Below are positions 1 through 64,000 of a stretch of DNA of 64,000 nucleotides, piece by piece; positions within the stretch are counted from its first letter, which is position 1; each line of letters starts with the position of its first letter. Location of the stretch: contig OZ260662.1 in NCBI GenBank assembly GCA_965285935.1, positions 87,854,001-87,918,000 on the forward strand, read 5' to 3'. This DNA comes from Ophelia neglecta (lineage: Eukaryota). Below the pieces are notes generated by a model. That model saw only the letters and a program-made list of their open reading frames with translations. It had not been told where the DNA came from and made no database searches. The position numbers were made by a program, and so were the translations under genes.

Positions 1-1918
1 TCTTAAGTTGGGTATAGTTTATTGTTCATTGTACCGTCTATTTTTATTTACATGGAGATATTCGTAAGATGTAAGAGGTTATTGAGCTCTATTTCGTAAA
101 AAAATCTTCTAGGTCGGTGGGTCAGATGTTTTTCTGACTAAAATGTGTTAGTAAAGGAACATAAAAGGTTAGTTGTTTAATAAATAGATAAAAGAAAGTT
201 GATACTGGGTGGTAGTGGTGGTCTTCAAGGGGGGGGGGGGGGGGGGAGGGGGAAAGCCAGTTCCCAAAATGTATATATATATATCAATATATATATGCAC
301 TTTTTGAGAAATTATATTACTTCAGCAGGCTACTGGAATTAAATGACTCTCCTAGTCTGAATAAAAATTTACCTTTTGATTGTTACACAAATTGCATTTG
401 GAACACAGCTTTTTTTGTACATGTATATAGTATCTGTCCATTACTCATATCAATTCACTAAGACACATATAATGCCATAGACAAAATGTTATTGCTGTTG
501 TTCCACTTGCTACAATTATAAATGCACATAACAGAAACTGACACAATTTTTTAAAACTACTAGCCCAAAACTTAATATCAGAGCCTTGCTGACCTATTAC
601 ACAATCATGCAATTTAAGCTAATATTACTTGCCCCAAATTTCATTTTTACTTGCCCTGGGCAGTTGGTCAGTCACTTATGTCTGACCCTGCAGATCTATT
701 TTTGAAATTATGACTTGACCACTTAACTTTACATATTATAAAATTTGAACAGCCTAGATTATCCTCCCTGGGCTGCCACTGCCAGAGAAAGGAAATGTTA
801 GATAATTTTCATGACACTTTATTTTATGTGGTCTTTGTGAAACTGGCAACAAATAAATATTTTAACAGAATATATTTTGTGTAGTTGATTCATTATAATG
901 AATGCCAGGTTTTCATGTACCTATTAAGATACATATCATGGCATATAAGTTAATGCCTGAGGAACGCTACATTACCAGAAAAAAATTTTGTCTGAGGTGC
1001 TTTGCCCCAAAGAACATTGTTTTCTTGTAATGTAGCATTCCAAGGGTGAGAACCTATGTAAAATCCGCTCAAAAGGCAACAACGATACATTACCTGAAAG
1101 TAATGTAGCGTTAAGACAACAGAAAATACATACAGTGGATTTTACCAGTGTTTTTACTATTACATGTAAGGTTGTATGCATAGTGCAAAAGTAAACAGCT
1201 AAGATTATATCACTGCCAAGCATGCAACTATCAAATAACTAGTATGGTACAGCTTAATTCATAACTTTGAATTTTGAGGCAGTACACAATGCACCATACA
1301 ATCACAGAGATCTGCTTACTGTACTAATATTACATAAAATTGCATGATTATGGAAATCATACATGGGATCTTTCAGACCTATAAATTGAAGCCTATTAAA
1401 ATTAAATGTAACAGTGATAAGCATGCACATGATTCCTCATGTTGGCCCCTTTTACTGAAAGTGTCATACTTTTTAGTGGGTTTTGGGTGTTTAATTGGGT
1501 GACTCAGTTGTGTTGGGTGTAAGTTTTGTCAGGAATTAAGCAAATTGGATGCTATGTGTCTGAAATAACAATGATAAACATGTTATGGGTCAGAGTAAAA
1601 TGACCTTAAAATGCCTTGTGATGGGAGATAAAGCACCAAAACAAATTGTGACTGTCAATCAATACCTAGCGTGTCCTATTTAATAAATGTGTCCTGTTGA
1701 TGTTATCAGTGAACCAAGCATTCCAATCATAATGCTTTCTAACCTAAGATCAAGTCCCGAGTGTTTATACATGTACTGTAGTTCCTGATTTATTGGCCAC
1801 TTGACAGGTCAAGCCCTTTTGAGGCCCTCAGCTGTTAACATTTCATGTTATGTCTTTAATCTATGTCGGACACATGTGTAACAGTCAACTCTCAGGCTTG
1901 ATTGCCATCATCTTTGTT

Positions 1919-3239
1919 CATGTTATATATAAACCATGACAAGCTTTTCCTAGAAAAACAAAGGTTTTAGAATATGAGGCACAATCCAAGATTTACCAAA
2001 TCCAAGTTTCCAGACTTCATTCATAAGGCCTGTACCATGACATGTTCCTTATTTGGCAACAGCAGCACCCAGCCGGTCAACATTGGGGAGATGTGGGCCC
2101 CACAAATGTGATCTCTAAAGTGTTGAACAGCAAACAGCGACATTGCCCATTAACAGAAATCCAAGGCGCAATACTACAGCAAATAGTATGGAATGGTTTG
2201 AATATAGCCTAGACAAACATTTGATATTCTTTGTTTCTAAAGACTAATAAAGAGTATCTTTTTAGAATATCTATTGGCATATTTCTAGCTAAAAAATCAC
2301 AAAAATAGTAGGACCGACCGCAATGAGCCTGTGTTTCAAGTTAGGGATGAAATAAAGAAAAAAAAATTAAGGGACAATGGGAACTTTAATGCTTTGGGCA
2401 TATGCTCCCACTGCTTTGATAGCAAGGCTGTAGGCCAAGGGATCAAGGCAGTTAGGGAGAGCTTATTACTCTTGCGGTATAGAAAATTCCCCTTAATGGC
2501 AGGTCCTATATTTGTTTAGTCTGTCATGATAGAATAAGCTACAAACTTGCATTGCTAAAGCCTGGCAAATTGGGAAGATTTGCTCAGTAGGAAAATGTAT
2601 TGGAGTATTATGGGTGATCATCCATATTGTACACCCACTGGAGATCCATGTTTGAGCTATAGATGCTAGGATGAGATGGTTTTGCTCCGGTGAGATGAGA
2701 AGAATGACACAGCTCATCGTCTAGTTTATGGATTTAAAGCTCTTTACCATTACAACATAAAAAGCCCATTTTTTGCTTTATGATAATGTTGAAAATAGGT
2801 GGGATTTAAAAGGTATATGCTTGAGGTCAATATTTTTACAAAGTACAGTCAACATGACATGTATTTGACAGATAAAGGCTTGACATGCTGAGTACTGGCA
2901 TAACCTGATAAGAGTATAACTACAATATACTGTATTACTATGGTGTAATTGATGTTTTAAAAAAATAACAATATGTATCACCAATGTCAGAAAAATAGAA
3001 AAAAGGTTGTTTGCTGTCACGGCTTGTCATATACTCTGTGTCAAAAGTCATATCTTTCACATTGTTTTAGAAAATCACAATGAAATATTTTTGTGTGCAA
3101 AAGTGTTATAAACACCTACGGCAAATACCAAACCCTTCAAATGAACCCTTTAACGGAAGATGAATAAAAAGGTTACTAGCGTTAGAAACAGTTAAGTGGG
3201 TGGTAGTGATTGCAGGTGTGACCTGGGCTACCTTATTGT
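1919..3239. repeat. Copy A of 1.32-kb direct duplication of non-coding host DNA (copy B 11628-12948)
   Basis: Constant 9709-bp offset at both ends. Three short ORFs have identical translations in both copies. No mismatch seen in spot comparisons. Confidence 0.95.
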
Positions 3240-4317
3240 TGTAACCTTGGGTAATTTTTCCCTCTACATTTTGTTAAGAGATAGGTAGGAATCAAGGTAA
3301 GTTGTTTTGTTGTTCAGTGATCGTTGTTTATTGTTTCAAGTTACACGCATATGCTTGGGACCCTTATATCTTTTGAACACCTGTGAACCAAACAAAATTA
3401 TATCTTTTACACACTAACACACTATTTATACACAAATATACACATCATTAATATCGTTTAAACATCATTCCATATTCATTCAATCACTTCTATTCACATC
3501 CTTTTAAACATCACTTCATATTCATTTAAACACTATTTCATATCCATTTAAACACTATTTTTCCAGAACACGCATTATCAATGAAACCTCAATTATATCA
3601 TACCCTGAATTGGGGTGTCCGAATGAGAGATGAGAGGCTCTGGGGAGGGCGTCTATTTCAGATCTATAAGTAACACAAACTGACTGGTTTAGATACAGCC
3701 AATATAAAATGCACTACAGTATCGGTCCTTATATAGGCCAACACATACGAAGTCAATGCCTTAAGTCATGTAGTACAGGGTCACATGCCTACACAATATA
3801 CAGTGTGGCAGTTATAGGTTTCTGTCAATACATGTGACAAAGGCCTAGACTAAATGTCAAGAGATATGTGCCAAGTACCAGCAAAATACTCTCTTCTCAA
3901 GAATACAGGTTATTTTATATACCCAACACACTATTAAAGACACAGTACAGTGTTTAAATAGACTTTCAATGTACTAAAAGTATAGATTTGGTATGACAAA
4001 CCTCAATTAGAATTTCCTATTAACAATTTCACATCCTTCCCTGTCAGAATCTTGAGAGCCTCTGATTTAAAACAGTTACACTTCCCACAAGGCAGCACAA
4101 AACCATTTAAGGGATCACATACCATTGGTCAGATCCAATATACAACACAGGTCAAGGTGACACTTTACATAAGGTAATACCACTTGTGCATAACTAATTA
4201 GCTGACACCACAGCTACATAATCATGATAATACTATACATACAGTTCATACACACACACACACTACTAGGTATACGGAAGTAGTAATCCAAATGGCTTAA
4301 GATCCCATCTGGTTACA
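3240..4317 (-). repeat. 3' LTR of the Gypsy element (1078 bp)
   Basis: 7-bp terminal inverted repeats TGTAACC/GGTTACA. Immediately preceded on the minus strand by a purine tract. Homologous (inverted) to 10152-11203. Confidence 0.92.
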
Positions 4318-4354
4318 TCCTCCTCCACCACGTGAAATGACGTCTCGGCATTTC
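4318..4354 (-). promoter_or_regulatory. Polypurine tract plus upstream hairpin of the Gypsy element
   Basis: Minus strand TGGTGGAGGAGGA directly abuts TGTAACC. Stem gaaatg/catttc at 4334-4354. Confidence 0.8.
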
Positions 4355-4785
4355 TGATTATATAGCTTCAAATTTATCCTTCTACATATAAGATTCATTT
4401 TACGCTACTATAATAACCACTATTAATATGTTCACAACTATGGGACATCTGAAACAAATTTCAATGCTCAAAAGAAAATTCACGTAAAATTTCACACATG
4501 ATCCGGCCAAAACATATATCAAACCCTATGCACCAACCTCTCCCCCCTCCATATGAAATGGCGTCTCGACATTTTAATCCAACAACTGTAAATAAAGAAC
4601 GTTGCCAATTTACCATGAAATTCAAATCACAAATGTCATACAGCCCTTTAACCAAAGCTCAGGAAAAATAACGGAACAAGAACCTTAAAAGTAGACTTGC
4701 GAACAATCAGAACCAATGTCACAACCAATGCTGGTCCAAATATTTCCACGAAACTCAAAAACCTACAATCCAAGTGACAGAATGA

Positions 4786-7700
4786 CTAGACCCACTCAAT
4801 CAGAACTCGAGCCTTCTTTGGATTCTCAGGAAATATCATATCTTTGATGAAATTTCTCATGCCTGTAATATATGTTCCATCACGGAGTTTCAAAGGTGGT
4901 TGTCTATTGCGGGTAGGGCGAGACCTTCCATCGCCATCCCGGGCCTTGACTACGGATGGTATACTGGCTTCATTCACTGGTTGATCTCCTTTCTCATCTG
5001 GGTCTGCTGTACCATTGTGTACTGCAGCTATTACCAATTTTTCTTTTGGTGTGCCCTGGTCTTCATCTGTACTTCTTTCAACAGTATCGTCTTCTTCCTG
5101 TTCGCCCTGTTTAGTTCTCATAACTGGGATATTTTCGACAACTGCCTTTCTGATAATGCTGGAACCTTCATTGGATGTGTCTTCTGCATTTTCTTGTATG
5201 ACCTGACTATCTATTCTGACTGGCTCTTGAGTATTCTGTACGTCCTCAGACCTTTCTATGGTAAAAAACTGAAAGTCTTCTTCAGAATCGTCATCTGTGA
5301 TTTCCTCTTGGTCTTCCCTATGAACATTAATTTCAACCAATGGCTCTGGTTCTGCAGGTTCTGTAGTCCGCTCCGAGACTTCGTCCACATTTTTGATTCC
5401 AACGGGCAATGGTTCTATTGGTAGCAAGTGATTCCTGTGTAGAGTTCTGACTGGCTCTTCCTCATCTGTTTCTTTCCTGACCTTGAATACTGGGATATCT
5501 GTGTTGGGCTGGTCCACTACCACATAAACATCCTCTTCCCATCTGTCATCCAGCTTGTGTTTTCCCGAAAATGCTAATTTCTTAACCAGTACTCGGTCAT
5601 CTTTTTCCAAGACAGCTCCTCGTATTCGCAGGTCGTATGCACTCTTTTGTTTTTCTCTTGATTTCTCTGCTGCTGCACTGGCGGCCTGATATGACTTCCT
5701 TAAATGGTGTTTCAGGGTCTCAACGTATTCACAGTATGAAGGGGTTTTTGGCTCATCTATACCAATGAGAAGGTCTATGGGCAACTTTGGGTTTCGACCA
5801 AACATCAAGAAGTGAGGTGAGTATCCAGTACTTTCATGTCTGGTACAGTTGTAAGCATGAGCCATCAGGTCGATGTAGGTCTTCCAATCAGCTTTCTCGT
5901 CTGCTTCTAGAGTGCCCAGCATGTTCAGCAAAGTCCTGTTCATACGTTCCGTCATACCATTGCCGCTTGGGTGATAGATGGAAGTCCTGGATTTGGCTAT
6001 ATTTGTGAGTTTGCACAACTCTGCAATCAATGCGCTCTCAAAATTAGTACCCTGGTCACTGTGTATCCTTTGGGGTAGGCCAAAGTATACAATAAACTTG
6101 TGAAGAAGTGCTTCAGCTGTTGTTTTTGCAGTCTGGTTTTTCGTTGGCACCGCTACGGCATATCTCGTAAAGTGGTCTGTTATCACCAATATACTATTGT
6201 GCCCTCCCTTTGAAGTTTCAAGTGATAGGAAATCCATTGACACGAGCTCCAATGGTTGAGAGGTCTTGATACTCACTAGTGGAGCACGTTGAGTAGTTGG
6301 CGACTTTCTTCTTAGGCATCGATCACACTTTGTAACCCAATCAGTCACATTCTTTGATAGATATGTCCAATAGTATCTCTCTTGGACAAGCTGTAGTGTG
6401 CGTTCAGATCCTGGGTGTCCAATATCATTGTGTAGTGCCTGCAAAATTGTGTTCTTAAGTGATTCTGGTATCACTATCTGAAATCGTTCTTCATCTTGTA
6501 TCTTTGTTCTTCTACACAACACTCCTCTTTTCATCACCAGTCTTCCACGTTGTCGCCATAAGGGACGCATGGCTTCATTACAAGGTAATCTCTTGTTGCT
6601 ACTCTGTGACATGTATTTGATCATGTCATTCAAGATAGGGTCAGCACGTTGCTTTAGTCGAATATTACGGGTAGAGGTGGCATCATCGATTGTTGGGTTT
6701 TCCGCCTCGAACAGTTGTTCGCAAACATTTGCAGACATGCATAAGCTGTTTATGAAAGATGGGGATATCTGACTTCTGTAGCAAACTGATTTGACAGATT
6801 CACCGTCAATCTGTTTTACTTCTGTCGTCTCTTGGTTGTCTGTGTTGTGAGGTAGCCTTGACAGTACATCAGCATCAATATTTTTCTTCCCTGGTCTGTA
6901 TCTAATGCTGAAGCTGTAGGTGGCAAGGGCTGCGGACCATCTGTGACCAGTCGCATCTAATTTGGCAGATGTTAGAATGTACGTCAATGGATTGTTGTCA
7001 GTCACTACAACAAATTCTGGTGCTCCATAAAGGTAGTCATGAAATTTTTCTGTCACTGCCCATTTCAGAGCAAGAAATTCCAATTTGTGGGCGGGGTAAT
7101 TCTTTTCAGACTTCGTCAACCCACGGCTGGCATACGCTATAACACGTTCTTTTCCATCATGGTTTTGGTACAAGATAGCTCCGAGGCCACTGACGCTCGC
7201 ATCTGTATGTAGGATGAATTGTTTGTCGAAGTCGGCATATGCCAGGATAGGTGGGGATGTCAGTTCATTCTTCAGTTTATCAAAAGCTGTTTGCTCTGTT
7301 TGACCCCAACGCCATGGCTTCGGTTCTGACTTCGACATTTCTCCCTTCTTCTTCTTCTTCTTCTTCTTCTGCTTAGCTCCTATCAGGTCATGCAGTGGTT
7401 TGGCGATCTGAGCAAATCTTGGGCAGAAACGACGATAGTAGCTAGCGAATCCAATGAATTGCATCAGCTCAAGCTGGTTTACAGGCGTTTTCCAACTGGT
7501 TATCCGCTCAATTTTGTCAGGGTCGGTCTCTACTCCTTCAGATGACACAATGTGGCCAAGGAACCTGGTTTTCTTTTTAAGGAAATGACACTTGGATGGT
7601 GCTAACTTCAGGTTGCTCTTCTCTATTCTTTCAAAAACTTCTCCAAGGTTGGCCAGGTGTTCCTCAAATGTCTTTGAGAAAACAATGATGTCGTCAAGGT

Positions 7701-9210
7701 AAATGACGCAGATGCGATGGTTAAGATCACCGAGCATATTTTCCATCATGCGTTGGTATGTGGCTGGTGCATTTGACAATCCAAAGGGTAATCGATTCCA
7801 TTCGTAGAAACCAAGTGGTCCGGCAGTAAATGCGGTGTATTGCTTGTGTTCCTCTTTCACCTCTATTTGGTGGTATCCACTTTTCATGTCTAAAACAGAG
7901 AAAAACTGTGCACCGTTTAAACAATCAAGTATGTCTTCTAACCTGGGCATTGCGTAGGCGTCTGGTACTGTCTGGAGGTTGAGCTTCCGGTAGTCAATAC
8001 ATAAACGAAGGGTTCCATTTTTGCGGCGAGCTATTACAATATTGGAAGACCATGGGCTCTTTGAGTGGCGAATCAGTCCGGCTCCCAACAGATCAGTCAG
8101 ATGTTCCTTCAGTTCTGTGTAGAGGTTAGGTGGTATCCTACCATAATGACTCTTGATGGGTTGGCTATTTATTAAATTTATCTCGTGTTCAACAGTCGGG
8201 TGTTGTCCAACATCTTTCGGATCTTTTGAAAAGATATGTGACCAAATCTTCAGAAATTCCCTCAACTCTTGAAATTGGTTCTCGGTTCCTGCAGAATCTT
8301 CATCACCATGGTCCAGATTTAAGTCTTCGGGTAAGTCGGTAGGTCGATCAATCTTTTCCTCCTGTGGTAATTCAACTGGTGACTCTATGGATACTGGCTG
8401 GAGTTCTCCTATGACAGCCCGGGGTGGGATGACTAAGGTTCTACTTGCGTGATTAGCAATAGTGACAGAAAACTGGCCACGCATATCACTCTGATAGTCA
8501 ATCACTATAGGCATGATTTCTGAAGTGTCTGGTAATGTAGATTTCTTCGTAGGCAACAGTAAAGCGGCACAATTCGGGTGTGGCAAAGCATGGGATAAAA
8601 ATCCTTTCAGGGTAATGGTCCGATTGGGTTGGATAGTCACATTGCCATGTTCTGCGCTCTTAATTATACCCAAACTATCAACATGCTGGAGGCTTCTCTT
8701 TTGGACTGACATGCAACGCATCGCCAAATACCAAGGGGTGGATAACGGGGCTGTTTGTAGGTATCTGGTGCCATACTGTTGTTCGGTTTGTTCCTTAACG
8801 TTTTTCAAGATGTTGGTTCCTAAGTTGATTGGCACACTTTTGCTAAAAGGGGTGTCTCGAGTGACCAAGAAAAGTGCTGGCATTCCCTCTGGTAGCGTAA
8901 GTTTGGGTACCTGTAGATACGCCTCAACAAACCCAAGGTACTCCAAAAGCTGTCCACTTGCGGTCTCGATTTCCAAAAGTTTATCCAATGGCTGGCAAGT
9001 TAGTCCACGAGGTTCGAAATGTTTCCGATAAAATGCTTCATTGACTGTTGAGATTCCAGATCCGGTATCTAGAAGTGTCTGGCTATCTACTGTGGTGTCG
9101 TCAAAAACAAATGTTATGGGTGTCACATTTGTTTCACCGACTAGCTGAGGAGCTGATTGTACTGGGCCTACTGGTGCGCTCCGGTATAAGTAGGTCCTTT
9201 CCGGTTTAAA
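4786..9210 (-). CDS. pol: Gypsy Pol polyprotein (aspartic protease, RT, RNase H, DDE integrase), probably expressed by -1 frameshift from gag
   Basis: 1446-aa ORF, open upstream to the slippery site. LLDTGS protease; LRLCIDYRKLN, LDMKSGYHQI, LPFGL and YLDD in RT; TDAS/ELLA-like/TDNNPL RNase H; HHCC zinc finger, SMDF, HSDQG and ERMNRTL in integrase. Confidence 0.97.
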   Translation of the reverse strand, partial: FKPERTYLYRSAPVGPVQSAPQLVGETNVTPITFVFDDTTVDSQTLLDTGSGISTVNEAFYRKHFEPRGLTCQPLDKLLEIETASGQLLEYLGFVEAYLQVPKLTLPEGMPALFLVTRDTPFSKSVPINLGTNILKNVKEQTEQQYGTRYLQTAPLSTPWYLAMRCMSVQKRSLQHVDSLGIIKSAEHGNVTIQPNRTITLKGFLSHALPHPNCAALLLPTKKSTLPDTSEIMPIVIDYQSDMRGQFSVTIANHASRTLVIPPRAVIGELQPVSIESPVELPQEEKIDRPTDLPEDLNLDHGDEDSAGTENQFQELREFLKIWSHIFSKDPKDVGQHPTVEHEINLINSQPIKSHYGRIPPNLYTELKEHLTDLLGAGLIRHSKSPWSSNIVIARRKNGTLRLCIDYRKLNLQTVPDAYAMPRLEDILDCLNGAQFFSVLDMKSGYHQIEVKEEHKQYTAFTAGPLGFYEWNRLPFGLSNAPATYQRMMENMLGDLNHRICVIYLDDIIVFSKTFEEHLANLGEVFERIEKSNLKLAPSKCHFLKKKTRFLGHIVSSEGVETDPDKIERITSWKTPVNQLELMQFIGFASYYRRFCPRFAQIAKPLHDLIGAKQKKKKKKKKGEMSKSEPKPWRWGQTEQTAFDKLKNELTSPPILAYADFDKQFILHTDASVSGLGAILYQNHDGKERVIAYASRGLTKSEKNYPAHKLEFLALKWAVTEKFHDYLYGAPEFVVVTDNNPLTYILTSAKLDATGHRWSAALATYSFSIRYRPGKKNIDADVLSRLPHNTDNQETTEVKQIDGESVKSVCYRSQISPSFINSLCMSANVCEQLFEAENPTIDDATSTRNIRLKQRADPILNDMIKYMSQSSNKRLPCNEAMRPLWRQRGRLVMKRGVLCRRTKIQDEERFQIVIPESLKNTILQALHNDIGHPGSERTLQLVQERYYWTYLSKNVTDWVTKCDRCLRRKSPTTQRAPLVSIKTSQPLELVSMDFLSLETSKGGHNSILVITDHFTRYAVAVPTKNQTAKTTAEALLHKFIVYFGLPQRIHSDQGTNFESALIAELCKLTNIAKSRTSIYHPSGNGMTERMNRTLLNMLGTLEADEKADWKTYIDLMAHAYNCTRHESTGYSPHFLMFGRNPKLPIDLLIGIDEPKTPSYCEYVETLKHHLRKSYQAASAAAEKSREKQKSAYDLRIRGAVLEKDDRVLVKKLAFSGKHKLDDRWEEDVYVVVDQPNTDIPVFKVRKETDEEEPVRTLHRNHLLPIEPLPVGIKNVDEVSERTTEPAEPEPLVEINVHREDQEEITDDDSEEDFQFFTIERSEDVQNTQEPVRIDSQVIQENAEDTSNEGSSIIRKAVVENIPVMRTKQGEQEEDDTVERSTDEDQGTPKEKLVIAAVHNGTADPDEKGDQPVNEASIPSVVKARDGDGRSRPTRNRQPPLKLRDGTYITGMRNFIKDMIFPENPKKARVLIEWV
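9149..9210 (-). promoter_or_regulatory. -1 programmed ribosomal frameshift signal (U UUA AAC plus putative pseudoknot)
   Basis: Heptamer at 9210-9204 is in phase with gag (CAT TTA AAC). pol lies in the -1 frame and is closed by TGA two codons upstream. Stems CCUACU/AGUAGG and GGAGC/GCUCC follow. Confidence 0.85.
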
Positions 9211-10148
9211 TGATCAACTATTACTCGGCAGCCTCGTTGTATGTGTCCATACTGACCGCATCGCCAACATCGGAGTGGTTCCCGGTCTGTCATCACTGGT
9301 CTCTGGCCTCTGCCTGCGCTCTGATTTGTCATTTGTGCAGTAGCATTCGAGTTTATACCAACTCTTGGCTGGCCCCTGCGACTCTGATCATTATCTGTTA
9401 CTGGCGTGTATGGATATGCTTCTGGATTCAATGGGATGTGGGCCTGCTCTGCCTGTCCGGACTTCTTCAGTTGAGTCACCTGCTGTTGTAGGTTTGCCAC
9501 CTGGTGCTTAAGTGCATCTATTTCTGAGCTTGATTGTGGTGTGGGATCCGCTATTATCTGTACCCTATTCGTAGTTTTCACCGTCTGCAATTCAGCTTCA
9601 ATTTGACGTAAGTGAATTCTTAAATGGTCGAAATCCTTTATGGTGTCAAATTTGTGGCGAGACCTCTCCTTGAGATTGTTTCTCAATCCGTACCAAAACT
9701 TGGTCCTCAGCATTTCACTAGTGGCTGTAGCATCTACGTGTCCTATCTTTTGGGCTTGTACCAAAATATCTTCCAATCGACAACCCCATCTAACTACCGT
9801 CTCTCCGTCCAGTTGCTTGGCATTATAGAAGTCTGCCAGTATCTCCTCTGTTGGCTGTACACTGCCGTAAAGTTGTTCTAGCTTTATCAGAAGGTCATCT
9901 AAACTAGCTGTCTCTCCAAGTCGCATAGCTACTCTACTTGCTCCTCCTCTAAGTGACTTGCGAACATGTTGTAGTAAAACTCTAGGGTCCATGGTGTGGC
10001 TATCTACCAGACAATTAACCTCGTAACGCCAAAGGTCATAGTCGGTATCCTTGTTCGGGTCTCCTGAAAATGGTGCTATTTTTGGTGGCAACGGTCTCAT
10101 TACATCACTGTTTTGGAATGATCTACCAGGGCCGGTCAAGGGTGTCGA
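9168..10148 (-). CDS. gag: Gypsy Gag (PNMA-like capsid plus zinc knuckle), N-terminally truncated
   Basis: FSGD..YDLWRYEV..SLRG.A capsid motifs and CWRCGQYGHIQRGC knuckle. The frame runs into a TAG at the junction with the inverted LTR (10149-10151). Confidence 0.9.
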   Translation of the reverse strand, partial: STPLTGPGRSFQNSDVMRPLPPKIAPFSGDPNKDTDYDLWRYEVNCLVDSHTMDPRVLLQHVRKSLRGGASRVAMRLGETASLDDLLIKLEQLYGSVQPTEEILADFYNAKQLDGETVVRWGCRLEDILVQAQKIGHVDATATSEMLRTKFWYGLRNNLKERSRHKFDTIKDFDHLRIHLRQIEAELQTVKTTNRVQIIADPTPQSSSEIDALKHQVANLQQQVTQLKKSGQAEQAHIPLNPEAYPYTPVTDNDQSRRGQPRVGINSNATAQMTNQSAGRGQRPVMTDREPLRCWRCGQYGHIQRGCRVIVDHLNRKGPTYTGAHQ

Positions 10149-10151
10149 CTA

Positions 10152-11203
10152 GTATGTATAGTATTATCATGATTATGTAGCTGTGGTGTCAGCTAATTAG
10201 TTATGCACAAGTGGTATTACCTTATGTAAAGTGTCACCTTGACCTGTGTTGTATATTGGATCTGACCAATGGTATGTGATCCCTTAAATGGTTTTTGTGC
10301 TGCCTTGTGGGAAGTTTAACTGTTTTAAATCAGAGGCTCTCAAGATTCTGACAGGGAAGGATGTGAAATTGTTAATAGGAAATTCTAATTGGGGTTTGTC
10401 ATACCAAATCTATACTTTTAGTACATTGAAAGTCTATTTAAACACTGTACTGTGTCTTTAATAGTGTGTTGGGTATATAAAATAACCTGTATTCTTGAGA
10501 AGAGAGTATTTTGCTGGTACTTGGCACATATCTCTTGACATTTAGTCTAGGCCTTTGTCACATGTATTGACAGAAACCTATAACTGCCACACTGTATATT
10601 GTGTAGGCATGTGACCCTGTACTACATGACTTAAGGCATTGACTTCGTATGTGTTGGCCTATATAAGGACCGATACTGTAGTGCATTTTATATTGGCTGT
10701 ATCTAAACCAGTCAGTTTGTGTTACTTATAGATCTGAAATAGACGCCCTCCCCAGAGCCTCTCATCTCTCATTCGGACACCCCAATTCAGGGTATGATAT
10801 AATTGAGGTTTCATTGATAATGCGTGTTCTGGAAAAATAGTGTTTAAATGGATATGAAATAGTGTTCAAATGAATATGAATAGTAGTGTTTAAATGAATG
10901 TTAATAGTAGTGTTTAAATGAATATGAAGTGATGTTTAAAAGGATGTGAATAGAAGTGATTGAATGAATATGGAATGATGTTTAAACGATATTAATGATG
11001 TGTATATTTGTGTATAAATAGTGTGTTAGTGTGTAAAAGATATAATTTTGTTTGGTTCACAGGTGTTCAAAAGATATAAGGGTCCCAAACATATGTGTGT
11101 AGCTTGAAACAATAAACAACGATCACTGAACAACAAAACAACTTACCTTGATTCCTACCTACCAATTAACAAAATGTAGAGGGAAAAATTACCCAAGGTT
11201 ACA
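10152..11203 (+). repeat. Inverted, 5'-truncated copy of the Gypsy LTR
   Basis: Reverse complement of 3240-4242. Lacks the first 75 bp of the LTR, carries ~49 extra bp in an internal repeat and several substitutions, ends GGTTACA. Confidence 0.93.
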
Positions 11204-11205
11204 AT

Positions 11206-11629
11206 TGTAACAACCGGTGGTCTCAGCGGGGTTTGAACTCACTACCCTTGGGTTTCCAGCCAACCACTCTACCAAGTTTGCCAAAGGAGTAACCCCTCTA
11301 GCCAAGCTAGTAGGAGTGTTGTGATCATGCACCAGTGGCCATGACCTGCTCATACATCTCTGTTACATTCTCCCCCCTACTGAGAACCACGTCCCCGTGG
11401 TGGTATGGCCACAGGACGGCTGTTGGGTTCGAGACTCTCGGTGAGACAGTCCCCTACTAGGCTCCATTGTAACAACCGGTGGTCTCAGCGGGGTTTGAAC
11501 TCACTACCCTTGGGTTTCCAGCCAACCACTCTACCAAGTTTGCCAAAGGGGTAACCCCTCTAGCCAAGCTAGTAGGAGTGTTGTGATCATGCACCAGTGG
11601 CCATGACCTGCTCATACATCTCTGTTACA
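11206..11629 (-). mobile_element. TRIM (non-autonomous mini LTR retrotransposon) with tRNA-like LTRs, Helenus-like
   Basis: Two 162-bp LTRs (11206-11367, 11468-11629; one mismatch seen) with TGTAAC...GTTACA ends. 100-bp interior with PBS TGGAGCCTAGTAGGGGA and PPT AGTAGGGGGGAGAA. A-box TGGCAAACTTGG and B-box GAGTTCAAACC in each LTR. Confidence 0.9.
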
Positions 11630-12948
11630 TGTTATATATAAACCATGACAAGCTTTTCCTAGAAAAACAAAGGTTTTAGAATATGAGGCACAATCCAAGA
11701 TTTACCAAATCCAAGTTTCCAGACTTCATTCATAAGGCCTGTACCATGACATGTTCCTTATTTGGCAACAGCAGCACCCAGCCGGTCAACATTGGGGAGA
11801 TGTGGGCCCCACAAATGTGATCTCTAAAGTGTTGAACAGCAAACAGCGACATTGCCCATTAACAGAAATCCAAGGCGCAATACTACAGCAAATAGTATGG
11901 AATGGTTTGAATATAGCCTAGACAAACATTTGATATTCTTTGTTTCTAAAGACTAATAAAGAGTATCTTTTTAGAATATCTATTGGCATATTTCTAGCTA
12001 AAAAATCACAAAAATAGTAGGACCGACCGCAATGAGCCTGTGTTTCAAGTTAGGGATGAAATAAAGAAAAAAAAATTAAGGGACAATGGGAACTTTAATG
12101 CTTTGGGCATATGCTCCCACTGCTTTGATAGCAAGGCTGTAGGCCAAGGGATCAAGGCAGTTAGGGAGAGCTTATTACTCTTGCGGTATAGAAAATTCCC
12201 CTTAATGGCAGGTCCTATATTTGTTTAGTCTGTCATGATAGAATAAGCTACAAACTTGCATTGCTAAAGCCTGGCAAATTGGGAAGATTTGCTCAGTAGG
12301 AAAATGTATTGGAGTATTATGGGTGATCATCCATATTGTACACCCACTGGAGATCCATGTTTGAGCTATAGATGCTAGGATGAGATGGTTTTGCTCCGGT
12401 GAGATGAGAAGAATGACACAGCTCATCGTCTAGTTTATGGATTTAAAGCTCTTTACCATTACAACATAAAAAGCCCATTTTTTGCTTTATGATAATGTTG
12501 AAAATAGGTGGGATTTAAAAGGTATATGCTTGAGGTCAATATTTTTACAAAGTACAGTCAACATGACATGTATTTGACAGATAAAGGCTTGACATGCTGA
12601 GTACTGGCATAACCTGATAAGAGTATAACTACAATATACTGTATTACTATGGTGTAATTGATGTTTTAAAAAAATAACAATATGTATCACCAATGTCAGA
12701 AAAATAGAAAAAAGGTTGTTTGCTGTCACGGCTTGTCATATACTCTGTGTCAAAAGTCATATCTTTCACATTGTTTTAGAAAATCACAATGAAATATTTT
12801 TGTGTGCAAAAGTGTTATAAACACCTACGGCAAATACCAAACCCTTCAAATGAACCCTTTAACGGAAGATGAATAAAAAGGTTACTAGCGTTAGAAACAG
12901 TTAAGTGGGTGGTAGTGATTGCAGGTGTGACCTGGGCTACCTTATTGT
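11628..12948. repeat. Copy B of the 1.32-kb duplication; continues into the apparent empty insertion site
   Basis: Matches 1919-3239. After ccttattgt it continues attcaacg rather than into the LTR. Confidence 0.95.
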
Positions 12949-15914
12949 ATTCAACGTGAACAAGAAGACAACATATATATACTCACGTTTTCGTTGTATT
13001 CCATCGATAACAAAGATGCAATTTGACGCAGTGCGTTTACTAGCAATACCAAAGTACAAGAGCCATTATTTGGGGGGAATGGGGGCCAAAATAGGGCAAA
13101 GTTCTTATAATAACAATATTGTTTTGATAAAAACACTGTACACAAATTCCTCAACCAAATAGTCACAGCCAAACCACACCCACAAATGAACTACCAGGCT
13201 AGCTGCGTCTCATAAAATAGATACATTATGGCAACTAATAAAGATTATAACGATAAATACATCACACACTCAAAGGCACGTTTTCATGTTCATACAAGAT
13301 TTATTTTAAGAAAAGATTCAATAGTTTGAACTACCATGTTTTCTATACTGAAATAACATAAACCGGAAATAAGTTGGTAGCAAATCTAAATAAAGTAGTT
13401 CTCGACTAGCGTATGAATACTTTTTACTTAGCCCCCGGCTTCATGTATTCTGCGCTTCTTTTTCGTTCTTATCCTCTTCGTGCTTCGTCCTATATATATA
13501 TGCCTCGTTGCTCGTTGTGAGTTCTGCATTGTGCAGGTGTTAAATTTGGCCAGTAAGCAGAGAAGGACAAACAAAATTTATTAGACTTGGAGGGTGGAGT
13601 CGGCTACATATGTTCCAGCAGTCTGATTTTGATGTGTTGCACAGGCAGCGGACAACATTAGTGCTCGGGCTTAGCACCACAGTAGCCATGTAGCTGTAAA
13701 TTGCATATGTGAAGAAGTAGTATGTGAGGCCCACTTGTAACACTGGGCCGCACTACGTCGTCACACTCGCAACATACTGCTATAGCTAACTTCGTCATCA
13801 CTAATGTTTTCAGCTGCCTGTGATGTGTTGGTAGTTTTCGAAGTACCGGGGTATATCACAACACTGGTATCCCGGACTGGTATACGTACGTGAGACTGGT
13901 CACTGGGAAGAGTTCTACTGAATTATGGGTCTAACACTTCACCCTGCAGAATATTATATCAAAAAAAAATTCCAATTTAGCCCAAAAAATATGTCTGTAA
14001 AATTTAGTCGTAAACTAATTGTGAAAGGTCCTAGAATAATTTGCCCATATATGCTTTTAACTCGGACAATAAAGCCTATTCCAATTTATTCTCATCTAAA
14101 TGAAGGAGTTTCCCACAGGCTTGATAATCCAGATCCTCTAAATGCAGATGCTATAGCCTACATGTATGTATGCAAAATTATTCTTTTGATATTGACTGAT
14201 TGAGGTTAAACTTTTCCATGCTAACAGCGCAAACGGCAATGAAACAGCTCAAAGAGGCTTTTTACATTATACAACATGAAAACATTTCCTAAGACAAAAT
14301 AGAAAAATAAAAAAACAGACATGCCTTTCGTTATTAAATAAACGTGGTCTTAATACTTTTGATTAGTGGACTTTGCACATTCAAATGAGCAAGTTTTTAT
14401 TTTGATTTGAGTGTTTGGCGGTAACATCTAGAGGCAAACCGTTCCACAGTGTTTCGTTTCGTTAGGAATCCGTGGTTTATACCAGGCGCAGCTACTTTTA
14501 CAAGCTTTCCTCCTCGACCACCAGAGTGCGACAAAAATATTACGCAACATACTCACAGTGTCAGCAGCGTGGAAAACCTAGTCTGCACAATTGTAAAATA
14601 AACACTGACAAGGGTTTATTAAAGGTTTAGGAATTAGTCGTCAGCGGTTGTAAGTTATTGTGCGTGTTCACGGTTTATGGTAATAATCTCTGTTTTGAGA
14701 GGACAAACTTAAAATGACTTGGTTATTAACATAAGTAGACACAAAAATGGCTAATTCAGTAAAGACCAGAATTTACCTGTGACCATGTAGTAAAATTGTG
14801 ACAGGAGACGAGGTATATCTAGAAGGCTATATATATAATCTGGTAATAATATATTACTGTTCTAGATATATAAATTTGTTATATATAGATTGTTGTAATT
14901 AAGACTGGATTAAGGGGGAGTATCTTTCATACTTTGGTAGCAAATTGTTTCGCCTCTAATCCGGTATGAGTACTAGTAATTATCGCATCTATTAAATCTC
15001 CTCTGATACAAGTAACGCTACAGGTCTGTAACTGAAAAATTAACCGCAAAGATAGAGAATCACTGCTCTTCAACTAAGTTGACAAAATAAAGTGCAACTA
15101 ACCCTGTCAAAGAATCAGATCACTCTAAAATCAAAATAGCTAGATTCTCATTATTCTTTGCCATCTATGACAGTCTACTATATATATAATGAAATCGGGG
15201 AGGGGGGGGGGGGGGGCTTACTCTGCATAAAGTCAGAAGGGGTTCTTCCCGTGGCACTTCAATCCCATAACCTTTCCCAGATGAAAAATTAGCTGTATTT
15301 TTTGCAATTATCTTTAAAATGAGATAGTTTAATAGAACATACTTCTAACACATGTGATGTAGATACTTTTCTTATTATTTTTGGGGTGGGCGGCTGCTAT
15401 TTGTTAAAAATGCCTGCCCCATAACATTAACAAAATGTGTTTTGACAACCCTTAAGCCATAATGCCAAAAAGGTGCTCCATTCAGCCTGGAGCATCCTAG
15501 CCTTATACAGAGTGAACCCCCAGGTAATAAAATATGCAAGAAATAAAATTAGCACTTTGAGGATTGAATGATTGTTTTATGTTTCAAGTAACAATTATGA
15601 AAGCACACTCAGGCAATTTAATAATACATGTAAGTTGTAGGTACTTGAGAAACAGTCAATTTCAACATAAAATTATTGCAGTTCATAAAATAAGATGAGT
15701 ATAATTAAGATTCCAAGATTAGTGCAGCAATATACATTTACATGTTTTCAGTTAATGCTACTTTTCAGTGTTACTATTTAGTTGCAAATATGTACCAGTG
15801 AGATCATAATTATAGAAGCCTGTTATGAATATACATGCACTAGTCAGTTTTAAAAATATTCACTATTTTATGTCTTATTTCAAATTTAATTTTTTTTTAG
15901 CATAGTCTTGTAAA

Positions 15915-18900
15915 ATGCCAGAAACAGCGATGGAGAAGGATGAGAAAAAGCACAGGTCCATTCACTGGTTTAGAAAAGGCCTGCGCCTGCATGACAACCC
16001 AGCCTTACTAGCAGCTTTGGACAATGCCTCAGAGATGTGGCCAGTGTTTGTTCTTGATCCGTGGTTTGTTGCCAATGCACGGGTTGGAACTCTTCGCTGG
16101 AGATTTCTGTCTCAAACATTGATTGCCCTTGACAATAACCTGAAAAAACTTGGAGGAAGGTTGGTTTTAACTGTCAGTGATACTGTGTTTAAAAATTAAA
16201 TTCGGTATGTGAAAGCTAATTGCCCCTCCTCCCCCTCCCAACATATATTTTTCAGTGAAAATTTTAAGGAGATATTTATTGGGTTTGTCCTGTGCCTCTT
16301 AATATACTGTGTGTAATATACTGTGCACAAATGTTGCGAATTCATTAAAAAGTGGTAAGATATATAGGAGGCTACTAAGTGATGTCATATATTTTGCCAT
16401 GAATATACTGTGACTTTCTAGCCTCCATGACCATGAGAATATAAGGGTATTCATTGCTTTGAAAAACTATAAAATGAAAAAATTTAACTTCATTAATCTA
16501 TAATTGTACTGTTGTCAAGACAACCTGTATTTTTATCTTTGGGAAAGATGTGCTGTGGTCCATTGGACCAAATAAAACATGTTATGTTTATGATCCTTTT
16601 GAGTGAAATTCTCAACATGAATGGTAAGCCCTTTTATTTTTCTGGTTTCGTGTTTGCTGCTTTGAGTTTGTAATAGTTTTGCTTTGAATTTCTGCTTCAT
16701 GTCCCTGCTCAACAATTCTCAAAGTAAAGGGCATGAAGAAAGAGACAGACCAGTAAGATAAAATGTGTTTCATTAATCAAACTTGAGCAACCACTGTAGG
16801 TACAGACTGTTTCATTTAATAACCCACATTTTCACTGGCCGCACTATAAATATGTTGTAATGTATTTTTGCCACTACCAGTTATTGTAACATATTACAAT
16901 TTTGATGTTTGATGAAAAGGAGGGTGGTGTCTTGAAATAATATGTGTATCGATCAGTCTTTTTGAAACGATCAAAAGGATGCACATTTCTTCATGTAAGG
17001 GTTTACTCATGCAGCATACTTGAATGCTATCCATAATATTTAGTAAAAGAGCCTTTCAGATGACTCGTCTGGGACAGTTAGGAGGAAACAGTTTATATAT
17101 CACACAAACGCAGCTTCCTGTTTTTATGTACAAGAATGGTCAATTGTCTGTAAATGCACTGTCTCAATAACATGATCATCTGTTCTCCTTCAGGCTTTAC
17201 GTAGTGAGAGGCAAACCAGCTGAGGTCTTCCCTAAACTCTTCAATGATTGGAAGATTTCAAAACTGACCTTTGAAGTTGACATTGAACCGTACGCTAAGA
17301 GTAGAGATGTTGAGATCGAAGCTTTAGCCCAGTTACATGATGTGGAGACTGTCAAACATGTCTCACACACCCTCTATGATACACAGAGGTATGCACTTCA
17401 ATGTCAGTGGCGGATCTAGGTTGTCAGGAAGGGGGGGGGGCCAAAATCTCCAAAGTTGACAAGGCCAATGTCTGGATTGTCCCCGGTACCAACCCTCTGA
17501 AACCACCTTGCGTAGGTCCGGAAATAGGCCCTGGTCCGGGCCCAATTTTTGGCAAAAGGGACCTGCCCCCCCCCCCCCCCCCTAAATCTGCCACTGAATG
17601 TACAATTAGTACTGAAATTGAATACAAAAACTCTTGTTTAATTTTTCATATTACTCTTTATATAAGTAACATTTAACCAGCACACAATTTGTGATAGCAT
17701 GTATCAATTTATGTGATAAAGTCTAATATTAACAAACACCAACATACATGTAGCTATAAGAATAACAATTTTGCCAAGAACTTATGATTTTAATAGTTTA
17801 TACATCCAAAGAATATTCATATTTAGGTCATAAAATATAATGGCTTCAATAGAATAATTAAACCTTCTGGAAGTATATTGGTACATAACCAAATTAGACT
17901 TTCAAATTTCACATTGATTGACTGGTGTATTTCTTTGCCTGTTAAAGAGTGATAGCAGAGAATGGAGGGAGCCCACCTCTAACCTACCAGAAATGTCAGT
18001 CAGTCCTCTCCCAACTGGGTTCTCCTCCTGTGCCCGTCCCATCCCCGACCAGAAGCTTTATTACAAATAAAGGTAAGTTACTGGGTAACTACAATTCCAA
18101 ACATTTAATAAAGTCAGTAGTTGGGGGAAAAATCATTTAACTTGGATACTACTAACTGTAGAATGTGAACTTTGAATATTTTTCTATTTTTCTAACAGTT
18201 TGAAATTTAAACAAGGGTGTTTTTATCTCGACTTGACCCAAAAAAATTGAGTGCTTATTGTTGAGCATTTGTTTGCTTACATAAAGGGATGTTTGAAGCA
18301 AACATAGAAATATATATCATATAGAGGTAAAATAGATATCTTCCTGTTCTTTTAGTATATTGTCCTAGCAAATGTCAGTTTTGTTCCATCTGGCCAGTGT
18401 CTGACTTAAGTGAATGTCCGGCTGCCTGCAGGCAAGTAGTTTCTATAGTTATGTCAGGCCCTGCTGTCTAGGCTTTTTTTTCCCTGGATGGATTACATTA
18501 CAGGTGTATCCCTGCCAGTGTCTTCTGACCATGACAGCTTGTATGCTCCTCCCAACCTGGCTGAACTAGGGGTGGAGGAGGATAGCTGTGGGCCATGTCT
18601 ATACCCCGGGGGAGAGGCAGAGGGTCTGCAGCGGATGGAGGAACATCTGAAAAAAACTGTAAGATATCAAGCTCTCATCACTACTGATTTCCTGCATGTT
18701 AATCACCTGCTATTCACCTGCTAATCATTGTTTATCACCTGCATTTCAGACTGTCGGCATGGTAAAATATTAGTTCTGCCCTATTGTCTACAAATCAGCT
18801 TTTACTTGTTGCAAAGTCATATGTCAGTTAAACCATCTTATGTTCATGGATTTGGATCGTTAGTGTTTAATATACTGTAGTTATATAGTGTTTTATTATT

Positions 18901-21900
18901 GAAGGCCTGGATTTGCGCCTTTGAGAAGCCAAAGACATCACCCAACAGCCTGAAGCCTAGCACCACAGTGCTCAGTCCCTATCTTAAATTTGGTTGTTTA
19001 TCAGCCAGAACCTTCTATTGGAAGCTTCAAGAGATCTATAAGAAAAATAAGGTGGGTCCCTGTGTACAGTAATTTCATTAAACTCAGTAGGCATACTTTA
19101 GTACATACCTATAATGGTGCTTACAATTTGCATGTTATAAAAGCAAAATCAACCTCCTTGATGGGGTAAGACATCCGCAGTTAAACTCTGGGCTTGAATG
19201 CTCTGTCATGATCTATAATATTTGCCTTTCCCACTAGAAGCATAGCAGTCCTCCGATGTCTTTGGAGGGCCAGCTTCTATGGCGTGAGTTTTTCACCATT
19301 GTTGGTGATGGTACCCCCAACTTTGACCAGATGGAAGGTAACAAAGTATGCAGACAAATACCATGGGAACTCAACCAGGAATGGCTCCAAGCCTGGAAAG
19401 AGGTACACAACTTAGATAGATGAAGTTTCTATTTTTAAAATCATTGCAGAATAAATATTGGGTGGATGATGAATAGTGATTAATGTTGCAAACTGGGTGC
19501 AGTGCATACCTGTCTGATTATGAAAAATAATTATCACTAGATTCTTGAAATTTTGATGATGTTAGTCTGTTTATTCTATGGAAAGTATCAGGTTTCTTGT
19601 TTTGTTCTATAGGGAAGAACTGGCTACCCCTTCATTGACGCTCTGATGATTCAGCTCAAAACTGAAGGCTGGATACACCATCTTGGTCGCCATGCTGTCG
19701 CCTGTTTCCTTACTCGTGGTGACCTCTGGTGTCCATGGGAAGAAGGAATGAAGGTAGTGATATTAATGAATCTTAATAGTTTAACTGTTATCTGGAAGTA
19801 GAAACTTTTAATGCATAGTTTGGTATTTTTAAAAATACTATGGACTATGTATTCTTTGTGGGGGGGGGGGGATAATTAGGGCATTGTCAATTGTGTCAAA
19901 CGGAAAAACAAGAATATGATGATTGAGTCTAAATAATCAGAAATCACTTGTGAAAGAAGGTTGACTAAGTCTTGTCCAAACTACTTGATGATAACATTTA
20001 TTCCGTCATAAATGGAGATTTCATACAAATTGTACCAGGTACATGATGGCAATTACAACTTAGGAGTCGTATACCTTACTGTGGTTAGCTAAACTTTTCA
20101 TGGGGCATGAAACACAATTACTAAATACAATTATAACAATTATTACTTATCTCACCGCAATATTTTAAATACATTAGTCACAAGACCAATCAAAATGATA
20201 ATAGTGTGTGTCAGGCATTTCAGCATAATCTTACACTTTCTGCACTGATTGTTTAGCATACCATTTTCTATAATATTTAAAGAGTATCAGTTGACTTGAT
20301 TTTGAAGCAAAATTGCTGCCACCAAACTTACTTGTAGTGCGGGCTATGGTTAGGAAAACAAGCCTGGGAAGACTTTAAAATATAACAAATAATATACAAT
20401 GAGTTTTCTCTGAATAAATACAAAACCTGAATGGTGTCTCACCGAAATGTTTGGAATAAATATGAAAAAATAAATATGGAAAATATCATCAAGCCCTTTG
20501 TAAAAAATTGTCTCTGAACCACCCTGATTTTGTTTGGCCTAGCGCATGTCATTGAGCCTATTGTTTTCTGACTTCAGACTGCATGACATTTATGCCAAGC
20601 AATTCATCTTTTATACCATCAAGCCGCTTTCTCCTCCCTTCAGCTTAGACATAATGCTATCTTCCTTCCTTGTCACAAGCCACAGTGATAGATCCAAACT
20701 TTTAGCTACGTAAAAATGTTATCTTCCCGCCTTGTGTTTATACTGTCAGGTGTTTGAGGAGTACCTGCTGGATGCTGATTGGTCCCTGAATGCTGCTAAC
20801 TGGATGTGGCTCAGTGCCAGTGCTTTCTTTCATCAATACTTTCGTGTCTACAGTCCTATTGCATTTGGCAAGAAAACTGACAAACGGGGAGAATTTATCA
20901 AGTAGGTTATAACAGCACTTCCATGAATTAGTTGGATGCTACAATTTCAGCCTATCAATAGGCTAAAGGCACTAGCTTCAATTCCTTTTAATGTTGGCCT
21001 CATAAAAACAATGATTTGATAAGGTAATGTGTACTTTTTTATGGGGGGGGGGTTACAGCTTTGGGAACTTAGTGTTTCTCCCTTTGGAGGAACTGCTGTT
21101 GTGAGCCTCCCCCCCCCCCCCACACACACAAAGTTAACCAAGTTTTATATTGCAAATTGCAATAATGTTCACAGCCATGTTGTATAACCACTAGTTTTTG
21201 TTTTACTGGTAAAATGGAAGTGAAAACGATAAAATTTTGCAACTTACCAGCCAGACCAACCGGTAAACCTCAATTTCTTTTGATTTAAAACATGGACTGT
21301 CTCATTTCATCCTTCATTAACAATCCTCACACTGTGACTGGAAAAAATTCCCTTTAGTGAGTTTAATATTGCTACTGGTCAGTCTGATTGGTGAGCTGAA
21401 AAACTTTTCAAAATGATTATGGTCATAGTTAAACTGCTTGTACTGTAGTTTTAAATACAATACGGGTGCGCTGGGAGGGGGGGGGGGGGATTAGAAACTG
21501 GGAAACAACTCTATATTTGAAAACTGTAGTTGAAATACATTTGAAATATTTATTGATTGCTGCACTTTCACTGTTAATTTAACTTGTTTTACAGAAAATA
21601 CCTGCCAATCTTGAAGAAGTTCCCTGAGCAGTATGTATTTGAGCCGTGGAAGGCTCCAGTGAGCCTACAGAAGGCTGCAGGCTGTATTATAGGACTTGAC
21701 TACCCCAAGCCCATCGTAGACCATGATATAGTGAGAGAGAGGAACATCAAGCGGATGGCAGCGGCTTATCAAAGTGGAAAAGAGGCTGGCGAAGGCAGCT
21801 CAGGTGACCCAACAAAAGGTAGCTCGCAGGTTTAATAAAAATATGCTGCTTGTAATTGTTAATTAATCATCTCAATGTATTTGTTAGGGTGTCATATGAC

Positions 21901-22102
21901 AATCCAGTAGACCGCTTTGTTATGTTGAGATCATGCAGTCCTGAGCTTGTTTAATGAGATTCAATTATAATTGTACAATTAATTCATTTTATTTATAGGT
22001 AAAGATTCTGTCAGTAAGAGGTTAAAGTCATCTGCCAAATCATCGCAAAAGGGTAGCATGGAGAAGTTTCTTGAACCAAAGGAGAAAAAGTCAAAACCTT
22101 GA
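15915..22102 (+). CDS. phr6-4: (6-4) DNA photolyase (cryptochrome/photolyase family), ~550 aa, 10 coding exons
   Basis: Exons 15915-16159, 17194-17388, 17948-18072, 18504-18658, 18905-19051, 19238-19402, 19613-19753, 20750-20901, 21595-21818, 21999-22102. All introns GT-AG and phase-consistent (1653 nt). Motifs [91 protein letters not shown] are typical of (6-4) photolyase rather than CRY1/2. Confidence 0.93.
17405..17596. mobile_element. MITE in a photolyase intron, CAGTGGCGGA-type TIR, 5-bp TSD
   Basis: TIR cagtggcggatctagg/cctaaatctgccactg, flanked by aatgt on both sides. Confidence 0.8.
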
Positions 22103-22414
22103 ATAACATAATAGATATCAAGGTTTTCCTTCCTGTAGGAAAAACAATAATTGTCAGGGATGATCATGTGTATTTATGACATTTTAATACTAATAATTTT
22201 GTGAATTGATGGTAACAAATACTTATTAATACACATTAAGGCCAGACTTAGCTACCCACTGGCCTTGTAAGTACACTTTAGTTGCTATAACAAATCAGAG
22301 CTATCTATTCCAATGGGTATAGACATCTCTGTACAAACCTGCTATTTTGTTAGTAAAAAATGAATGCACCAATCTATGCAGGGTAATTGGTGCATTAATG
22401 TACAATTAACATCA

Positions 22415-22985
22415 AAGGGATTATGTCTCAAAACAGGGTTAATGTCTCAAAACCCATGTTTAATGTCTCAAAACCCATGTTTAATGTCTCAAAACCCATG
22501 TTTAATGTCTAAAAATCAGGGATAATATGTCAAAACAGGGATGATGGTCTCAAAACCAAGGACTATGTCTCAAAACCAGGGTAATGTCTTAAAATCAGGG
22601 ATAATGTCCCAAACAGTAGATAATGTCACCAAACCACAGATAATATGTGAAACCAGAGGTATTGTCTTAAAACCTAGGACAATTTCCCAAAACTCATGGT
22701 TGTGTCTCAAAACCAGGGATAATTAATCAAACCAGGGATTATGTCTCAAAGCAGGTGATTCATCTCAAAAATCAAAGAAATATATTGTCTCAAAGCCAGG
22801 GATAAAGGGCAAATGTCTTGATACCAGGAGTAAGGTCTCATAACCAGGGATAATGTCTCAAACCAAGGGCATTGTGTCAAACCAAGGGCATTGTCTCAAA
22901 ATCAGGGGTAATGTCTCAAAATAAAGGGCCTTGTCTTAAAACCAGGGGCAAAGTCTCAATATCAGGGACAATGACTCGAAACCTT
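22415..22985. repeat. Degenerate ~21-bp minisatellite (aaaccagggataatgtctca)
   Basis: More than 20 diverged tandem units with no unique spacers. Confidence 0.9.
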
Positions 22986-23054
22986 GACACAGGCAGTGAA
23001 AGAGCTATGGTCAGAATTTAAAAGAAATTGCTCCTTCATTGGTGCACTGGTTCT

Positions 23055-23250
23055 ATGCCTCAGTACTTACAAACTGCTCTACTCGGTTTGTAAGCCTCAG
23101 TTATTACACACTGCTTTTGTCTGATCCTAAAGCTGTGTACTTAATTAAATACTGCCGTACTCTGTGAGCAAGCCACAGTACTTACACGCTGTTGTAAGTC
23201 TCAGTACATCCATACTGCTGTGCTTTGACTGTAAGCCTCGGTACTTACAT
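23055..23250. repeat. Degenerate tandem repeat (gtaagcctcagtacttacacactgct-like)
   Basis: About five diverged units. Confidence 0.6.
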
Positions 23251-23611
23251 AATTCTGGTGTCTGCTAGTAATTAAGACACATAATCTAAATAGAAGGATT
23301 ACATTTTTTGCACTGGTTATCCAATAGGGGTGTTTGACTGAAAAAATCTCATGTTTGTGGCATTTAATTGATTTTTTTTTACCCAGTGCAGGTAAATGAA
23401 GACATCATACTATATTATCAGAGTCACTGTGTTAACATACAATATGTATTCAATGCAATGTGCATACCCGTATATAAAGTTGGAAGTTTTAACATTAATA
23501 CCTCATAACTAGATTATGTTATACAATAAAGATAAACTTCCAATATGTGATTGAAACGGAAATGTACTCTTGTATGATAATATTTGATTATTAGATTAAG
23601 ATTGGTTTGTG

Positions 23612-23805
23612 ATGCTGCTGTATGTTTGTCTAACATACACTAACAAGTGCTGTATGTGGGTCTAATATACACTAATTAGTGCTGTATGTGGGTCTAATAT
23701 ACACTAATCATTGCTGTATACATGTCTCATATATACATTAATCACTATGATGGTTGTCTAATGTGCACTAATCAGTGATGTATGCACGTCTAATATAAAC
23801 TAACT
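23612..23805. repeat. ~31-bp minisatellite (gtgctgtatgtgggtctaatatacactaat)
   Basis: About six tandem units. Confidence 0.8.
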
Positions 23806-26764
23806 AGTTTTTTTTTCATTGCTAATATTGGGATTTTTTTTACTATTAAATAACAGATGCAAAAATAAATGATGTTTGTGATCGGAAGCATTACCTAGTG
23901 CTGATACTAATGGTTATGTGTTATTGTATTTACTTGTAAATGGTATTAAAAGTGGCTCTGTAAGTGTATGTAGTTTGGCATAAGATGGTGTACATAATAA
24001 ATAGTCTGCTGTTTGGCGAAAAAATTAAAGTGACATTGTTGCTGTACTACTTTGAAATAAATGTGTATAGGCCTACATGTATACTTTTCGTTTCTACCCG
24101 TCACTTTTTAGAAGGGTAAATGTGTAATGAACTCTCTCACACATTTCCTGCCACCTGCAAATCCTAGGTCCAATATAGGCAGGGCATATCACATATCTGT
24201 ATGGTCCCAAAGGCGCTGTGTTTAGGGCAGAAGACAGTTGGTCTAGAAGTAAATAGAAAAGATTGGGATCCCTGTAGTAATATATTGTAATTAACCTTTT
24301 ATTCAGCCTTGACCTTTGGTGAACTGTGTGTAGTGATCATGCCAGAAGCTTTTGCTATAAACGGGGGACATGCATTTAAATCTTACACTGACAAAAGTGG
24401 ACATTACTCTTTCACTGCTAGTGTAATCTTTTGCCGACAGTATGTTTCCTTGCCATTTATGACCTCATACTTGTTAGCAAAAACGGACAGTAACTGTTGC
24501 AACTGCCATTATAAATGGAATTTTTGAATTTTAAAAACTATTCACAAAAGTGAATTAATACCATGTTGGCAAAACCTAAAGTTTTATAACTTTAATTCTT
24601 ACGGCCAAAATTAATCCCAGCTGCATACCTATTTGTGGAAATTTATTTCCATTTATATATTTAGAATTTAGGTTAAAAATATGTGAAGATTAAAAAAAAA
24701 TATATTAAAATATCTTAAAATCGAAAGTCTTATGAGCGCAGCTGTTTTTCGTAGGGGTCCAGTTATGTACATATACATGATACTGTTACAAAATACCGCA
24801 AACATAAATTTGAAATTTTGATATACAGTTAGTTAACAGGTTGAAACAGATAGGACATAAAATACTCATCTTTTAAAACATTACTAAAAAATTTCTTTAA
24901 AACTGGTAGAACTTATTACATGTATGCATTATTTGCATTGCACCCTTTTTATCTAAGAGAAATTGTACTAGAACACTTCTATTTAATTTATCACTATGAC
25001 TAATATGATGTCATAAAAAGGTGTGTATTTAAACACATATTTCTCCTTTTTAATTAAAATTGTTTTTTAAATAATTAATTTCTTTATGATTGCATTTATA
25101 TAGCCTACGTTTTAAAAACAAAAAGGGAAAGTAAATAGATGGTGTATGCGGGTAGTCTGTTAGAAGCAGTAAGGTTCATACAGTTTATTTACACACCACG
25201 GCGATATTCCCCTCACCTTTGCTGTCTCATGCTTATAAGTTGTATACCTCGTCGTAAATAATATGCCATTAACGGCATTATCAACCTGCACACCAGCTAA
25301 GCATGCCAATGAGGCCATTTTTGATAAGTTGGTAATTACATAAATACATGTATTGTAACCAATGCATATAAGCACCGTTTTCACCGTTGACCGCACGATT
25401 TGCACAATTAAAACCGATATGCGTTATGAATGTTAGGCAGAACGACCTATACCATAATAGATATTGTTCTTCATTTTGTGGTACGTACAAATCTACAGGG
25501 GGCACGACCAGGGACCATTGTAACAAAAAAACGCAATGTAACTAGTAATCATTTGCGGGTTTTAGTAATTAGTCAAGTTTTTTTTAGAAATACCGTTTAT
25601 TATGTGTTCAAGGTGAATTTTGAGGTAAAATATTTATTTCACTTTGAAATTCATGAGATGGATTTTAAGCAAATAGTGGCTGCCACATGCTATTTTTATG
25701 CCTCCCTCCCACACCACTGCCCCCCGTGGCCTTCCCTCTAGTTAGTGCCGTACTTGACAGTGTACATGAAGGACGTGATTACCGATTGAATCCAATCAGC
25801 GTGTGTAGCTGAACTTTAGAGGTCACCAATTGGGAGATCATATTCCCTATATTCCCGGTGACCGGTAGAGTACATGCTGTTTCCAAATAAGGGACAAGTC
25901 GGGGAACATGGTTAATTAACCGATGTCAGGTGACTAGGAAATGGCAAATTATGGCCCGTGTCTCATATGAGGTATTACAAGATGCTACCCATGCTTCTTG
26001 TACTTTATTTTAAAGAATGGGTTTTAAAGATAAAATTGGATTTCATATAACGTTGTATATAATGCAGACGCCCATATTAGTGATCAGCAGAAATGAGGTA
26101 TAAGCTCACGTACCTATTGTTTAGTTTGTGCGCACAGATATTTGACATTAATAATTGGGTCATCCAGGGCAATTTCGTGACCGTGGAGAGAAAAATGTTC
26201 TTTTTTTTATGGATTCATCTTCTTTGAGGTCTAAATAATAAATTTAGCCCTGGTGCCTTTTGAAAAATCCAAGACTATAATCTATAATAGGCTTTACTCT
26301 ATTCAAAATAATCCTTAAATGATTTGATATTCTCAAATGGCTGAGCTCTTTATTTCACGATGTTGAAACTAAATACCACAAAATACCACGGTGAATCTTA
26401 CTAACTTTCCCACAGTTACCTAAGAAGGTGTAAGCAAGTTCTTTTTTGTATAGTACCTGTATGTTTAATTTTACAGGTAAACTATTAAGCTTCGTTTAAA
26501 TTGAGGTTTTTAATGTTTTTGAAGTAAGCAAGCTTTATTGTTATTATTATTATTATTATTATTTATTTATTTTAAAAATCATTATTAATGCCATATATAT
26601 ACAGGTAATCAAAACTTTACAGAGATATAATCAGTAATATTTTTAAACAGGAAGCCTATAGCTCATAGGTCTATTACAAAAAATGGAGACACAACGATAC
26701 ATATTGCGTGGCGAATATATAACGAAAAAGCAATAAACAAACAGAATATCAAGTTCATGGGCTG

Positions 26765-28844
26765 ATCTCCATGCTTAATGTAGATTTTAAGATAGCATCC
26801 AAAGCCATAGCCGAAAGAATAAAATCCAAACTTCCCAAACTCATCCACAACAATCAAGTTGGCTACGTTAAGGACAGGCATATCTCAAGCAATATAAGGT
26901 CAATATCAGACATATTATTCTATACAAAAGCAGTGAATATTCCAGGGATTTTACTCAGTATCGATTTTGAAAAGGCTTTCGACTCGGTGGATTGGTTGTT
27001 TTTGAGGGCAACATTGGAAAAATATAATTTCGGCAAGTCACTTATAGGGTGGGTTGATCTGTTCTATACAGATGCTATGAGCTGTGTCATCAATAACGGG
27101 CACATGTCGAGCTATTTTTCTTTGGGTAGAGGGGTGAGACTTATCGCCCTACCTGTTTGTGCTGGTAGCAGAAATCCTTGCCTGTAGCATCAGACAAAAT
27201 CCAAGAATTGTGGGTATAGAAGTGGGGGGCTCTGAAGTAAAGTTACTGCAGTACGCTGACGACACAAATGGTATGGTGCGAGATGTTCAATCAGCGAGGT
27301 ATTTTTTAGATACGGTGGAGGAGTTTGGTCAACACTCGGGTCTCAGATTAAATCGGGACAAAACGGAGGCTATCTGGTTGGGGTCATCTAGAGGTAGCAA
27401 CGAGAAACCTCTCGGTATATATTGGCCAGTTAGACCGCTAAAAGTGCTGGGCATTTACTTTTCTTATAATGAAGAACAAAATAATGACTTGAATTATCAA
27501 AAGAAAATTGACAAATGTAAGAATATACTGAATGAGTGGAAAGGTAGAGGTTTGACCATGATAGGTCGAGTTATTGTATTGAGAGCTTTTATTGTATCGC
27601 AGTTTCTGTACACTACGCAAGCTCTGTACATGCCCGAGACGTATATACAGATGGTGCAAAACTTAATTTCTGACTTCATTTGGTTTGGTAAAAGGCCGAA
27701 ATTGAAAAAAGAGGTGCTAGTGAGAAAGAAGGAACATGGAGGGCTAAATGTTCCTTGCTTTAAAAGTATGGTTGAGTGTTCTTATATAAAGTGGCTCAAA
27801 AGAATGATTATGGAAGAACAAAGCACATGGAGATACTTTTTAGATTATTATATGAAATCGTGCAATGTCAATCTGTATGCTCTTTTATGCTCAAATTATG
27901 ATTGTAAAGACATTCTTTTAGAAGGAAAGGTGCCCAAATTTTACGTATGTATGTTAGCATGTTGGTTCAGATATGGGAACACAAATATTCCAAGGAAATT
28001 CTGTCTGTTTTACAATAGAAATATCCTGGTAGATGGCAAGATAATATTTTATAAACAATTCTATGATGTAGGAATCAGATATGTATGGGATGTGTGTAAT
28101 CAATATGGTGACATAATATCCTTTTGCGACCTGGTACAGAAATATGGCTTAGACAGTAAAAATTTGTTGCACTGGATGGGTATTGTAGATGCGGTTAGCA
28201 AATCTGACATTGTATATGAAGAAGCATTAAGCTACGAAACGGAGGATACCAAATTTTTGATTAACCAGGTTCCTTTAGAGTGTGTAACAACAAAAGAGAT
28301 ATATGCTGAAATATTTGATAGAAACGGTATAAACAAAGATTATGCGCCAAGAATTACAAAGTATGTGAAAGCCAAGGAAGGAGTTTGTTTATCGCAAGTC
28401 TTCAAACGAATATATACTGGACTTGCAGACACCAGACTAAGAGAGTTTCATGACATTTCAGTAAATAATTATTGGTTGTTCAAATGGGGTTTAAAGGAGC
28501 ATGATATGTGCACCTTCTGTAATGAGGAGGTTGAGGATCTACATCATATGTATTGGGAGTGTGTTGTTGTACAGGGTTTTTGGAAGGAATGTGAGAAACG
28601 AGTATTTAAAGAAAAGCTAAATGTAGAAGACATTTTCTTTGGAAGAGATGAGAGTTTGTTTTTTACTCTTTCTTGTTTAGCCAAGAAGTATCTGTATACC
28701 TGTAGACTAAAAGACGCCTTTCCTAATTTTGAGGCCTACAAAAGAGTAAGTATGCATCAAAGGGAAATAGAAGTGTTAATGTCAACAACTGAAAAGCAGA
28801 ATGCAGGGCATGTCAACAAATGGGCTGGATTCACAATAGCATGA
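26765..28844 (+). pseudogene. LINE ORF2 fragment (RT plus CCHC), frameshifted
   Basis: GVR[QGDP]LSPYLF has lost about 11 bp at 27140/27141, splitting the ORF into 26771-27187 and 27159-28844. Confidence 0.9.
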
Positions 28845-28956
28845 TACTGAGATATAACTATATGCATGCACTATATTGTAATATTGGGGGAATACTATTC
28901 TTTTAACAATTGGACATGCCAATATTTGTAATTGAATATGTAATATGAATAAACTT

Positions 28957-28994
<38 letters not shown>

Positions 28995-29100
28995 CACATA
29001 TTGAATTATGTACACATGTACACATTTACCGCTTTATATGCTTTGTTACACCCATTGTTTTTGCAATAAGTTATGACAGTAATAGAATAAAATTGACTTA

Positions 29101-29130
<30 letters not shown>
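26767..29130 (+). mobile_element. 5'-truncated Tx1/L1-group LINE with 3' transduction and 16-bp TSD
   Basis: RT motifs ISMLNVDFKI, IDFEKAFDSV, QYADD; C-terminal CTFC...HMYWEC. Poly(A) at 28962-28993 and 29106-29132. TSD aagttcatgggctgat at 26751-26766 and 29131-29146. Confidence 0.93.
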
Positions 29131-29132
<2 letters not shown>

Positions 29133-29499
29133 GTTCATGGGCTGATTTATAAGCTATCAATTTTGACAGTTAATTTGAAAATTAACTAATCTCTTGCAGA
29201 CCTTCTGAACGCATGAGGTGAGCAGACATATTAGGTTGCATGTTTGTTTTTTTATTGTTAGTAGCGCACCTTGGTAAATGGGACTTCTTTTCAAAATATC
29301 AGTCTGAGGTTTTCGCACATGAAAGTCCCCGGCCTGTCTGGTTTAATAGTGGTGCAAGTCCTAATTAAATGTAAACATAGATGATATAACCTGTATCAAG
29401 AAGCCATTGTAAAATGTATAAATTATAATTTGCAGACTCGTGATATCTAAACTACGTAAACTATGTAAGGGTAGTGTTTTATTTTCAATATAGATTGGA

Positions 29500-31300
29500 G
29501 CGGTTACAGCGTTCCATGGCGATCCAGTGATGATGCGCACCGCTCTTTCTGAATATGATAGAACTTAGATACGAGTCGAAAATACATCCCCAAACCTCAG
29601 AACATATAAGGGTATACAAATCTATAATAGAGTGAGATAAGTGCATTTGCGCAAATATCTTGGCTAGCTTTACGGATTATACCAAGGCTCCTAGAAATTT
29701 TCCGAGTTGTCATTTGTTATGCTCCCCCAGGTTAAATATTTGTCGAAAGTTTCCCCCCGAATTTGGTGGATTTGACAATATCGATGTTTTGAACTTTCAT
29801 AACTATGTCAGTGAATGGAGCTACCCTTTTATTTTTAATGTGGAATACCATGTTATGAGTCTTTTTTTATATTTACGGTAAGCCTATTCACTTGAAGCCA
29901 TTTAATTGTTTTCTAAATCTCAATATTCACAATAGATATCATATTATTAATGTTCCTGCCTGTGACGAACACATTTGAGTCATCAGCAAACAGGAGCGTA
30001 AAAAAGTTTTTAAGAAAAGTAAGTCATATTGTTAAAATAATTTATAAATAGGACCGGACCCAGATTTGACCCCTGGGGACGCCGCATCTAATATAATGCA
30101 AGGTCCAGTACGTGCCTTAAAATCTACAAAATTGCTTTCGGCCATTAAGATAACTTCGGAGCCAGTCCAAGCGGACGCCTCTTATGCTATACATCTACAG
30201 CTTAAGAAAGAAATGATATGTTAAGGTGGACTGTGTCGAAGGCATTTGAAATGTTAAAGAATAGGCCTAGGAAATAGTCGCCACGGTCAAGAGCTTCAGT
30301 AATCTTTTCTACCGGCAATATCAACGCCAACTTTTTTTGACTTGTGCCCTCGAAAGCCAAATTGCTGTTCATGAAAAAATATCATTTTGGTTTATAAAAG
30401 AAATTACTCGGTTGACCATAAGACGCTCTAGTATTTTGGAAAAGACAGGTAGGCCCTATACTATACAATTGACCATTCCTGCAATACCATACGCCGCCTG
30501 GGGGAAACCGCAGAACTACGATAACGTAATGCATTGTGGGAAAAAAGTCGACCATACTATACAATTGATACAGGGCGATGGTTTGAGATGTGCGTTTTAT
30601 CCCGCTTTAAAATTTTCATCGAAAGATTCATCTCATGCTTAAGTGATGCAATGAAAAGATTGATTGTTTAATTACACTAGAACAAAGAGAGTTTCAACCA
30701 GCAATCTGATTTAGATTTAAGACCACCTTCAATAGTTATAATTTCGCTTGAAGTAACGGGATTTAGATTGAAAAATCGTTCCTTGATATACTAAGAAGGC
30801 GAACTGTTAGATTCTGGAATTGCGTTTGCCAGAGTTGAACCCACACAAGAAAAGAAATTATTCCTTCTGAAATAGTATTTTTATCAAATGTTATAGAGGT
30901 CCTAATCAATAAATTTATCATTCAAAACCTCTGACTTTTTACTATTTCTAGCTTCCTTATGATCTGCCATTACTTGTGAAGATTGCTTTTGTTTTACAGG
31001 ATGAGTTTTTGGTAATGGTTTTTTCCGATACCCGCTAAATACTTTTTAGTTTATTATTGAATTCCTTATACTTTCTGATATTGGTTGTTGTTGGTTAGCT
31101 TTAACCAGCCATGTCCACTGAATAGTCCAAAAACATTAAATGTCATGCTTACTTATTTGTGATTTAGAGTAACCTAAATCTCATCTCAAAATAATTGCGA
31201 ATCGTAAGTTATCTCATATACTGGAAAACAAGATGGAACTTAATCTCAGTAAGCTTTTCCTTCTGTCCAATATCATTCAAGCACAATTTTTTCAAATGTT
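29500..31300 (-). mobile_element. Highly decayed LINE RT remnant (CR1/L2-like); boundaries approximate
   Basis: Minus-strand AFDTVH at ~30225-30243 and CGVPQG.NLGPVLFINY at ~30040-30086, with many stops and frameshifts. Confidence 0.6.
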
Positions 31301-31519
31301 TTCCTTTCTTATATAATTCATTCCAATGTCACTTTTTTTTACATGGTGCACCAATGAGGGTATCTCTCTTCTACATGATTACATTTACATGTACTATGAC
31401 GATGGTGATAATGACAATAATGATGATATTATATTTACCTTTCCCACTAAAATGCGCACGCCAGAAAAATATGTCATCGAAATTGACTGTATGTCGAAGC
31501 TGCCTCGATTCGGTTAACA

Positions 31520-31656
31520 GTTCCTAGTTCATTATTTGATTAACATTCGAATTGAATTGGTTACTAGCTCCTAGTTCATTATTCGGTTGACATTCACATG
31601 GAGTTATTAAATCCTAGTTCCTTATTTGGCTAACATTCAAGTCAATTTGGTTACTT
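31520..31656. repeat. Three ~45-bp tandem units (cctagttcattatttg..taacattc)
   Basis: Direct inspection. Confidence 0.65.
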
Positions 31657-33289
31657 TTGTAGGTTAAGTTCCATACCAAGAGATCCAGTCTTCCAGAATG
31701 CAGTACAATAATGTTTGATTGAACCTGCTACTGCATGGTATCCTAACTCCTAGCTCATCCCCAGCATGGTGCCAGTCACATACATCAGTAAGAAATCTCG
31801 CTCCCTTCAGTTAGCTACGATCCAAAAATATGATATAGCAAATATTTGTAAAATTGAGATTTGAAACCATTGTGAGGATTTTTGTTCAGCACTTGTTTAC
31901 ATAAATGCAATTTAAAACCGAGTAAATTATACATTATTCAAAGCAAACTGGATGGCGTTAAGATAAAATTGGCGGTGAATGGATTAATTAATCGTCCGCG
32001 ATAGTAGCCTTTATCTTGTCAAATAAACTTTTCCACCTGCTAAGGTATTGTTGAACTTACCTAGGCAAATTTCACAACACTCTCTGAGAAAATGTTCTCA
32101 CAATATGTGGATTATTAGTTCCCAATGCCTATGAATGTTGTGCATAGGTCAAGCCTGTGTTAGAACCTGCCAGTGATTCCGTCCATATACTTTAATATCC
32201 ATTCCCATAGTTGGCTGGTATTCCTTTTGCAGGTGGCCGTGAGATTCTGTATTAATCAAAATTTGAAAATGAAACATGAAAATAACATAATGCACAAGTG
32301 TGAACTTTTTCCACGATGCGTTAGGGATATTCCATTTGATTGGTGGTACGGTCAGAACTCACTGCCCTGTTCTATCACATTGTTTTGGTATGAAAGGCAA
32401 GGTTTATCCTTCATAAAAGTGTATAGTTCAGATAACGAATAGTTGCTCCCAAGCCTACAATGGCTTAATTAATGCGAGTGTCGCCGGCCCCTGCCCAGTG
32501 AATTTAGAATATCTCTATTATAGTAAGTCTAAAACTTTCATGTCTAGTATCATTTTAAATATTTGTTAATATTATGCTGATAAATGTGGTCAAATAAACG
32601 TGCATATTTTCATTCAAAAGGGCATTAAACAGACAAAATGATGAGTTATGCAATTATAAAAAATTACCGCTAATAAAGGAATGTTTAGAAGCACCCATTC
32701 CTGTCTATGTGTATGTTATTGTGGATCTTACATTGTGATCATTGAAAAATAGTGATTTATGGGAGAAGCGATACCATAAAGTTTAGTTTAGATCCTAACA
32801 TACTTACCTGTTGGCCTTTGAAAGATCACAGTGTTTCTGTCGTCGCCTTAACTAACGGAGCGGGAGATTTACAGGCATAGGTCCAGATAGGAACCACCTC
32901 TCCCCTATCACACTACAGACGCTAGTTGTCTGTCTACTTATTTTTCTTTCACGCTGTTAGATTTAAAACAAATCTAGTTAAATTCATTCATTTGATATTA
33001 CGCATCATGCACGAAATTGAATGTAATTAACATAGCACATAAAGGCACAAATTAATGAAACTGGCTACAATTATCTTCATTTGCAAAACGTATATTACCG
33101 GTACTGTGTTTTTGTGTCATTTTTATTGTATTCCCTTTTAAGTTTGCCTTTTTTTCTACCTATCATGGCCCTGCACATTAACATGGTTATTTCTGCTGAA
33201 AGACGTGACTACTATTTCTATTTTGTATTAATGTGCTTAACTTGTTTTTTTTGGAATTCTCATTTCTTAGTTTAAGTCTTCACACATCT

Positions 33290-34010
33290 ATGATGATACT
33301 GTTGCTGCGGCGGATCCAAACGAAATCTAAAAAACTTTTATAGATGAGTTAATACAACAGACTTATAATAAACATCTTAGTGTTTAAATAGTTCAATTTT
33401 ATAAAAGAAAATGTACACTGGGAGGTTGGATCACTCAAATAATATTTTATTGGGAGACTTTTAGAGACAAACTTTATAAAAGACTTAAAACACTCCTGAA
33501 AGCCGATGAGCACAGTACTTTAGAAATGCACCATAATACGTACGGGTATTTACATAGTTTTAATAAGAATATTAGAGAAGCAGGATGTCTAATCATCCCA
33601 AGTTCGAAAGTGGCTTTGTCAAATCCATTGAAGCTTTTAATAATTAGGACTATATCATTAAAATCATTGCTAACTGGTAATTTTACAGAAAATTAAAAAA
33701 TGGCCCAGGTTGTTCCTTTATTTATGAAGGGGTATGGTAACTTTATTGACAAATACCGTCCCATTTCTTTTGTACCAGCGATACCTGAAAAAGTCATATG
33801 CAAAAAAATTCACAGCTTCGTTCGGATGACAATTTATTTATTGGTAGCTTTATCAAGATCATTACATTCAACCGAATTGGATATCTTCGATCTCACTGAC
33901 AGCACTATTCGACAAGGGACAAAAGACCGATTACAATTAATATATAAATGGCCTTGTCAAAAGTAATTGACGCCATAGATCACAATATTCAATAAAGAAA
34001 TTGCAATTTC
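33290..34010 (+). mobile_element. Decayed LINE RT remnant (CR1/L2-like)
   Basis: KLKMAQVVPLF.KG...YRPISFVPAI.EK, HSTE, and a degenerate LSK..DAIDH motif. Confidence 0.65.
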
Positions 34011-35245
34011 TTTATTAAATATAATATTGTGATCTATGACGTTTTTACGGCTGGGTATTTATTCATTGTTGAGATCCTTCTAGCTAGAATAGCGACGTTA
34101 TAAACATAAAGATATTAAAGCAGTTTGCAATTGTGTCTTACGAGTTTACCACATATAGATAATAAATTTATCAGTAACAGAACTATAACGTTTTTCGTCT
34201 ATAACGTAATCTACTTTTTTCCATATAATAATATAATATTGCATAAATTTATAAATATCTTGTATTCATCGACAACTGAATATATGGACACGCATGTTAG
34301 GTGTTCACCTTGGGCTGGCTGTTGTCGGGGGGGGGGGGGGGGGGGAGGGGGTTGGAGTGACTTCCTAGTAATTTTATTCTACCACTAGTTAGGAGTGGCA
34401 TCGCGCTCTTGCCTCCGTTGCGTGGGAGTTCAGGTCGGTTGATCTCAACAAGAGTGAGTAATATTTAAACTTTATTCCTGACACAACTATCTATCTTCTC
34501 GATCTCCAGGTATATATGTATTGCTCCTGGTTTATTTTTACAGGAGGCTCTCACACCAGCTAGCAATAAACACCCATCCCTACTGAAAGTTCCTTTGACA
34601 TATAGTGAAATGGTTAGAGTGGTCAAAATAGATATTTTATGAGTCTGGTCAAGCTGATAAGAGCTTATGTGTTTGTTTTTTCCCCTACTACGATCTCAAG
34701 CGCATCCGCAAACTGAAGCTGCGATGTATTTATAATTTCAACGTTTGCACATAATAGAATTATTACCCAATTAAAAGTGACGTGCAGAGGGCGTGCCCTT
34801 TCTTGCTCATTACCAATATCATGGTAGGAATGTAGAAACAGCCAAGCCTTGAATGTTTATCATATACATGTATAAGCAAAACAGGTCCTCGGTTCACTTT
34901 ATACGAGTGGTTTGATTGTAATACGATGGGTAGAACCTGGGTTCTGTGTAACCCTGCAACTTTAATTAGGAACATAGATGAATGACAATGATTTTTTGAT
35001 GGGTTATCTGAACGATGATCTAACAAGATAACGTTTCCACTGGCAGAACTTCATGCGGGAAGTGTTATTTTTACCATTTGACTAATGAAAATCCGTTTTC
35101 GCCATGACGGTTTGCCATTAAACAGGATGTTAGTTATAGGACATTAACAGCAAGGGAAAGAGAAGACACTACATCACAAATGGTACATTTCGAATAAATC
35201 TTTAATAGTATTCTCCGATCTTTTCAACAGAAAGCAGCTACTATA

Positions 35246-35422
35246 CAGTGAAACCTGTGAATTAAGACCACCCAAGGGACTTGAAAATACTGGTCTGATT
35301 TCAGAGGTCTTCTGTTTAGACGGTTATTCCACATTGAAAGTATATATTATGTTCATCATATTGGTGGTCTGGATTGACAGGTGGTCTGATTATAGAGGAG
35401 GTCCTTAAGGCAGGTTTCACTG
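35246..35422. mobile_element. Tc1/mariner(pogo)-type MITE, copy 1
   Basis: TA-cagtgaaacctg...caggtttcactg-TA. Confidence 0.85.
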
Positions 35423-35668
35423 TACTTTCTTATAACGCGGAGATAAAGCACCTCTAAAAAGGTTGCTTCGTAAAAGCATTACATGAATTTACTCAAAAAA
35501 AGGAAAGCAGAAATAAAACAACATTAGGAATAAAATGGTTACCCTCCACGTCCTCGAAGATATTCGTACCCCGCTTCTATGCATAGCTCCTACTTACTCC
35601 TACACACTTCAAAGGTCAACTCTTCAAGCTAGCATTATACTATTTATTCAAATGACCTTTAAAGACTA

Positions 35669-35845
35669 CAGTGAAACCTGCCTTAAAGACCACCTCTATA
35701 ACCAGACCACCTGTTAGTTCATACCACTTATATGAGGATCATTTGTATAATTTCAGTGAAGAATAACCTGTTTTAACAGACCACCTCAGAAAGCAGACCA
35801 GCTTTTTCCAGTCCTTTTGGTGGTCTTAATTCACAGGTTTCACAG
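35669..35845. mobile_element. Tc1/mariner-type MITE, copy 2 (opposite orientation to copy 1)
   Basis: TA-cagtgaaacctg...caggtttcacag-TA; interior is the diverged reverse complement of copy 1. Confidence 0.85.
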
Positions 35846-36220
35846 TACTCATATTTCTTAAAGCATTTCATTTGAAATTCCGCCGTCCGCCGCGGTTTGG
35901 TCTATATAAAAATCTTTCTACCACAGGTAGCTTCACCTCTTGTTACGTTGGACCACTAGGCATATGAACGATTATTTAAAGTGTAATTTATGCAACTTCT
36001 TTGACTTGTTAAATAGTATTCCTGTTTTAGAGACGGGGGCCCAAACCGGGCCCAAATCCACATTCACCAGACATTCACCAGACATTCATATACCTACTTA
36101 TTACCATACACTGGTTCTAGATGCATGTTTGTTGGGTGATGCATTCTTCATACACCTTAAATATCTATTCAACATTAGATAAATGACAACGATTTAACAC
36201 TCTATGTAACTTTAATAATA

Positions 36221-36374
36221 CAGTGAAACCTGCCTTAAAGAACACCTCTATAACCAGACCACCTTTTAATTTAGACCACTTATATGAGGATCATTTTGTA
36301 TACTTTCAATGTGAAATAACCTGTTTTAACAGACCACCTCAGAAATCGGTGGTCTTAATTCACAGGTTTCACTG
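36221..36374. mobile_element. Tc1/mariner-type MITE, copy 3 (internal deletion)
   Basis: TA-cagtgaaacctg...caggtttcactg-TA; similar to copy 2. Confidence 0.85.
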
Positions 36375-38307
36375 TAATTGGAGAGTACTTCAAGCTAGTA
36401 TCCCCAGCCGTACAGAACCGTGGTATGAATAAACTCCCGGTATGAATACGTCCTGTTTCTCGGTTCCATTAGTCACTGGTGACAAGCTTTTGATTTTTTG
36501 GGGACTCTACAAAATTGTGTGTGCCCTCGGGCTATTAAATCATTTAATCATATAAATGTATTTATATATAGAGATTCAAACATTTTGGCAATGAGGGGAG
36601 TTAAAAACACCGATCGTAAATCATGTCCTGTTTATTTCAGTGAAATTTTTCTATGGCAATGGAATGTCTCGTGGTTTTCATATTATCAACTAGAAGCACA
36701 GCTAACAAGACATGAATTGAGGATTAACTGGTACAAATAGAAGTGTCTGGGCAGCCCACTGCTCGGCATAGTCCCTAAGCAGCCACACGGGTAAATTGTT
36801 TGAACCACTAACAGTTAGCTGTACTAATTTTAATAGAGTTGAAAGTGTTTACATCACTTGTTCCACTGACATTATTTATTCACCCAGTACCGTTTAATAG
36901 TTACAAAAATCGAGTTAGGCTAGTTTTCACAACGCGGGCAATATTTTAGAAGCACAATGTTTCCGCCATCTCATACGTACCAACATGAGAAATTGTTCTG
37001 TTATATTTTAACAAAGAACGTAGTGATATCTTCATGTAAAATTTCTTTCCAGCTAAGCAATATATCTAAGTCTTTAGATGAAATCTGAAATGTTTAGAAA
37101 TAATGAAAGTTGATTCAGAAGTATATTATGGTATAATGGTATGCCTTAGGTCTAGAGTGCCTTTAAGAATTTGTGATTTGTTTGGGTGTCTTCAGAACAA
37201 AATAATAACATAAATATTACATGGTTACAGCCAGTGCAGAACGTATCTCAGTAACTTCCTGTCTTCCCTCTTCCCCTATACCAAGGCAAATACATACACC
37301 TTCATTGAATTTTCAGAATTTGAGTTAAAATATCTTTACCATGCATTTGAGTAATAAGTGGACACTTTTCGAAAGAAAATTCATTAAATATACAAAGTTG
37401 CGAAATGGAAAAAAGTAAAATTGTTACAGTGTGCGCAAACATTTCATCTAGGCAAATGCCTGGTGATATTAATAAATGTGCCTCCAATGCCCGATGTGCC
37501 ACAACACCTGTGGGGTTTCTGTGCATTTAGAGAAGGTGCGCTTGAGCATCCGGCCCCACCCTGGGACAGGGAACCAATATCACGCCCTTCAGACGCTGCA
37601 AGTTTTCAATGTTGGCCCCTTTGCCTAGATTATTGTCGAAGAGAATTCCTAGACATCCGCCGTTTGCTCAACCTCAGCAGTTTACCATACTTATTTGTCA
37701 ATTGCTTCAGATCTACAGCGTGTCCATCAAGGTAGAGTTTTACCGGAAAGATTAATTTGCCAATTTTCAAGCCAGAAGAGCTAGAACAACGTCTTTTCAG
37801 CGCAACATTTGTATTGGGACTCGCCGTATTTACAGTTACTAACAGTAAGGAATTACCCCCATCCGTACAACGTTATATGTTTTTAAAAGCACCCCTTGTG
37901 TTTTATATCATTTTGTATATACATATAATTATTTATGCATCAATTAATAAGTGGATTTTTCAAAGATTTTAGATAACTTTTCATAATTTCTATTATCTAT
38001 TATTTGCGCTTGGGTACTCTTTGTCACCGGAGGCGATTTAAAATTATCTTATTGCCCTCCGACATGTAGAGATAAAGATAGTGGAATATCCGGAGGATAG
38101 AACAGTGCGCGACGATTAAACTTTCGATTTCACAGAAAAAACTGAAGCCACCGAAACAGAGTACAAAACAGCAATGTTTTTATTAGGTATGGTTCTATTG
38201 GGATAGGCAGTATGCGTAATGTGACAAAAATTCAGCAATGTATGTAGGCGAGGCGTCAAACCTTTCGATCCAACAGTAAAATCATTTTTAAAAAGGAAAC
38301 ATAACAA

Positions 38308-38485
38308 CAGTAAAACCTGGTCTAAAGGGCACCTGGAAATTAGGGGCACCTGATAATAAGGGACAGCTACATTATAACCCAAATTATCGTTTTATATGTA
38401 AAACAACCTTGAAATTAGGGGCACCTTAGAAAACAGGACACTTTAACACAGTCCCTAGTCTGTCCCTAATTTCCAGGTATCACTG
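38308..38485. mobile_element. Related Tc1/mariner-type MITE
   Basis: cagtaaaacctgg...ccaggtatcactg-TA with internal gggcacc repeats. Confidence 0.75.
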
Positions 38486-41011
38486 TATATAAAAGGCAAT
38501 ACATGCATGAATGACAAAGAAGAAATTAATAGCGTTCTTAACTCGTCATAATATAATTTTCGATGACAATTGAAATAACATTTTTTTTGAAACTGAAGTA
38601 AATTAGTAAATTATTAGATATAACTTAATACATGTATATGCAATTAAACACGTACAATATAATATGATTTGGATTTGACTGCTAGAAATACCCCCAGAGC
38701 AGACCTATCCTATTAAGCATAGGCCTAAATCCAAAATAACCGCCCTTTTCATACAAATGGGGTCGGGCAGGTTTTGATCATATTTCAGCTACCAGGTGAG
38801 GTTCTTGAATACAACAATCGATAAAAACAATAAACAAAACCTATTAGATAAAATGGGACACTGTACCTTGTAATCGTATGGCGCTAATTTGCTTATACTC
38901 AACATGGTCGTCAAATTTGAATAAAAATGACAAATGTTCGCATGAGGAAGCTAAAATAGAAATATAGTTTTCAAAGGAAATGAAACAGGCAGGCCTGGAT
39001 ATGAATAATTTTATGCACCTTATCATTGGCTGAACCCTGTGTACAGAATACGATAAGCCTGTCACATTTGTCTGAAATCAACTAATTTTGTTATCTCGCA
39101 GCTGCAAGGTGATTATTACAGGGTCACGATTTACTCAGAAATATACTCCTAATTTAAAATGCACATGTTTGATTGGCAGAACCGTATTAGCATGAACCCG
39201 ATATGGCAGCATTCGTCCACCCCTAAAAAAACAGTGAACCTTGTGAACACCTATGTAAAGGGATTTGGAGCGAGTGAAGTTCGTCACTCTGGCTACAGAA
39301 ACAATCCTGGTGATCGATGCCTTAGTAATCAGTATTTAGGGGCCTGTAAAGAAACCTGTGGTGGCAGAACGGTCGGATGAAGCGCGGGAGTGAACACCCG
39401 GCAAAGAAACCAGAATTACTAACCATTTAATACCTGGGAGATATGTTTTTATGTGAATAAAAAGTTGGTTTGCCATTTGACCCAAATAAATAGTTAGCTT
39501 CCAAATGTGTGTGAAAAAAAGTTTGTCTTGCAATGCGTGTTATGAAAATAGATTGTTGTCAGCCACCAGATGTATAAAACATCTGCCAGAAACTGCTGAA
39601 AAAAATTAAGTGGATCAAAGATTTATTTAGGTATACTGCCACACTTGAATAAAATGAACTTGAACATGAACTTGAGTGAAAATGAAGTACGATTTGCTAG
39701 TCCTGATGTTTAATAATATATTCCTACTGTATTGATACTTCTGGATACGGGATAACATAATGGTTCCTGTATAATTGTGTCCGGGAAAAAAGTTTGTCTC
39801 TGCCACCTCGGGGAAAATTGTTTGCTTTTGATTAAGGAGAAAAATATTTTTAGCTTTTTGTTGGTCAGAAAGAAAAATCATACCCCCCAAGTAATAATTG
39901 GTCCGTCCCTTATCAGAAATTATGGTTTACATTTGTCAAAATTCATCAAGATCCGTCAGCAGAAGACCTTAAACAAATGATGTCAATTAGAGGTCAAATG
40001 GAATTAATAGGAATCTTATATAGATGGCCATCAATAACTTATATGTCCGATCAGCATAAAGCTCAAGCAAACAATTTAGACATACAACGAGATCAAACAA
40101 GTTGCCTGAAAATGCGAACTGGAAATAAGGCCTAGTCCGGTTTCATTTGCAGCTGCGAAATACCAATGGTACTCAAAATGCATTTAAATTTGGCAGCCAT
40201 ATTGGATTTTCGCAAATAAAGCTCAACCGATTTTAGCCATTCTGCTTTATTTTTCATTTCAATGTGTTAGCAATTTTGTGCTATATGCCTTTAATTGATC
40301 CAAATGGCAGACAGTGGCCATTTTAGTCAAATTGGATTTATGAACATAAGCGCCATACGCTTTTGAAGTAAACAAACATTTTGTGCCTAAATGGTTCAAT
40401 ATAGCCTTCCTTTTTTGTTTTAAAATCAATGACAAAAAATCCTCAACTGGTGGTTGAAATAGGAGGGAGAAAAACCTGCCCGATCCCATATTTAGGGAAT
40501 CCATATGGGACTTATGCGCATAAAAAATGGTCCCCAAATGTGAGAATTCTACATCCGATTAAATATATCATTATATGTTCCTCAAACACGAATAATCAAC
40601 ACAAAGCATCAGCCATCTTTAGTTTATGGAAGACTGAATACATGGATGAGCTTCAATATGTGGGAATTTCCTAGATCCAAATACCTATTTATAGATACAA
40701 AAAAATTGTAACATATAGAACAGACAGCAAAATTTCGAACACGTCATATCCTATATTTGCATAAATTCGAATTAAAATAAATGCTGCTAGAAATAATTGG
40801 TATCTATGCTTATATGATTATTTACACTGTGTCTAGGTTAAATGTGTAAAAATAAATATACAACCCATGGAATTCATCGGAAGAATTTTTTCTATAATGC
40901 CCCCTCCCCCCCCCCTCCCCCCGCGCAAACATAATAAACGACCAAGGACATAAGGGTGGGAATAAATTAAAGGCAACCGATAAAATAAGTTTGTTCTATC
41001 CCTATTTGGCT

Positions 41012-42184
41012 CTATGCCTCTTCCATTCTTTTCTCGCGTTGAACCAGATAAATATAAAGCACAACAATCAAAATGAGCTGATATATCCACAGTTTGCCGA
41101 CGTCCAGCAAATCGCTGAGCTTTCCACTCCTGTTTAAATTACGCTTTGGTAGACTGGTACAGTTTCGGCTGAGTTTGCGCATTTCGTTACACGACCACAT
41201 TCCGTGAACGGCCGACGTATCGGCCGGCGATTGCATCCACCTCAACATCTCGCCGACGGTCACTAACCACACGTGATCATAATTTGGTGATGTCACTTCC
41301 CACAGAAAGCGCTTAACAGCTTTCTTTATAGCTTGGTTTCGTATTGCTTTCAGGTTTAAATTCACCACCATCGGTGCCCGATTCTTTGTCATCCTACTAT
41401 TCAGATTGTCCATTAAAAGTTTAAAAACTTCGTCGTCGTTTTTCATAGAATACCCACACGTGTGTAAATAAGGACAATACCGCAGCAGCTGCCAAGAATA
41501 AAGAGAGACAATCGGTATCTCCCAAAGGTCGACTGGAGTGTCCTTGAGACATTCCTCTTTATGACATTTGAAGTTAATGGAAGGGGGCTTTAAAACGGCG
41601 TTTAATGTAAACGGCCAAATCGGCTCATTAATGTTGTCGTATATCAGCGAGGAATCGTAGGTCAGTGATACACTTTCAAATAGCTTGAGGTGGCTGTCAA
41701 CCGTCCCAAGTGTCTCCTTCCGCCCTCCGGTGAGCTCGTCGTAGGGAATAAAGGCTTTTTTGGAGAGTGCCTTGCGGGCGGCGATCGTATAGTTGGGGCC
41801 AGCGACGGCAATCTCGTGTCCTCGTACGTACATAAGATGGGGCTGACAGTAATCCGTTTTATCGCCGATTTCGTCATTAGTCTCTGGTTCGTCCCTGAGA
41901 AACGTAGTAATACCCATCGGACAGCTGTTTGGATTTCTGATTGTATCTGGGAAGACGCTGGCCAGTTCTCGCCTGATGTCCTCCGTGAGGGAGCCGCTGA
42001 AGGTGAAGGACACCATCTGAGGGGTGGCGCTGATATCCAGCTCTCGCGGGATCTCGTACGGCTTACAATAACACTCAGGGAGGTAACACGATCCTCCACA
42101 CTGCCGCAACACACCGGCAGCCTTCACACTTACGACTAGAAAGGCAGCCAATCCGATGAAATGATGCATTTTAGTGTGCCACAT
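41012..42184 (-). CDS. Chitin deacetylase-like (CE4/NodB fold) membrane-anchored protein, probably catalytically inactive
   Basis: 390-aa single-exon ORF: signal peptide, C.LPECYC, PQMVSFTF, NPNSCP, GHEIAV, YDSS, WPFTL, LWEIP, NRAP, VWLVT..MLRWMQSP, and a C-terminal hydrophobic helix. Splice acceptor about 18 nt upstream of the ATG. Confidence 0.85.
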   Translation of the reverse strand: MWHTKMHHFIGLAAFLVVSVKAAGVLRQCGGSCYLPECYCKPYEIPRELDISATPQMVSFTFSGSLTEDIRRELASVFPDTIRNPNSCPMGITTFLRDEPETNDEIGDKTDYCQPHLMYVRGHEIAVAGPNYTIAARKALSKKAFIPYDELTGGRKETLGTVDSHLKLFESVSLTYDSSLIYDNINEPIWPFTLNAVLKPPSINFKCHKEECLKDTPVDLWEIPIVSLYSWQLLRYCPYLHTCGYSMKNDDEVFKLLMDNLNSRMTKNRAPMVVNLNLKAIRNQAIKKAVKRFLWEVTSPNYDHVWLVTVGEMLRWMQSPADTSAVHGMWSCNEMRKLSRNCTSLPKRNLNRSGKLSDLLDVGKLWIYQLILIVVLYIYLVQREKRMEEA

Positions 42185-43236
42185 CCGATGTCCAACTTGT
42201 ACCTAATTATCAAGTCACATTCGCACCATTACACAATTGTCGGGAAACCATACACTGTCGTTAGTACATAAGCACACGACAGTCTAGATTAAATAAAATA
42301 ACCTTTAGTGTATAAACATTTCCGAATGAATATTTCTTTGAAAATCCCTCTGGTCTAAGAGCCAGTAATGTGTAAATTTCTAGCCGCGTATAGTCATTGA
42401 TGATCATTAACCTTACCGGTCAGATTGCAGAGCCCCAACGTAACTCCATTGTCTTAAGCTTGCTTGTATGCTTGGAAATAACCACACCAGGAAGCTCGCT
42501 GAATGACTCAATGGTCTGTTTGAAAATACCAACTGCGTGCTTTTTCGCGCGCCAATGATATGGGTGGCATTTTTTGGCACCCTTTCGCGCTTAAGAAAAT
42601 GAAACTTGGGATAAAAGACTTGCATTCAAATAAACGGAACACCAAAAATTATGAAAAGACACCGGCCATTATAAATCGATTAAAAATAAATAAAGTAGGC
42701 CTGTTTAACATTGCCCGTTAGGCCTTTTTAAGATGAATATTATTAGGCTTGGGGGTTTATGTATCTAATTAAAGTTACGCCCCATTATTATCATAATAAT
42801 AAGGACGCCTAACTTCTTATTACGATTAGGCATATCTTGTTGTTCATGACAAGCAGGCTTGTGTCTGCCGTGGCTGATGATTACAAGATAAAGATGCAAA
42901 CCATATTGTGCAAGTATAAAACCAATACATTTTAATACAGAATCGATCAATTCCAACAATATAGAAATCATATAACCTTTGGTCCACATTCTCCGCTACT
43001 GACTCCTATCTCGGCGCATATGCACATTGGAGCCTGGTGGTCAGCGGTGGACTAAAAGACACAACTCATGGTCTGTTTGGCTAGTCTGATTTGCAAAAAT
43101 ATCGTCTGCTTATCGACATCTTAACATCTTAATTAGCAAAGAGACGATCGTGAATCATCGACCTTTTAAATGAAAACTTGCCTTTTCAAAGTTCTGATTA
43201 CTAAGTTCCGTCCCGTATATAGTTTACTTACACATG

Positions 43237-43280
43237 TATATATATATATATATATATATATATCTATATATCTATATATC
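43237..43280. repeat. (TA)n/(TATC)-type microsatellite
   Basis: Direct inspection. Confidence 0.9.
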
Positions 43281-44342
43281 TATATATCTATATATCTATA
43301 TGCATATTCTTTTGATGAGATTTTAGTGCCACGCTCTCGTTTTTCGCCGAAAAATGTATCAAAACATTCAAGAACCCTTGGTTTCGGCGCTTGAAGTCTG
43401 TTTTGGCTTTTTTCGCAACACACTCCGACAGATGACACAAACACGCACACATCGTTTCCAAATTAATAGCAGCAATTCGCTCGAGGGAATTCGTAAACCC
43501 TGAGTTTTATAATAAGCGCGCTGAGATTAAAAACTATGCATTGGAATAGACAAGCTACCTGTTTTATAGTTTCATTTCCTCAAAGAGAGATTCATTGTGA
43601 AGATATCATGGCATAACGTACTGAACAATTTTACAGGGCGAGTAGCACAACAGGCAAACAGTTGTAAGGGCGATTTAAGAACCCTCCCAAACTCCCTGCC
43701 CCCCCCCCCCCCCAGAGTTACCATCTTAAGACATTAGAAATTACTGTCACAAAACTTTTAATATTATTATAAATAATGATAGTATTCAGCTTAAACAATT
43801 ATGACTCTGAGCGCCTATATCAACGGATACTTCAATATGTATAAGGACTATAATAAATATATTTGTTCACTGCAATATTTAGGTCCAGCCATGAACTTTC
43901 TATATAAATTGGTTGGGATGAAGAAAACTAGTGAATTAGTCAGCTATTATAGGTAGATATGAATCGATGCGTTTTCAGCCCACCTTAACCGACAAATCAT
44001 CGGGGCAAAAAGAAAACCTCAGTATTTTTGTTTGCTTATCGAAACTTAAGTAACTATAGGCTATATATTCTTTCACGGTGTGTGACTTAATAGCAACGGG
44101 GAAAAACTTTTCCTCCTATAATTACTGCGCGTACCCAAGCCTGGTGCGTACCGGTGAACGCTTAAGTTTCAGAAGTCAGGGGCTGTCTAGAGCTATGTTT
44201 CGCCCGCCATCGAATATCGAATATGGTCGCTATATGAACATCATATATGATATGTATATAATCGGAAGGGAATAGGCCCATAATAGGCAGAGGGGTATAA
44301 ATATGGTAATGGACCCCATGAGAGACCATTGCCAGGGGAAGG

Positions 44343-44749
44343 CAGAGGCGTAGGAAGGAAAATCAAAGTGAAGGGGCAAAAAAGTGCATAAAAGTGTTGG
44401 GGCTAAAACATATGATGGCCCCGCACAAAGTGAAGGGGCAAAAAAGGGGCAAAAAAAGCGGCATAAAAAGTGTTGGGGCTAAAACATATGATGGCCCCGC
44501 ACTTTTTTAGACGGGGGTCATGCCCCCCTGCCCCCCCCCCCCAAGCTTCCTACGTCACTGTAAATTGATTTTTACATGTCAAAAAAACATTGAACAGCCA
44601 ACTGAGAATAGATGCTTCTGGCCACCGCCGCATTACACCGTTTTGAAAGGGCAAACAGTAAGAGGGCATCATTAAAAAGTGAGGCCCCCTCACTTTTTAA
44701 TGTTGGGGGTCCATGCCCTGCCCCCCCCCCACCACTTCCTACACCACTG
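44343..44749. mobile_element. MITE with CAGTGGCGTAGGAAG-type TIR, 5-bp TSD and an extra internal right end
   Basis: Left end cagaggcgtaggaag; right ends cttcctacgtcactg (44560) and cttcctacaccactg (44749). gaagg on both sides. Internal ~60-75-bp tandem duplication. Confidence 0.75.
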
Positions 44750-47700
44750 GAAGGTGGGGCAAAGCGGGACACTTCCGTTAGTCTTTGATCGAAATAAGAA
44801 TTGTACGATCATGCCACAAAAAAATCAATGAGAAGGCAGACGTTTCAATAGTCAACACGTTGACTTGACTCGATTGATTAAATTTATAATTCTATATGTT
44901 CTAGGAGCGTTCGAATTATTTGTTTGATACGTCCCTCTTTCCCCCTACATGGGGCAAAGCGTGCCTCTTATAGGCCTATTTGAGTTCATCTATGCCCACA
45001 TAACATTCGTCGCCAGCGACAGTTTATGCCACACGGTCATATACGAGTTCATAGGGCCTTATTTTATTGGGGGGATTAAACCGTGTTTATGTTTATTCGC
45101 GTGAAAAAAAGTTGGTCGTATTTTTCCCCAGTGACAGGAAAGGAAATGTGGGGAAATTACGGAACCGTTCCCTTCAGCATTTTGTTTGTACCACGAATGT
45201 CTGGAATGACATGCGCATTTACTACTTCCATCATAAATTGACAAACAAACAGAAACGACAAACATAGATTCCGTAATGGTTAATCATGTTTTTTTAGGTC
45301 CTGTAAATAGAGTGGCATTACGGTAGTACATTTTTACCTCAGTCCCTGCCGTACAGATGTCTCGATTTATTCAGCCGAATCACTTTTCTATACGTGTAGA
45401 CCTATACCACGCACCAGCAAATTTATCCGTCTTATAACGAATGAGAAAGTCATTAAAATAAAGGGAAACACATATGAGATTCTCAAATGTGAAAATAAGC
45501 CCAACTCACTAGACACATACCTTAAGAGGACTCTATTTCAGTTGTATAGATGATAGGCATATTATGTGATTAATTAATTACAATCTCTTCATCGCAATTG
45601 ATCGTTTCAGTCATTCGCGTGTATAAACGGCAAACTTCCCTTAAACAATTAAGATGCTAAATTTCATTAATTGTCAACGTTACAAATACTTGAAAGATCA
45701 TGTAGCTTCTCGATTCATGATCTAGTTTCCTGTGCAAAATGCTACAAGCATGATTTGAAACTAGCTAATATGTTATGTTTCACATCCTTTGGCTTAAAAC
45801 TTGCACTGCAAATAATTGTTAGTATTAAGGATGCATGATTCCTAAACAATTTATTGTGTTATCATAATTCACCGGGGATAAATATCAGTTTTCCCCTGTA
45901 TCCGGTTTAAGGGTTTGGTGACAATTTGGGAGTATCACTAAATTAAAGTTCCTTGGCATGTGCATCGGCATTGTACTTTAATGAAACAAGAAGTGTTTAA
46001 ACGGCAATGCTTATGTTCCCCAGGTAAATCTTGTTATAGTTTCTTTCATAAATATTTTAATCATTTTCATTGCCCCCACCGGCATTTGTTTTGGGTGTAG
46101 CTCGGCAACCGTTAGGCCCACAGTAACTGTATTCCACAGGTATGATATATAGCTTAGGAAATCTGTTTGAAATAGCTGGTGCCACGCTTGTGCCTACATG
46201 TATATTAAAAAAAAGGTATTTAACACGTAAATGAGCGAAGGGAGCCCATCTACAAATCTATTATTATGGTTTCAAAAATCTTAATGAAAGTCAGCATATA
46301 GAGGGTCACTGAGGGATATATTTCGACTACTTTGTTTCTTCCCCAATTCATTTATTCTCAACCATGCACACAGATTTTATGACTTTGTGTCGGTTCGTTT
46401 AGGCTATACAACACTGTGCGGTTTTAGAAGTATGCGAAGCGCTTGCTTTTGGTAGTGGGATAGCTATTCTATTGACAAAGCCACTCTTTATAAGTGATGG
46501 TTCTATCTTCTGGTAGTATATTTTTGCTAATCCCCAAACGTTGAATGCACGCGTCAGACGCGCATTCTATGAGCTCATAGCCGCTTCTAAAGCATTCGCC
46601 ACTCGCGCAACTCGCGACGCCCTCTCGGCTGCGCTAGTTGCAATATACTGTATTACTTTATTTAGTAGTCCGTTTAAGTTGGTTTGAAGACATCTTTGTC
46701 AAGAGTCTTATCATTTTCCTTGTCATTCATCACGATCCTTACCTAGATTGAATTAACCAGCCTTAGTCTTGTTGCACTGGTTGACTTGAGAACGAGATTT
46801 TGCCGTGATGCCATGATTACGGATGTTATTATATGAAGCCTGCACTACTAATCGTTTTATATATATAAAGGCCTATATTTTTTTACAGCTACGGATGGCC
46901 CCAAGCGACTGCATAGTTAGTCGTGTAATCCACATCTTGCACTGCAGAACGTCCACATAGTAACATATTTAGGGGCAGACCCTTTAATACCTGGGAAGGG
47001 GGGGGTATGGTTTTTTTGTGAAAAAAAAGTGTAGGCTGCAGTGAACTAAATAGCAATTATTCCAAGCAGTGCTGCCTCCTGGTAGGTGTTCCAGAGGTCT
47101 TAGGGCAATAATAAATTTGGCCAAGCTGACCTGTGAATGGCCGGTATGGTATTGTTTTTGGATTTTGGGATTGATTGATTGAGAAAAACACATGTGGATA
47201 TTTATGGGTGCACTGTGCGGTATGGCTACCACATGTGACATAAACAAGTAAACTGGCAAATTTTTCTTCACTAGCCTCTTGCTTTTTTTGGTACATTTGT
47301 TTTTGTAATGATTGGGAGAGCTCGTCAATACTTTCACTAAATAGCCAGTTTGGCAGGGGTTAAAACTGACAACTTTTAGTAATTGTACTTACCTGGTCAA
47401 ATAGGCCTATCTCCCATTTGTGTTGCTGGAGAAAGAGATGTCATGTGATTTCCAACAATTTTACTACAGGTAGCCTAGGCATCACCCTTTGATGTTGACC
47501 TGTCCGAACAATCTTAATACAAAACAGTTATATCGAGTGTTTGGGGAAAATTTTGAGTTCTTCATTGAGGTGATAGTGAACTGGCAATATTACTCGACCA
47601 CCAGAGGTATGCCGTAAATCGTGACTGTCAATATATGTATATTAACGATAATTCCGTGATTTTTTCTTCACACAAGAAATGGTTTGGACACGCTGAAAGA

Positions 47701-48029
47701 TAACTTAAGTAGGAGTTTTTACTGCAATCCCATCCACGAAACGACGCATCACAGATCAAAGTCCTTCGAACACCGAGTGATCCCCAAATCTAGTGATTTA
47801 CCACGTCCATGTGTTGGTTCTTGCATGTGCTGATTCAACTCAACTATTTCTTTAAAACCAAGAAACCTCCCAAACTCCGAGTCACATTAATTTTTGACGA
47901 GAAACTTGAAGTCACTCGGTTCTAAGTCAAAGCCTTAGCCCTAGAGAAATCGTCAAACAGAAAACAAGCGGAATAAAATTTTAAATCTGGACAGTGAAGC
48001 AGTAACGCTTTTATTTTGACTGAACAGGG

Positions 48030-49200
48030 CCTTGAAACAGTTCCTAAATATTTCTGTTTTGGTGAAAATACTTGGAATTGGTGAAAATGATAGATCCTTG
48101 TTCTACTTACTTACTTGCCCTTACATGGGTCTTTTTAACGCCACCAGGCCGTTGACCATTTCATTAAAAAATGACAATTTGTTTTTCCGTTTCCTGTCGT
48201 CCAATGGTTTCCACTTTAGGTCTCGGAGCATTTCGGTGACACAAAGCCCACTGCTATACTTGAATCTGGCAGGCCGTCTCTGTACAGCTTCCAAGTTCTT
48301 TATATGTCGTCTCTTAGGTATTGGTGTTGTACTGCTGTACTCCGGGATTCCTCCGACCAGTGATGTGTAGGCAGTGTTCTTTACATGTTTTTTTCCACCT
48401 ATGGAGCTTACACCATAGGAATCCAAGCGTTCTGTTTTTTCTTCTTCACATTATTGTCGGTGTGTGGTGTCCATTTTAAGTTTTCATTTGATAATACAGA
48501 AAGGCAGGGGTTTCGAGTTACTATAGCTGTATCGTCTGGTTACAGAGGCTATAGGTGAAAGTGCATGGTGTGCGTGATCTGATGTAGAATGTCATTGGTT
48601 GTCCCAAGAGCTGTGTCTTCCAAGAGTCTCTAGAGCGCAATCCATGCTGCAGGTGAGTGTGTTATGTTATTCCAGGTGTGACTTAATGAGGCTGCAAATT
48701 ATATGATCCAAAATCTTATAGATACTACAGTTTAGTAAAAGTGGCCTGTAATTTGCCGGATCATGTCTATTTTCTTTTTTGAAGATAGGGTGAGATGTAA
48801 GCTGTGGTCCAGTTTGGGTAGTGATCCTGAGTTAAATGAGTGAATGAAAAATTTGGCTATGAACGGCATAATCTTGTGGGCAGTCTCTTTAAGAAATCGC
48901 TTTGGAATAGTGTCCGTGCCGAGTGCTTTATGGGGGTTGATTGCGGCGAGTAGCTTTGCAATACCTGATGATGTTCTAGAAATGTGTGTGATGCTGGATC
49001 TCTAAGTGTGGGCTGTTCGTTACTGATATTGTACGTGAGCACTGATTTGAACTGATGGTTGAGGGCTTCCTCTTTTTCGAATCTGTAATTTAGAAGGCTG
49101 TCTTCTTTCTTGAGAAGCGCCACCCCAGCACTGTCCTGCCTCTTTTGTTCCTCATACTTCCAGAATGGTTTAGTGATTGTTCCAATGTTCATAAGTGGAA
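48030..49200 (-). mobile_element. Decayed LINE ORF2 remnant
   Basis: EALNHQFKSV, PANYRP, NLEAVQRRPARF, LKWKPL..R.R..LSFF.EMVNGLV, with frameshifts and deletions. Confidence 0.75.
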
Positions 49201-51437
49201 ACCCCGATATCAGATATGTGATAAGAAAGTGTTTCTATGACTTACATACATAACCGGGTAACTCGTTTTAAAACATGTTTCTTTAAGAGTTCTTTCCGAA
49301 TCTTTAAATCCGCATGTGGAAGTGCAGTATACAAGGCTGAGTAGTCTCAGGGAGAAACAGACAAATATGAATTGTACCCAGAGCTTCAAAATGTCGTAAG
49401 AGACCTGTTTTAATGATTTTAATCTGGACTCTACCTGAGGCCAAATTTATCATAGACTCTAGCTATTCGCTATTCGTAGATTTTGGTTCCCGTTTATTTC
49501 TTCTTTATTATCAATTATCAATACTTTTATCAGGTTTGTTATGATCTAAAGACTTTTTGTCATGATTCCTTTCTATGGAAATTTGTACATTTATATAGTC
49601 ACTGATATGCGTTTTTGTCGTTCATTGTTTAAATCCTGCTGTAAACCTTGGTTTATATGACCCCTCTGTACATTTTCATTTGACAATAATATGTAGCCGA
49701 GGCAGATCCCAAAGAATCTTATAGAATGTACGGACTGCCATTACCACTCTATCAATTTCTTTTAGCTTTTTCTTATTTCGGCTTTATTTAATGAGTAAGG
49801 TGCAAAACAAAACACATTAAGTGGTGTGTGAAAGTGTACAATTTATTAAGCACCTTCTGTCTATTTATAAACATTGATGATATAAATACCTTATGGGTAT
49901 TTATTCAGTGACGTATTTGACTGGACATAAGAAATGGGCACAACCACTCTGACTTAAAGAGCACAGAACCCTTGTACCTTAATGGTTTTTTTAATTACTT
50001 CCTCATAATGCTATTTAATGAGATATATTTACATGAACACATAATGATAGAAAACGTCTCAATGAAGAGATAATTCATCAACAAAAAGGCCCACAACAGT
50101 TTCTAAAATTCTAAAACACTTCATCTTGCGAATAAATTATTATCACATAATGTAAGTTAATAATTAAATATACGTGTGCTAAAATATACTTAATATTGGA
50201 CCAAGACAATATACATATTATGTTCAAACATTTATTTCTAAATCTATTCTAGCTCTAAATACAACGTAACACAATTAATAGGTCTGGGAACTCGACCCCA
50301 GAGTAGAGAACATATGAGGAAACAGCAGCTTGCAGCTTGGTGCAGTATTCCGTATAGATGCCTATTTCTTATTTATTTACTTCAGAAAAAATATTCAAAG
50401 TGTTTGAGGTAAACAATGGGATGCAGTTGTTTCAGGTACCTTAAATATGTCTATGTTAATAATTCTTATTGACAAAATCTGTAATATATTTGATTTTGTT
50501 CTGGTAATAGATGAAGAGGGTCAAAGGTTATAGCAACGAGTGAAAGTTAGAGGAACGCAAGAAGGCATCTTCGGGAGCTTCACAACATACTTGAAAGCCT
50601 TCAATCTGGTGACTAGATTTGTGAATGATTTCATTGATGAAACAAGTGTTCTTGATCTTTCATTCGCCTTGCATGCCTTTTAATTGAGTATTTTTTTTTC
50701 TTAAAGGACTTTTATTTTCATATACACTGAAAACAGTTATTCCGTGATAGTTGATTAAAATACTCGCGGCTACTGCGAAATATGCCTATTTGTTTCCGAG
50801 AAACACGTAAAACCTTCCTTTCCGTCCACGTGTTCTGGTTTTTTCTCTCAGTATGTTCCATATTTCTGCCTTAGAATCATTTCCTAGTCTCTTGAAAGGA
50901 TCCGCACCATTATTTCTAGTTAGCCTTCTCAATATAAAAAAGAGTTAATGTCCCTGTTTCGTGAGTATTTTCTAACATTCGCTTAGTTACATCTGAAACA
51001 AACACAAAGAGCACAATGTTCAGTCAAATTTTGTGCAACTTAACAAATCGGATCAAATGCATCAGCTTTTATAACATATTGTTAATACACTACAAAACGG
51101 ACTTTCTGATATTTAAAAAAAAAGAGTTGGGGAAATAAAGCTTTAAAACGAAAAACATCTAAAGGTCCTAAAGAGACTGTTGAACTGGATATGCTATGAT
51201 GGAAACTTTAAGGGGATAATAACCCACATATTATAGCGCGAAACTAAGCAAGTCCCATAAACTGAAAAAAACCCTCTAACTGCTGATGGTGTCGTACATA
51301 TCTCCATCTCAAGTGTCCGTACAAGGGCCACGTCTTGTTCCTTGTCTTAATTAAGAGATGTAGGCTTTTCCATCATAAGAGAATTAGTTCAGTTTTATGT
51401 CGACACTTGAAGAATTTACTTTCACCTTACCATTGTT

Positions 51438-54400
51438 CTATCGACATAGTCTGTCGAGGAATCTGTTGGCCACTTGGGAGACCTCGTTCTGGTTTCTCAG
51501 TCGGAAGACGAAATCACTATCGGGATCAGACGCTATACTGTTCAACTCCTGCATGTTTGGATTATCGCCCAACGCTGTGGAGATGAAACACAATGCTTAT
51601 TATCTCACCTTAATTTCATGAAACCAATCACTGTTTTGACGGTTTCGAAGCAACTGTTACAGGCCATTTATACTACTTCATTGCTATATCTTTACATTAA
51701 AACATTCATGAATTGAAAAGTCGAATAGAATTGAAACACTGAAAATAGAACTGTATGAGGTTTAAACTCCAAAATACATGTAGATGGCGGTAGATTGCCC
51801 GCTGTTCTTCATTTGTTTACATCTAGCACAACTGCGTGTACTTCATACCTATAGAGTAGATTTGGATGCCCTGAGCCTTGGCATTCGTGGCGACCCTGAT
51901 GGTGTTGCTCTCCTGTACATTAGAGTAGCCGTCGGTCACCAGGACCACCACATTGTCCACGGCGGTACGGTCACCTCGGTGATTCCTAAAGGATAACACA
52001 CCAAAGAAACATTTAAGTGAACCGAAAGAACGGATACTAACATTCAATTCCTTCAAGTGGCAATTCGAAGCAATGATTAAGCCAACCTATATGTCTAATT
52101 GGTGTAGTATTTTTCTATTTAGTTTAAACGATTGGAGTATCTTTGTCATTAGACGTTTAATATAGGAACCTGAAATGTTCCTGTAGCATCCTTGATAATC
52201 CAGCTTGAGTATTGGTACGACCACCCTGAAATAAAGAAATTGGAACTAGTGAACATCATAGTCAAAGCCTGTTTATAGTAGCAATACAGAACGCTTGAAT
52301 AATCTGTGCTAATATGGAAGTAGAATATCAGTATGTATATATGAAGTAGTACCTGATGGTAGAAGTTGAGCGCGTTGATGACTGCGTCCGGATTGCCAAT
52401 ATACTGGTTGAGGAAAAACTCTCCATTCACCTCAGTGGCATAGGTCACAGCCCCAATACGCACGGCGTCAGATCTACAGATTATGACAAAAAATAAAACA
52501 TAATACTTGCATCTCCAATACTAGAGATTAGACTGCCCACTCCCCTTAACCCCCTATTTAATGCTATAAAAACACACACAGATCACACCGTTTTTGGCGA
52601 ATGGCCAGTGTATATACTGTTGATATATTTGGATACGCGTACAACCTCATGTATTCGATGCATACCGTACGATAGTCACGTGTCAAAATAAGATCATGAC
52701 GCGTGGATAAAATGAATTTCATTTGATTGTGGATAAGAAAACCGTTGGACCGACCTAACAGCAAGTCCGTAGGCGACTGCCTTTGAGAAGGACATAATCA
52801 GACGATATTCAGCCTCCACGCTGCCGGACAAGTCCAACACGAATACCAGGTCCATCTGGCGGTTACAACCTGTTCATGTGTGCGCAAAAATGACAAAATT
52901 TTGCTCAATTTAAAAGATAAACTCAACGTCATTATGTCTTCAGTCCAATGGCGCTAATAAACATTCTTCGATCAGTAAACTGGGGTGTCTTAGCGACAAA
53001 TTAAAGCGAAAGGGTGCAATAATAATATAGTATAAGCTAACAATACACCGACTAAGCCTTTTTTTTCTTTTTTAACACACATCTTACATAAACATACTTT
53101 CTTTTTACTCAATTCTACTTTAAAGGATATTACGTGGTATCCACAATTAACAAACTCTAGTCTTACGTCTGTCACAGTTGATTCCGGTAAAGCCGGTCGT
53201 GCATACACAGAAGTAACGTTTGTAATCGTCCACACAGCGCGCACCGTTACGGCATGGATTGCTCGCGCACTCATCTACGTCTGAGGAAATGTAAATATAT
53301 TACTGTTATCGAGTTCTTACTCGAATCATATAGACATGTAATGGTAAAACATAGGATAAGTCCTCTATATACAAAGAAATGAGCTCATCGTGCATATTCC
53401 CTACATTGACATACAGACATTTTATTTTACAATCATCACCAACAGAATATCTAACTTATTTCCTCTCGTAATGACACACAGAGGAGAATAATTCTTTAAT
53501 ATATTTTTTCTCTACTCCTGTTTGTTCCTACCATTGCAAGTTCCGTCAGACAGCTGGTCGACTCGTCCACTGAGGTCCGAGTATTTCTCCACCGCAAATA
53601 CGTTTAGATCAGTCGGCTCGCTTGCGATGCCCTCTATTTCCAGCTGGTTGACAAAAGTCTTGCCCACAGCCACCGCCATCAGGAGAATTCCGTCCACCCG
53701 ACATTTTATGGCCTCGGGGATGGTGTTGGTGGGGTCAATGTTGGAGTTACCGTCAGTGATTACGATAGCAATGTTTCTGGCATCTTCTCTGTATCCGTTT
53801 GCCGATGTATAGCCGACAGTCCTGAGCATGCGCAAAGCAGAAGGCGTGTTTGTCCTTCCGCCCAAGAAGGGCGTTCCGTGGATGGCCTGAATGACATCTT
53901 GTCGTCTGGTGTATTTGTTGAGGGGGAAGTGAAGGAAGGCTTGGTCGCTCCAGTAGATCAATCCTACCCTTGTTCTGGAAGGATGAATGTCAAAACGCTT
54001 CACTATGTCCGCTATGAAATTCTTAACAATAGGGAACCGTTCGACTCGTATACTGCCTGAACTGTCCAAGACAAAGTAGAGGTCAATTATTCCTGTGCAA
54101 CCTGAAAACAAAAATCCAGATATTGTATGGTATCGAATAGAAGGCAAAAAACTGATCTTTTCAGCTAATATGTAAGTTCTAGAAACTAATGGTACCAAAT
54201 GGTCGCAGGCTCTACCAGTCTTATCAAAGCAGATATTAAAGTTATATATAGGCCTATATAATCTACTATTGTATTAAAAATTTAACACTACTTCATCAGG
54301 AAAAGTTACCGTAGCGTATGCTTTTATGTACAGTAGTACGGTATAAATACTCTGGATGGCATTCAGCAGGTAAAAACCTCACAGACACACGCAACCGTAA

Positions 54401-57400
54401 GCACGCCTTGAGCGACCATGCATGCTGACTTACTTTGTTCACAATGTATCCCAGAGTAGTTGCGTCCGCAAGGTCCACACGAGTATCCGTTCATCAGATC
54501 TCTACACACAGCCCCATTGCGGCAAGGGAAGCTGTTGCAAGGATTGTCATCTGAAAGTTCGAAGAAAACAAAGTACAATTTCGACCTTTTCATCGAAGAG
54601 GGCTTTTATTCAAATGCGATAGTTTTTATTTTATCTATAAAATATAGTTTACATAAATGCACTATACTACTAACTGTTGCAGAGGGCGGTGGTGATTTGT
54701 CCGGTGAGAGCTACACCAAGGCCGTCAAAGTTCTCTGCAGTAAGGACATTCAGGTTTATCGGCTCAGACGCCATGCTTTCCAGCTCTTCCCTGTTAACAC
54801 CCTGTAGTGGAATGGTCAATCTCTTGTCAGATCTGGTGTTAGTACTCCACATTTCAGCATTAACCCCATGACAAGTATCAAGTAGAGATACCCTATTTAT
54901 CGCCGGGGGTGAGTGGGGTGGAGGAAAGTCTACAGCTGTATCAGTTAGATTGTTTGACTTTTGTAACGTATGTTTTCTTTACCGACAATACCCCAGCACA
55001 GGATAGAGTTCAATTCTTAGTTACTACTATTGGTAGCTGTTTGTATGTGTTCTAGATACCCTATGACCAACAATAGGTGGTAGGATATGTTGATAGTTGT
55101 TTGTATCAGTTCTAGATACCCTGTCACCAACATAAAGGTGATAGGTTGTATTAATAAAGAAGTTCTTGCCTGTCCGACGCCGACGGCCAGTATGTTGATG
55201 CCCTCGTTTCGGGCGAGTATTGCCTGCTCCCACGTGGCCTGGGCGTTGTCTGATTTGCCGTCCGTGATGATGACGATGTAGTTAGGCACACCTGGCCGGT
55301 CGCCCTCTGCCGAGCGGAACATAAACTGGCGAGCATACCTATCAGAAGAACTCATACATTAAAGAATAGAACAATATTAGGTCAGGCAGTAGTGTTCAAC
55401 ACATAAACTTTCATTAGTGGTTACTAAGGAGGGATAGAAGTCAGACTCCGACAGTCCTCAGTAACATTTCCCAATGCATAGTAGGCCTATCCCCCTAGTC
55501 TACTGTCATATGTCCAAACCGACTATCAGCCATTTGCACAAATTTATCTTCACTAGAGGGCGCTGTGAAATTTCAGACAGTTCCTCTAGACCTGGGCATA
55601 GATTGTCCACTAGGTCGATTTTTGGTGAGTCTACCAGAGTTACTGGCGTTACTAGAGTTTAACCCGAATCCAACATGACAATATCAGGCGGAAGTGACAG
55701 TTACGCATGTGAACAGCCTTAATTCGGGCGCAACGCTATAGTTACAAGAGTAACGTTAAGAAGAGTGAGACGAGTTATCGCGCTCGAAGACATGATATGC
55801 GTGTATATATAGGAGTGTAAACATATGAGCGAGGTCAGAATGCCGGAACAAGAATTTCCGGGCTAGAATTGCCGGATTGGCGTTGAAAATGGTGATGAAA
55901 ACGCCCTCTTATTGGACCTCAGACTATCTGAGACTAGAACCCTTGAGTGTCAGCCAGGAGAATAGCAACACAAAACCGTAGCAGGGAATTTAGGGAATTA
56001 AAAAAGTAGACAATTTTTAATAGATTAAGGCATTATACAGCCCCATAATAGTAATTATTTTATTATTATTAGTGCCTGTATTGCTGCGCTGCAATGCGTA
56101 ATTGTGTAATTTTTGGGAGGTCAGAATAATTTTCGAGCAGGCTTAAAGAGAAACATTAAAGGAAGCAACGAGCTTGTCGAAAATGTATACATAGCTATTT
56201 GACCTGTGAAGACTGGAATTTCTTTAAACCTATCAATACATTTGTCCGCTATAAACTTAATCTTTTATTAGACTGGTGTAGGTTCTTTAACGCCTTAGTG
56301 ATATTGGTACAGCAACTGGTCTCAATGCAGTGTGGATTCGAGTTGGTTTACATCGTTTGTGAGTTACAATTGTACCTGATGGCGTCTGCAGTGTTGGTGG
56401 TGCCCCCTGTATATCTGACATTGATGGCGCCAAGTATTGACATTTTGTCCTGGTACTCGTCCAGATGGAAAGCCAGCTTAGCCTCATTGCCGAATGTTAC
56501 CATACCAACACGAGTTCCCAGTGTTCCGATTTTTCCGTTGTCCAGATCAAGTGACTGGGCGAGCTCCGTCAAAAAGTCAACAACCTGATTGATCATATCA
56601 AACCAGAAGTCAGCGAGCATTAAGCATAATAATATAATTTAAAGCCATGGGTAAACATTTAATAATGGACAATTTCCTTTATAGGCTAACATTTTATGTT
56701 AATACCAGTTTATATTTTACAGCGTTAAAATGATGTTACCTTTTCAAAGTTTTCTTTGCCGATGCTGCCTGAAGCATCGACAACAAAAATAACGTCACCA
56801 CTATTCGCACATCCTTAAAACAGAGAAAACGAGTATCGTCAGTACATTGGTTTTGCATGCATCAGTTTATATGAGTTGTATCGAAGTATTATTTAAAGAG
56901 CCCAAATATTCAATTTAATCGGAGTATAAGTAATAAAATATCGACGCACTAGTCTCACAGTTGACACCCCCATAGCCAAGAGGACATGGGTCACATCGGT
57001 ACGACTGGATCATATTCACGCAGATACCACCATTACGGCAAGGATTCGAATTACATTCATTGTCGTCTGCGAGAGAAAGATAACTATGTACGTCTTAGAA
57101 TAATCTGAGAGGTCGTCTAAAATATAGCTGGGTGTTTCTTAATGTAAAAATAGACATTTATAACGTAAAAAAAAACCAGATGAGAAGTATCCAAGATTCA
57201 AGGAATGTTCAATGTACTGTTTTAACCTTAATTTTTAATCGAACTAAGGAAAGAACAATCATGAATTTTTAGTTTGTTTCTTTTACTAACTATCACATAT
57301 GGCGTCTCGAAGCAGTGTCACGACACTTTGTAGTTCCCTGAAGCTGGTCACGTGTATCATATTCTTCTTGTAGGGGTAGGAAGCAATGGCTTGTAACTCG

Positions 57401-60400
57401 TGCATGTCTAACCATCCACCTGCAGACGTAAATCGTATTCATTGTTAGAACAATCCGTTCAAATTCAGAAGTCCGACCACATCAACTAAACACGGAGCTC
57501 GGCAAAAAAAAAGACAAAAAACATCCCCGTAGTGTTATATAGGTTTAGCCTACTTATGCACTGAGGAAAGTAACACGCGGTAACTGTAATGAAATTGTTT
57601 AATAAGTAAGGTTTAATTTGTTAGATATACATTGAATGCCTGCAAGCACACTAGGGCAGTTCTCGGAGACCACCGATGTGGCAGCAAATTCCATTAAAGC
57701 CCTCATAGCTCAGTGATAGCAATCAGACAGGTTCATCTCAGAAATCTAACGGATCATTGAATGCTCGGCGGATTGGTGTTATTTACAGGAGATGTAGCTA
57801 GAGATAAAAACCCTTCAATACCGTAAATGTTTGTATGCCCCCCTCACCCCCGCCCGCGAAATGACGAGATTATTTAAACGTGGGGAGTAAAACCCATGGA
57901 GAGACACCCTGCCCCCGGTCCTTACCCTGCCAATGAATGGTATACCTATACTAACAAAATAACGAGACGTTAATCTCTCGTATTGGAAATAAAATCAGGC
58001 TATGCCCTTGACCGCTTCCAATTTTGTTGTGAGATAGCCAGCATCTAATACTTGTGCAATTTTGTTTTTGAATGTTATAGGGTCACTACAAACTGTAAAA
58101 GTGTCTTACAAAATAGAAAAACATCTAGGGGACCCAGGGTTTGAAAGTGAGCGAAACGAACGGCTCCATCTAGAACATATATAAGATTTACCACGAGTTG
58201 GCTCTCACAGATATACTCATTCGGATCGACTTTAGGCAGTGATGGTTCCTTTTATTTATTTTCTTGGTGAAGCTCGTGGTCTTGTTCCTTGCTGGGATTT
58301 TTTTCACATGGTTCCTGGTATTTATTCTACTGTCGGAGGGTGTGCAATGGTTCCTGGGATTTCTTTTCCAGATTAACATCCCTTCGTGGCTGGTTCATGG
58401 CCGAGGTAATGTTATTATATGGGATACGCCTCCCCACCCAAACCCCCTAACCTCGGAGTCTTCTCCTTCCCAATCAACCGCATATAGGCCTACCATTTTT
58501 GGCATTTTAATTGTCTGTAAATTCTAGGTGAATATTGGTCGATGGATTAATTTAAAATCGGGATATTTGGCCTTTCGAAACTCATTTTTAAGGCCATATG
58601 CGTATAGTGTAAATGGCAGGGCAATAAAACAGCTACCTACCTATTCCGATGGAAATGACGTGAATGCCTTGTTCCCTGGCCTGCCGAGCTTCCAGTAAGG
58701 TAGCTTCTCGGTTGTTAGATTCTCCATCGGTGATTATCACGGCAATGTTTGGCACGCCAGACCTGATGGATGTAAATGAAATATGTTATGTGTCTCCAAA
58801 TTGATCTGTATTCCTTTATTTTCGCTAGGACTACAGCTTTAAACAGAAAGGAAGAATAGACCACTGACCTATCACCATTAAATGAGGTAAACATGTTGGC
58901 GCGCATGAATCTGATGGCGTCTGCTGTGGCTGTGCTTCGTCTGGCGTAATTGACTTTTTGTAGTGCGTTCATCACGTCATATCTGTTGCTGTAACGATTG
59001 AGTTGGAACTCCAGATTTGTGGTGTCACTAAAAGTCAAAGCTCCGAGACGTACTCGGCCGCTATCTATGTCCAAACTTCTGGCAAGATCTGAGGCGTATT
59101 GCTTCACCAGCTTGAAGTTTTTCTCGCTAATACTACCGGAACTGTCCATGACAAACACTACATCCGCCTGGTCGCGACAGTCTAAAAGCAGAGATCGCCA
59201 GGATGATGAAGTTTTTCCTAGCTATTAGATGAGTCCCCGATTAATAGTTTATATTAAAGACGATCGAGGAGGCACTAAAACCTATAATAAACTATTTTCC
59301 CAATGATAATTCTACGGCACAATAAATAAAGATGGAAATTAGCATCCGCTCATTCGCCATCGGCTAATAAGTTTAGTACAGAGGTATTGAAGGGTTCAAA
59401 CTATTTGTCACGATGGCTAACAACATCTGATGAACCATTAACAAGAACATGTCGCCAATATTATATTATTATTAAGATTTAAAGGTTTTATTACCCATCC
59501 TTTATAATCTGAGAAGCAGACGGATGCACTTACCGGTTGGTGGCAAAGGTGTCCCTGTTGGTGTCGGCGTAGGGCTTGGGGGCGGCGTTGGCCTTGGTGT
59601 CGGGGGTGGTGTTGGGGGCGTTGGCCTTGGTGTCGGGGGTGGTGTTGGGGGCGTTGGCCTTGGTGTCGGGGGTGGCGTAGGTGGCGTTGGCCTTGGTGTC
59701 GGGGGAGGCGTTGGGGGCGTTGGCCTTGGTGTCGGGGGTGGCGTTGGTGGCGTTGGCCTTGGTGTCGGGGGTGGCGTTGGGGGCGTTGGCCTTGGTGTCG
59801 GGGGAGGCGTTGGGGGCGTTGGCCTTGGTGTCGGGGGTGGCGTTGGGGGTGTTGGCCTTGGTGTCGGGGATGGCGTTGGACTTGGTGTCGGTGATGGCGT
59901 CGGGGGTGGTGTCGGAGGCACTGTCGGAGGTGGAGTCGGCGGGGCCAATGTGCTTGGGATGTTATTGCATGTTTTGTTTATAAGCTCCTTTATAATTGAT
60001 TCCAATTCGTCGAATTCAGATGCAAAGAAGTAGTGAGTACTGTCAGGGTCGGAGGCTATCTCTTTCAATTCACTTTCGTCTACGTCCGCGGTTATGCCTA
60101 CGGTAAAGATTTGTATTCCTTCGGCCTTTGCTAGTCTTGCCTAAGAAGAGAAAATTGTCTCAAAAATCCATATACTCCAGAGATTATACAACAGTACATC
60201 CTATCAACGTTTCAGATCGATGGTATAGGCCTACTTATAATTAACTTAAATTAAATACACATTTACCTGCTCAAAAGTATCTCCTGTGTCCAAGTTGGCC
60301 CGACCGTCTGTTACCAGTATGGCTATGTTAGGGACCTGTGGGCGATCTCCTCGCCCAGGTACAAACAACTGGGTCCTCGTCTTCCTCAGGACGTCTGCTA

Positions 60401-63400
60401 TGTTAGTCTCCCCTCCAGTAATCTAACCACAAAAACAAGCCATGATAATTATTCTGCACAAGCCCCAGCTTTGATGAATTATATTAATCAGTACACTTTG
60501 CCTAAGATGTAAGATTTATTTATTGTAATTCAAGCAAATTACAGTTTGATGGACCTTTGATCTTTAAATGAAAGAAACAGGTCTTCATTATAATAATTGG
60601 GTCACCATACAACCAGATGAATACAAAAATGTAAACAAGTAACAAAGCAGGTTGATGTGGATGATATATTCTAAATGACAATTTGTAATAAGGAATACGT
60701 TAAAATGTATTAAGCTATCAAGCTAATATAATCCCGCTTAAGCTCGTTATTTACACCACAAGTCAAGGTTTATTGGCAGAATTAACATGGTTTGTTGACG
60801 AGCTTGGTGTGATAGGTTGTAGTGGATGGCAAGGCTGAGGTAAAGTGGGACATAGTGGCGACCTGGGAGAGGACACTGAACGTTTGTTCTTTGCCCATCT
60901 GAGGAAGACCGATATACCGAGCAGGTATGCCGTAGGGACCATAAAGTCTTGTCGTGTCGGGTTTTTGCCCTTAGTTAAAGGCCGATTAGGTAGTAATCCA
61001 CAGTTTGAATTCCATAGCAGGCCAAAGAGGAGCAACAGGCATGCACCCAAGAAATCCCGATCCTACGAAATCCGCCCTTCAGATCCCACTTTCTGAAGGT
61101 CTGTCCGCTCCTTTAGATATTTGTTTTTGAGCAATCCGATTTATTTGGCCGTGCTTTAAACAGCCGCCCTTGTTGGTCTCTTGTTTCACCGCCCCATTAA
61201 TTTGAACAGCACATATTTTAGCCGCTCAGCTCTAATTGGGACTATTCTACTCCATAGGTTCAGCTCTTCTTGGGTACATTACCTGGCCCTTGGTATAACC
61301 ACCAATGTTCAGGGGTAATGCCCCCAGAGTGCTATTGCACTTGGGATGTGCCTAGGAGTTAAGGAATATTTATAGCACTATCTCACTAAAAAGGAGACGT
61401 TTGAGACTTCGAAGGCATTGGTTGTAACCTTCTAGGATATTAAAAATAAGGCGTTGTCCTGTTTAAACTTAATTTATTTGTATTGACTGAATTCCAGAGT
61501 CTGTGCCCCCAAGTGCGCACCACTTTCCAGTGTTAGGAGCTCCAGCATGACTCCCGCTACCCAGTCTTTCACTTAAGACGGTTCCCAAACTTTATTAAAC
61601 ACAACTTTGCTTAGACTTAAGACCAGTTTTTTTTCTTTTAGCACACGGTCTTCATGAAAGTAAAGGCTATGTATTACTTACAATATACGTCGTATAGATG
61701 GGTCGCCGAATTTATCGCTTTTCATGAGTTTGCATTTGCCGCTTGCAGTGGAACGCTTACGTCACTGCATTGGATACTGTTGTTAGGGAGATTCCGTTGG
61801 ATGCCACTCCGCACGTCGCCAATTGGCTGGATTGCCGTTATGACGTATTAGACTAGATTTATTGGGGAATCCCTTCTATTCATCAACCGGAGAATTGGCA
61901 GTTCGCCATCTCCGCAACACCCGCAACAGAAATTGAAATGAATTGAGCTTCAGAGATTTCTCGATGAGTGTATCCGTTTATGTGTCTATGTTAGACTTCT
62001 CGCCACCGTAAATCGGTAGACAGTGCTTTCATCCTGGAATGTACTCGTACTCATACACCAGTAACTTTTGGGAAAATCCCCTCAGATTAAAGAATCAATT
62101 GATAGGCATAGATGTCCCTCATTTCAGGACGTGATAATCGCTAACAATCAGCAAACTCTCCAGTCCGTAAAACAGCTGTTGATCAGGTGAAGGGATTCCT
62201 CGATAAATCTAGTCTAAGACGTCATAACGGCAATCCAGCCAATTGGCGAGGCGCGGAGTGACATCCGAAAGGAATTTCCCTAGCAACAGTATCCAATGCA
62301 GTGACGTAAGCGTTCCACTGCAAGCGGCAAATGCAAACGCAAGAATTGCGATAAATTCGGCGACCCATTTATAAGACGTATATTGTAAGTAAAAGGGCGC
62401 GTGCACGTCTGTATCGTCAACGGTGCTCATATAGCTAGTGTTACTTTTAATTCAATAAAACTCAACCAATGTTTAATAAGGAAATGTGAACAACGATCTC
62501 GTATAACATAACAGTAAATATAAATAAACTATTAATATAGAAAGGCTTTCCATGCATTTAACATGCACGACATAAATTGTATCAGCCACCTACCTCGAGA
62601 TTAGAAATCTCTTCAAGGAGGCTCGGGGTGTCAAAGAAATCATCCAAATATATTTCAACGGAGCCAAAATCAGAGAACTTGAGAAGGCCGATTCTGGTAG
62701 TTGTTCTCCCCACGGGAAACGCCCGTACCACTGAAGACGCGAAGCCTAGCATGCGGACATACCAGTTGTCATAAGTTTCGAAGACAATTGATGTCGACTG
62801 GTCGAGGATAATAGCAATATCAGCCTCTTTTTCGCAAGCGGTCGCTGAAATATTATATTACACCATTAATCTCGATAATCGGGTAAAATATTCAGCAAGA
62901 ACACTACCTACAAATAATACATAACTATAGTTCTTGTATTTCTACCTGCTTGTAATGCATTTTCGTGAGTAGTACATTGACCTATTTAATATGTAGAGGC
63001 ATGCAGTTCAGATCTTTCCAAAGATAGGACTCCTACTTGATTAACGATCTGAACTGTTTGGCACTTACTTGGCGCGTCTGTGGGCGCAGCACGGCAGGTG
63101 GCGTCCACCACGTCTTGGAGAATGTTAGCCAAACTGATGAAGTCCCTGACAGTAAACACATCCTCCGGCTTGCTGGCTATAGTTCTTAGCTCAGCCATGT
63201 CAATCTGGTTGGTGATGCCCACAGCGATCAGTCTGATATCTTTTTTCTTAGTCAACTCTGCCTCAATGGCTGTCTCATTCTCCCGGATGTTGGACTTGCC
63301 ATCCGTGATTACTATACCAATGTTTGGAACGCCTGGCCGATCGCCCTCGGACTCAACGAACACCCTTTCCCTGAGAAACCGTAACCCCTCCCCAGTGTAG

Positions 63401-63656
63401 GTTGTCGTACCGAGGAACTCCATATTGTTTATGGAGTCCTTCATCCGTTGTTTGTCGTAGAACTTATTCAAACCGAATTCCACGATGGCGAAGCCGCTAA
63501 ACTGGATCGCGGCCACTCGCACTTTGGTCGCACCGATATCCAGAAGGTCTATGATGTCGGTGGTGAATTTTTTTAGTTCAATAAAGCTGTCTCCACTCTC
63601 CTGAAGGCTGCCGCTCGAGTCCAGTACAAAGCCGATATCCACCTGGTCACAGCCAC
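51438..63656 (-). CDS. Multi-vWA/EGF extracellular matrix protein (collagen VI/matrilin-like vWA domains); 5' part lies beyond the window
   Basis: Exons in transcription order: 63656-63069, 62844-62594, 60422-60267, 60140-59534, 59181-58869, 58762-58641, 57419-57291, 57066-56950 (EGF), 56813-56740, 56584-56376, 55338-55170, 54801-54675, 54550-54434 (EGF), 54101-53532, 53280-53167 (EGF), 52869-52755, 52473-52353, 52225-52170, 51985-51849, 51574-51438 (stop). Six vWA domains with DxSxS...TDG MIDAS motifs. Confidence 0.9.
59570..59945 (-). repeat. Coding 33-bp tandem repeat, (PTPRPTPPTPP) about 9 times; Pro/Thr linker
   Basis: ggccttggtgtc recurs every 33 bp inside exon 59534-60140. Confidence 0.92.
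61674..62392. mobile_element. Fold-back/MITE with ~200-bp imperfect terminal inverted repeats, in an intron of the vWA gene
   Basis: 61674-61876 is the reverse complement of 62189-62392; the ORF track shows mirrored peptides (YLQYTSY.WVAEFIA). Confidence 0.88.
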
Positions 63657-64000
63657 CTGAAAGTTGATTACATTTATAATATTCATTTTGAGTGAATTTC
63701 TAGAAGAATGATTCCCAGAAAAAAATTCCTTTGGCTATAGGGCCTATATGCTCACCTATAAAAGCCATGCTATGTGATATAGACATTAACAACTGCAGGG
63801 GTGGGTTAGTATCATGCGCCAGCCCACAAACCGATTGTAAGCAATGGTGGGGTGGACATGTGGATACCTTAGAATTACGCATAGCTTTAATCCGATGCTA
63901 GGTTGCCTATAAAGACATGCATTTTTTATGCCAATTACCAAACCCGTTCATTCAATAATGATTTTCCCGAGGCTAGGATGGATGCCATATTACTATTTAC

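What the first reader, a model, noticed from the sequence alone, without database searches (positions are those of the whole stretch)
1919..12948. Gypsy+TRIM composite flanked by a 1.32-kb duplication: candidate giant target-site duplication
Seen: the 8.39-kb insert (3240-11629) starts exactly at a Gypsy LTR terminus (TGTAACC) and ends exactly at a TRIM LTR terminus (TGTTACA). Neither element has its own 4-5 bp TSD. Instead, host 1921-3239 is repeated at 11630-12948, and copy B runs on into an empty site (ccttattgt|attcaacg). Known: LTR integrases join CA-3' ends to target strands 4-6 bp apart. Inference: both outer CA ends were joined by integrase 1319 bp apart (uncoupled integration), so two different elements were inserted as one molecule and duplicated host DNA.
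Basis: partly seen in the sequence, partly recalled or inferred. Interest (0 to 1): 0.9.

Follow-up and report, generated by a model that had tools for sequence, protein, structure and literature searches.

The report
Aberrant retrotransposon insertion with kilobase duplication
A rearranged Gypsy retrotransposon and a miniature LTR element sit end to end between two identical 1.3-kb copies of host DNA. This looks like a natural case of the faulty "one good end, one bad end" insertion already known from retrovirus experiments, not a new integrase mechanism, and it still needs read-level confirmation.

Summary
The core observation holds. Window 1919-3239 and 11628-12948 are identical (1321 bp, 0 mismatches). 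The 8.39 kb between them begins and ends exactly at LTR termini.

- The "Gypsy" is not a normal element. Its two ~1-kb LTR copies are inverted. Its coding strand is the minus strand. Its real 3' LTR is cut after 7 nt and followed by 68 nt of unmatched filler. No primer-binding site follows its 5' LTR.
- The Gypsy is flanked by the same 5 bases (ATTGT), although four relatives all make 4-bp duplications.
- The last ~13-21 nt of the TRIM resemble the host DNA just left of copy A (2 of 3000 random sites score as well). That points to homology-primed host repair at that junction rather than integrase.

Best reading (0.42): a concatenated, damaged cDNA was inserted aberrantly. Integrase joined one end and host repair joined the other, which duplicated 1.32 kb. 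This outcome is documented for ASLV and HIV (PMC5041404), and HERV-K shows 111-250-bp duplications (PMC5488345).

No other copy of the locus or the species could be found. This is a new member of a known kind, of moderate interest.

The parts
1900..1920 (+). Host DNA (L) immediately left of copy A. Its last ~13-21 nt resemble the terminal nucleotides of the TRIM (11609-11629).
   Evidence: Anchored suffix alignment of CATCATCTTTGTTCA against TACATCTCTGTTACA was matched by only 2 of 3000 random 15-mers. The best local L-versus-TRIM alignment falls exactly at the junction.
1919..3239 (.). Copy A of the duplicated host segment S (1321 bp; the first 2 bases, CA, are ambiguous with the TRIM terminus).
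   Evidence: 0 mismatches to 11628-12948. No internal repeats, TIRs, tandem repeats or Pfam domains.
3235..3239 (.). ATTGT, the left copy of a 5-nt direct repeat flanking the Gypsy unit.
   Evidence: Read directly. The same 5-mer occurs at 11204-11208.
3240..4242 (+). Complete copy of the Gypsy LTR, running from the U3 start (TGTAACC) to the U5 end. It lies in the opposite orientation to the coding strand (inverted LTR).
   Evidence: It is the reverse complement of 10152-11203, with 8 substitutions, a 48-nt minisatellite indel and a 1-nt indel.
4243..4310 (.). 68-nt filler of unknown origin between the inverted LTR and the stump of the true 3' LTR.
   Evidence: No significant match to the LTR, to the rest of the window or to the sequence after the 5' LTR.
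4311..4329 (-). Polypurine tract (minus strand GGTGGAGGAGGA, 4318-4329) followed by only the first 7 nt of the 3' LTR (TGTAACC, 4311-4317).
   Evidence: All four relatives show the same layout of a purine run followed by TGT. Relative L003 shares the upstream GACGTCATTT motif.
4786..9126 (-). Uninterrupted pol ORF (1446 aa) with RT, RNase H, integrase zinc-binding and integrase core domains.
   Evidence: Pfam E-values from 1.7e-35 to 2.9e-16. Best homologues are 45-55% identical; the named ones are from the bivalves Mytilus and Pinctada.
9168..10139 (-). gag ORF (PNMA-like, CCHC knuckle). It lacks the ~25-65 N-terminal residues that precede the conserved block in relatives.
10152..11203 (-). 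Gypsy 5' LTR in the sense orientation (1052 bp). No TGG-type primer-binding site follows it.
   Evidence: All four relatives have TGG(A/C)GCC 1-2 nt after the LTR.
11204..11208 (.). ATTGT, the right copy of the 5-nt repeat. It consists of 2 junction bases (AT, 11204-11205) plus the first 3 bases of the TRIM.
11206..11629 (-). Complete 424-bp TRIM on the minus strand: 3' LTR 11206-11367, PPT about 11368-11378, PBS about 11453-11466 (TGGAGCC...), 5' LTR 11468-11629. Its termini are TGTAAC...GTTACA.
   Evidence: The LTRs differ at 1 of 162 positions. PPT and PBS were read on the minus strand. The PBS matches that of relatives L003 and L005.
11628..12948 (.). Copy B of S.
12946..12960 (+). S end and R start (TGTATTCAACG...). 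It weakly resembles the TRIM start (TGTAACAACCG...).
   Evidence: The anchored prefix score was reached by 12 of 3000 random sites.

Best explanation
The 1.32-kb repeat is a by-product of an aberrant, only partly integrase-driven insertion of retroelement cDNA. It is not a stretched version of the normal integrase stagger.

The inserted molecule was a concatenate of reverse-transcription products with two U3-type ends. On the minus strand it reads:
- a complete TRIM;
- 2 nt (AT);
- a Gypsy cDNA that lacks its PBS region and ends 7 nt into its 3' LTR;
- 68 nt of filler;
- a second Gypsy LTR copy appended in inverted orientation.

Proposed steps:
1. Integrase joined the CA-3' end at the Gypsy side cleanly at the S/R boundary (3239|3240).
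2. The 3' end at the TRIM side annealed through imperfect homology to host DNA 1.32 kb upstream (1900-1920).
3. A host polymerase extended that end across S, and the product was resolved by recombination or ligation, leaving S on both sides.

Shown: the anatomy, the exact termini, the junction homology, and the departure from the clade's canonical structure.

Inferred: the order of steps, which end integrase handled, and that everything arrived in one event.
For: - Exact 1321-bp duplication with 0 mismatches, abutting intact LTR termini.
- Both outer ends are U3 starts (TGTAAC / GTTACA), and the two elements lie in the same orientation.
- The Gypsy is structurally aberrant in the ways reported for aberrant proviruses: a truncated end, appended element DNA in inverted orientation, and unmatched filler.
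- All four relatives have direct LTRs, a PBS, a PPT and 4-bp TSDs.
- TRIM-end / host-L homology is anchored at the junction (2 of 3000). The Gypsy-side junction shows no homology (1841 of 3000).
- The LTR arms differ by 8 substitutions, 6 of them within the first 130 nt (P = 1e-4), while S has none (P = 3e-5 under one clock). The arms were therefore not copied from one template in a normal cycle.
- PMC5041404 describes exactly this outcome: one normal end; an aberrant end joined to viral DNA in either orientation or to host DNA; usually short homology at the join; and host duplications of hundreds to thousands of bp.
- PMC2857682 states that uncoordinated joining of the two ends causes genomic alterations.
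- A second independent Gypsy landing within 3 bp of the TRIM edge would be very improbable, which favours one event (inference).
Against: - There is no read-level or allelic evidence that the structure exists in the organism. The pre-insertion site is inferred only from copy A's left edge and copy B's right edge.
- The ATTGT 5-mer on both sides of the Gypsy (about 1e-3 by chance) and the TGTA..CAAC similarity between the TRIM start and the S/R junction (12 of 3000) are not predicted by a one-step model. Explaining them needs either chance or short templated copying near the integrase site.
- The junction homology is imperfect, and its significance rests on one anchored test among four junction comparisons.
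- The origin of the 68-nt filler is unexplained.
- It is unexplained why both LTR copies end at the same inner nucleotide while neither is followed by a PBS.
Confidence: 0.42

Rival explanations
1. Integrase itself joined both outer CA-3' ends of a Gypsy+TRIM composite to the two target strands 1319 bp apart, as two uncoupled half-reactions. Gap repair then duplicated the interval.
For: - Both outer ends are complete, unprocessed-looking LTR termini ending in CA, with no loss of element bases.
- The strand polarity gives a duplication (inference from the sequence).
- Both ends are the same kind of end (U3), which integrase recognises.
- Uncoordinated joining is a recognised failure mode (PMC2857682).
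Against: - The anchored homology between the TRIM end and host L (2 of 3000) is not expected for integrase strand transfer.
- In the experimental systems, the large duplications are attributed to host-mediated joining of the second end (PMC5041404).
- The ATTGT repeat is left unexplained.
Confidence: 0.15
2. Two successive events. First, a linear TRIM cDNA was inserted with S duplicated. This could be 'ends-in' repair using short homologies of both TRIM ends to the L/S and S/R boundaries, or a one-ended integration. Later, the rearranged Gypsy with two U3 ends integrated at the S/TRIM edge and made the ATTGT duplication.
For: - Removing the Gypsy plus one ATTGT leaves S(...CCTTAT) joined to TGTAAC of the TRIM. 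Both TRIM ends then show homology to the two S boundaries (2 of 3000 and 12 of 3000).
- The identical ATTGT flanks are explained as a real target duplication.
Against: - All four relatives make 4-bp, not 5-bp, duplications, and animal Helenus-type TRIMs also make 4 bp (PMC10886601).
- It requires an independent insertion to land within 3 bp of the TRIM terminus.
- It needs two aberrant events at one site.
Confidence: 0.17
3. Assembly artefact. The second S copy, or the whole arrangement, comes from a mis-join or false duplication in a heterozygous, repeat-rich genome.
For: - Perfect identity of the two S copies over 1321 bp, while neighbouring repeats differ by about 0.8%.
- No independent assembly or reads could be consulted.
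Against: - The junctions fall exactly on LTR termini rather than inside repeats.
- Overlaps at the junctions are only 2-6 nt, too short for an assembler to join on.
- The inverted LTR copies differ by substitutions and a 48-nt indel, so they are not a fold-back read artefact.
- There are no N gaps in the window.
Confidence: 0.13
4. Illegitimate recombination between two haplotypes or chromatids that carried independent ordinary insertions. One would have the TRIM at L/S and the other the Gypsy at S/R, with an unequal exchange at a TGTA microhomology.
For: A 4-nt microhomology (TGTA) exists between the sequence right of the Gypsy and the TRIM start.
Against: - Neither element shows the 4-bp TSD expected of an ordinary insertion at those sites.
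- The breakpoint would have to coincide with the first bases of the TRIM.
- Two haplotype-derived S copies would be expected to differ, yet there are 0 differences in 1321 bp.
- An exchange between chromatids carrying both insertions would also leave a TRIM left of copy A and a Gypsy right of copy B, and neither is present.
Confidence: 0.04
5. S is the long terminal repeat of a giant non-autonomous LTR element, and the Gypsy and TRIM are nested inside it.
For: - Direct 1.3-kb repeats flank an internal region.
- The outer flanks GTTCA and ATTCA match at 4 of 5 positions if S starts at 1921.
Against: - S lacks TG...CA termini on either strand.
- No PBS or PPT abuts S.
- No internal sequence of its own would remain: the Gypsy and TRIM fill the space to the base.
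- There is no other copy of S in the window.
Confidence: 0.01

Closest known systems
Aberrant ASLV/HIV-1 integrations: one end inserted by integrase, the other by host machinery (Hughes laboratory; PMC5041404)
   Same: - A clean element/host junction at one end.
- Additional element DNA in inverted orientation and unmatched filler at the damaged end.
- Short homology at a host-mediated junction.
- A flanking host duplication of hundreds to thousands of bp instead of 4-6 bp.
   Different: - Here it is a germline-fixed (or at least assembled) event of an invertebrate Ty3/Gypsy element, not a cell-culture provirus.
- Two different elements, an autonomous one and a TRIM, are concatenated.
- Both outer ends are intact U3 termini, so which end was 'bad' is not evident.
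- No drug or integrase mutation is implied.
HERV-K (HML-2) insertions with long target-site duplications (PMC5488345)
   Same: A natural, heritable LTR-element insertion flanked by a host duplication far longer than the canonical length.
   Different: - Those are 111 and 250 bp, with sequenced pre-integration alleles and apparently ordinary proviruses.
- Here the duplication is 1321 bp, the pre-integration allele is unavailable, and the insert is rearranged and composite.
2-LTR-circle-type end joining and capture of retroelement cDNA by host double-strand-break repair (own knowledge: NHEJ-dependent 2-LTR circles; Ty1 cDNA capture at breaks in yeast)
   Same: - The TRIM U5 end meets the Gypsy U3 start head to tail with 2 extra bases, like an LTR-LTR circle junction.
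- Complete cDNA ends are joined without integrase-type duplication.
   Different: - The junction is between two different elements.
- The outer junctions still look like strand-transfer products with a duplication of the correct polarity.
TRIM / Helenus-type non-autonomous LTR retrotransposons of pteriomorph bivalves (PMC10886601)
   Same: - 424 bp in length, two 162-bp LTRs, PBS and PPT at the ends of a 100-bp interior, no ORF.
- An A-box-like TGGTAGAGTGG and a B-box-like GAGTTCAAACC in the LTR.
- A PBS shared with Gypsy relatives.
   Different: - ARAGORN and Rfam do not recognise a tRNA in it.
- This copy has no 4-bp TSD.
Dualen and R9 non-LTR elements with very long target-site duplications (PMC9977147)
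   Same: A kb-scale (median 900 bp) duplication flanking a retroelement insertion, determined by the distance between two strand breaks.
   Different: - Those are a regular property of endonuclease-based target-primed reverse transcription.
- Here it is a one-off departure from a 4-bp integrase stagger.

Membership tests
Ty3/Gypsy LTR retrotransposon (the clade with PNMA-like gag found in bivalves) | gag followed by pol with RT, RNase H and integrase in that order | tested here: met
   Pfam RVT_1, RT_RNaseH, Integrase_H2C2 and rve in order on one 1446-aa ORF, with a PNMA-like gag upstream. 45-55% identity to Gypsy pol proteins, including those of Mytilus and Pinctada.
Ty3/Gypsy LTR retrotransposon (the clade with PNMA-like gag found in bivalves) | Two LTRs in direct orientation | tested here: not met
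   The only long repeats are inverted: 3240-4242 versus 10152-11203. All four relatives have direct LTRs. This copy is a rearranged derivative, not a canonical member.
Ty3/Gypsy LTR retrotransposon (the clade with PNMA-like gag found in bivalves) | tRNA primer-binding site (TGG...) 1-2 nt after the 5' LTR | tested here: not met
   No TGG-type PBS within 24 nt of 10151 and none inside the arms. All four relatives have one.
Ty3/Gypsy LTR retrotransposon (the clade with PNMA-like gag found in bivalves) | Polypurine tract immediately before the 3' LTR start | tested here: met
   The minus-strand purine run at 4318-4329 is followed by TGTAACC, the first 7 nt of the LTR, but the LTR stops there.
Ty3/Gypsy LTR retrotransposon (the clade with PNMA-like gag found in bivalves) | 4-bp target-site duplication (the clade value, from 4 of 4 relatives) | tested here: not met
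   The 4-bp flanks are TTGT versus ATTG. An identical 5-mer, ATTGT, is present instead.
TRIM (terminal-repeat retrotransposon in miniature) | Under 1 kb, two LTRs, PBS and PPT at the ends of a short non-coding interior | tested here: met
   424 bp; LTRs 162 bp with 1 mismatch; PPT followed by TGTAACA, and ACA-A-TGGAGCC, both on the minus strand.
TRIM (terminal-repeat retrotransposon in miniature) | Short TSD (4 bp in animal Helenus) | tested here: not met
   The flanks are ..CAAT and TGTT... This copy was not inserted canonically.
[quoted passage not shown] | tRNA-like sequence in the LTR | tested here: inconclusive
   An A-box match (TGGTAGAGTGG) and a B-box-like GAGTTCAAACC were read on the minus strand. 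ARAGORN found no tRNA, and Rfam found nothing at E <= 1.
Aberrant (one-ended, host-completed) retroviral-type integration | Host duplication much longer than the canonical TSD, directly abutting element ends | tested here: met
   1321 bp with 0 mismatches, against the canonical 4 bp.
Aberrant (one-ended, host-completed) retroviral-type integration | Truncated end and/or appended element or foreign DNA in either orientation | tested here: met
   The 3' LTR is cut after 7 nt, followed by 68 nt of filler and an inverted LTR copy. A TRIM is joined through 2 nt.
Aberrant (one-ended, host-completed) retroviral-type integration | Short homology at the host-mediated junction, none at the integrase junction | tested here: met
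   TRIM end versus L: 2 of 3000 random sites score as well. Gypsy start versus R: 1841 of 3000. This rests on a single locus and imperfect homology.
Aberrant (one-ended, host-completed) retroviral-type integration | A sequenced pre-integration site with one copy of the duplicated segment | not testable with these tools
   The species is absent from the searchable collections.

The most novel reading that the evidence does not exclude
A Gypsy element and its TRIM parasite were packaged together. Their cDNAs were fused into a U3/U3-ended concatenate. Integrase then inserted the two identical-type ends in uncoupled half-reactions 1.3 kb apart. On this reading, LTR-retrotransposon integrase can by itself create kb-scale segmental duplications and co-mobilise two elements in a natural germline.
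Probability: 0.12. Interest if true: 0.7.

Novelty: new member of a known kind. Interest (0 to 1): 0.4.

Why it matters
If the structure is real, it is a germline example, in an invertebrate, of a failure mode of integration known mainly from retroviral vectors in culture. It would also be several times longer than the 111-250-bp natural HERV-K cases.

It would show that LTR-retrotransposon insertions can seed small segmental duplications. It would also show that they can lay down composite, inverted-repeat-bearing inserts that later promote rearrangement.

Practically, it is a warning for annotation. TSD-based LTR finders would miss or mis-split this locus. LTR-divergence dating would be meaningless for the inverted LTR pair, whose differences are clustered rather than clock-like.

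Tried and rejected
- **Independent copies of the locus or family.** Exact-product look-ups of pol, gag, an S-internal ORF and the ORF spanning S/R were all blank. A metagenome scan with a TRIM PBS/LTR 20-mer was blank. The closest pol is 55% identical and the closest host VWA exon 71%. The species is therefore not in reach, and no allele comparison was possible.\n- **S as an LTR or a transposon.** It has no TG..CA termini, no TIRs, no internal repeats, no domains and no second copy in the window. Rejected.\n- **An old TRIM remnant left of copy A, which would allow ordinary unequal crossing-over.** Only the terminal ~20 nt align, and the unanchored alignment is not significant (136 of 200 shuffles). 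Rejected as extended homology, kept as junction microhomology.\n- **The 68-nt filler as an inverted copy of the leader that follows the 5' LTR.** No similarity (918 of 1000 shuffles).\n- **The filler or 3' UTR matching anything else in the window.** Only chance 11-14-mers.\n- **The long inverted repeats as TIRs of a DNA transposon carrying a captured Gypsy fragment.** Rejected, because the PPT is followed by the same 7 nt that begin the repeats, which identifies them as this element's LTR.\n- **A simple in-place inversion of the 3' LTR.** Rejected, because the 7 nt TGTAACC are present both at the stump and at the outer end of the inverted copy.\n- **tRNA in the TRIM LTR.** Not detected by ARAGORN or Rfam.\n- **PMC1317513 (Oh et al. 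2006).** The paper could not be opened.

Full report
**1. What is in the sequence**

The duplication is real in the assembly. Window 1919-3239 and 11628-12948 are identical over 1321 bp with no mismatch, and identity stops sharply on both sides. The first two bases (CA) could belong either to the host or to the terminal CA of the TRIM. There are no N runs in the window.

S has no other full copy in the 64 kb. Only 110 nt of it has a 71% match, at 25859-25968. It has no internal repeats, tandem repeats or protein domains.

The 8.39 kb between the copies starts at 3240 with TGTAACC and ends at 11629 with TGTTACA.

**2. The Gypsy is rearranged**

gag (9168-10139) and an uninterrupted 1446-aa pol (4786-9126; RT, RNase H, integrase) lie on the minus strand.

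The two ~1-kb repeats, 3240-4242 and 10152-11203, are inverted relative to each other, not direct. Read on the minus strand:
- The right copy is a sense 5' LTR starting TGTAACC.
- No TGG-type primer-binding site follows it.
- The conserved part of gag begins only 3 residues after the first methionine. Relatives have about 25-65 more N-terminal residues.

At the other end, a polypurine tract (rc of 4318-4329) is followed by TGTAACC (4311-4317). These are the same 7 nt that begin the LTR. The LTR then stops and is replaced by 68 nt that match nothing (4243-4310). After that comes a complete LTR copy in the wrong orientation.

Four relatives were fetched for comparison: Mytilus trossulus (L001), Pinctada (L004) and two contigs of an ENA assembly (L003, L005). 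All four have:
- direct LTRs and TGT..CA termini;
- a purine run followed by TGT;
- a PBS of the form TGG(A/C)GCC 1-2 nt after the LTR;
- 4-bp target duplications (CATG, TACC, ATTC, TTAG).

This copy therefore departs from its clade at three defining points.

The two LTR copies differ by 8 substitutions and two indels. Six of the eight substitutions fall within the first 130 nt (P = 1e-4). At the same rate S should have about 10 differences but has none (P = 3e-5). The LTR pair is therefore not a clock, and the two copies probably came from different templates.

**3. The TRIM**

The TRIM occupies 11206-11629 and is a complete 424-bp element on the minus strand, the same orientation as the Gypsy.
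- It has 162-bp LTRs with 1 mismatch.
- Its PPT is AGGGGGGAGAA followed by TGTAACA.
- Its PBS layout is ACA-A-TGGAGCC, the same PBS as relatives L003 and L005.
- It shares the U3 terminus TGTAAC and an ACGTGGT motif before the PPT with the Gypsy. This is only weak evidence that the two are partners.
- Its LTR carries A-box-like and B-box-like motifs, as in Helenus TRIMs of pteriomorph bivalves (PMC10886601). ARAGORN and Rfam do not call a tRNA, so that assignment is inconclusive.

Because the TRIM is on the minus strand, both outer ends of the whole insert are U3 starts. The TRIM U5 end meets the Gypsy U3 start through 2 bases (AT), like an LTR-LTR circle junction.

**4. The junctions**

- The TRIM has no TSD.
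- The Gypsy has no 4-bp TSD, but the same 5-mer ATTGT lies on both sides (3235-3239 and 11204-11208).
- The last 13 nt of the TRIM match the host DNA just left of copy A at 11 positions with one gap. The match extends to about 17 of 21 positions with gaps. Only 2 of 3000 random 15-mers from the window do as well in the same anchored test, and the best local L-versus-TRIM alignment falls exactly at the junction.
- The TRIM start and the S-end/R junction share TGTA..CAAC (12 of 3000).
- The Gypsy-side junction shows nothing (1841 of 3000).

**5. Mechanism**

The polarity of the two outer joins is the one that yields a duplication. The plus-strand 3' CA is joined at 1920/1921, and the minus-strand 3' CA at 3239/3240. 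This is inference from the sequence.

The literature describes this outcome. When only one end of ASLV or HIV DNA is inserted by integrase, the other 3' end primes host-polymerase synthesis on nearby host or viral templates, usually at a short homology. Several sequences can be appended, in either orientation. Recombination then fixes the end and leaves deletions or duplications that "could be hundreds or thousands of bp long" (PMC5041404). Uncoordinated joining is also named as a source of genomic alterations in PMC2857682.

Natural precedents exist:
- HERV-K insertions with 111-bp and 250-bp duplications (PMC5488345).
- For non-LTR elements, Dualen duplications with a median of about 900 bp (PMC9977147).

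I therefore read the locus as an aberrant insertion of a concatenated, damaged cDNA. There is a clean integrase-type join at the Gypsy side and a homology-primed, host-completed join at the TRIM side. The second join copied S.

One event is favoured over two, because an independent second insertion would have to land within 3 bp of the TRIM edge (inference). However, the ATTGT flanks and the TGTA..CAAC similarity fit a two-step history better: the TRIM first, with S duplicated, then the Gypsy. I cannot exclude that history. Against it, the clade's TSD is 4 bp, not 5.

**6. What remains open**

- There are no reads, no second assembly and no allele. The species is not in the searchable collections. 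Misassembly therefore cannot be excluded. The junctions on exact LTR termini, the 2-6-nt overlaps and the diverged inverted copies all argue against it.
- The origin of the filler is unexplained.
- The loss of the PBS region is unexplained.
- It is unexplained why both LTR copies end at the same inner nucleotide.

**7. Verdict**

The duplication is most likely insertion-linked. Integrase acting at both ends is not shown, and the TRIM-side homology argues against it.

The phenomenon is a new, unusually long and composite natural member of a known class of aberrant integrations. Interest is moderate (0.4), pending read-level confirmation.

Noticed in passing
window 4340-4360 and 4560-4580 (minus strand): The motif GAGACG(C/T)CATTTCA followed by a purine run occurs twice in the Gypsy 3' untranslated region. 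One copy sits just before the PPT and one is 220 nt upstream. Relative L003 has GACGTCATTT before its PPT. This may be a conserved plus-strand priming or packaging signal with an internal second copy.
   Followed up: partly
window 3457-3560 and 10838-10986: A 22-24/46-nt minisatellite lies inside the Gypsy LTR. The two LTR copies differ by a 48-nt copy-number change here.
   Followed up: partly
window 27159-28844 (+): A 561-aa ORF with the C-terminal part of an RT domain and a zf-RVT domain. It is probably a 5'-truncated non-LTR (LINE-type) retrotransposon.
   Followed up: no
window 53512-54198 (-) and 62986-63642 (-): Two ORF-sized exons encoding von Willebrand factor type A domains (E about 1e-38). 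The best database relative is only 71% identical, so the host species is not represented.
   Followed up: partly
window 59515-59976: An array of about 13 copies of a 33-nt tandem repeat, open in both strands (ORFs 59502-60068 minus and 59524-60033 plus). GC skew is high in this 2-kb bin.
   Followed up: no
window 61674-61798 / 62268-62392 and 35322-35424 / 36219-36321: Two pairs of 100-125-nt inverted repeats (93% and 84% complementary), spaced 469 and 794 nt apart. They are possibly MITE-like or foldback elements.
   Followed up: no
window 1972-2079 versus 25859-25968 (opposite strand): A 110-nt stretch of S is 71% identical to a sequence 24 kb away. S therefore contains a fragment of an old dispersed repeat, although S as a whole is single-copy in the window apart from the duplication.
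   Followed up: no
window 1916-1920 versus 12949-12953: If S is taken to start at 1921, the outer flanks of the whole S-insert-S unit are GTTCA and ATTCA (4 of 5 identical). I judged this to be chance, since S has no LTR-type termini.
   Followed up: yes

Follow-up and report, generated by a model that had tools for sequence, protein, structure and literature searches.

In retroviral aberrant integration, as described in the accessible part of PMC5041404, integrase attaches one viral DNA end to the host, and the free 3' end is extended by host polymerase on viral or host templates through short homology. The aberrant proviruses described there carry host duplications of hundreds to thousands of bases and extra viral DNA in either orientation. 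They were obtained from HIV-1 with strand-transfer inhibitors or a weak integrase, and from ASLV end mutants. The locus analyzed here resembles these proviruses in its one normal end, its other end met through short homology, its extra element DNA, and its large host duplication. Unlike the cases in that part of the paper, it is a natural case in an assembled animal genome, and the appended DNA comprises a probable second Gypsy template and an unrelated non-autonomous element, a TRIM, at exact LTR ends.

When Ty1 cDNA was captured at double-strand breaks, cDNA-only bases were left on 40/56 captured Ty1 3' LTRs, and complex insertions of 2–4 fragments were formed by end joining (PMC11372161, accessible part). 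The locus likewise contains LTR pieces with bases present in cDNA only and is a multi-fragment insertion. However, the Ty1 captures in that text took place at induced yeast breaks with no integrase-made end, whereas the window has one clean end and its sister composites have 4-bp TSDs.

The TRIM resembles Helenus (TRIMp3; Kojima 2024, PMC10886601) in its length below 1 kb, box A and box B motifs in the LTR, 4-bp TSD, tRNA-Lys PBS, and a Gypsy element as the proposed helper. In the accessible part of that paper, helpers were inferred from PBS likeness, and end-joined composites are not among its descriptions. Adjacent elements, among them rare inverted LTR-LTR junctions, were likewise described as TE dimers made by double insertion (McGurk and Barbash 2018, PMC5932611). 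In the text available from that study the target duplication lies inside the junction, whereas the junctions in this genome contain primer-side bases and have the TSD outside only. The 2-LTR and autointegration circles of bioRxiv 2022.09.25.509424 likewise consist of LTR cDNA joined end to end by host repair, but head to tail and within one molecule, whereas the window junction is tail to tail and between families.

A literature search by title and abstract start, with subscription papers largely outside its coverage, found no cross-family end-joined composite. The mechanism is of a known kind, and its cross-family, recurrent form in a natural genome appears to be new. The locus also indicates that aberrant integration with a kilobase duplication, known from drug- or mutant-perturbed retroviruses, occurs naturally.

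Anatomy of the composite insertion

The window, which is the whole 64-kb stretch of DNA analyzed here, belongs to a 762-Mb assembly. Its composite insert is bounded by two copies of a host segment. The first copy, segment A (1921..3239, forward strand), is identical at 1319/1319 positions to the second copy, A' (11630..12948, forward strand), which continues into downstream host DNA with no Gypsy remnant. No third full copy of segment A was found in the assembly when 471 bp of the segment were tested. The locus lacks a 4-bp TSD around its Gypsy and TRIM ends and has the 1319-bp duplication instead.

The Gypsy element lies on the reverse strand. Its 3' LTR (3240..4317; 1078 bp, TGTAACC...GGTTACA) joins the host by its U5 end at 3239|3240 (site X) and carries a 48-bp deletion compared to other full-length copies. 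The adjoining polypurine tract (4318..4330) is the one that precedes the 3' LTR of intact copies. The pol frame (4786..9213) encodes 1475 aa in the order RT, RNase H, and integrase, and the 3' part of gag (9168..10144) gave a weak PNMA match. Compared to an intact copy, the break lies about 1490 nt downstream of the expected 5' LTR end, and the element's 5' LTR, PBS, leader, and gag start are missing.

The window's family showed the pol order, LTRs, tRNA PBS (18/18 match to tRNA-Trp), and 4-bp TSD of Ty3/Gypsy elements. TSDs (CCTG, CTAC, TGTC, and ACAA) were present in four of the six copies with both ends read. The other two, L049 (C1:116.91 Mb) and L050/L071 (C1:0.34 Mb), are young copies without a TSD, and no large flank duplication was found when looked for at either. 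In L050, about 890 bp of the element's own 3' internal sequence precedes the 5' LTR, as from a circle.

At the broken gag, a fold-back junction away from the LTR terminus contains a 7-nt filler, TCGACTA (10145..10151, forward strand). It is followed by an inverted Gypsy LTR (10152..11203, forward strand), which starts at U3 position 76, extends precisely to the U5 end, and whose haplotype is unlike that of the 3' LTR. The two Gypsy LTRs of the window differ by 8 substitutions in 1003 columns and by 48-bp and 1-bp indels. LTR pairs of four other Gypsy copies showed 0–1 differences, and the pair of L051 showed 9/855. The inverted LTR was nearest to the 5' LTR of L051 (4/781), with alleles in common, and 5 of its 8 alleles were common to that LTR or to the LTRs of L049/L050. 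Since the host duplication has 0 differences and the TRIM LTRs 1, yet the Gypsy LTRs 8/1003 with indels, two LTR templates rather than ageing explain the divergence. Judged by these alleles, the inverted LTR is likely to have come from a second Gypsy cDNA. Autointegration was rejected as its source, since the piece begins at U3 position 76 after the filler and not at the LTR terminus.

The filler 7-mer occurs once inside the Gypsy element. An 8-nt match to the filler plus its next base was the single occurrence in 60.9 kb of host DNA scanned; it lies at 13402..13409 (forward strand), 453 bp right of the end of A', and is suggestive of a host donor.

The TRIM, also on the reverse strand, consists of a 3' LTR (11206..11367, 162 bp), an internal region (11368..11467, 100 bp), and a 5' LTR (11468..11629) whose U3 end abuts the second copy of the host segment at 11629|11630 (site Y). 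It is non-coding, has a total length of 424 bp (162 + 100 + 162), and shows the two LTRs, PBS, and polypurine tract expected of a TRIM. The internal region begins with a spacer A at 11467, followed by the PBS at 11466-11449, and ends with the polypurine tract at about 11380-11368. The two LTRs have 1 difference. The PBS matched 18/18 the 3' end of an intron-bearing Lys(UUU)-type tRNA, and the family's 4-bp TSD and PBS to a tRNA 3' end agree with what is described for Helenus in animals.

Pol III box A and box B motifs are present in the LTR at about 11283-11230, and this pattern, written for the analysis from the general consensus, was reached by 1/5000 shuffles. The TRGCY and GGTTC motifs of the Helenus paper were each matched 4/5 in the LTR. 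The LTR gave no Rfam tRNA match and no ARAGORN tRNA gene, and its alignment scores to five genomic tRNAs were near or within the shuffle range. Three short TRIM motifs had 0 matches in one Helenus supplement file (PMC10886601), outside which the consensus file may lie. By its sequence features the TRIM appears Helenus-like, and a published family may still match in other supplements. On contig C8, about 60 tandem copies with a 1.93-kb period (G000:C8:12578159-12736381) contain an intron-bearing tRNA-Lys(UUU)-type gene that matches the TRIM PBS. The acceptor stem of this tandem gene is unusual.

The two host boundaries are of different kinds. Site X is a clean join with a microhomology score of 0, and at site Y the TRIM-host join shows an imperfect 13-nt homology with host 1909-1920. 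This homology was reached by 6/20,000 random host sites under a scoring scheme chosen after it had been seen. The clean end, the short-homology end, the large host duplication, and the appended element DNA are the hallmarks of aberrant one-ended integration.

The tail-to-tail junction and its AT spacer

The assembly reads GGTTACA-AT-TGTAAC at 11197-11211. Position 11203 is the U5 end of the Gypsy-family LTR, and position 11206 is the U5 end of the TRIM 3' LTR. The first-pass annotation had proposed that these ends are separated by AT only, and both the sequence and the family-wide LTR ends confirmed it. The Gypsy U5-end 14-mer terminates 17/17 genomic LTR matches, and one copy carries a substitution. 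An exact search of the genome for the TRIM-end pattern returned 2 sites, the window junction and one TRIM-TRIM dimer, with 0 control matches. Two family-defined LTR ends that stand 2 bp apart are not there by chance.

The AT spacer (11204..11205, no strand) matches the two bases with which the primer side begins in either element. On the TRIM side, the AT at 11466-11467 is indeed the 1-nt spacer plus the first PBS base, as had been read before. On the Gypsy side, intact 5' LTRs are followed by ATGG in 6/6 copies among the 17 LTR ends. Each side thus explains 2/2 bases, and AT is equally the Gypsy element's own spacer and first PBS base. Going by sequence, AT can be one base per side, a two-base overlap, or wholly one element's. 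The AT bases by themselves are weak evidence, since AT makes up 9.5% of host dinucleotides. The earlier proposal that an unprocessed TRIM cDNA end was ligated to a Gypsy end stood in part: unintegrated, unprocessed ends are most likely, but an origin of AT specifically from the TRIM found no support. The earlier reading had also missed the inverted orientation of the LTR at 10152-11203 relative to its own gag-pol and 3' LTR, AT as the Gypsy spacer and PBS base, and the perfect 1319-bp host duplication around the insert.

It had been reasoned that AT after intact Gypsy 5' LTRs would mean a TRIM simply inserted at the LTR/PBS boundary. AT is literally found there, but the nested insertion fails. 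After a concerted nested insertion, the far side of the TRIM should show CAAT and the Gypsy PBS, but TGTT and host DNA are found there. Since the CAAT duplication and the Gypsy PBS are both absent, nested insertion is unlikely. No TSD was found flanking both sides of the TRIM, and none within the junction. Nor does any junction of the parallel composites, L057 and L067 among them, contain its own TSD, which double insertion would demand (PMC5932611).

A TRIM target preference for AT was rejected as well. TRIM U5 ends counted by an exact 15-mer numbered 174 (141 + 33; 41 outside the matches listed), and AT follows 69 of them. By hand classification, 46 of these 69 continue into the TRIM PBS, 7 into a related internal sequence, and 16 into neither. 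The 16 comprise 10 composites or PBS remnants, 3 host TSDs, and 3 of unassigned class. AT therefore comes first at no more than 6/111 host-abutting TRIM U5 ends, as classified by hand, below its 9.5% share in the host, so TRIM copies do not generally insert after AT.

The 7 ends with a related internal sequence belong to a sister subfamily in which TRIM-type LTR ends are followed by a different, common internal sequence with an altered PBS start (C5:25727712, C5:74487748, C5:86458157, C7:23200687, C7:54338720, C7:82250299, and C8:28690696). TRIM U5 ends with a near-identical flank at six other places represent one insertion amplified within another repeat (C2:1265276, C2:119101356, C2:119114433, C2:120708695, C2:122089983, and C9:434117).

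Parallel TRIM composites in the genome

Thirty loci taken from the 49 TRIM matches listed gave 26 distinct, best-matching young sites. An exact 4-bp TSD was found by script at 13 sites, in keeping with dispersed copies with short TSDs, and a TSD with one mismatch at 1. The ends of 4 were unplaced by the script, and 8 had no TSD match; 7 of these 8 are composites, chimeras, or arrays, and one (L017) is unexplained. Among the matches listed, 5/26 young sites, the window included, are composites that keep primer-side bases. About one in five best-matching TRIM sites is thus composite, and TE annotation would misread these as nested insertions. Composites with clean TSDs occur at three other places on two other contigs. 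The bases that they retain are a record of cDNA end structure for elements that have not been studied at the bench.

In L057, two TRIMs lie tail to tail across ATCAT within one TSD, TATG. One side explains 2 and the other side 3 of the 5 bases. Neither L057 end was trimmed, so integrase did not make this junction, and L057 serves as the clearest control. In L067/L068, a TRIM and a second Gypsy family are joined head to head across TG within one TSD, TACA. In L066, a 5-nt homology connects PBS remnants with the gag sequence of a fourth Gypsy family, which lies in an inverted duplication, within TSD CAAA; a reading of its middle part as a DNA transposon was rejected on this identification. In L108/L109, a PBS remnant and a third Gypsy family's internal sequence meet through 4 nt of homology within TSD CACA. 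A join to an LTR end was rejected for L108, since the joined sequence lies about 600 bp upstream of that LTR.

The remaining sites without a TSD match are a tandem array with a fold-back, the L072 chimera, and L017. L072 switches from a third-family Gypsy LTR to the TRIM at their common LTR-end/PBS start, within TSD TGTA. Outside the 26 sites, L114 contains a second-family Gypsy solo LTR and a TRIM solo LTR within TSD GCAC, with 20 nt between them. This linker (L114:2963-2982) shows a 16/18 match to the 3' end of tRNA-Ser(GCT) with CCA, a primer seen in neither element.

Antisense Gypsy coding sequence is reached from TRIM U5 ends with 6–20-nt PBS remnants in L066, L110, and L085/L087. At L085:1500-1520 and L087:1500-1520, which are the same site, the TRIM LTR and 17–19 nt of PBS are followed by the antisense Gypsy sequence. 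At L118:2958-2984, the TRIM LTR and 17–19 nt of PBS are followed by a purine tract and another LTR-like start. The PBS length at L085, L087, and L118 is about that of a plus-strand strong stop. No bounding TSD was established at L110 (none in 13 kb), L085/L087, L113, L116, or L118.

TRIM arrays with an internal LTR-AT were found in L058 and L077. TRIM copies with a U3-side fold-back are L058 (C5:71.58 Mb), L061 (C1:73.62 Mb), L062 (C2:28.44 Mb), and L120 (C9:12.32 Mb). They carry an inverted LTR piece at the left, with the geometry of the window's inverted Gypsy LTR. In L061 and L062 each terminus is a U5 end, and both copies carry 4-bp TSDs. L112 is a tail-to-tail look-alike whose left 1.5 kb had no match among the fetched loci. 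L126 was treated as a chance occurrence, since it matches none of the LTRs tested and the control pattern gave 4 matches.

Origin of the junction and candidate helpers

The junction, whose two bases agree with the primer-side sequence of each element, probably arose in a single aberrant insertion, when free cDNA ends that had not been trimmed were connected by host end-joining or by a polymerase that jumped between templates. The same botched insertion likely also produced the 1.3-kb host duplication. End-to-end joining, within one molecule, is also the junction chemistry of 2-LTR circles. Integrase would first have attached a Gypsy cDNA, by its U5 end, to the chromosome at 3239|3240. The gag-broken Gypsy end would not have been integrable and would have been extended or ligated by host repair, first with the 7-nt filler, next with the LTR end of a second, inverted Gypsy cDNA, and then across A/AT overhangs into a whole TRIM cDNA. 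Finally, the far end of the TRIM would have primed on the look-alike host sequence 1319 bp upstream, and the empty site would have been copied and thereby duplicated.

The anatomy, the identities, the absence of a 4-bp TSD, the microhomology, the different LTR templates, and the parallel composites are direct observations. From this structure we infer the order of events, the enzymes, and a nuclear location. Against the account, a trimmed end placed 2 nt beyond the other element's LTR would also give the spacer, the private changes of the window 3' LTR could mean an older insertion, L110, an antisense join of the same class, showed no bounding TSD in 13 kb, and contigs of three sequencing runs are continuous across 1921 (see below).

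The TRIM and the window's Gypsy could instead have been in one particle, where RT would have bridged their plus-strand ends at the palindromic AT prior to nuclear entry, with the remaining steps as above. Retroviral RTs can jump on 2-nt overlaps, the antisense joins in L066, L110, and L085/L087 are as expected from priming on co-packaged Gypsy RNA, and L072 is a third-family LTR and TRIM chimera within a TSD. This sequence of events is nevertheless unlikely. The two elements use different primers, the copied LTR piece runs from U3 to U5 unbroken, which implies a DNA template and not genomic RNA, and the neighbouring filler may have been copied from host DNA at the target.

A half-site integrase reaction has a lower probability still. 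A trimmed TRIM end would have attacked Gypsy DNA 2 nt past the 5' LTR, or the target of a trimmed Gypsy end would have been a TRIM circle or array, hit 2 nt inside the PBS, with the rest lost in repair. The ATGG after intact Gypsy 5' LTRs and the L058 and L077 arrays would both suit such an attack. It requires, however, that the attack fall on a single specified base within a target of 9.5 kb or 0.26 kb, its concerted form is excluded by TGTT in place of CAAT, and a trimmed end cannot yield the L057 junction.

It is very improbable that an ordinary Gypsy provirus at 3239 was later rearranged by replication-fork template switching, by which its own 5' LTR was inverted, a chromosomal TRIM traversed, and the flank duplicated. 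The non-terminal junction with filler at 10145-10151 and the microhomology at site Y are marks of host repair and, like the private changes in the 3' LTR, speak for such a history. Against it, switches would be needed at three exact LTR termini, the inverted LTR alleles are common to other copies and not to the 3' LTR, and A' continues into an empty site that does not differ from A.

Three runs of one sample contained 78–82% of the sampled words. Contigs broke at 3239/12948 in 3/3 runs, consistent with a branch into the Gypsy element, and the same contigs were continuous across 1921, the point at which a TRIM branch is predicted. The depth over the duplicated segment A was 1.0–1.4x that of the flanks in these runs. 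Junction-spanning records and RNA datasets with the sampled words were absent among the matches listed, and the internal junctions are known from the assembly. The least credible explanation is an artefact of assembly, caused by merged haplotypes or by reads that are chimeric or folded back. The perfect duplication, the unbroken contigs at 1921, and the lack of a junction-spanning record among those matches could be cited for it. Against it, a fold-back read predicts identical arms whereas these differ by 8 substitutions and 48 bp, the junctions stand on exact termini, the contigs branch at 3239/12948 in every run, and similar clean-TSD composites occur elsewhere.

The first-pass annotation had taken the junction as physical evidence that both elements shared a particle or intasome. 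This was unsupported at the window locus, where an imperfect microhomology and the 1319-bp duplication were found instead of a 4-bp TSD. The different primers (Trp versus Lys-type) and the inverted LTR from another Gypsy template were further evidence against it. A single 4-bp TSD does bound a Gypsy and a TRIM end in L067/L068, L114, and L072, all of which involve other Gypsy families.

TRIM helpers are usually guessed from PBS or LTR likeness, and the single-TSD composites are physical evidence of the ends that one integration reaction accepted. They name two Gypsy families other than the window's. The first 7 PBS bases are common to the TRIM and these second and third families. Because of these shared bases and the single TSDs, the second and third families appear to be better candidates for TRIM helpers than the window's Gypsy.

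A broader reading can be advanced tentatively, as a possibility that we hold somewhat below even chances: the Pol III-type TRIM of this animal may be promiscuous and ride with several Gypsy families, and fusion of its untrimmed cDNA ends to Gypsy cDNA, or their priming on Gypsy RNA, may be routine. The fused multi-family molecules would then enter the genome as a unit, often through a single intasome with one TRIM end and one Gypsy end. If this is true, fossil junctions would reveal helper-passenger pairs and exact cDNA end structures from assemblies.

Other features were observed in the window. A 568-aa frame at 27138-28844 (forward strand) matched an RT C-terminus and zf-RVT; the piece is LINE-like, truncated at its 5' end, and has poly(A) runs after it. 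Two exons on the reverse strand (53512-54273 and 62986-63699) each contain a von Willebrand factor A domain. Furthermore, tandem arrays of 20 bp and 33 bp, as well as two inverted-repeat elements, lie at 22405-22990, 59515-59976, 35244-36345, and 61674-62392.

Follow-up and report, generated by a model that had tools for sequence, protein, structure and literature searches.

A probable Helenus-type TRIM with a decayed tRNA-derived module in its LTRs in the genome of Ophelia neglecta

Positions 11206-11629 of the window, by which we mean the whole stretch of 64,000 nucleotides of Ophelia neglecta DNA that was analysed (GCA_965285935.1 OZ260662.1:87854001-87918000), hold a 424-bp element with tRNA-like terminal repeats, next to a Ty3/Gypsy retrotransposon. 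The locus raises the questions of what kind of element this is, whether the tRNA-like part of its LTRs might recruit Pol III and whether the neighbour might be the autonomous element that mobilises it. As argued below, it is probably a copy of a young, moderately repeated, non-coding Helenus-type TRIM ('TRIMp3'), whose putative life cycle would lead from Pol III transcription to insertion by a Gypsy integrase.

The element is bounded by a 165-nt direct repeat of 99% identity (11204-11368 and 11466-11630). Trimming of this repeat to TG...CA leaves two LTRs of 162 bp each, at 11206-11367 and 11468-11629, which differ at a single position and whose termini form the 7-bp inverted repeat TGTAACA/TGTTACA. 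The minus strand is the sense strand, because a pyrimidine run lies beside 11368 and the complement of TGG beside 11467. The interior (11368-11467) has 100 bp, taken up by a single A, an 18-nt PBS, two hairpins and a PPT, with no space for an ORF. The features, in sense order, are the following.

11206-11629, minus strand: the entire TRIM copy, 424 bp
11468-11629, minus strand: 5' LTR, 162 bp, TG...CA, one mismatch to the other LTR, with the same boundaries in 25 genomic copies
11548-11576, minus strand: upstream hairpin module of the 5' LTR (LTR 54-82, CCTACTAGC...GCTAGAGGGGTTACCCC), with its 3' LTR counterpart at 11286-11314
11477-11553, minus strand: tRNA-derived module of the 5' LTR (LTR 77-153), the copy that would serve as promoter
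11534-11545, minus strand: A-box-like motif TGGCAAACTTGG of the 5' LTR (LTR 85-96), from motif fit and conservation in copies
11492-11502, minus strand: B-box-like motif GAGTTCAAACC of the 5' LTR (LTR 128-138), from motif fit
11449-11466, minus strand: PBS TGGAGCCTAGTAGGGGAC, 18 nt, separated from the LTR by a single A and exactly complementary to the tRNA-Lys(UUU) 3' end plus CCA
11431-11453, minus strand: first interior hairpin, overlapping the end of the PBS, from the centroid structure of the RNA fold
11390-11418, minus strand: second interior hairpin, with a stem of ~10 bp, from the centroid structure of the RNA fold
11368-11381, minus strand: PPT AGTAGGGGGGAGAA, abutting the 3' LTR, read from the sequence
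11206-11367, minus strand: 3' LTR, with its tRNA-derived module at 11215-11291, A-box at 11272-11283 and B-box at 11230-11240

The original prediction, made from the sequence of the window, had described a 424-bp TRIM with an interior of PBS, hairpin and PPT. LTRs, PBS and PPT were all confirmed, and two hairpins were found. The motifs that it quoted are present on the minus strand as described, TGGCAAACTTGGTAGAG at LTR 85-101 (window 11283-11267) and GAGTTCAAACC at LTR 128-138 (11240-11230), and the GAGACCA said to end the module maps to LTR 144-150. With its short direct LTRs, its PBS and PPT and the TSD-flanked dispersed copies described next, the element is a TRIM.

Searching the 762-Mb O. 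neglecta assembly gave 319 first-look candidates, and the 40 that were scored are 85-100% identical to the element, many of them full-length. The prediction had made itself dependent on the existence of other copies with TSDs. Perfect 4-bp TSDs flank 15 of 25 distinct full-length copies, for a chance rate of 1/256 per copy, and the copies devoid of a perfect TSD are mostly members of tandem arrays or of head-to-head pairs. Tandem arrays had also been proposed as something to look for; one is present at C5:71.58 Mb, made up of five LTRs and the four interiors between them at a spacing of 262 bp, LTR-(interior-LTR)x4. In six of the 25 copies the two LTRs are identical, indicating recent activity of the family, and in several others they are one base apart. 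Exact genome matches number 138 for a 20-mer of the A-box and 52 for a 20-mer of the PBS, with none for the backwards controls, and this surplus of LTR over PBS motifs implies that solo LTRs exist.

Other loci carry parts of the element. At C2:20528146 (L067/L071), a TRIM interior of 97% identity is preceded by the last 5 nt of the LTR only, with 2 nt after it, and the sequence around it is unrelated and free of LTRs within 6 kb. In a diverged LTR-like sequence at C5:45025455 (L037:1420-1560), the hairpin block with CCTACTAGC is present and the A-box (TAGCTCACTTGG) is intact, but there is no B-box; the 15 nt before this sequence, GGTTTATATATAACA, are identical to those before the TRIM in the window.

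What, then, is the tRNA-like part of the LTRs? ARAGORN called no tRNA over the window, and Rfam returned no tRNA match in 851 bp at E values up to 10. A covariance-model search had been suggested as a check, and its outcome is mixed: on 103 bp around the module, tRNA is the best sense-strand match in Rfam (model positions 9-63), but at 11.6 bits and an E value of 5.8, which is below the Rfam tRNA gathering score of 29 and not significant alone. The remark that the acceptor stem no longer pairs was right, as the module has no such stem, its anticodon loop is of 8 nt, and its RNA does not fold into a cloverleaf, being less stable than its own shuffles (z = +1.76). From the ARAGORN, Rfam and folding results, we conclude that the LTR module is not a tRNA gene.

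The ancestry of the module is nevertheless traceable by alignment. Three genuine tRNAs were used. The tRNA-Phe of the same genome aligns colinearly with the module from D-loop to T-loop (z 4.4, a score reached by 2 of 1000 shuffles), and the alignments to tRNA-Lys and tRNA-Leu are not significant. A pattern search for canonical A-box regions further yielded a solitary unit (L038) at C12:56.70 Mb, with TAGCTCAGTTGG and GGTTCAAACC, that aligns with LTR 77-152 over 77 columns (z 21). The same unit scores 20.5 bits on the Rfam tRNA model and aligns with the tRNA-Phe(GAA) of the genome at z 9.9 and with its tRNA-Lys(UUU) at z 5.3. It is hardly credible that the module is a working tRNA gene, for which the box motifs speak and nothing more, or that its likeness to tRNA arose by chance. 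The Rfam E value and the non-significant tRNA-Lys and tRNA-Leu alignments are what a chance likeness could appeal to; it is excluded by the tRNA-Phe alignment, by the chain from the LTR through L038 to tRNA and by homology, judged by eye, to the better-preserved tRNA parts of Helenus elements. The missing acceptor stem, the absence of a cloverleaf and the enlarged anticodon loop speak against a working gene. These comparisons show the 3' half of each LTR to be, on grounds of homology, a decayed tRNA-derived module, and on the strength of the tRNA-Phe alignment and the L038 chain we retain the claim that the LTRs carry a tRNA-like module with A- and B-box-like motifs.

The solitary unit itself (L038:1496-1576, C12:56699642) is ~80 nt long, with canonical A and B boxes, ~80% identity to the LTR module and flanks found at no other genomic site. 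Either a remnant of whatever gave rise to the LTR module or a stray piece of an LTR is a candidate explanation for it. We also considered a SINE, which is ruled out by the uniqueness of the part downstream. In another copy of the TRIM (L024:1687-1957), ARAGORN run with introns reports, across both LTR modules, a 'tRNA-Arg(tcg)' whose intron would measure 173 nt. This call is a false positive of the kind that Helenus elements are known to cause, and it illustrates how such LTRs can mislead gene finders.

TRIMs with tRNA-derived sequence in their LTRs were described as Helenus, or 'TRIMp3', by Kojima in 2024, from fungi, one plant and six animal phyla (PMC10886601). The group that the prediction had named does exist, and the window LTR resembles several of its published LTRs by eye. 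By-eye comparison with the supplement of that work showed that the order of blocks in the window LTR matches Helenus-2_CVi, Helenus-1_CGi and Helenus-6_SaGl of oysters, Helenus-1_PiNo of a pen shell and Helenus-1_LiLo of a nemertean. The common blocks, also delimited by eye, are first a hairpin, TCCTACTAGC...GGCTAG.GGG, followed by a short GGGTTA.CCC palindrome and TTT; second a D-arm, TTGGTAGAGTG, generally (T/C)GGTAGAGTG; and third a T-loop, GTTCAAACCCC, generally GTTCAA(A/T)CCCC. As read by eye from the supplement text, the published LTRs of oysters, Pinna and Lineus too have the upstream hairpin block just 5' of their tRNA part. Counted by hand, the columns that match Helenus-2_CVi make up about four fifths of ~57 from the hairpin to the D-arm, and about three fifths from the anticodon to the end.

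The element is like Helenus in other respects as well. Its total of 424 bp, with LTRs of 162 bp and an interior of 100 bp, compares with a range of 311-1263 bp in PMC10886601, and the ends are of the TG...CA type, often TGTAAC...GTTACA in the group, with 4-bp TSDs. Further likenesses are a PBS that begins one to three bases past the LTR and is complementary to the 3' end of a tRNA, a G-rich PPT, the occurrence of tandem arrays and solo LTRs, and the order hairpin (CCTACTAGC/GCTAG.GGG), D-arm and T-loop within the LTR. It differs from its relatives in the first half of the A-box, TGGCAAAC instead of TAGCTC, in a B-box that reads AGTTC where PMC10886601 gives GGTTC, and in a tRNA part that reaches nearly to the end of the LTR, with 9 bp remaining. 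The primer also differs, as far as the published PBS figure goes: the bivalve families use tRNA-Lys (CTT where the type is named), His, Ile, Pro, Glu or Ser, whereas the PBS of the window TRIM matches tRNA-Lys(UUU). Words sampled from its PBS, A-box region and B-box are absent from the Helenus sequence supplement (PMC10886601), none of whose families has this PBS, and the described families therefore do not include this one. Its placement as a new family of the Helenus group appears right, given the LTR homology seen by eye, the 4-bp TSDs and the PBS matching a tRNA 3' end.

Comparison with other small elements helps to situate it. The plant Cassandra and the nemertean Ajax elements, with 5S rRNA-derived LTRs, are likewise non-coding and trans-dependent and have the Pol III promoter of a small-RNA gene in their LTRs, which is a prediction for the element studied here. 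They differ by a type 1 promoter (5S boxes A/IE/C) in place of a type 2 promoter (tRNA boxes A/B) and by 5-bp TSDs, and they have no sequence relation with it. SINEs derived from tRNAs (SINE2) resemble it by their tRNA head with A and B boxes, their short non-coding body and the loss of the tRNA fold; they are devoid of LTRs, PBS and PPT, end in a LINE-like tail or a simple repeat and depend on target-primed reverse transcription by LINEs. We ruled out that the window element is such a SINE in view of its LTRs, PBS, PPT and fixed 4-bp TSDs. Non-coding elements of the form LTR-PBS-PPT-LTR, mobilised in trans and prone to form tandem arrays, also include ordinary TRIMs ('TRIMp2') and LARDs, but the LTR of an ordinary TRIM contains no module derived from a small RNA.

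Whether the module could still recruit Pol III depends on its boxes. The critical positions of type 2 Pol III promoters are T8, G10, C11, A14, G18 and G19, and G53, T54, T55, C56, A58 and C61. All of them are retained in the LTR boxes, whose starts are 44 nt apart, a tRNA-like spacing. The A-box TGGCAAACTTGG fits TRGCNNA..GG with the G15 position as sole exception, and 4 of its 12 positions differ from the canonical TAGCTCAGTTGG. The B-box GAGTTCAAACC fits GGTTCRANNCC bar position 52, with A for G, and 5 of 56 copies have G there. Relative to Kojima's TRGCY...YGG and GGTTC, the LTR reads TGGCA...TGG and AGTTC, with one departure in each box, the Y in the case of the A-box.

Conservation of the boxes across copies had been anticipated, and it is observed: in an alignment of 56 LTRs no A-box position varies, and hardly any does in the core of the B-box, in line with the 138 exact 20-mer matches. 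Variation is lower in the boxes than elsewhere (0.83 versus 1.94 minor alleles per site in these 56 LTRs), but not significantly (Fisher p 0.20, window permutation 0.17), a result to be set against so young a family. No TATAA, AATAAA or ATTAAA is found in the element. There is no TTTT on the sense strand of 25 copies either, which is uninformative as 53% of shuffles also lack it.

The tRNA-like module could instead be a mere relic of a SINE or tRNA pseudogene in the ancestral LTR, with Pol II making the RNA from the initial ~75 bp of the LTR, or neighbouring genes supplying it by read-through, and with boxes that are irrelevant. We consider this possible, if on the unlikely side. It would account for box variation that is not significantly below that of the remaining LTR, for the drift of the A-box at one third of its positions from the form kept in the sister unit L038, and for the loss of all tRNA folding; moreover, the promoter function of Helenus has not been validated (Kojima 2024, PMC10886601). 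It would leave unexplained why the critical positions (whose choice is general knowledge) are all kept at tRNA spacing, in an element without a TATA box or polyadenylation signal, and why the D-arm and T-loop blocks are, by eye, parts held in common with Helenus LTRs of other phyla. The 5S analogue Cassandra does yield Pol III transcripts (PMC10886601). We infer, as the literature on Helenus does (PMC10886601), that Pol III may transcribe the TRIM.

In our preferred reading, that of a Helenus-type TRIM with a Pol III-driven life cycle, Pol III would be brought to the 5' LTR by its internal boxes, start near LTR position 75 and read through PBS, hairpins, PPT and 3' LTR, along a sense strand without T4 runs. 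Proteins of an autonomous Ty3/Gypsy element would then package the RNA, tRNA-Lys(UUU) would prime its reverse transcription, and the integrase of the autonomous Ty3/Gypsy would insert the cDNA and generate the 4-bp duplications.

The candidate primer is clearly assignable. The 18-nt PBS is the exact complement of the last 15 nt of tRNA-Lys(UUU) plus CCA. A pattern combining T-loop and PBS complement matched 47 sites in the genome, all at C8:12.58-12.73 Mb, and 0 with the backwards control. Five of these copies were examined and proved to be canonical genes for tRNA-Lys(UUU), interrupted at the customary position by an intron of ~20 nt; the D-arm of another C8 copy (L031) is damaged, and at least one of the Lys copies has a deleted D-loop. 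The C8 region (L031-L036) is a tandem array with a 1.93-kb unit in which intron-bearing tRNA-Lys(UUU) genes alternate with tRNA-Phe(GAA), the 47 Lys copies being in both orientations.

Reverse transcriptase copies 18 nt of the tRNA 3' end, stopping before position 58. At two chimeric loci, the TRIM part stops exactly after the 18-nt PBS. These loci (L066 at C1:7101590 and L068 at C12:76164785; also L069 and L070) are 88-92% alike between L066 and L068. There, immediately after the TRIM LTR and PBS, come in antisense the gag and the N-terminus of pol from another Gypsy family, with 28-52% amino acid identity to the window's proteins, and the end of the TRIM part is that expected of plus-strand strong-stop DNA. 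Self-priming by the tRNA-like 3' end of the LTR was rejected because, as read from the sequence, that end is not complementary to the PBS. The same holds for the tRNA-like end of Helenus LTRs (PMC10886601).

Which autonomous element would supply the proteins? The original prediction pointed to the adjoining element as the probable partner. On the minus strand, it encodes a PNMA-like Gag (9168-10139) and a Pol (4786-9126) with reverse transcriptase, RNase H and integrase in Ty3/Gypsy order. The genome holds about ten copies of this Gypsy with 98-99% identity, and this near-identity means that the family is young too. In other copies, the LTR is ~1.08-1.13 kb long, starts with TGTAACCAGATG, ends with AAGGTTACA and is followed by an A and the PBS TGGTGACCCCGACGTGATCG, and the interior measures ~7.4 kb. 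Tandem repeats of ~46 bp lie in the Gypsy LTR (window 10833-11015 and 3457-3556), and the two LTR pieces of the window differ chiefly in the copy number of these repeats, by ~50 bp. Elsewhere in the window (27159-28844), a 561-residue ORF corresponds to a partial reverse transcriptase with zf-RVT of a non-LTR retrotransposon, and an ORF of equal length is found in L070.

The Gypsy of the window follows intact copies colinearly from its 3' LTR (3240-4317) onwards but no further than position 10144. It lacks ~1.49 kb of the 5' interior, the PBS and the 5' LTR, and has in their place an inverted LTR piece (10148-11203) without the first ~77 nt of the LTR. At 11197-11212, the U5 end of this piece meets the U5 end of the TRIM tail-to-tail, ...GGTTACA-A|T-TGTAAC... 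(ACAA|TTGT, 11200-11207), and each of the two ends retains the single base that separates LTR and PBS in intact copies. The junction looks as if two linear cDNAs had been ligated at their unprocessed ends. On its outside, the composite has the U3 end of the TRIM (11629) and the U5 end of the Gypsy (3240), and it is bracketed by a 1319-bp host segment present at 1921-3239 and 11630-12948 in direct orientation, with 100% identity and no further copy in the genome. The possibility that this 1.3-kb repeat is the LTR of a larger element was ruled out, as its only two genome copies are both in the window.

The window copy of the TRIM is accordingly not a simple insertion but one end of a composite. 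A TSD had been presumed for it; its flanks are AACA and ATTG, with no duplication, because it lies at the end of the composite insertion. Judging from its ends and from the repeat around it, the composite looks as though cDNA ends had been ligated and then inserted, with duplication of a very long stretch of target. Post-insertion or local rearrangement, or misassembly, is a candidate alternative. In three public contig sets from one sample, none of them recorded as RNA, summed depth over the TRIM is very high and the contigs break at repeat borders. No junction between TRIM and host or between TRIM and Gypsy is bridged among the contigs listed, and they therefore neither confirm nor refute the composite assembly.

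Does the neighbouring Gypsy belong to the family that mobilises the TRIM? The features that recommend it are similar termini, since the six terminal bases of the LTRs are alike at both ends (TGTAAC...GTTACA) and are followed by a single A and by TGG; an alignment of PPT and LTR start over 41 columns, whose score 4 of 500 shuffles equal; the youth of the Gypsy family; and the structure of the composite, with a tail-to-tail U5 junction in which each end has one extra A and with outer ends, one from each element, as if both had been used in a single integration. TGTAAC...GTTACA ends, however, are common among published bivalve Helenus LTRs (PMC10886601). Animal Helenus families make 4-bp TSDs and have PBSs in common with Gypsy elements, and a shared PBS is the criterion by which partners are recognised (PMC10886601). 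The Gypsy PBS is complementary to a tRNA with the anticodon loop CTCCAGA, that is tRNA-Trp(CCA), with 50 genome matches, versus tRNA-Lys(UUU) for the TRIM, so that the neighbour, if judged by its PBS, is not the partner. In addition, the leaders have only GTTACAATGG in common, TRIM parts also occur joined to the gag-pol of another Gypsy family, and the window Gypsy copy is defective, being 5'-truncated and rearranged. We consequently regard the partnership as doubtful, keeping in its favour the similar LTR ends, the PPT and LTR start and the cDNA-end-like junction. Of the matches for tRNA-Trp(CCA), 44 of the 50 form a dense cluster of 3' halves at C2:38.11-38.18 Mb, whose 3' end corresponds to the primer of the Gypsy family.

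Genome pattern searches for an autonomous element with the PBS of the TRIM, which covered most cases, one of them narrowed by an extra anchor letter, found none, and returned only TRIM copies, chimeras and chance matches. The chimeric loci L066 and L068, in which the TRIM LTR and PBS precede a different interior of 2.4 kb, were considered as partners and rejected, since this interior is the antisense gag-pol of the other Gypsy family without long ORFs and no second LTR lies within 9 kb.

A bolder scenario brings these elements together. A TRIM cDNA and pieces of Gypsy cDNA would have been joined through their unprocessed U5 ends, and in one aberrant integration the intasome would have used the U3 end of the TRIM and the U5 end of the Gypsy, the two ends landing 1.3 kb apart. 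We find this scenario improbable. If it were true, the locus would be a fossil of a single integration, showing that a tRNA-Trp-primed Gypsy handles a tRNA-Lys-primed Helenus in trans despite the mismatch between their PBSs, that TRIM mobilisation does not need a shared PBS, and that the TRIM family is active at present from a Pol III promoter.

Returning to the reading that we favour, of a young Helenus-type TRIM, the element is an ordinary repeat beyond its primer and its value as a test case. As to the former, the family adds tRNA-Lys(UUU), a primer that does not appear to be given for the bivalve families in the PBS figure of PMC10886601. As to the latter, Helenus elements were named only in 2024 (PMC10886601), and that the tRNA-like part of their LTRs drives transcription is still undemonstrated by anyone. 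The O. neglecta family, which is young (several copies with identical LTRs), small (~50 interiors and ~140 LTRs) and endowed with a readily identified primer tRNA, offers a convenient case in which to test it.
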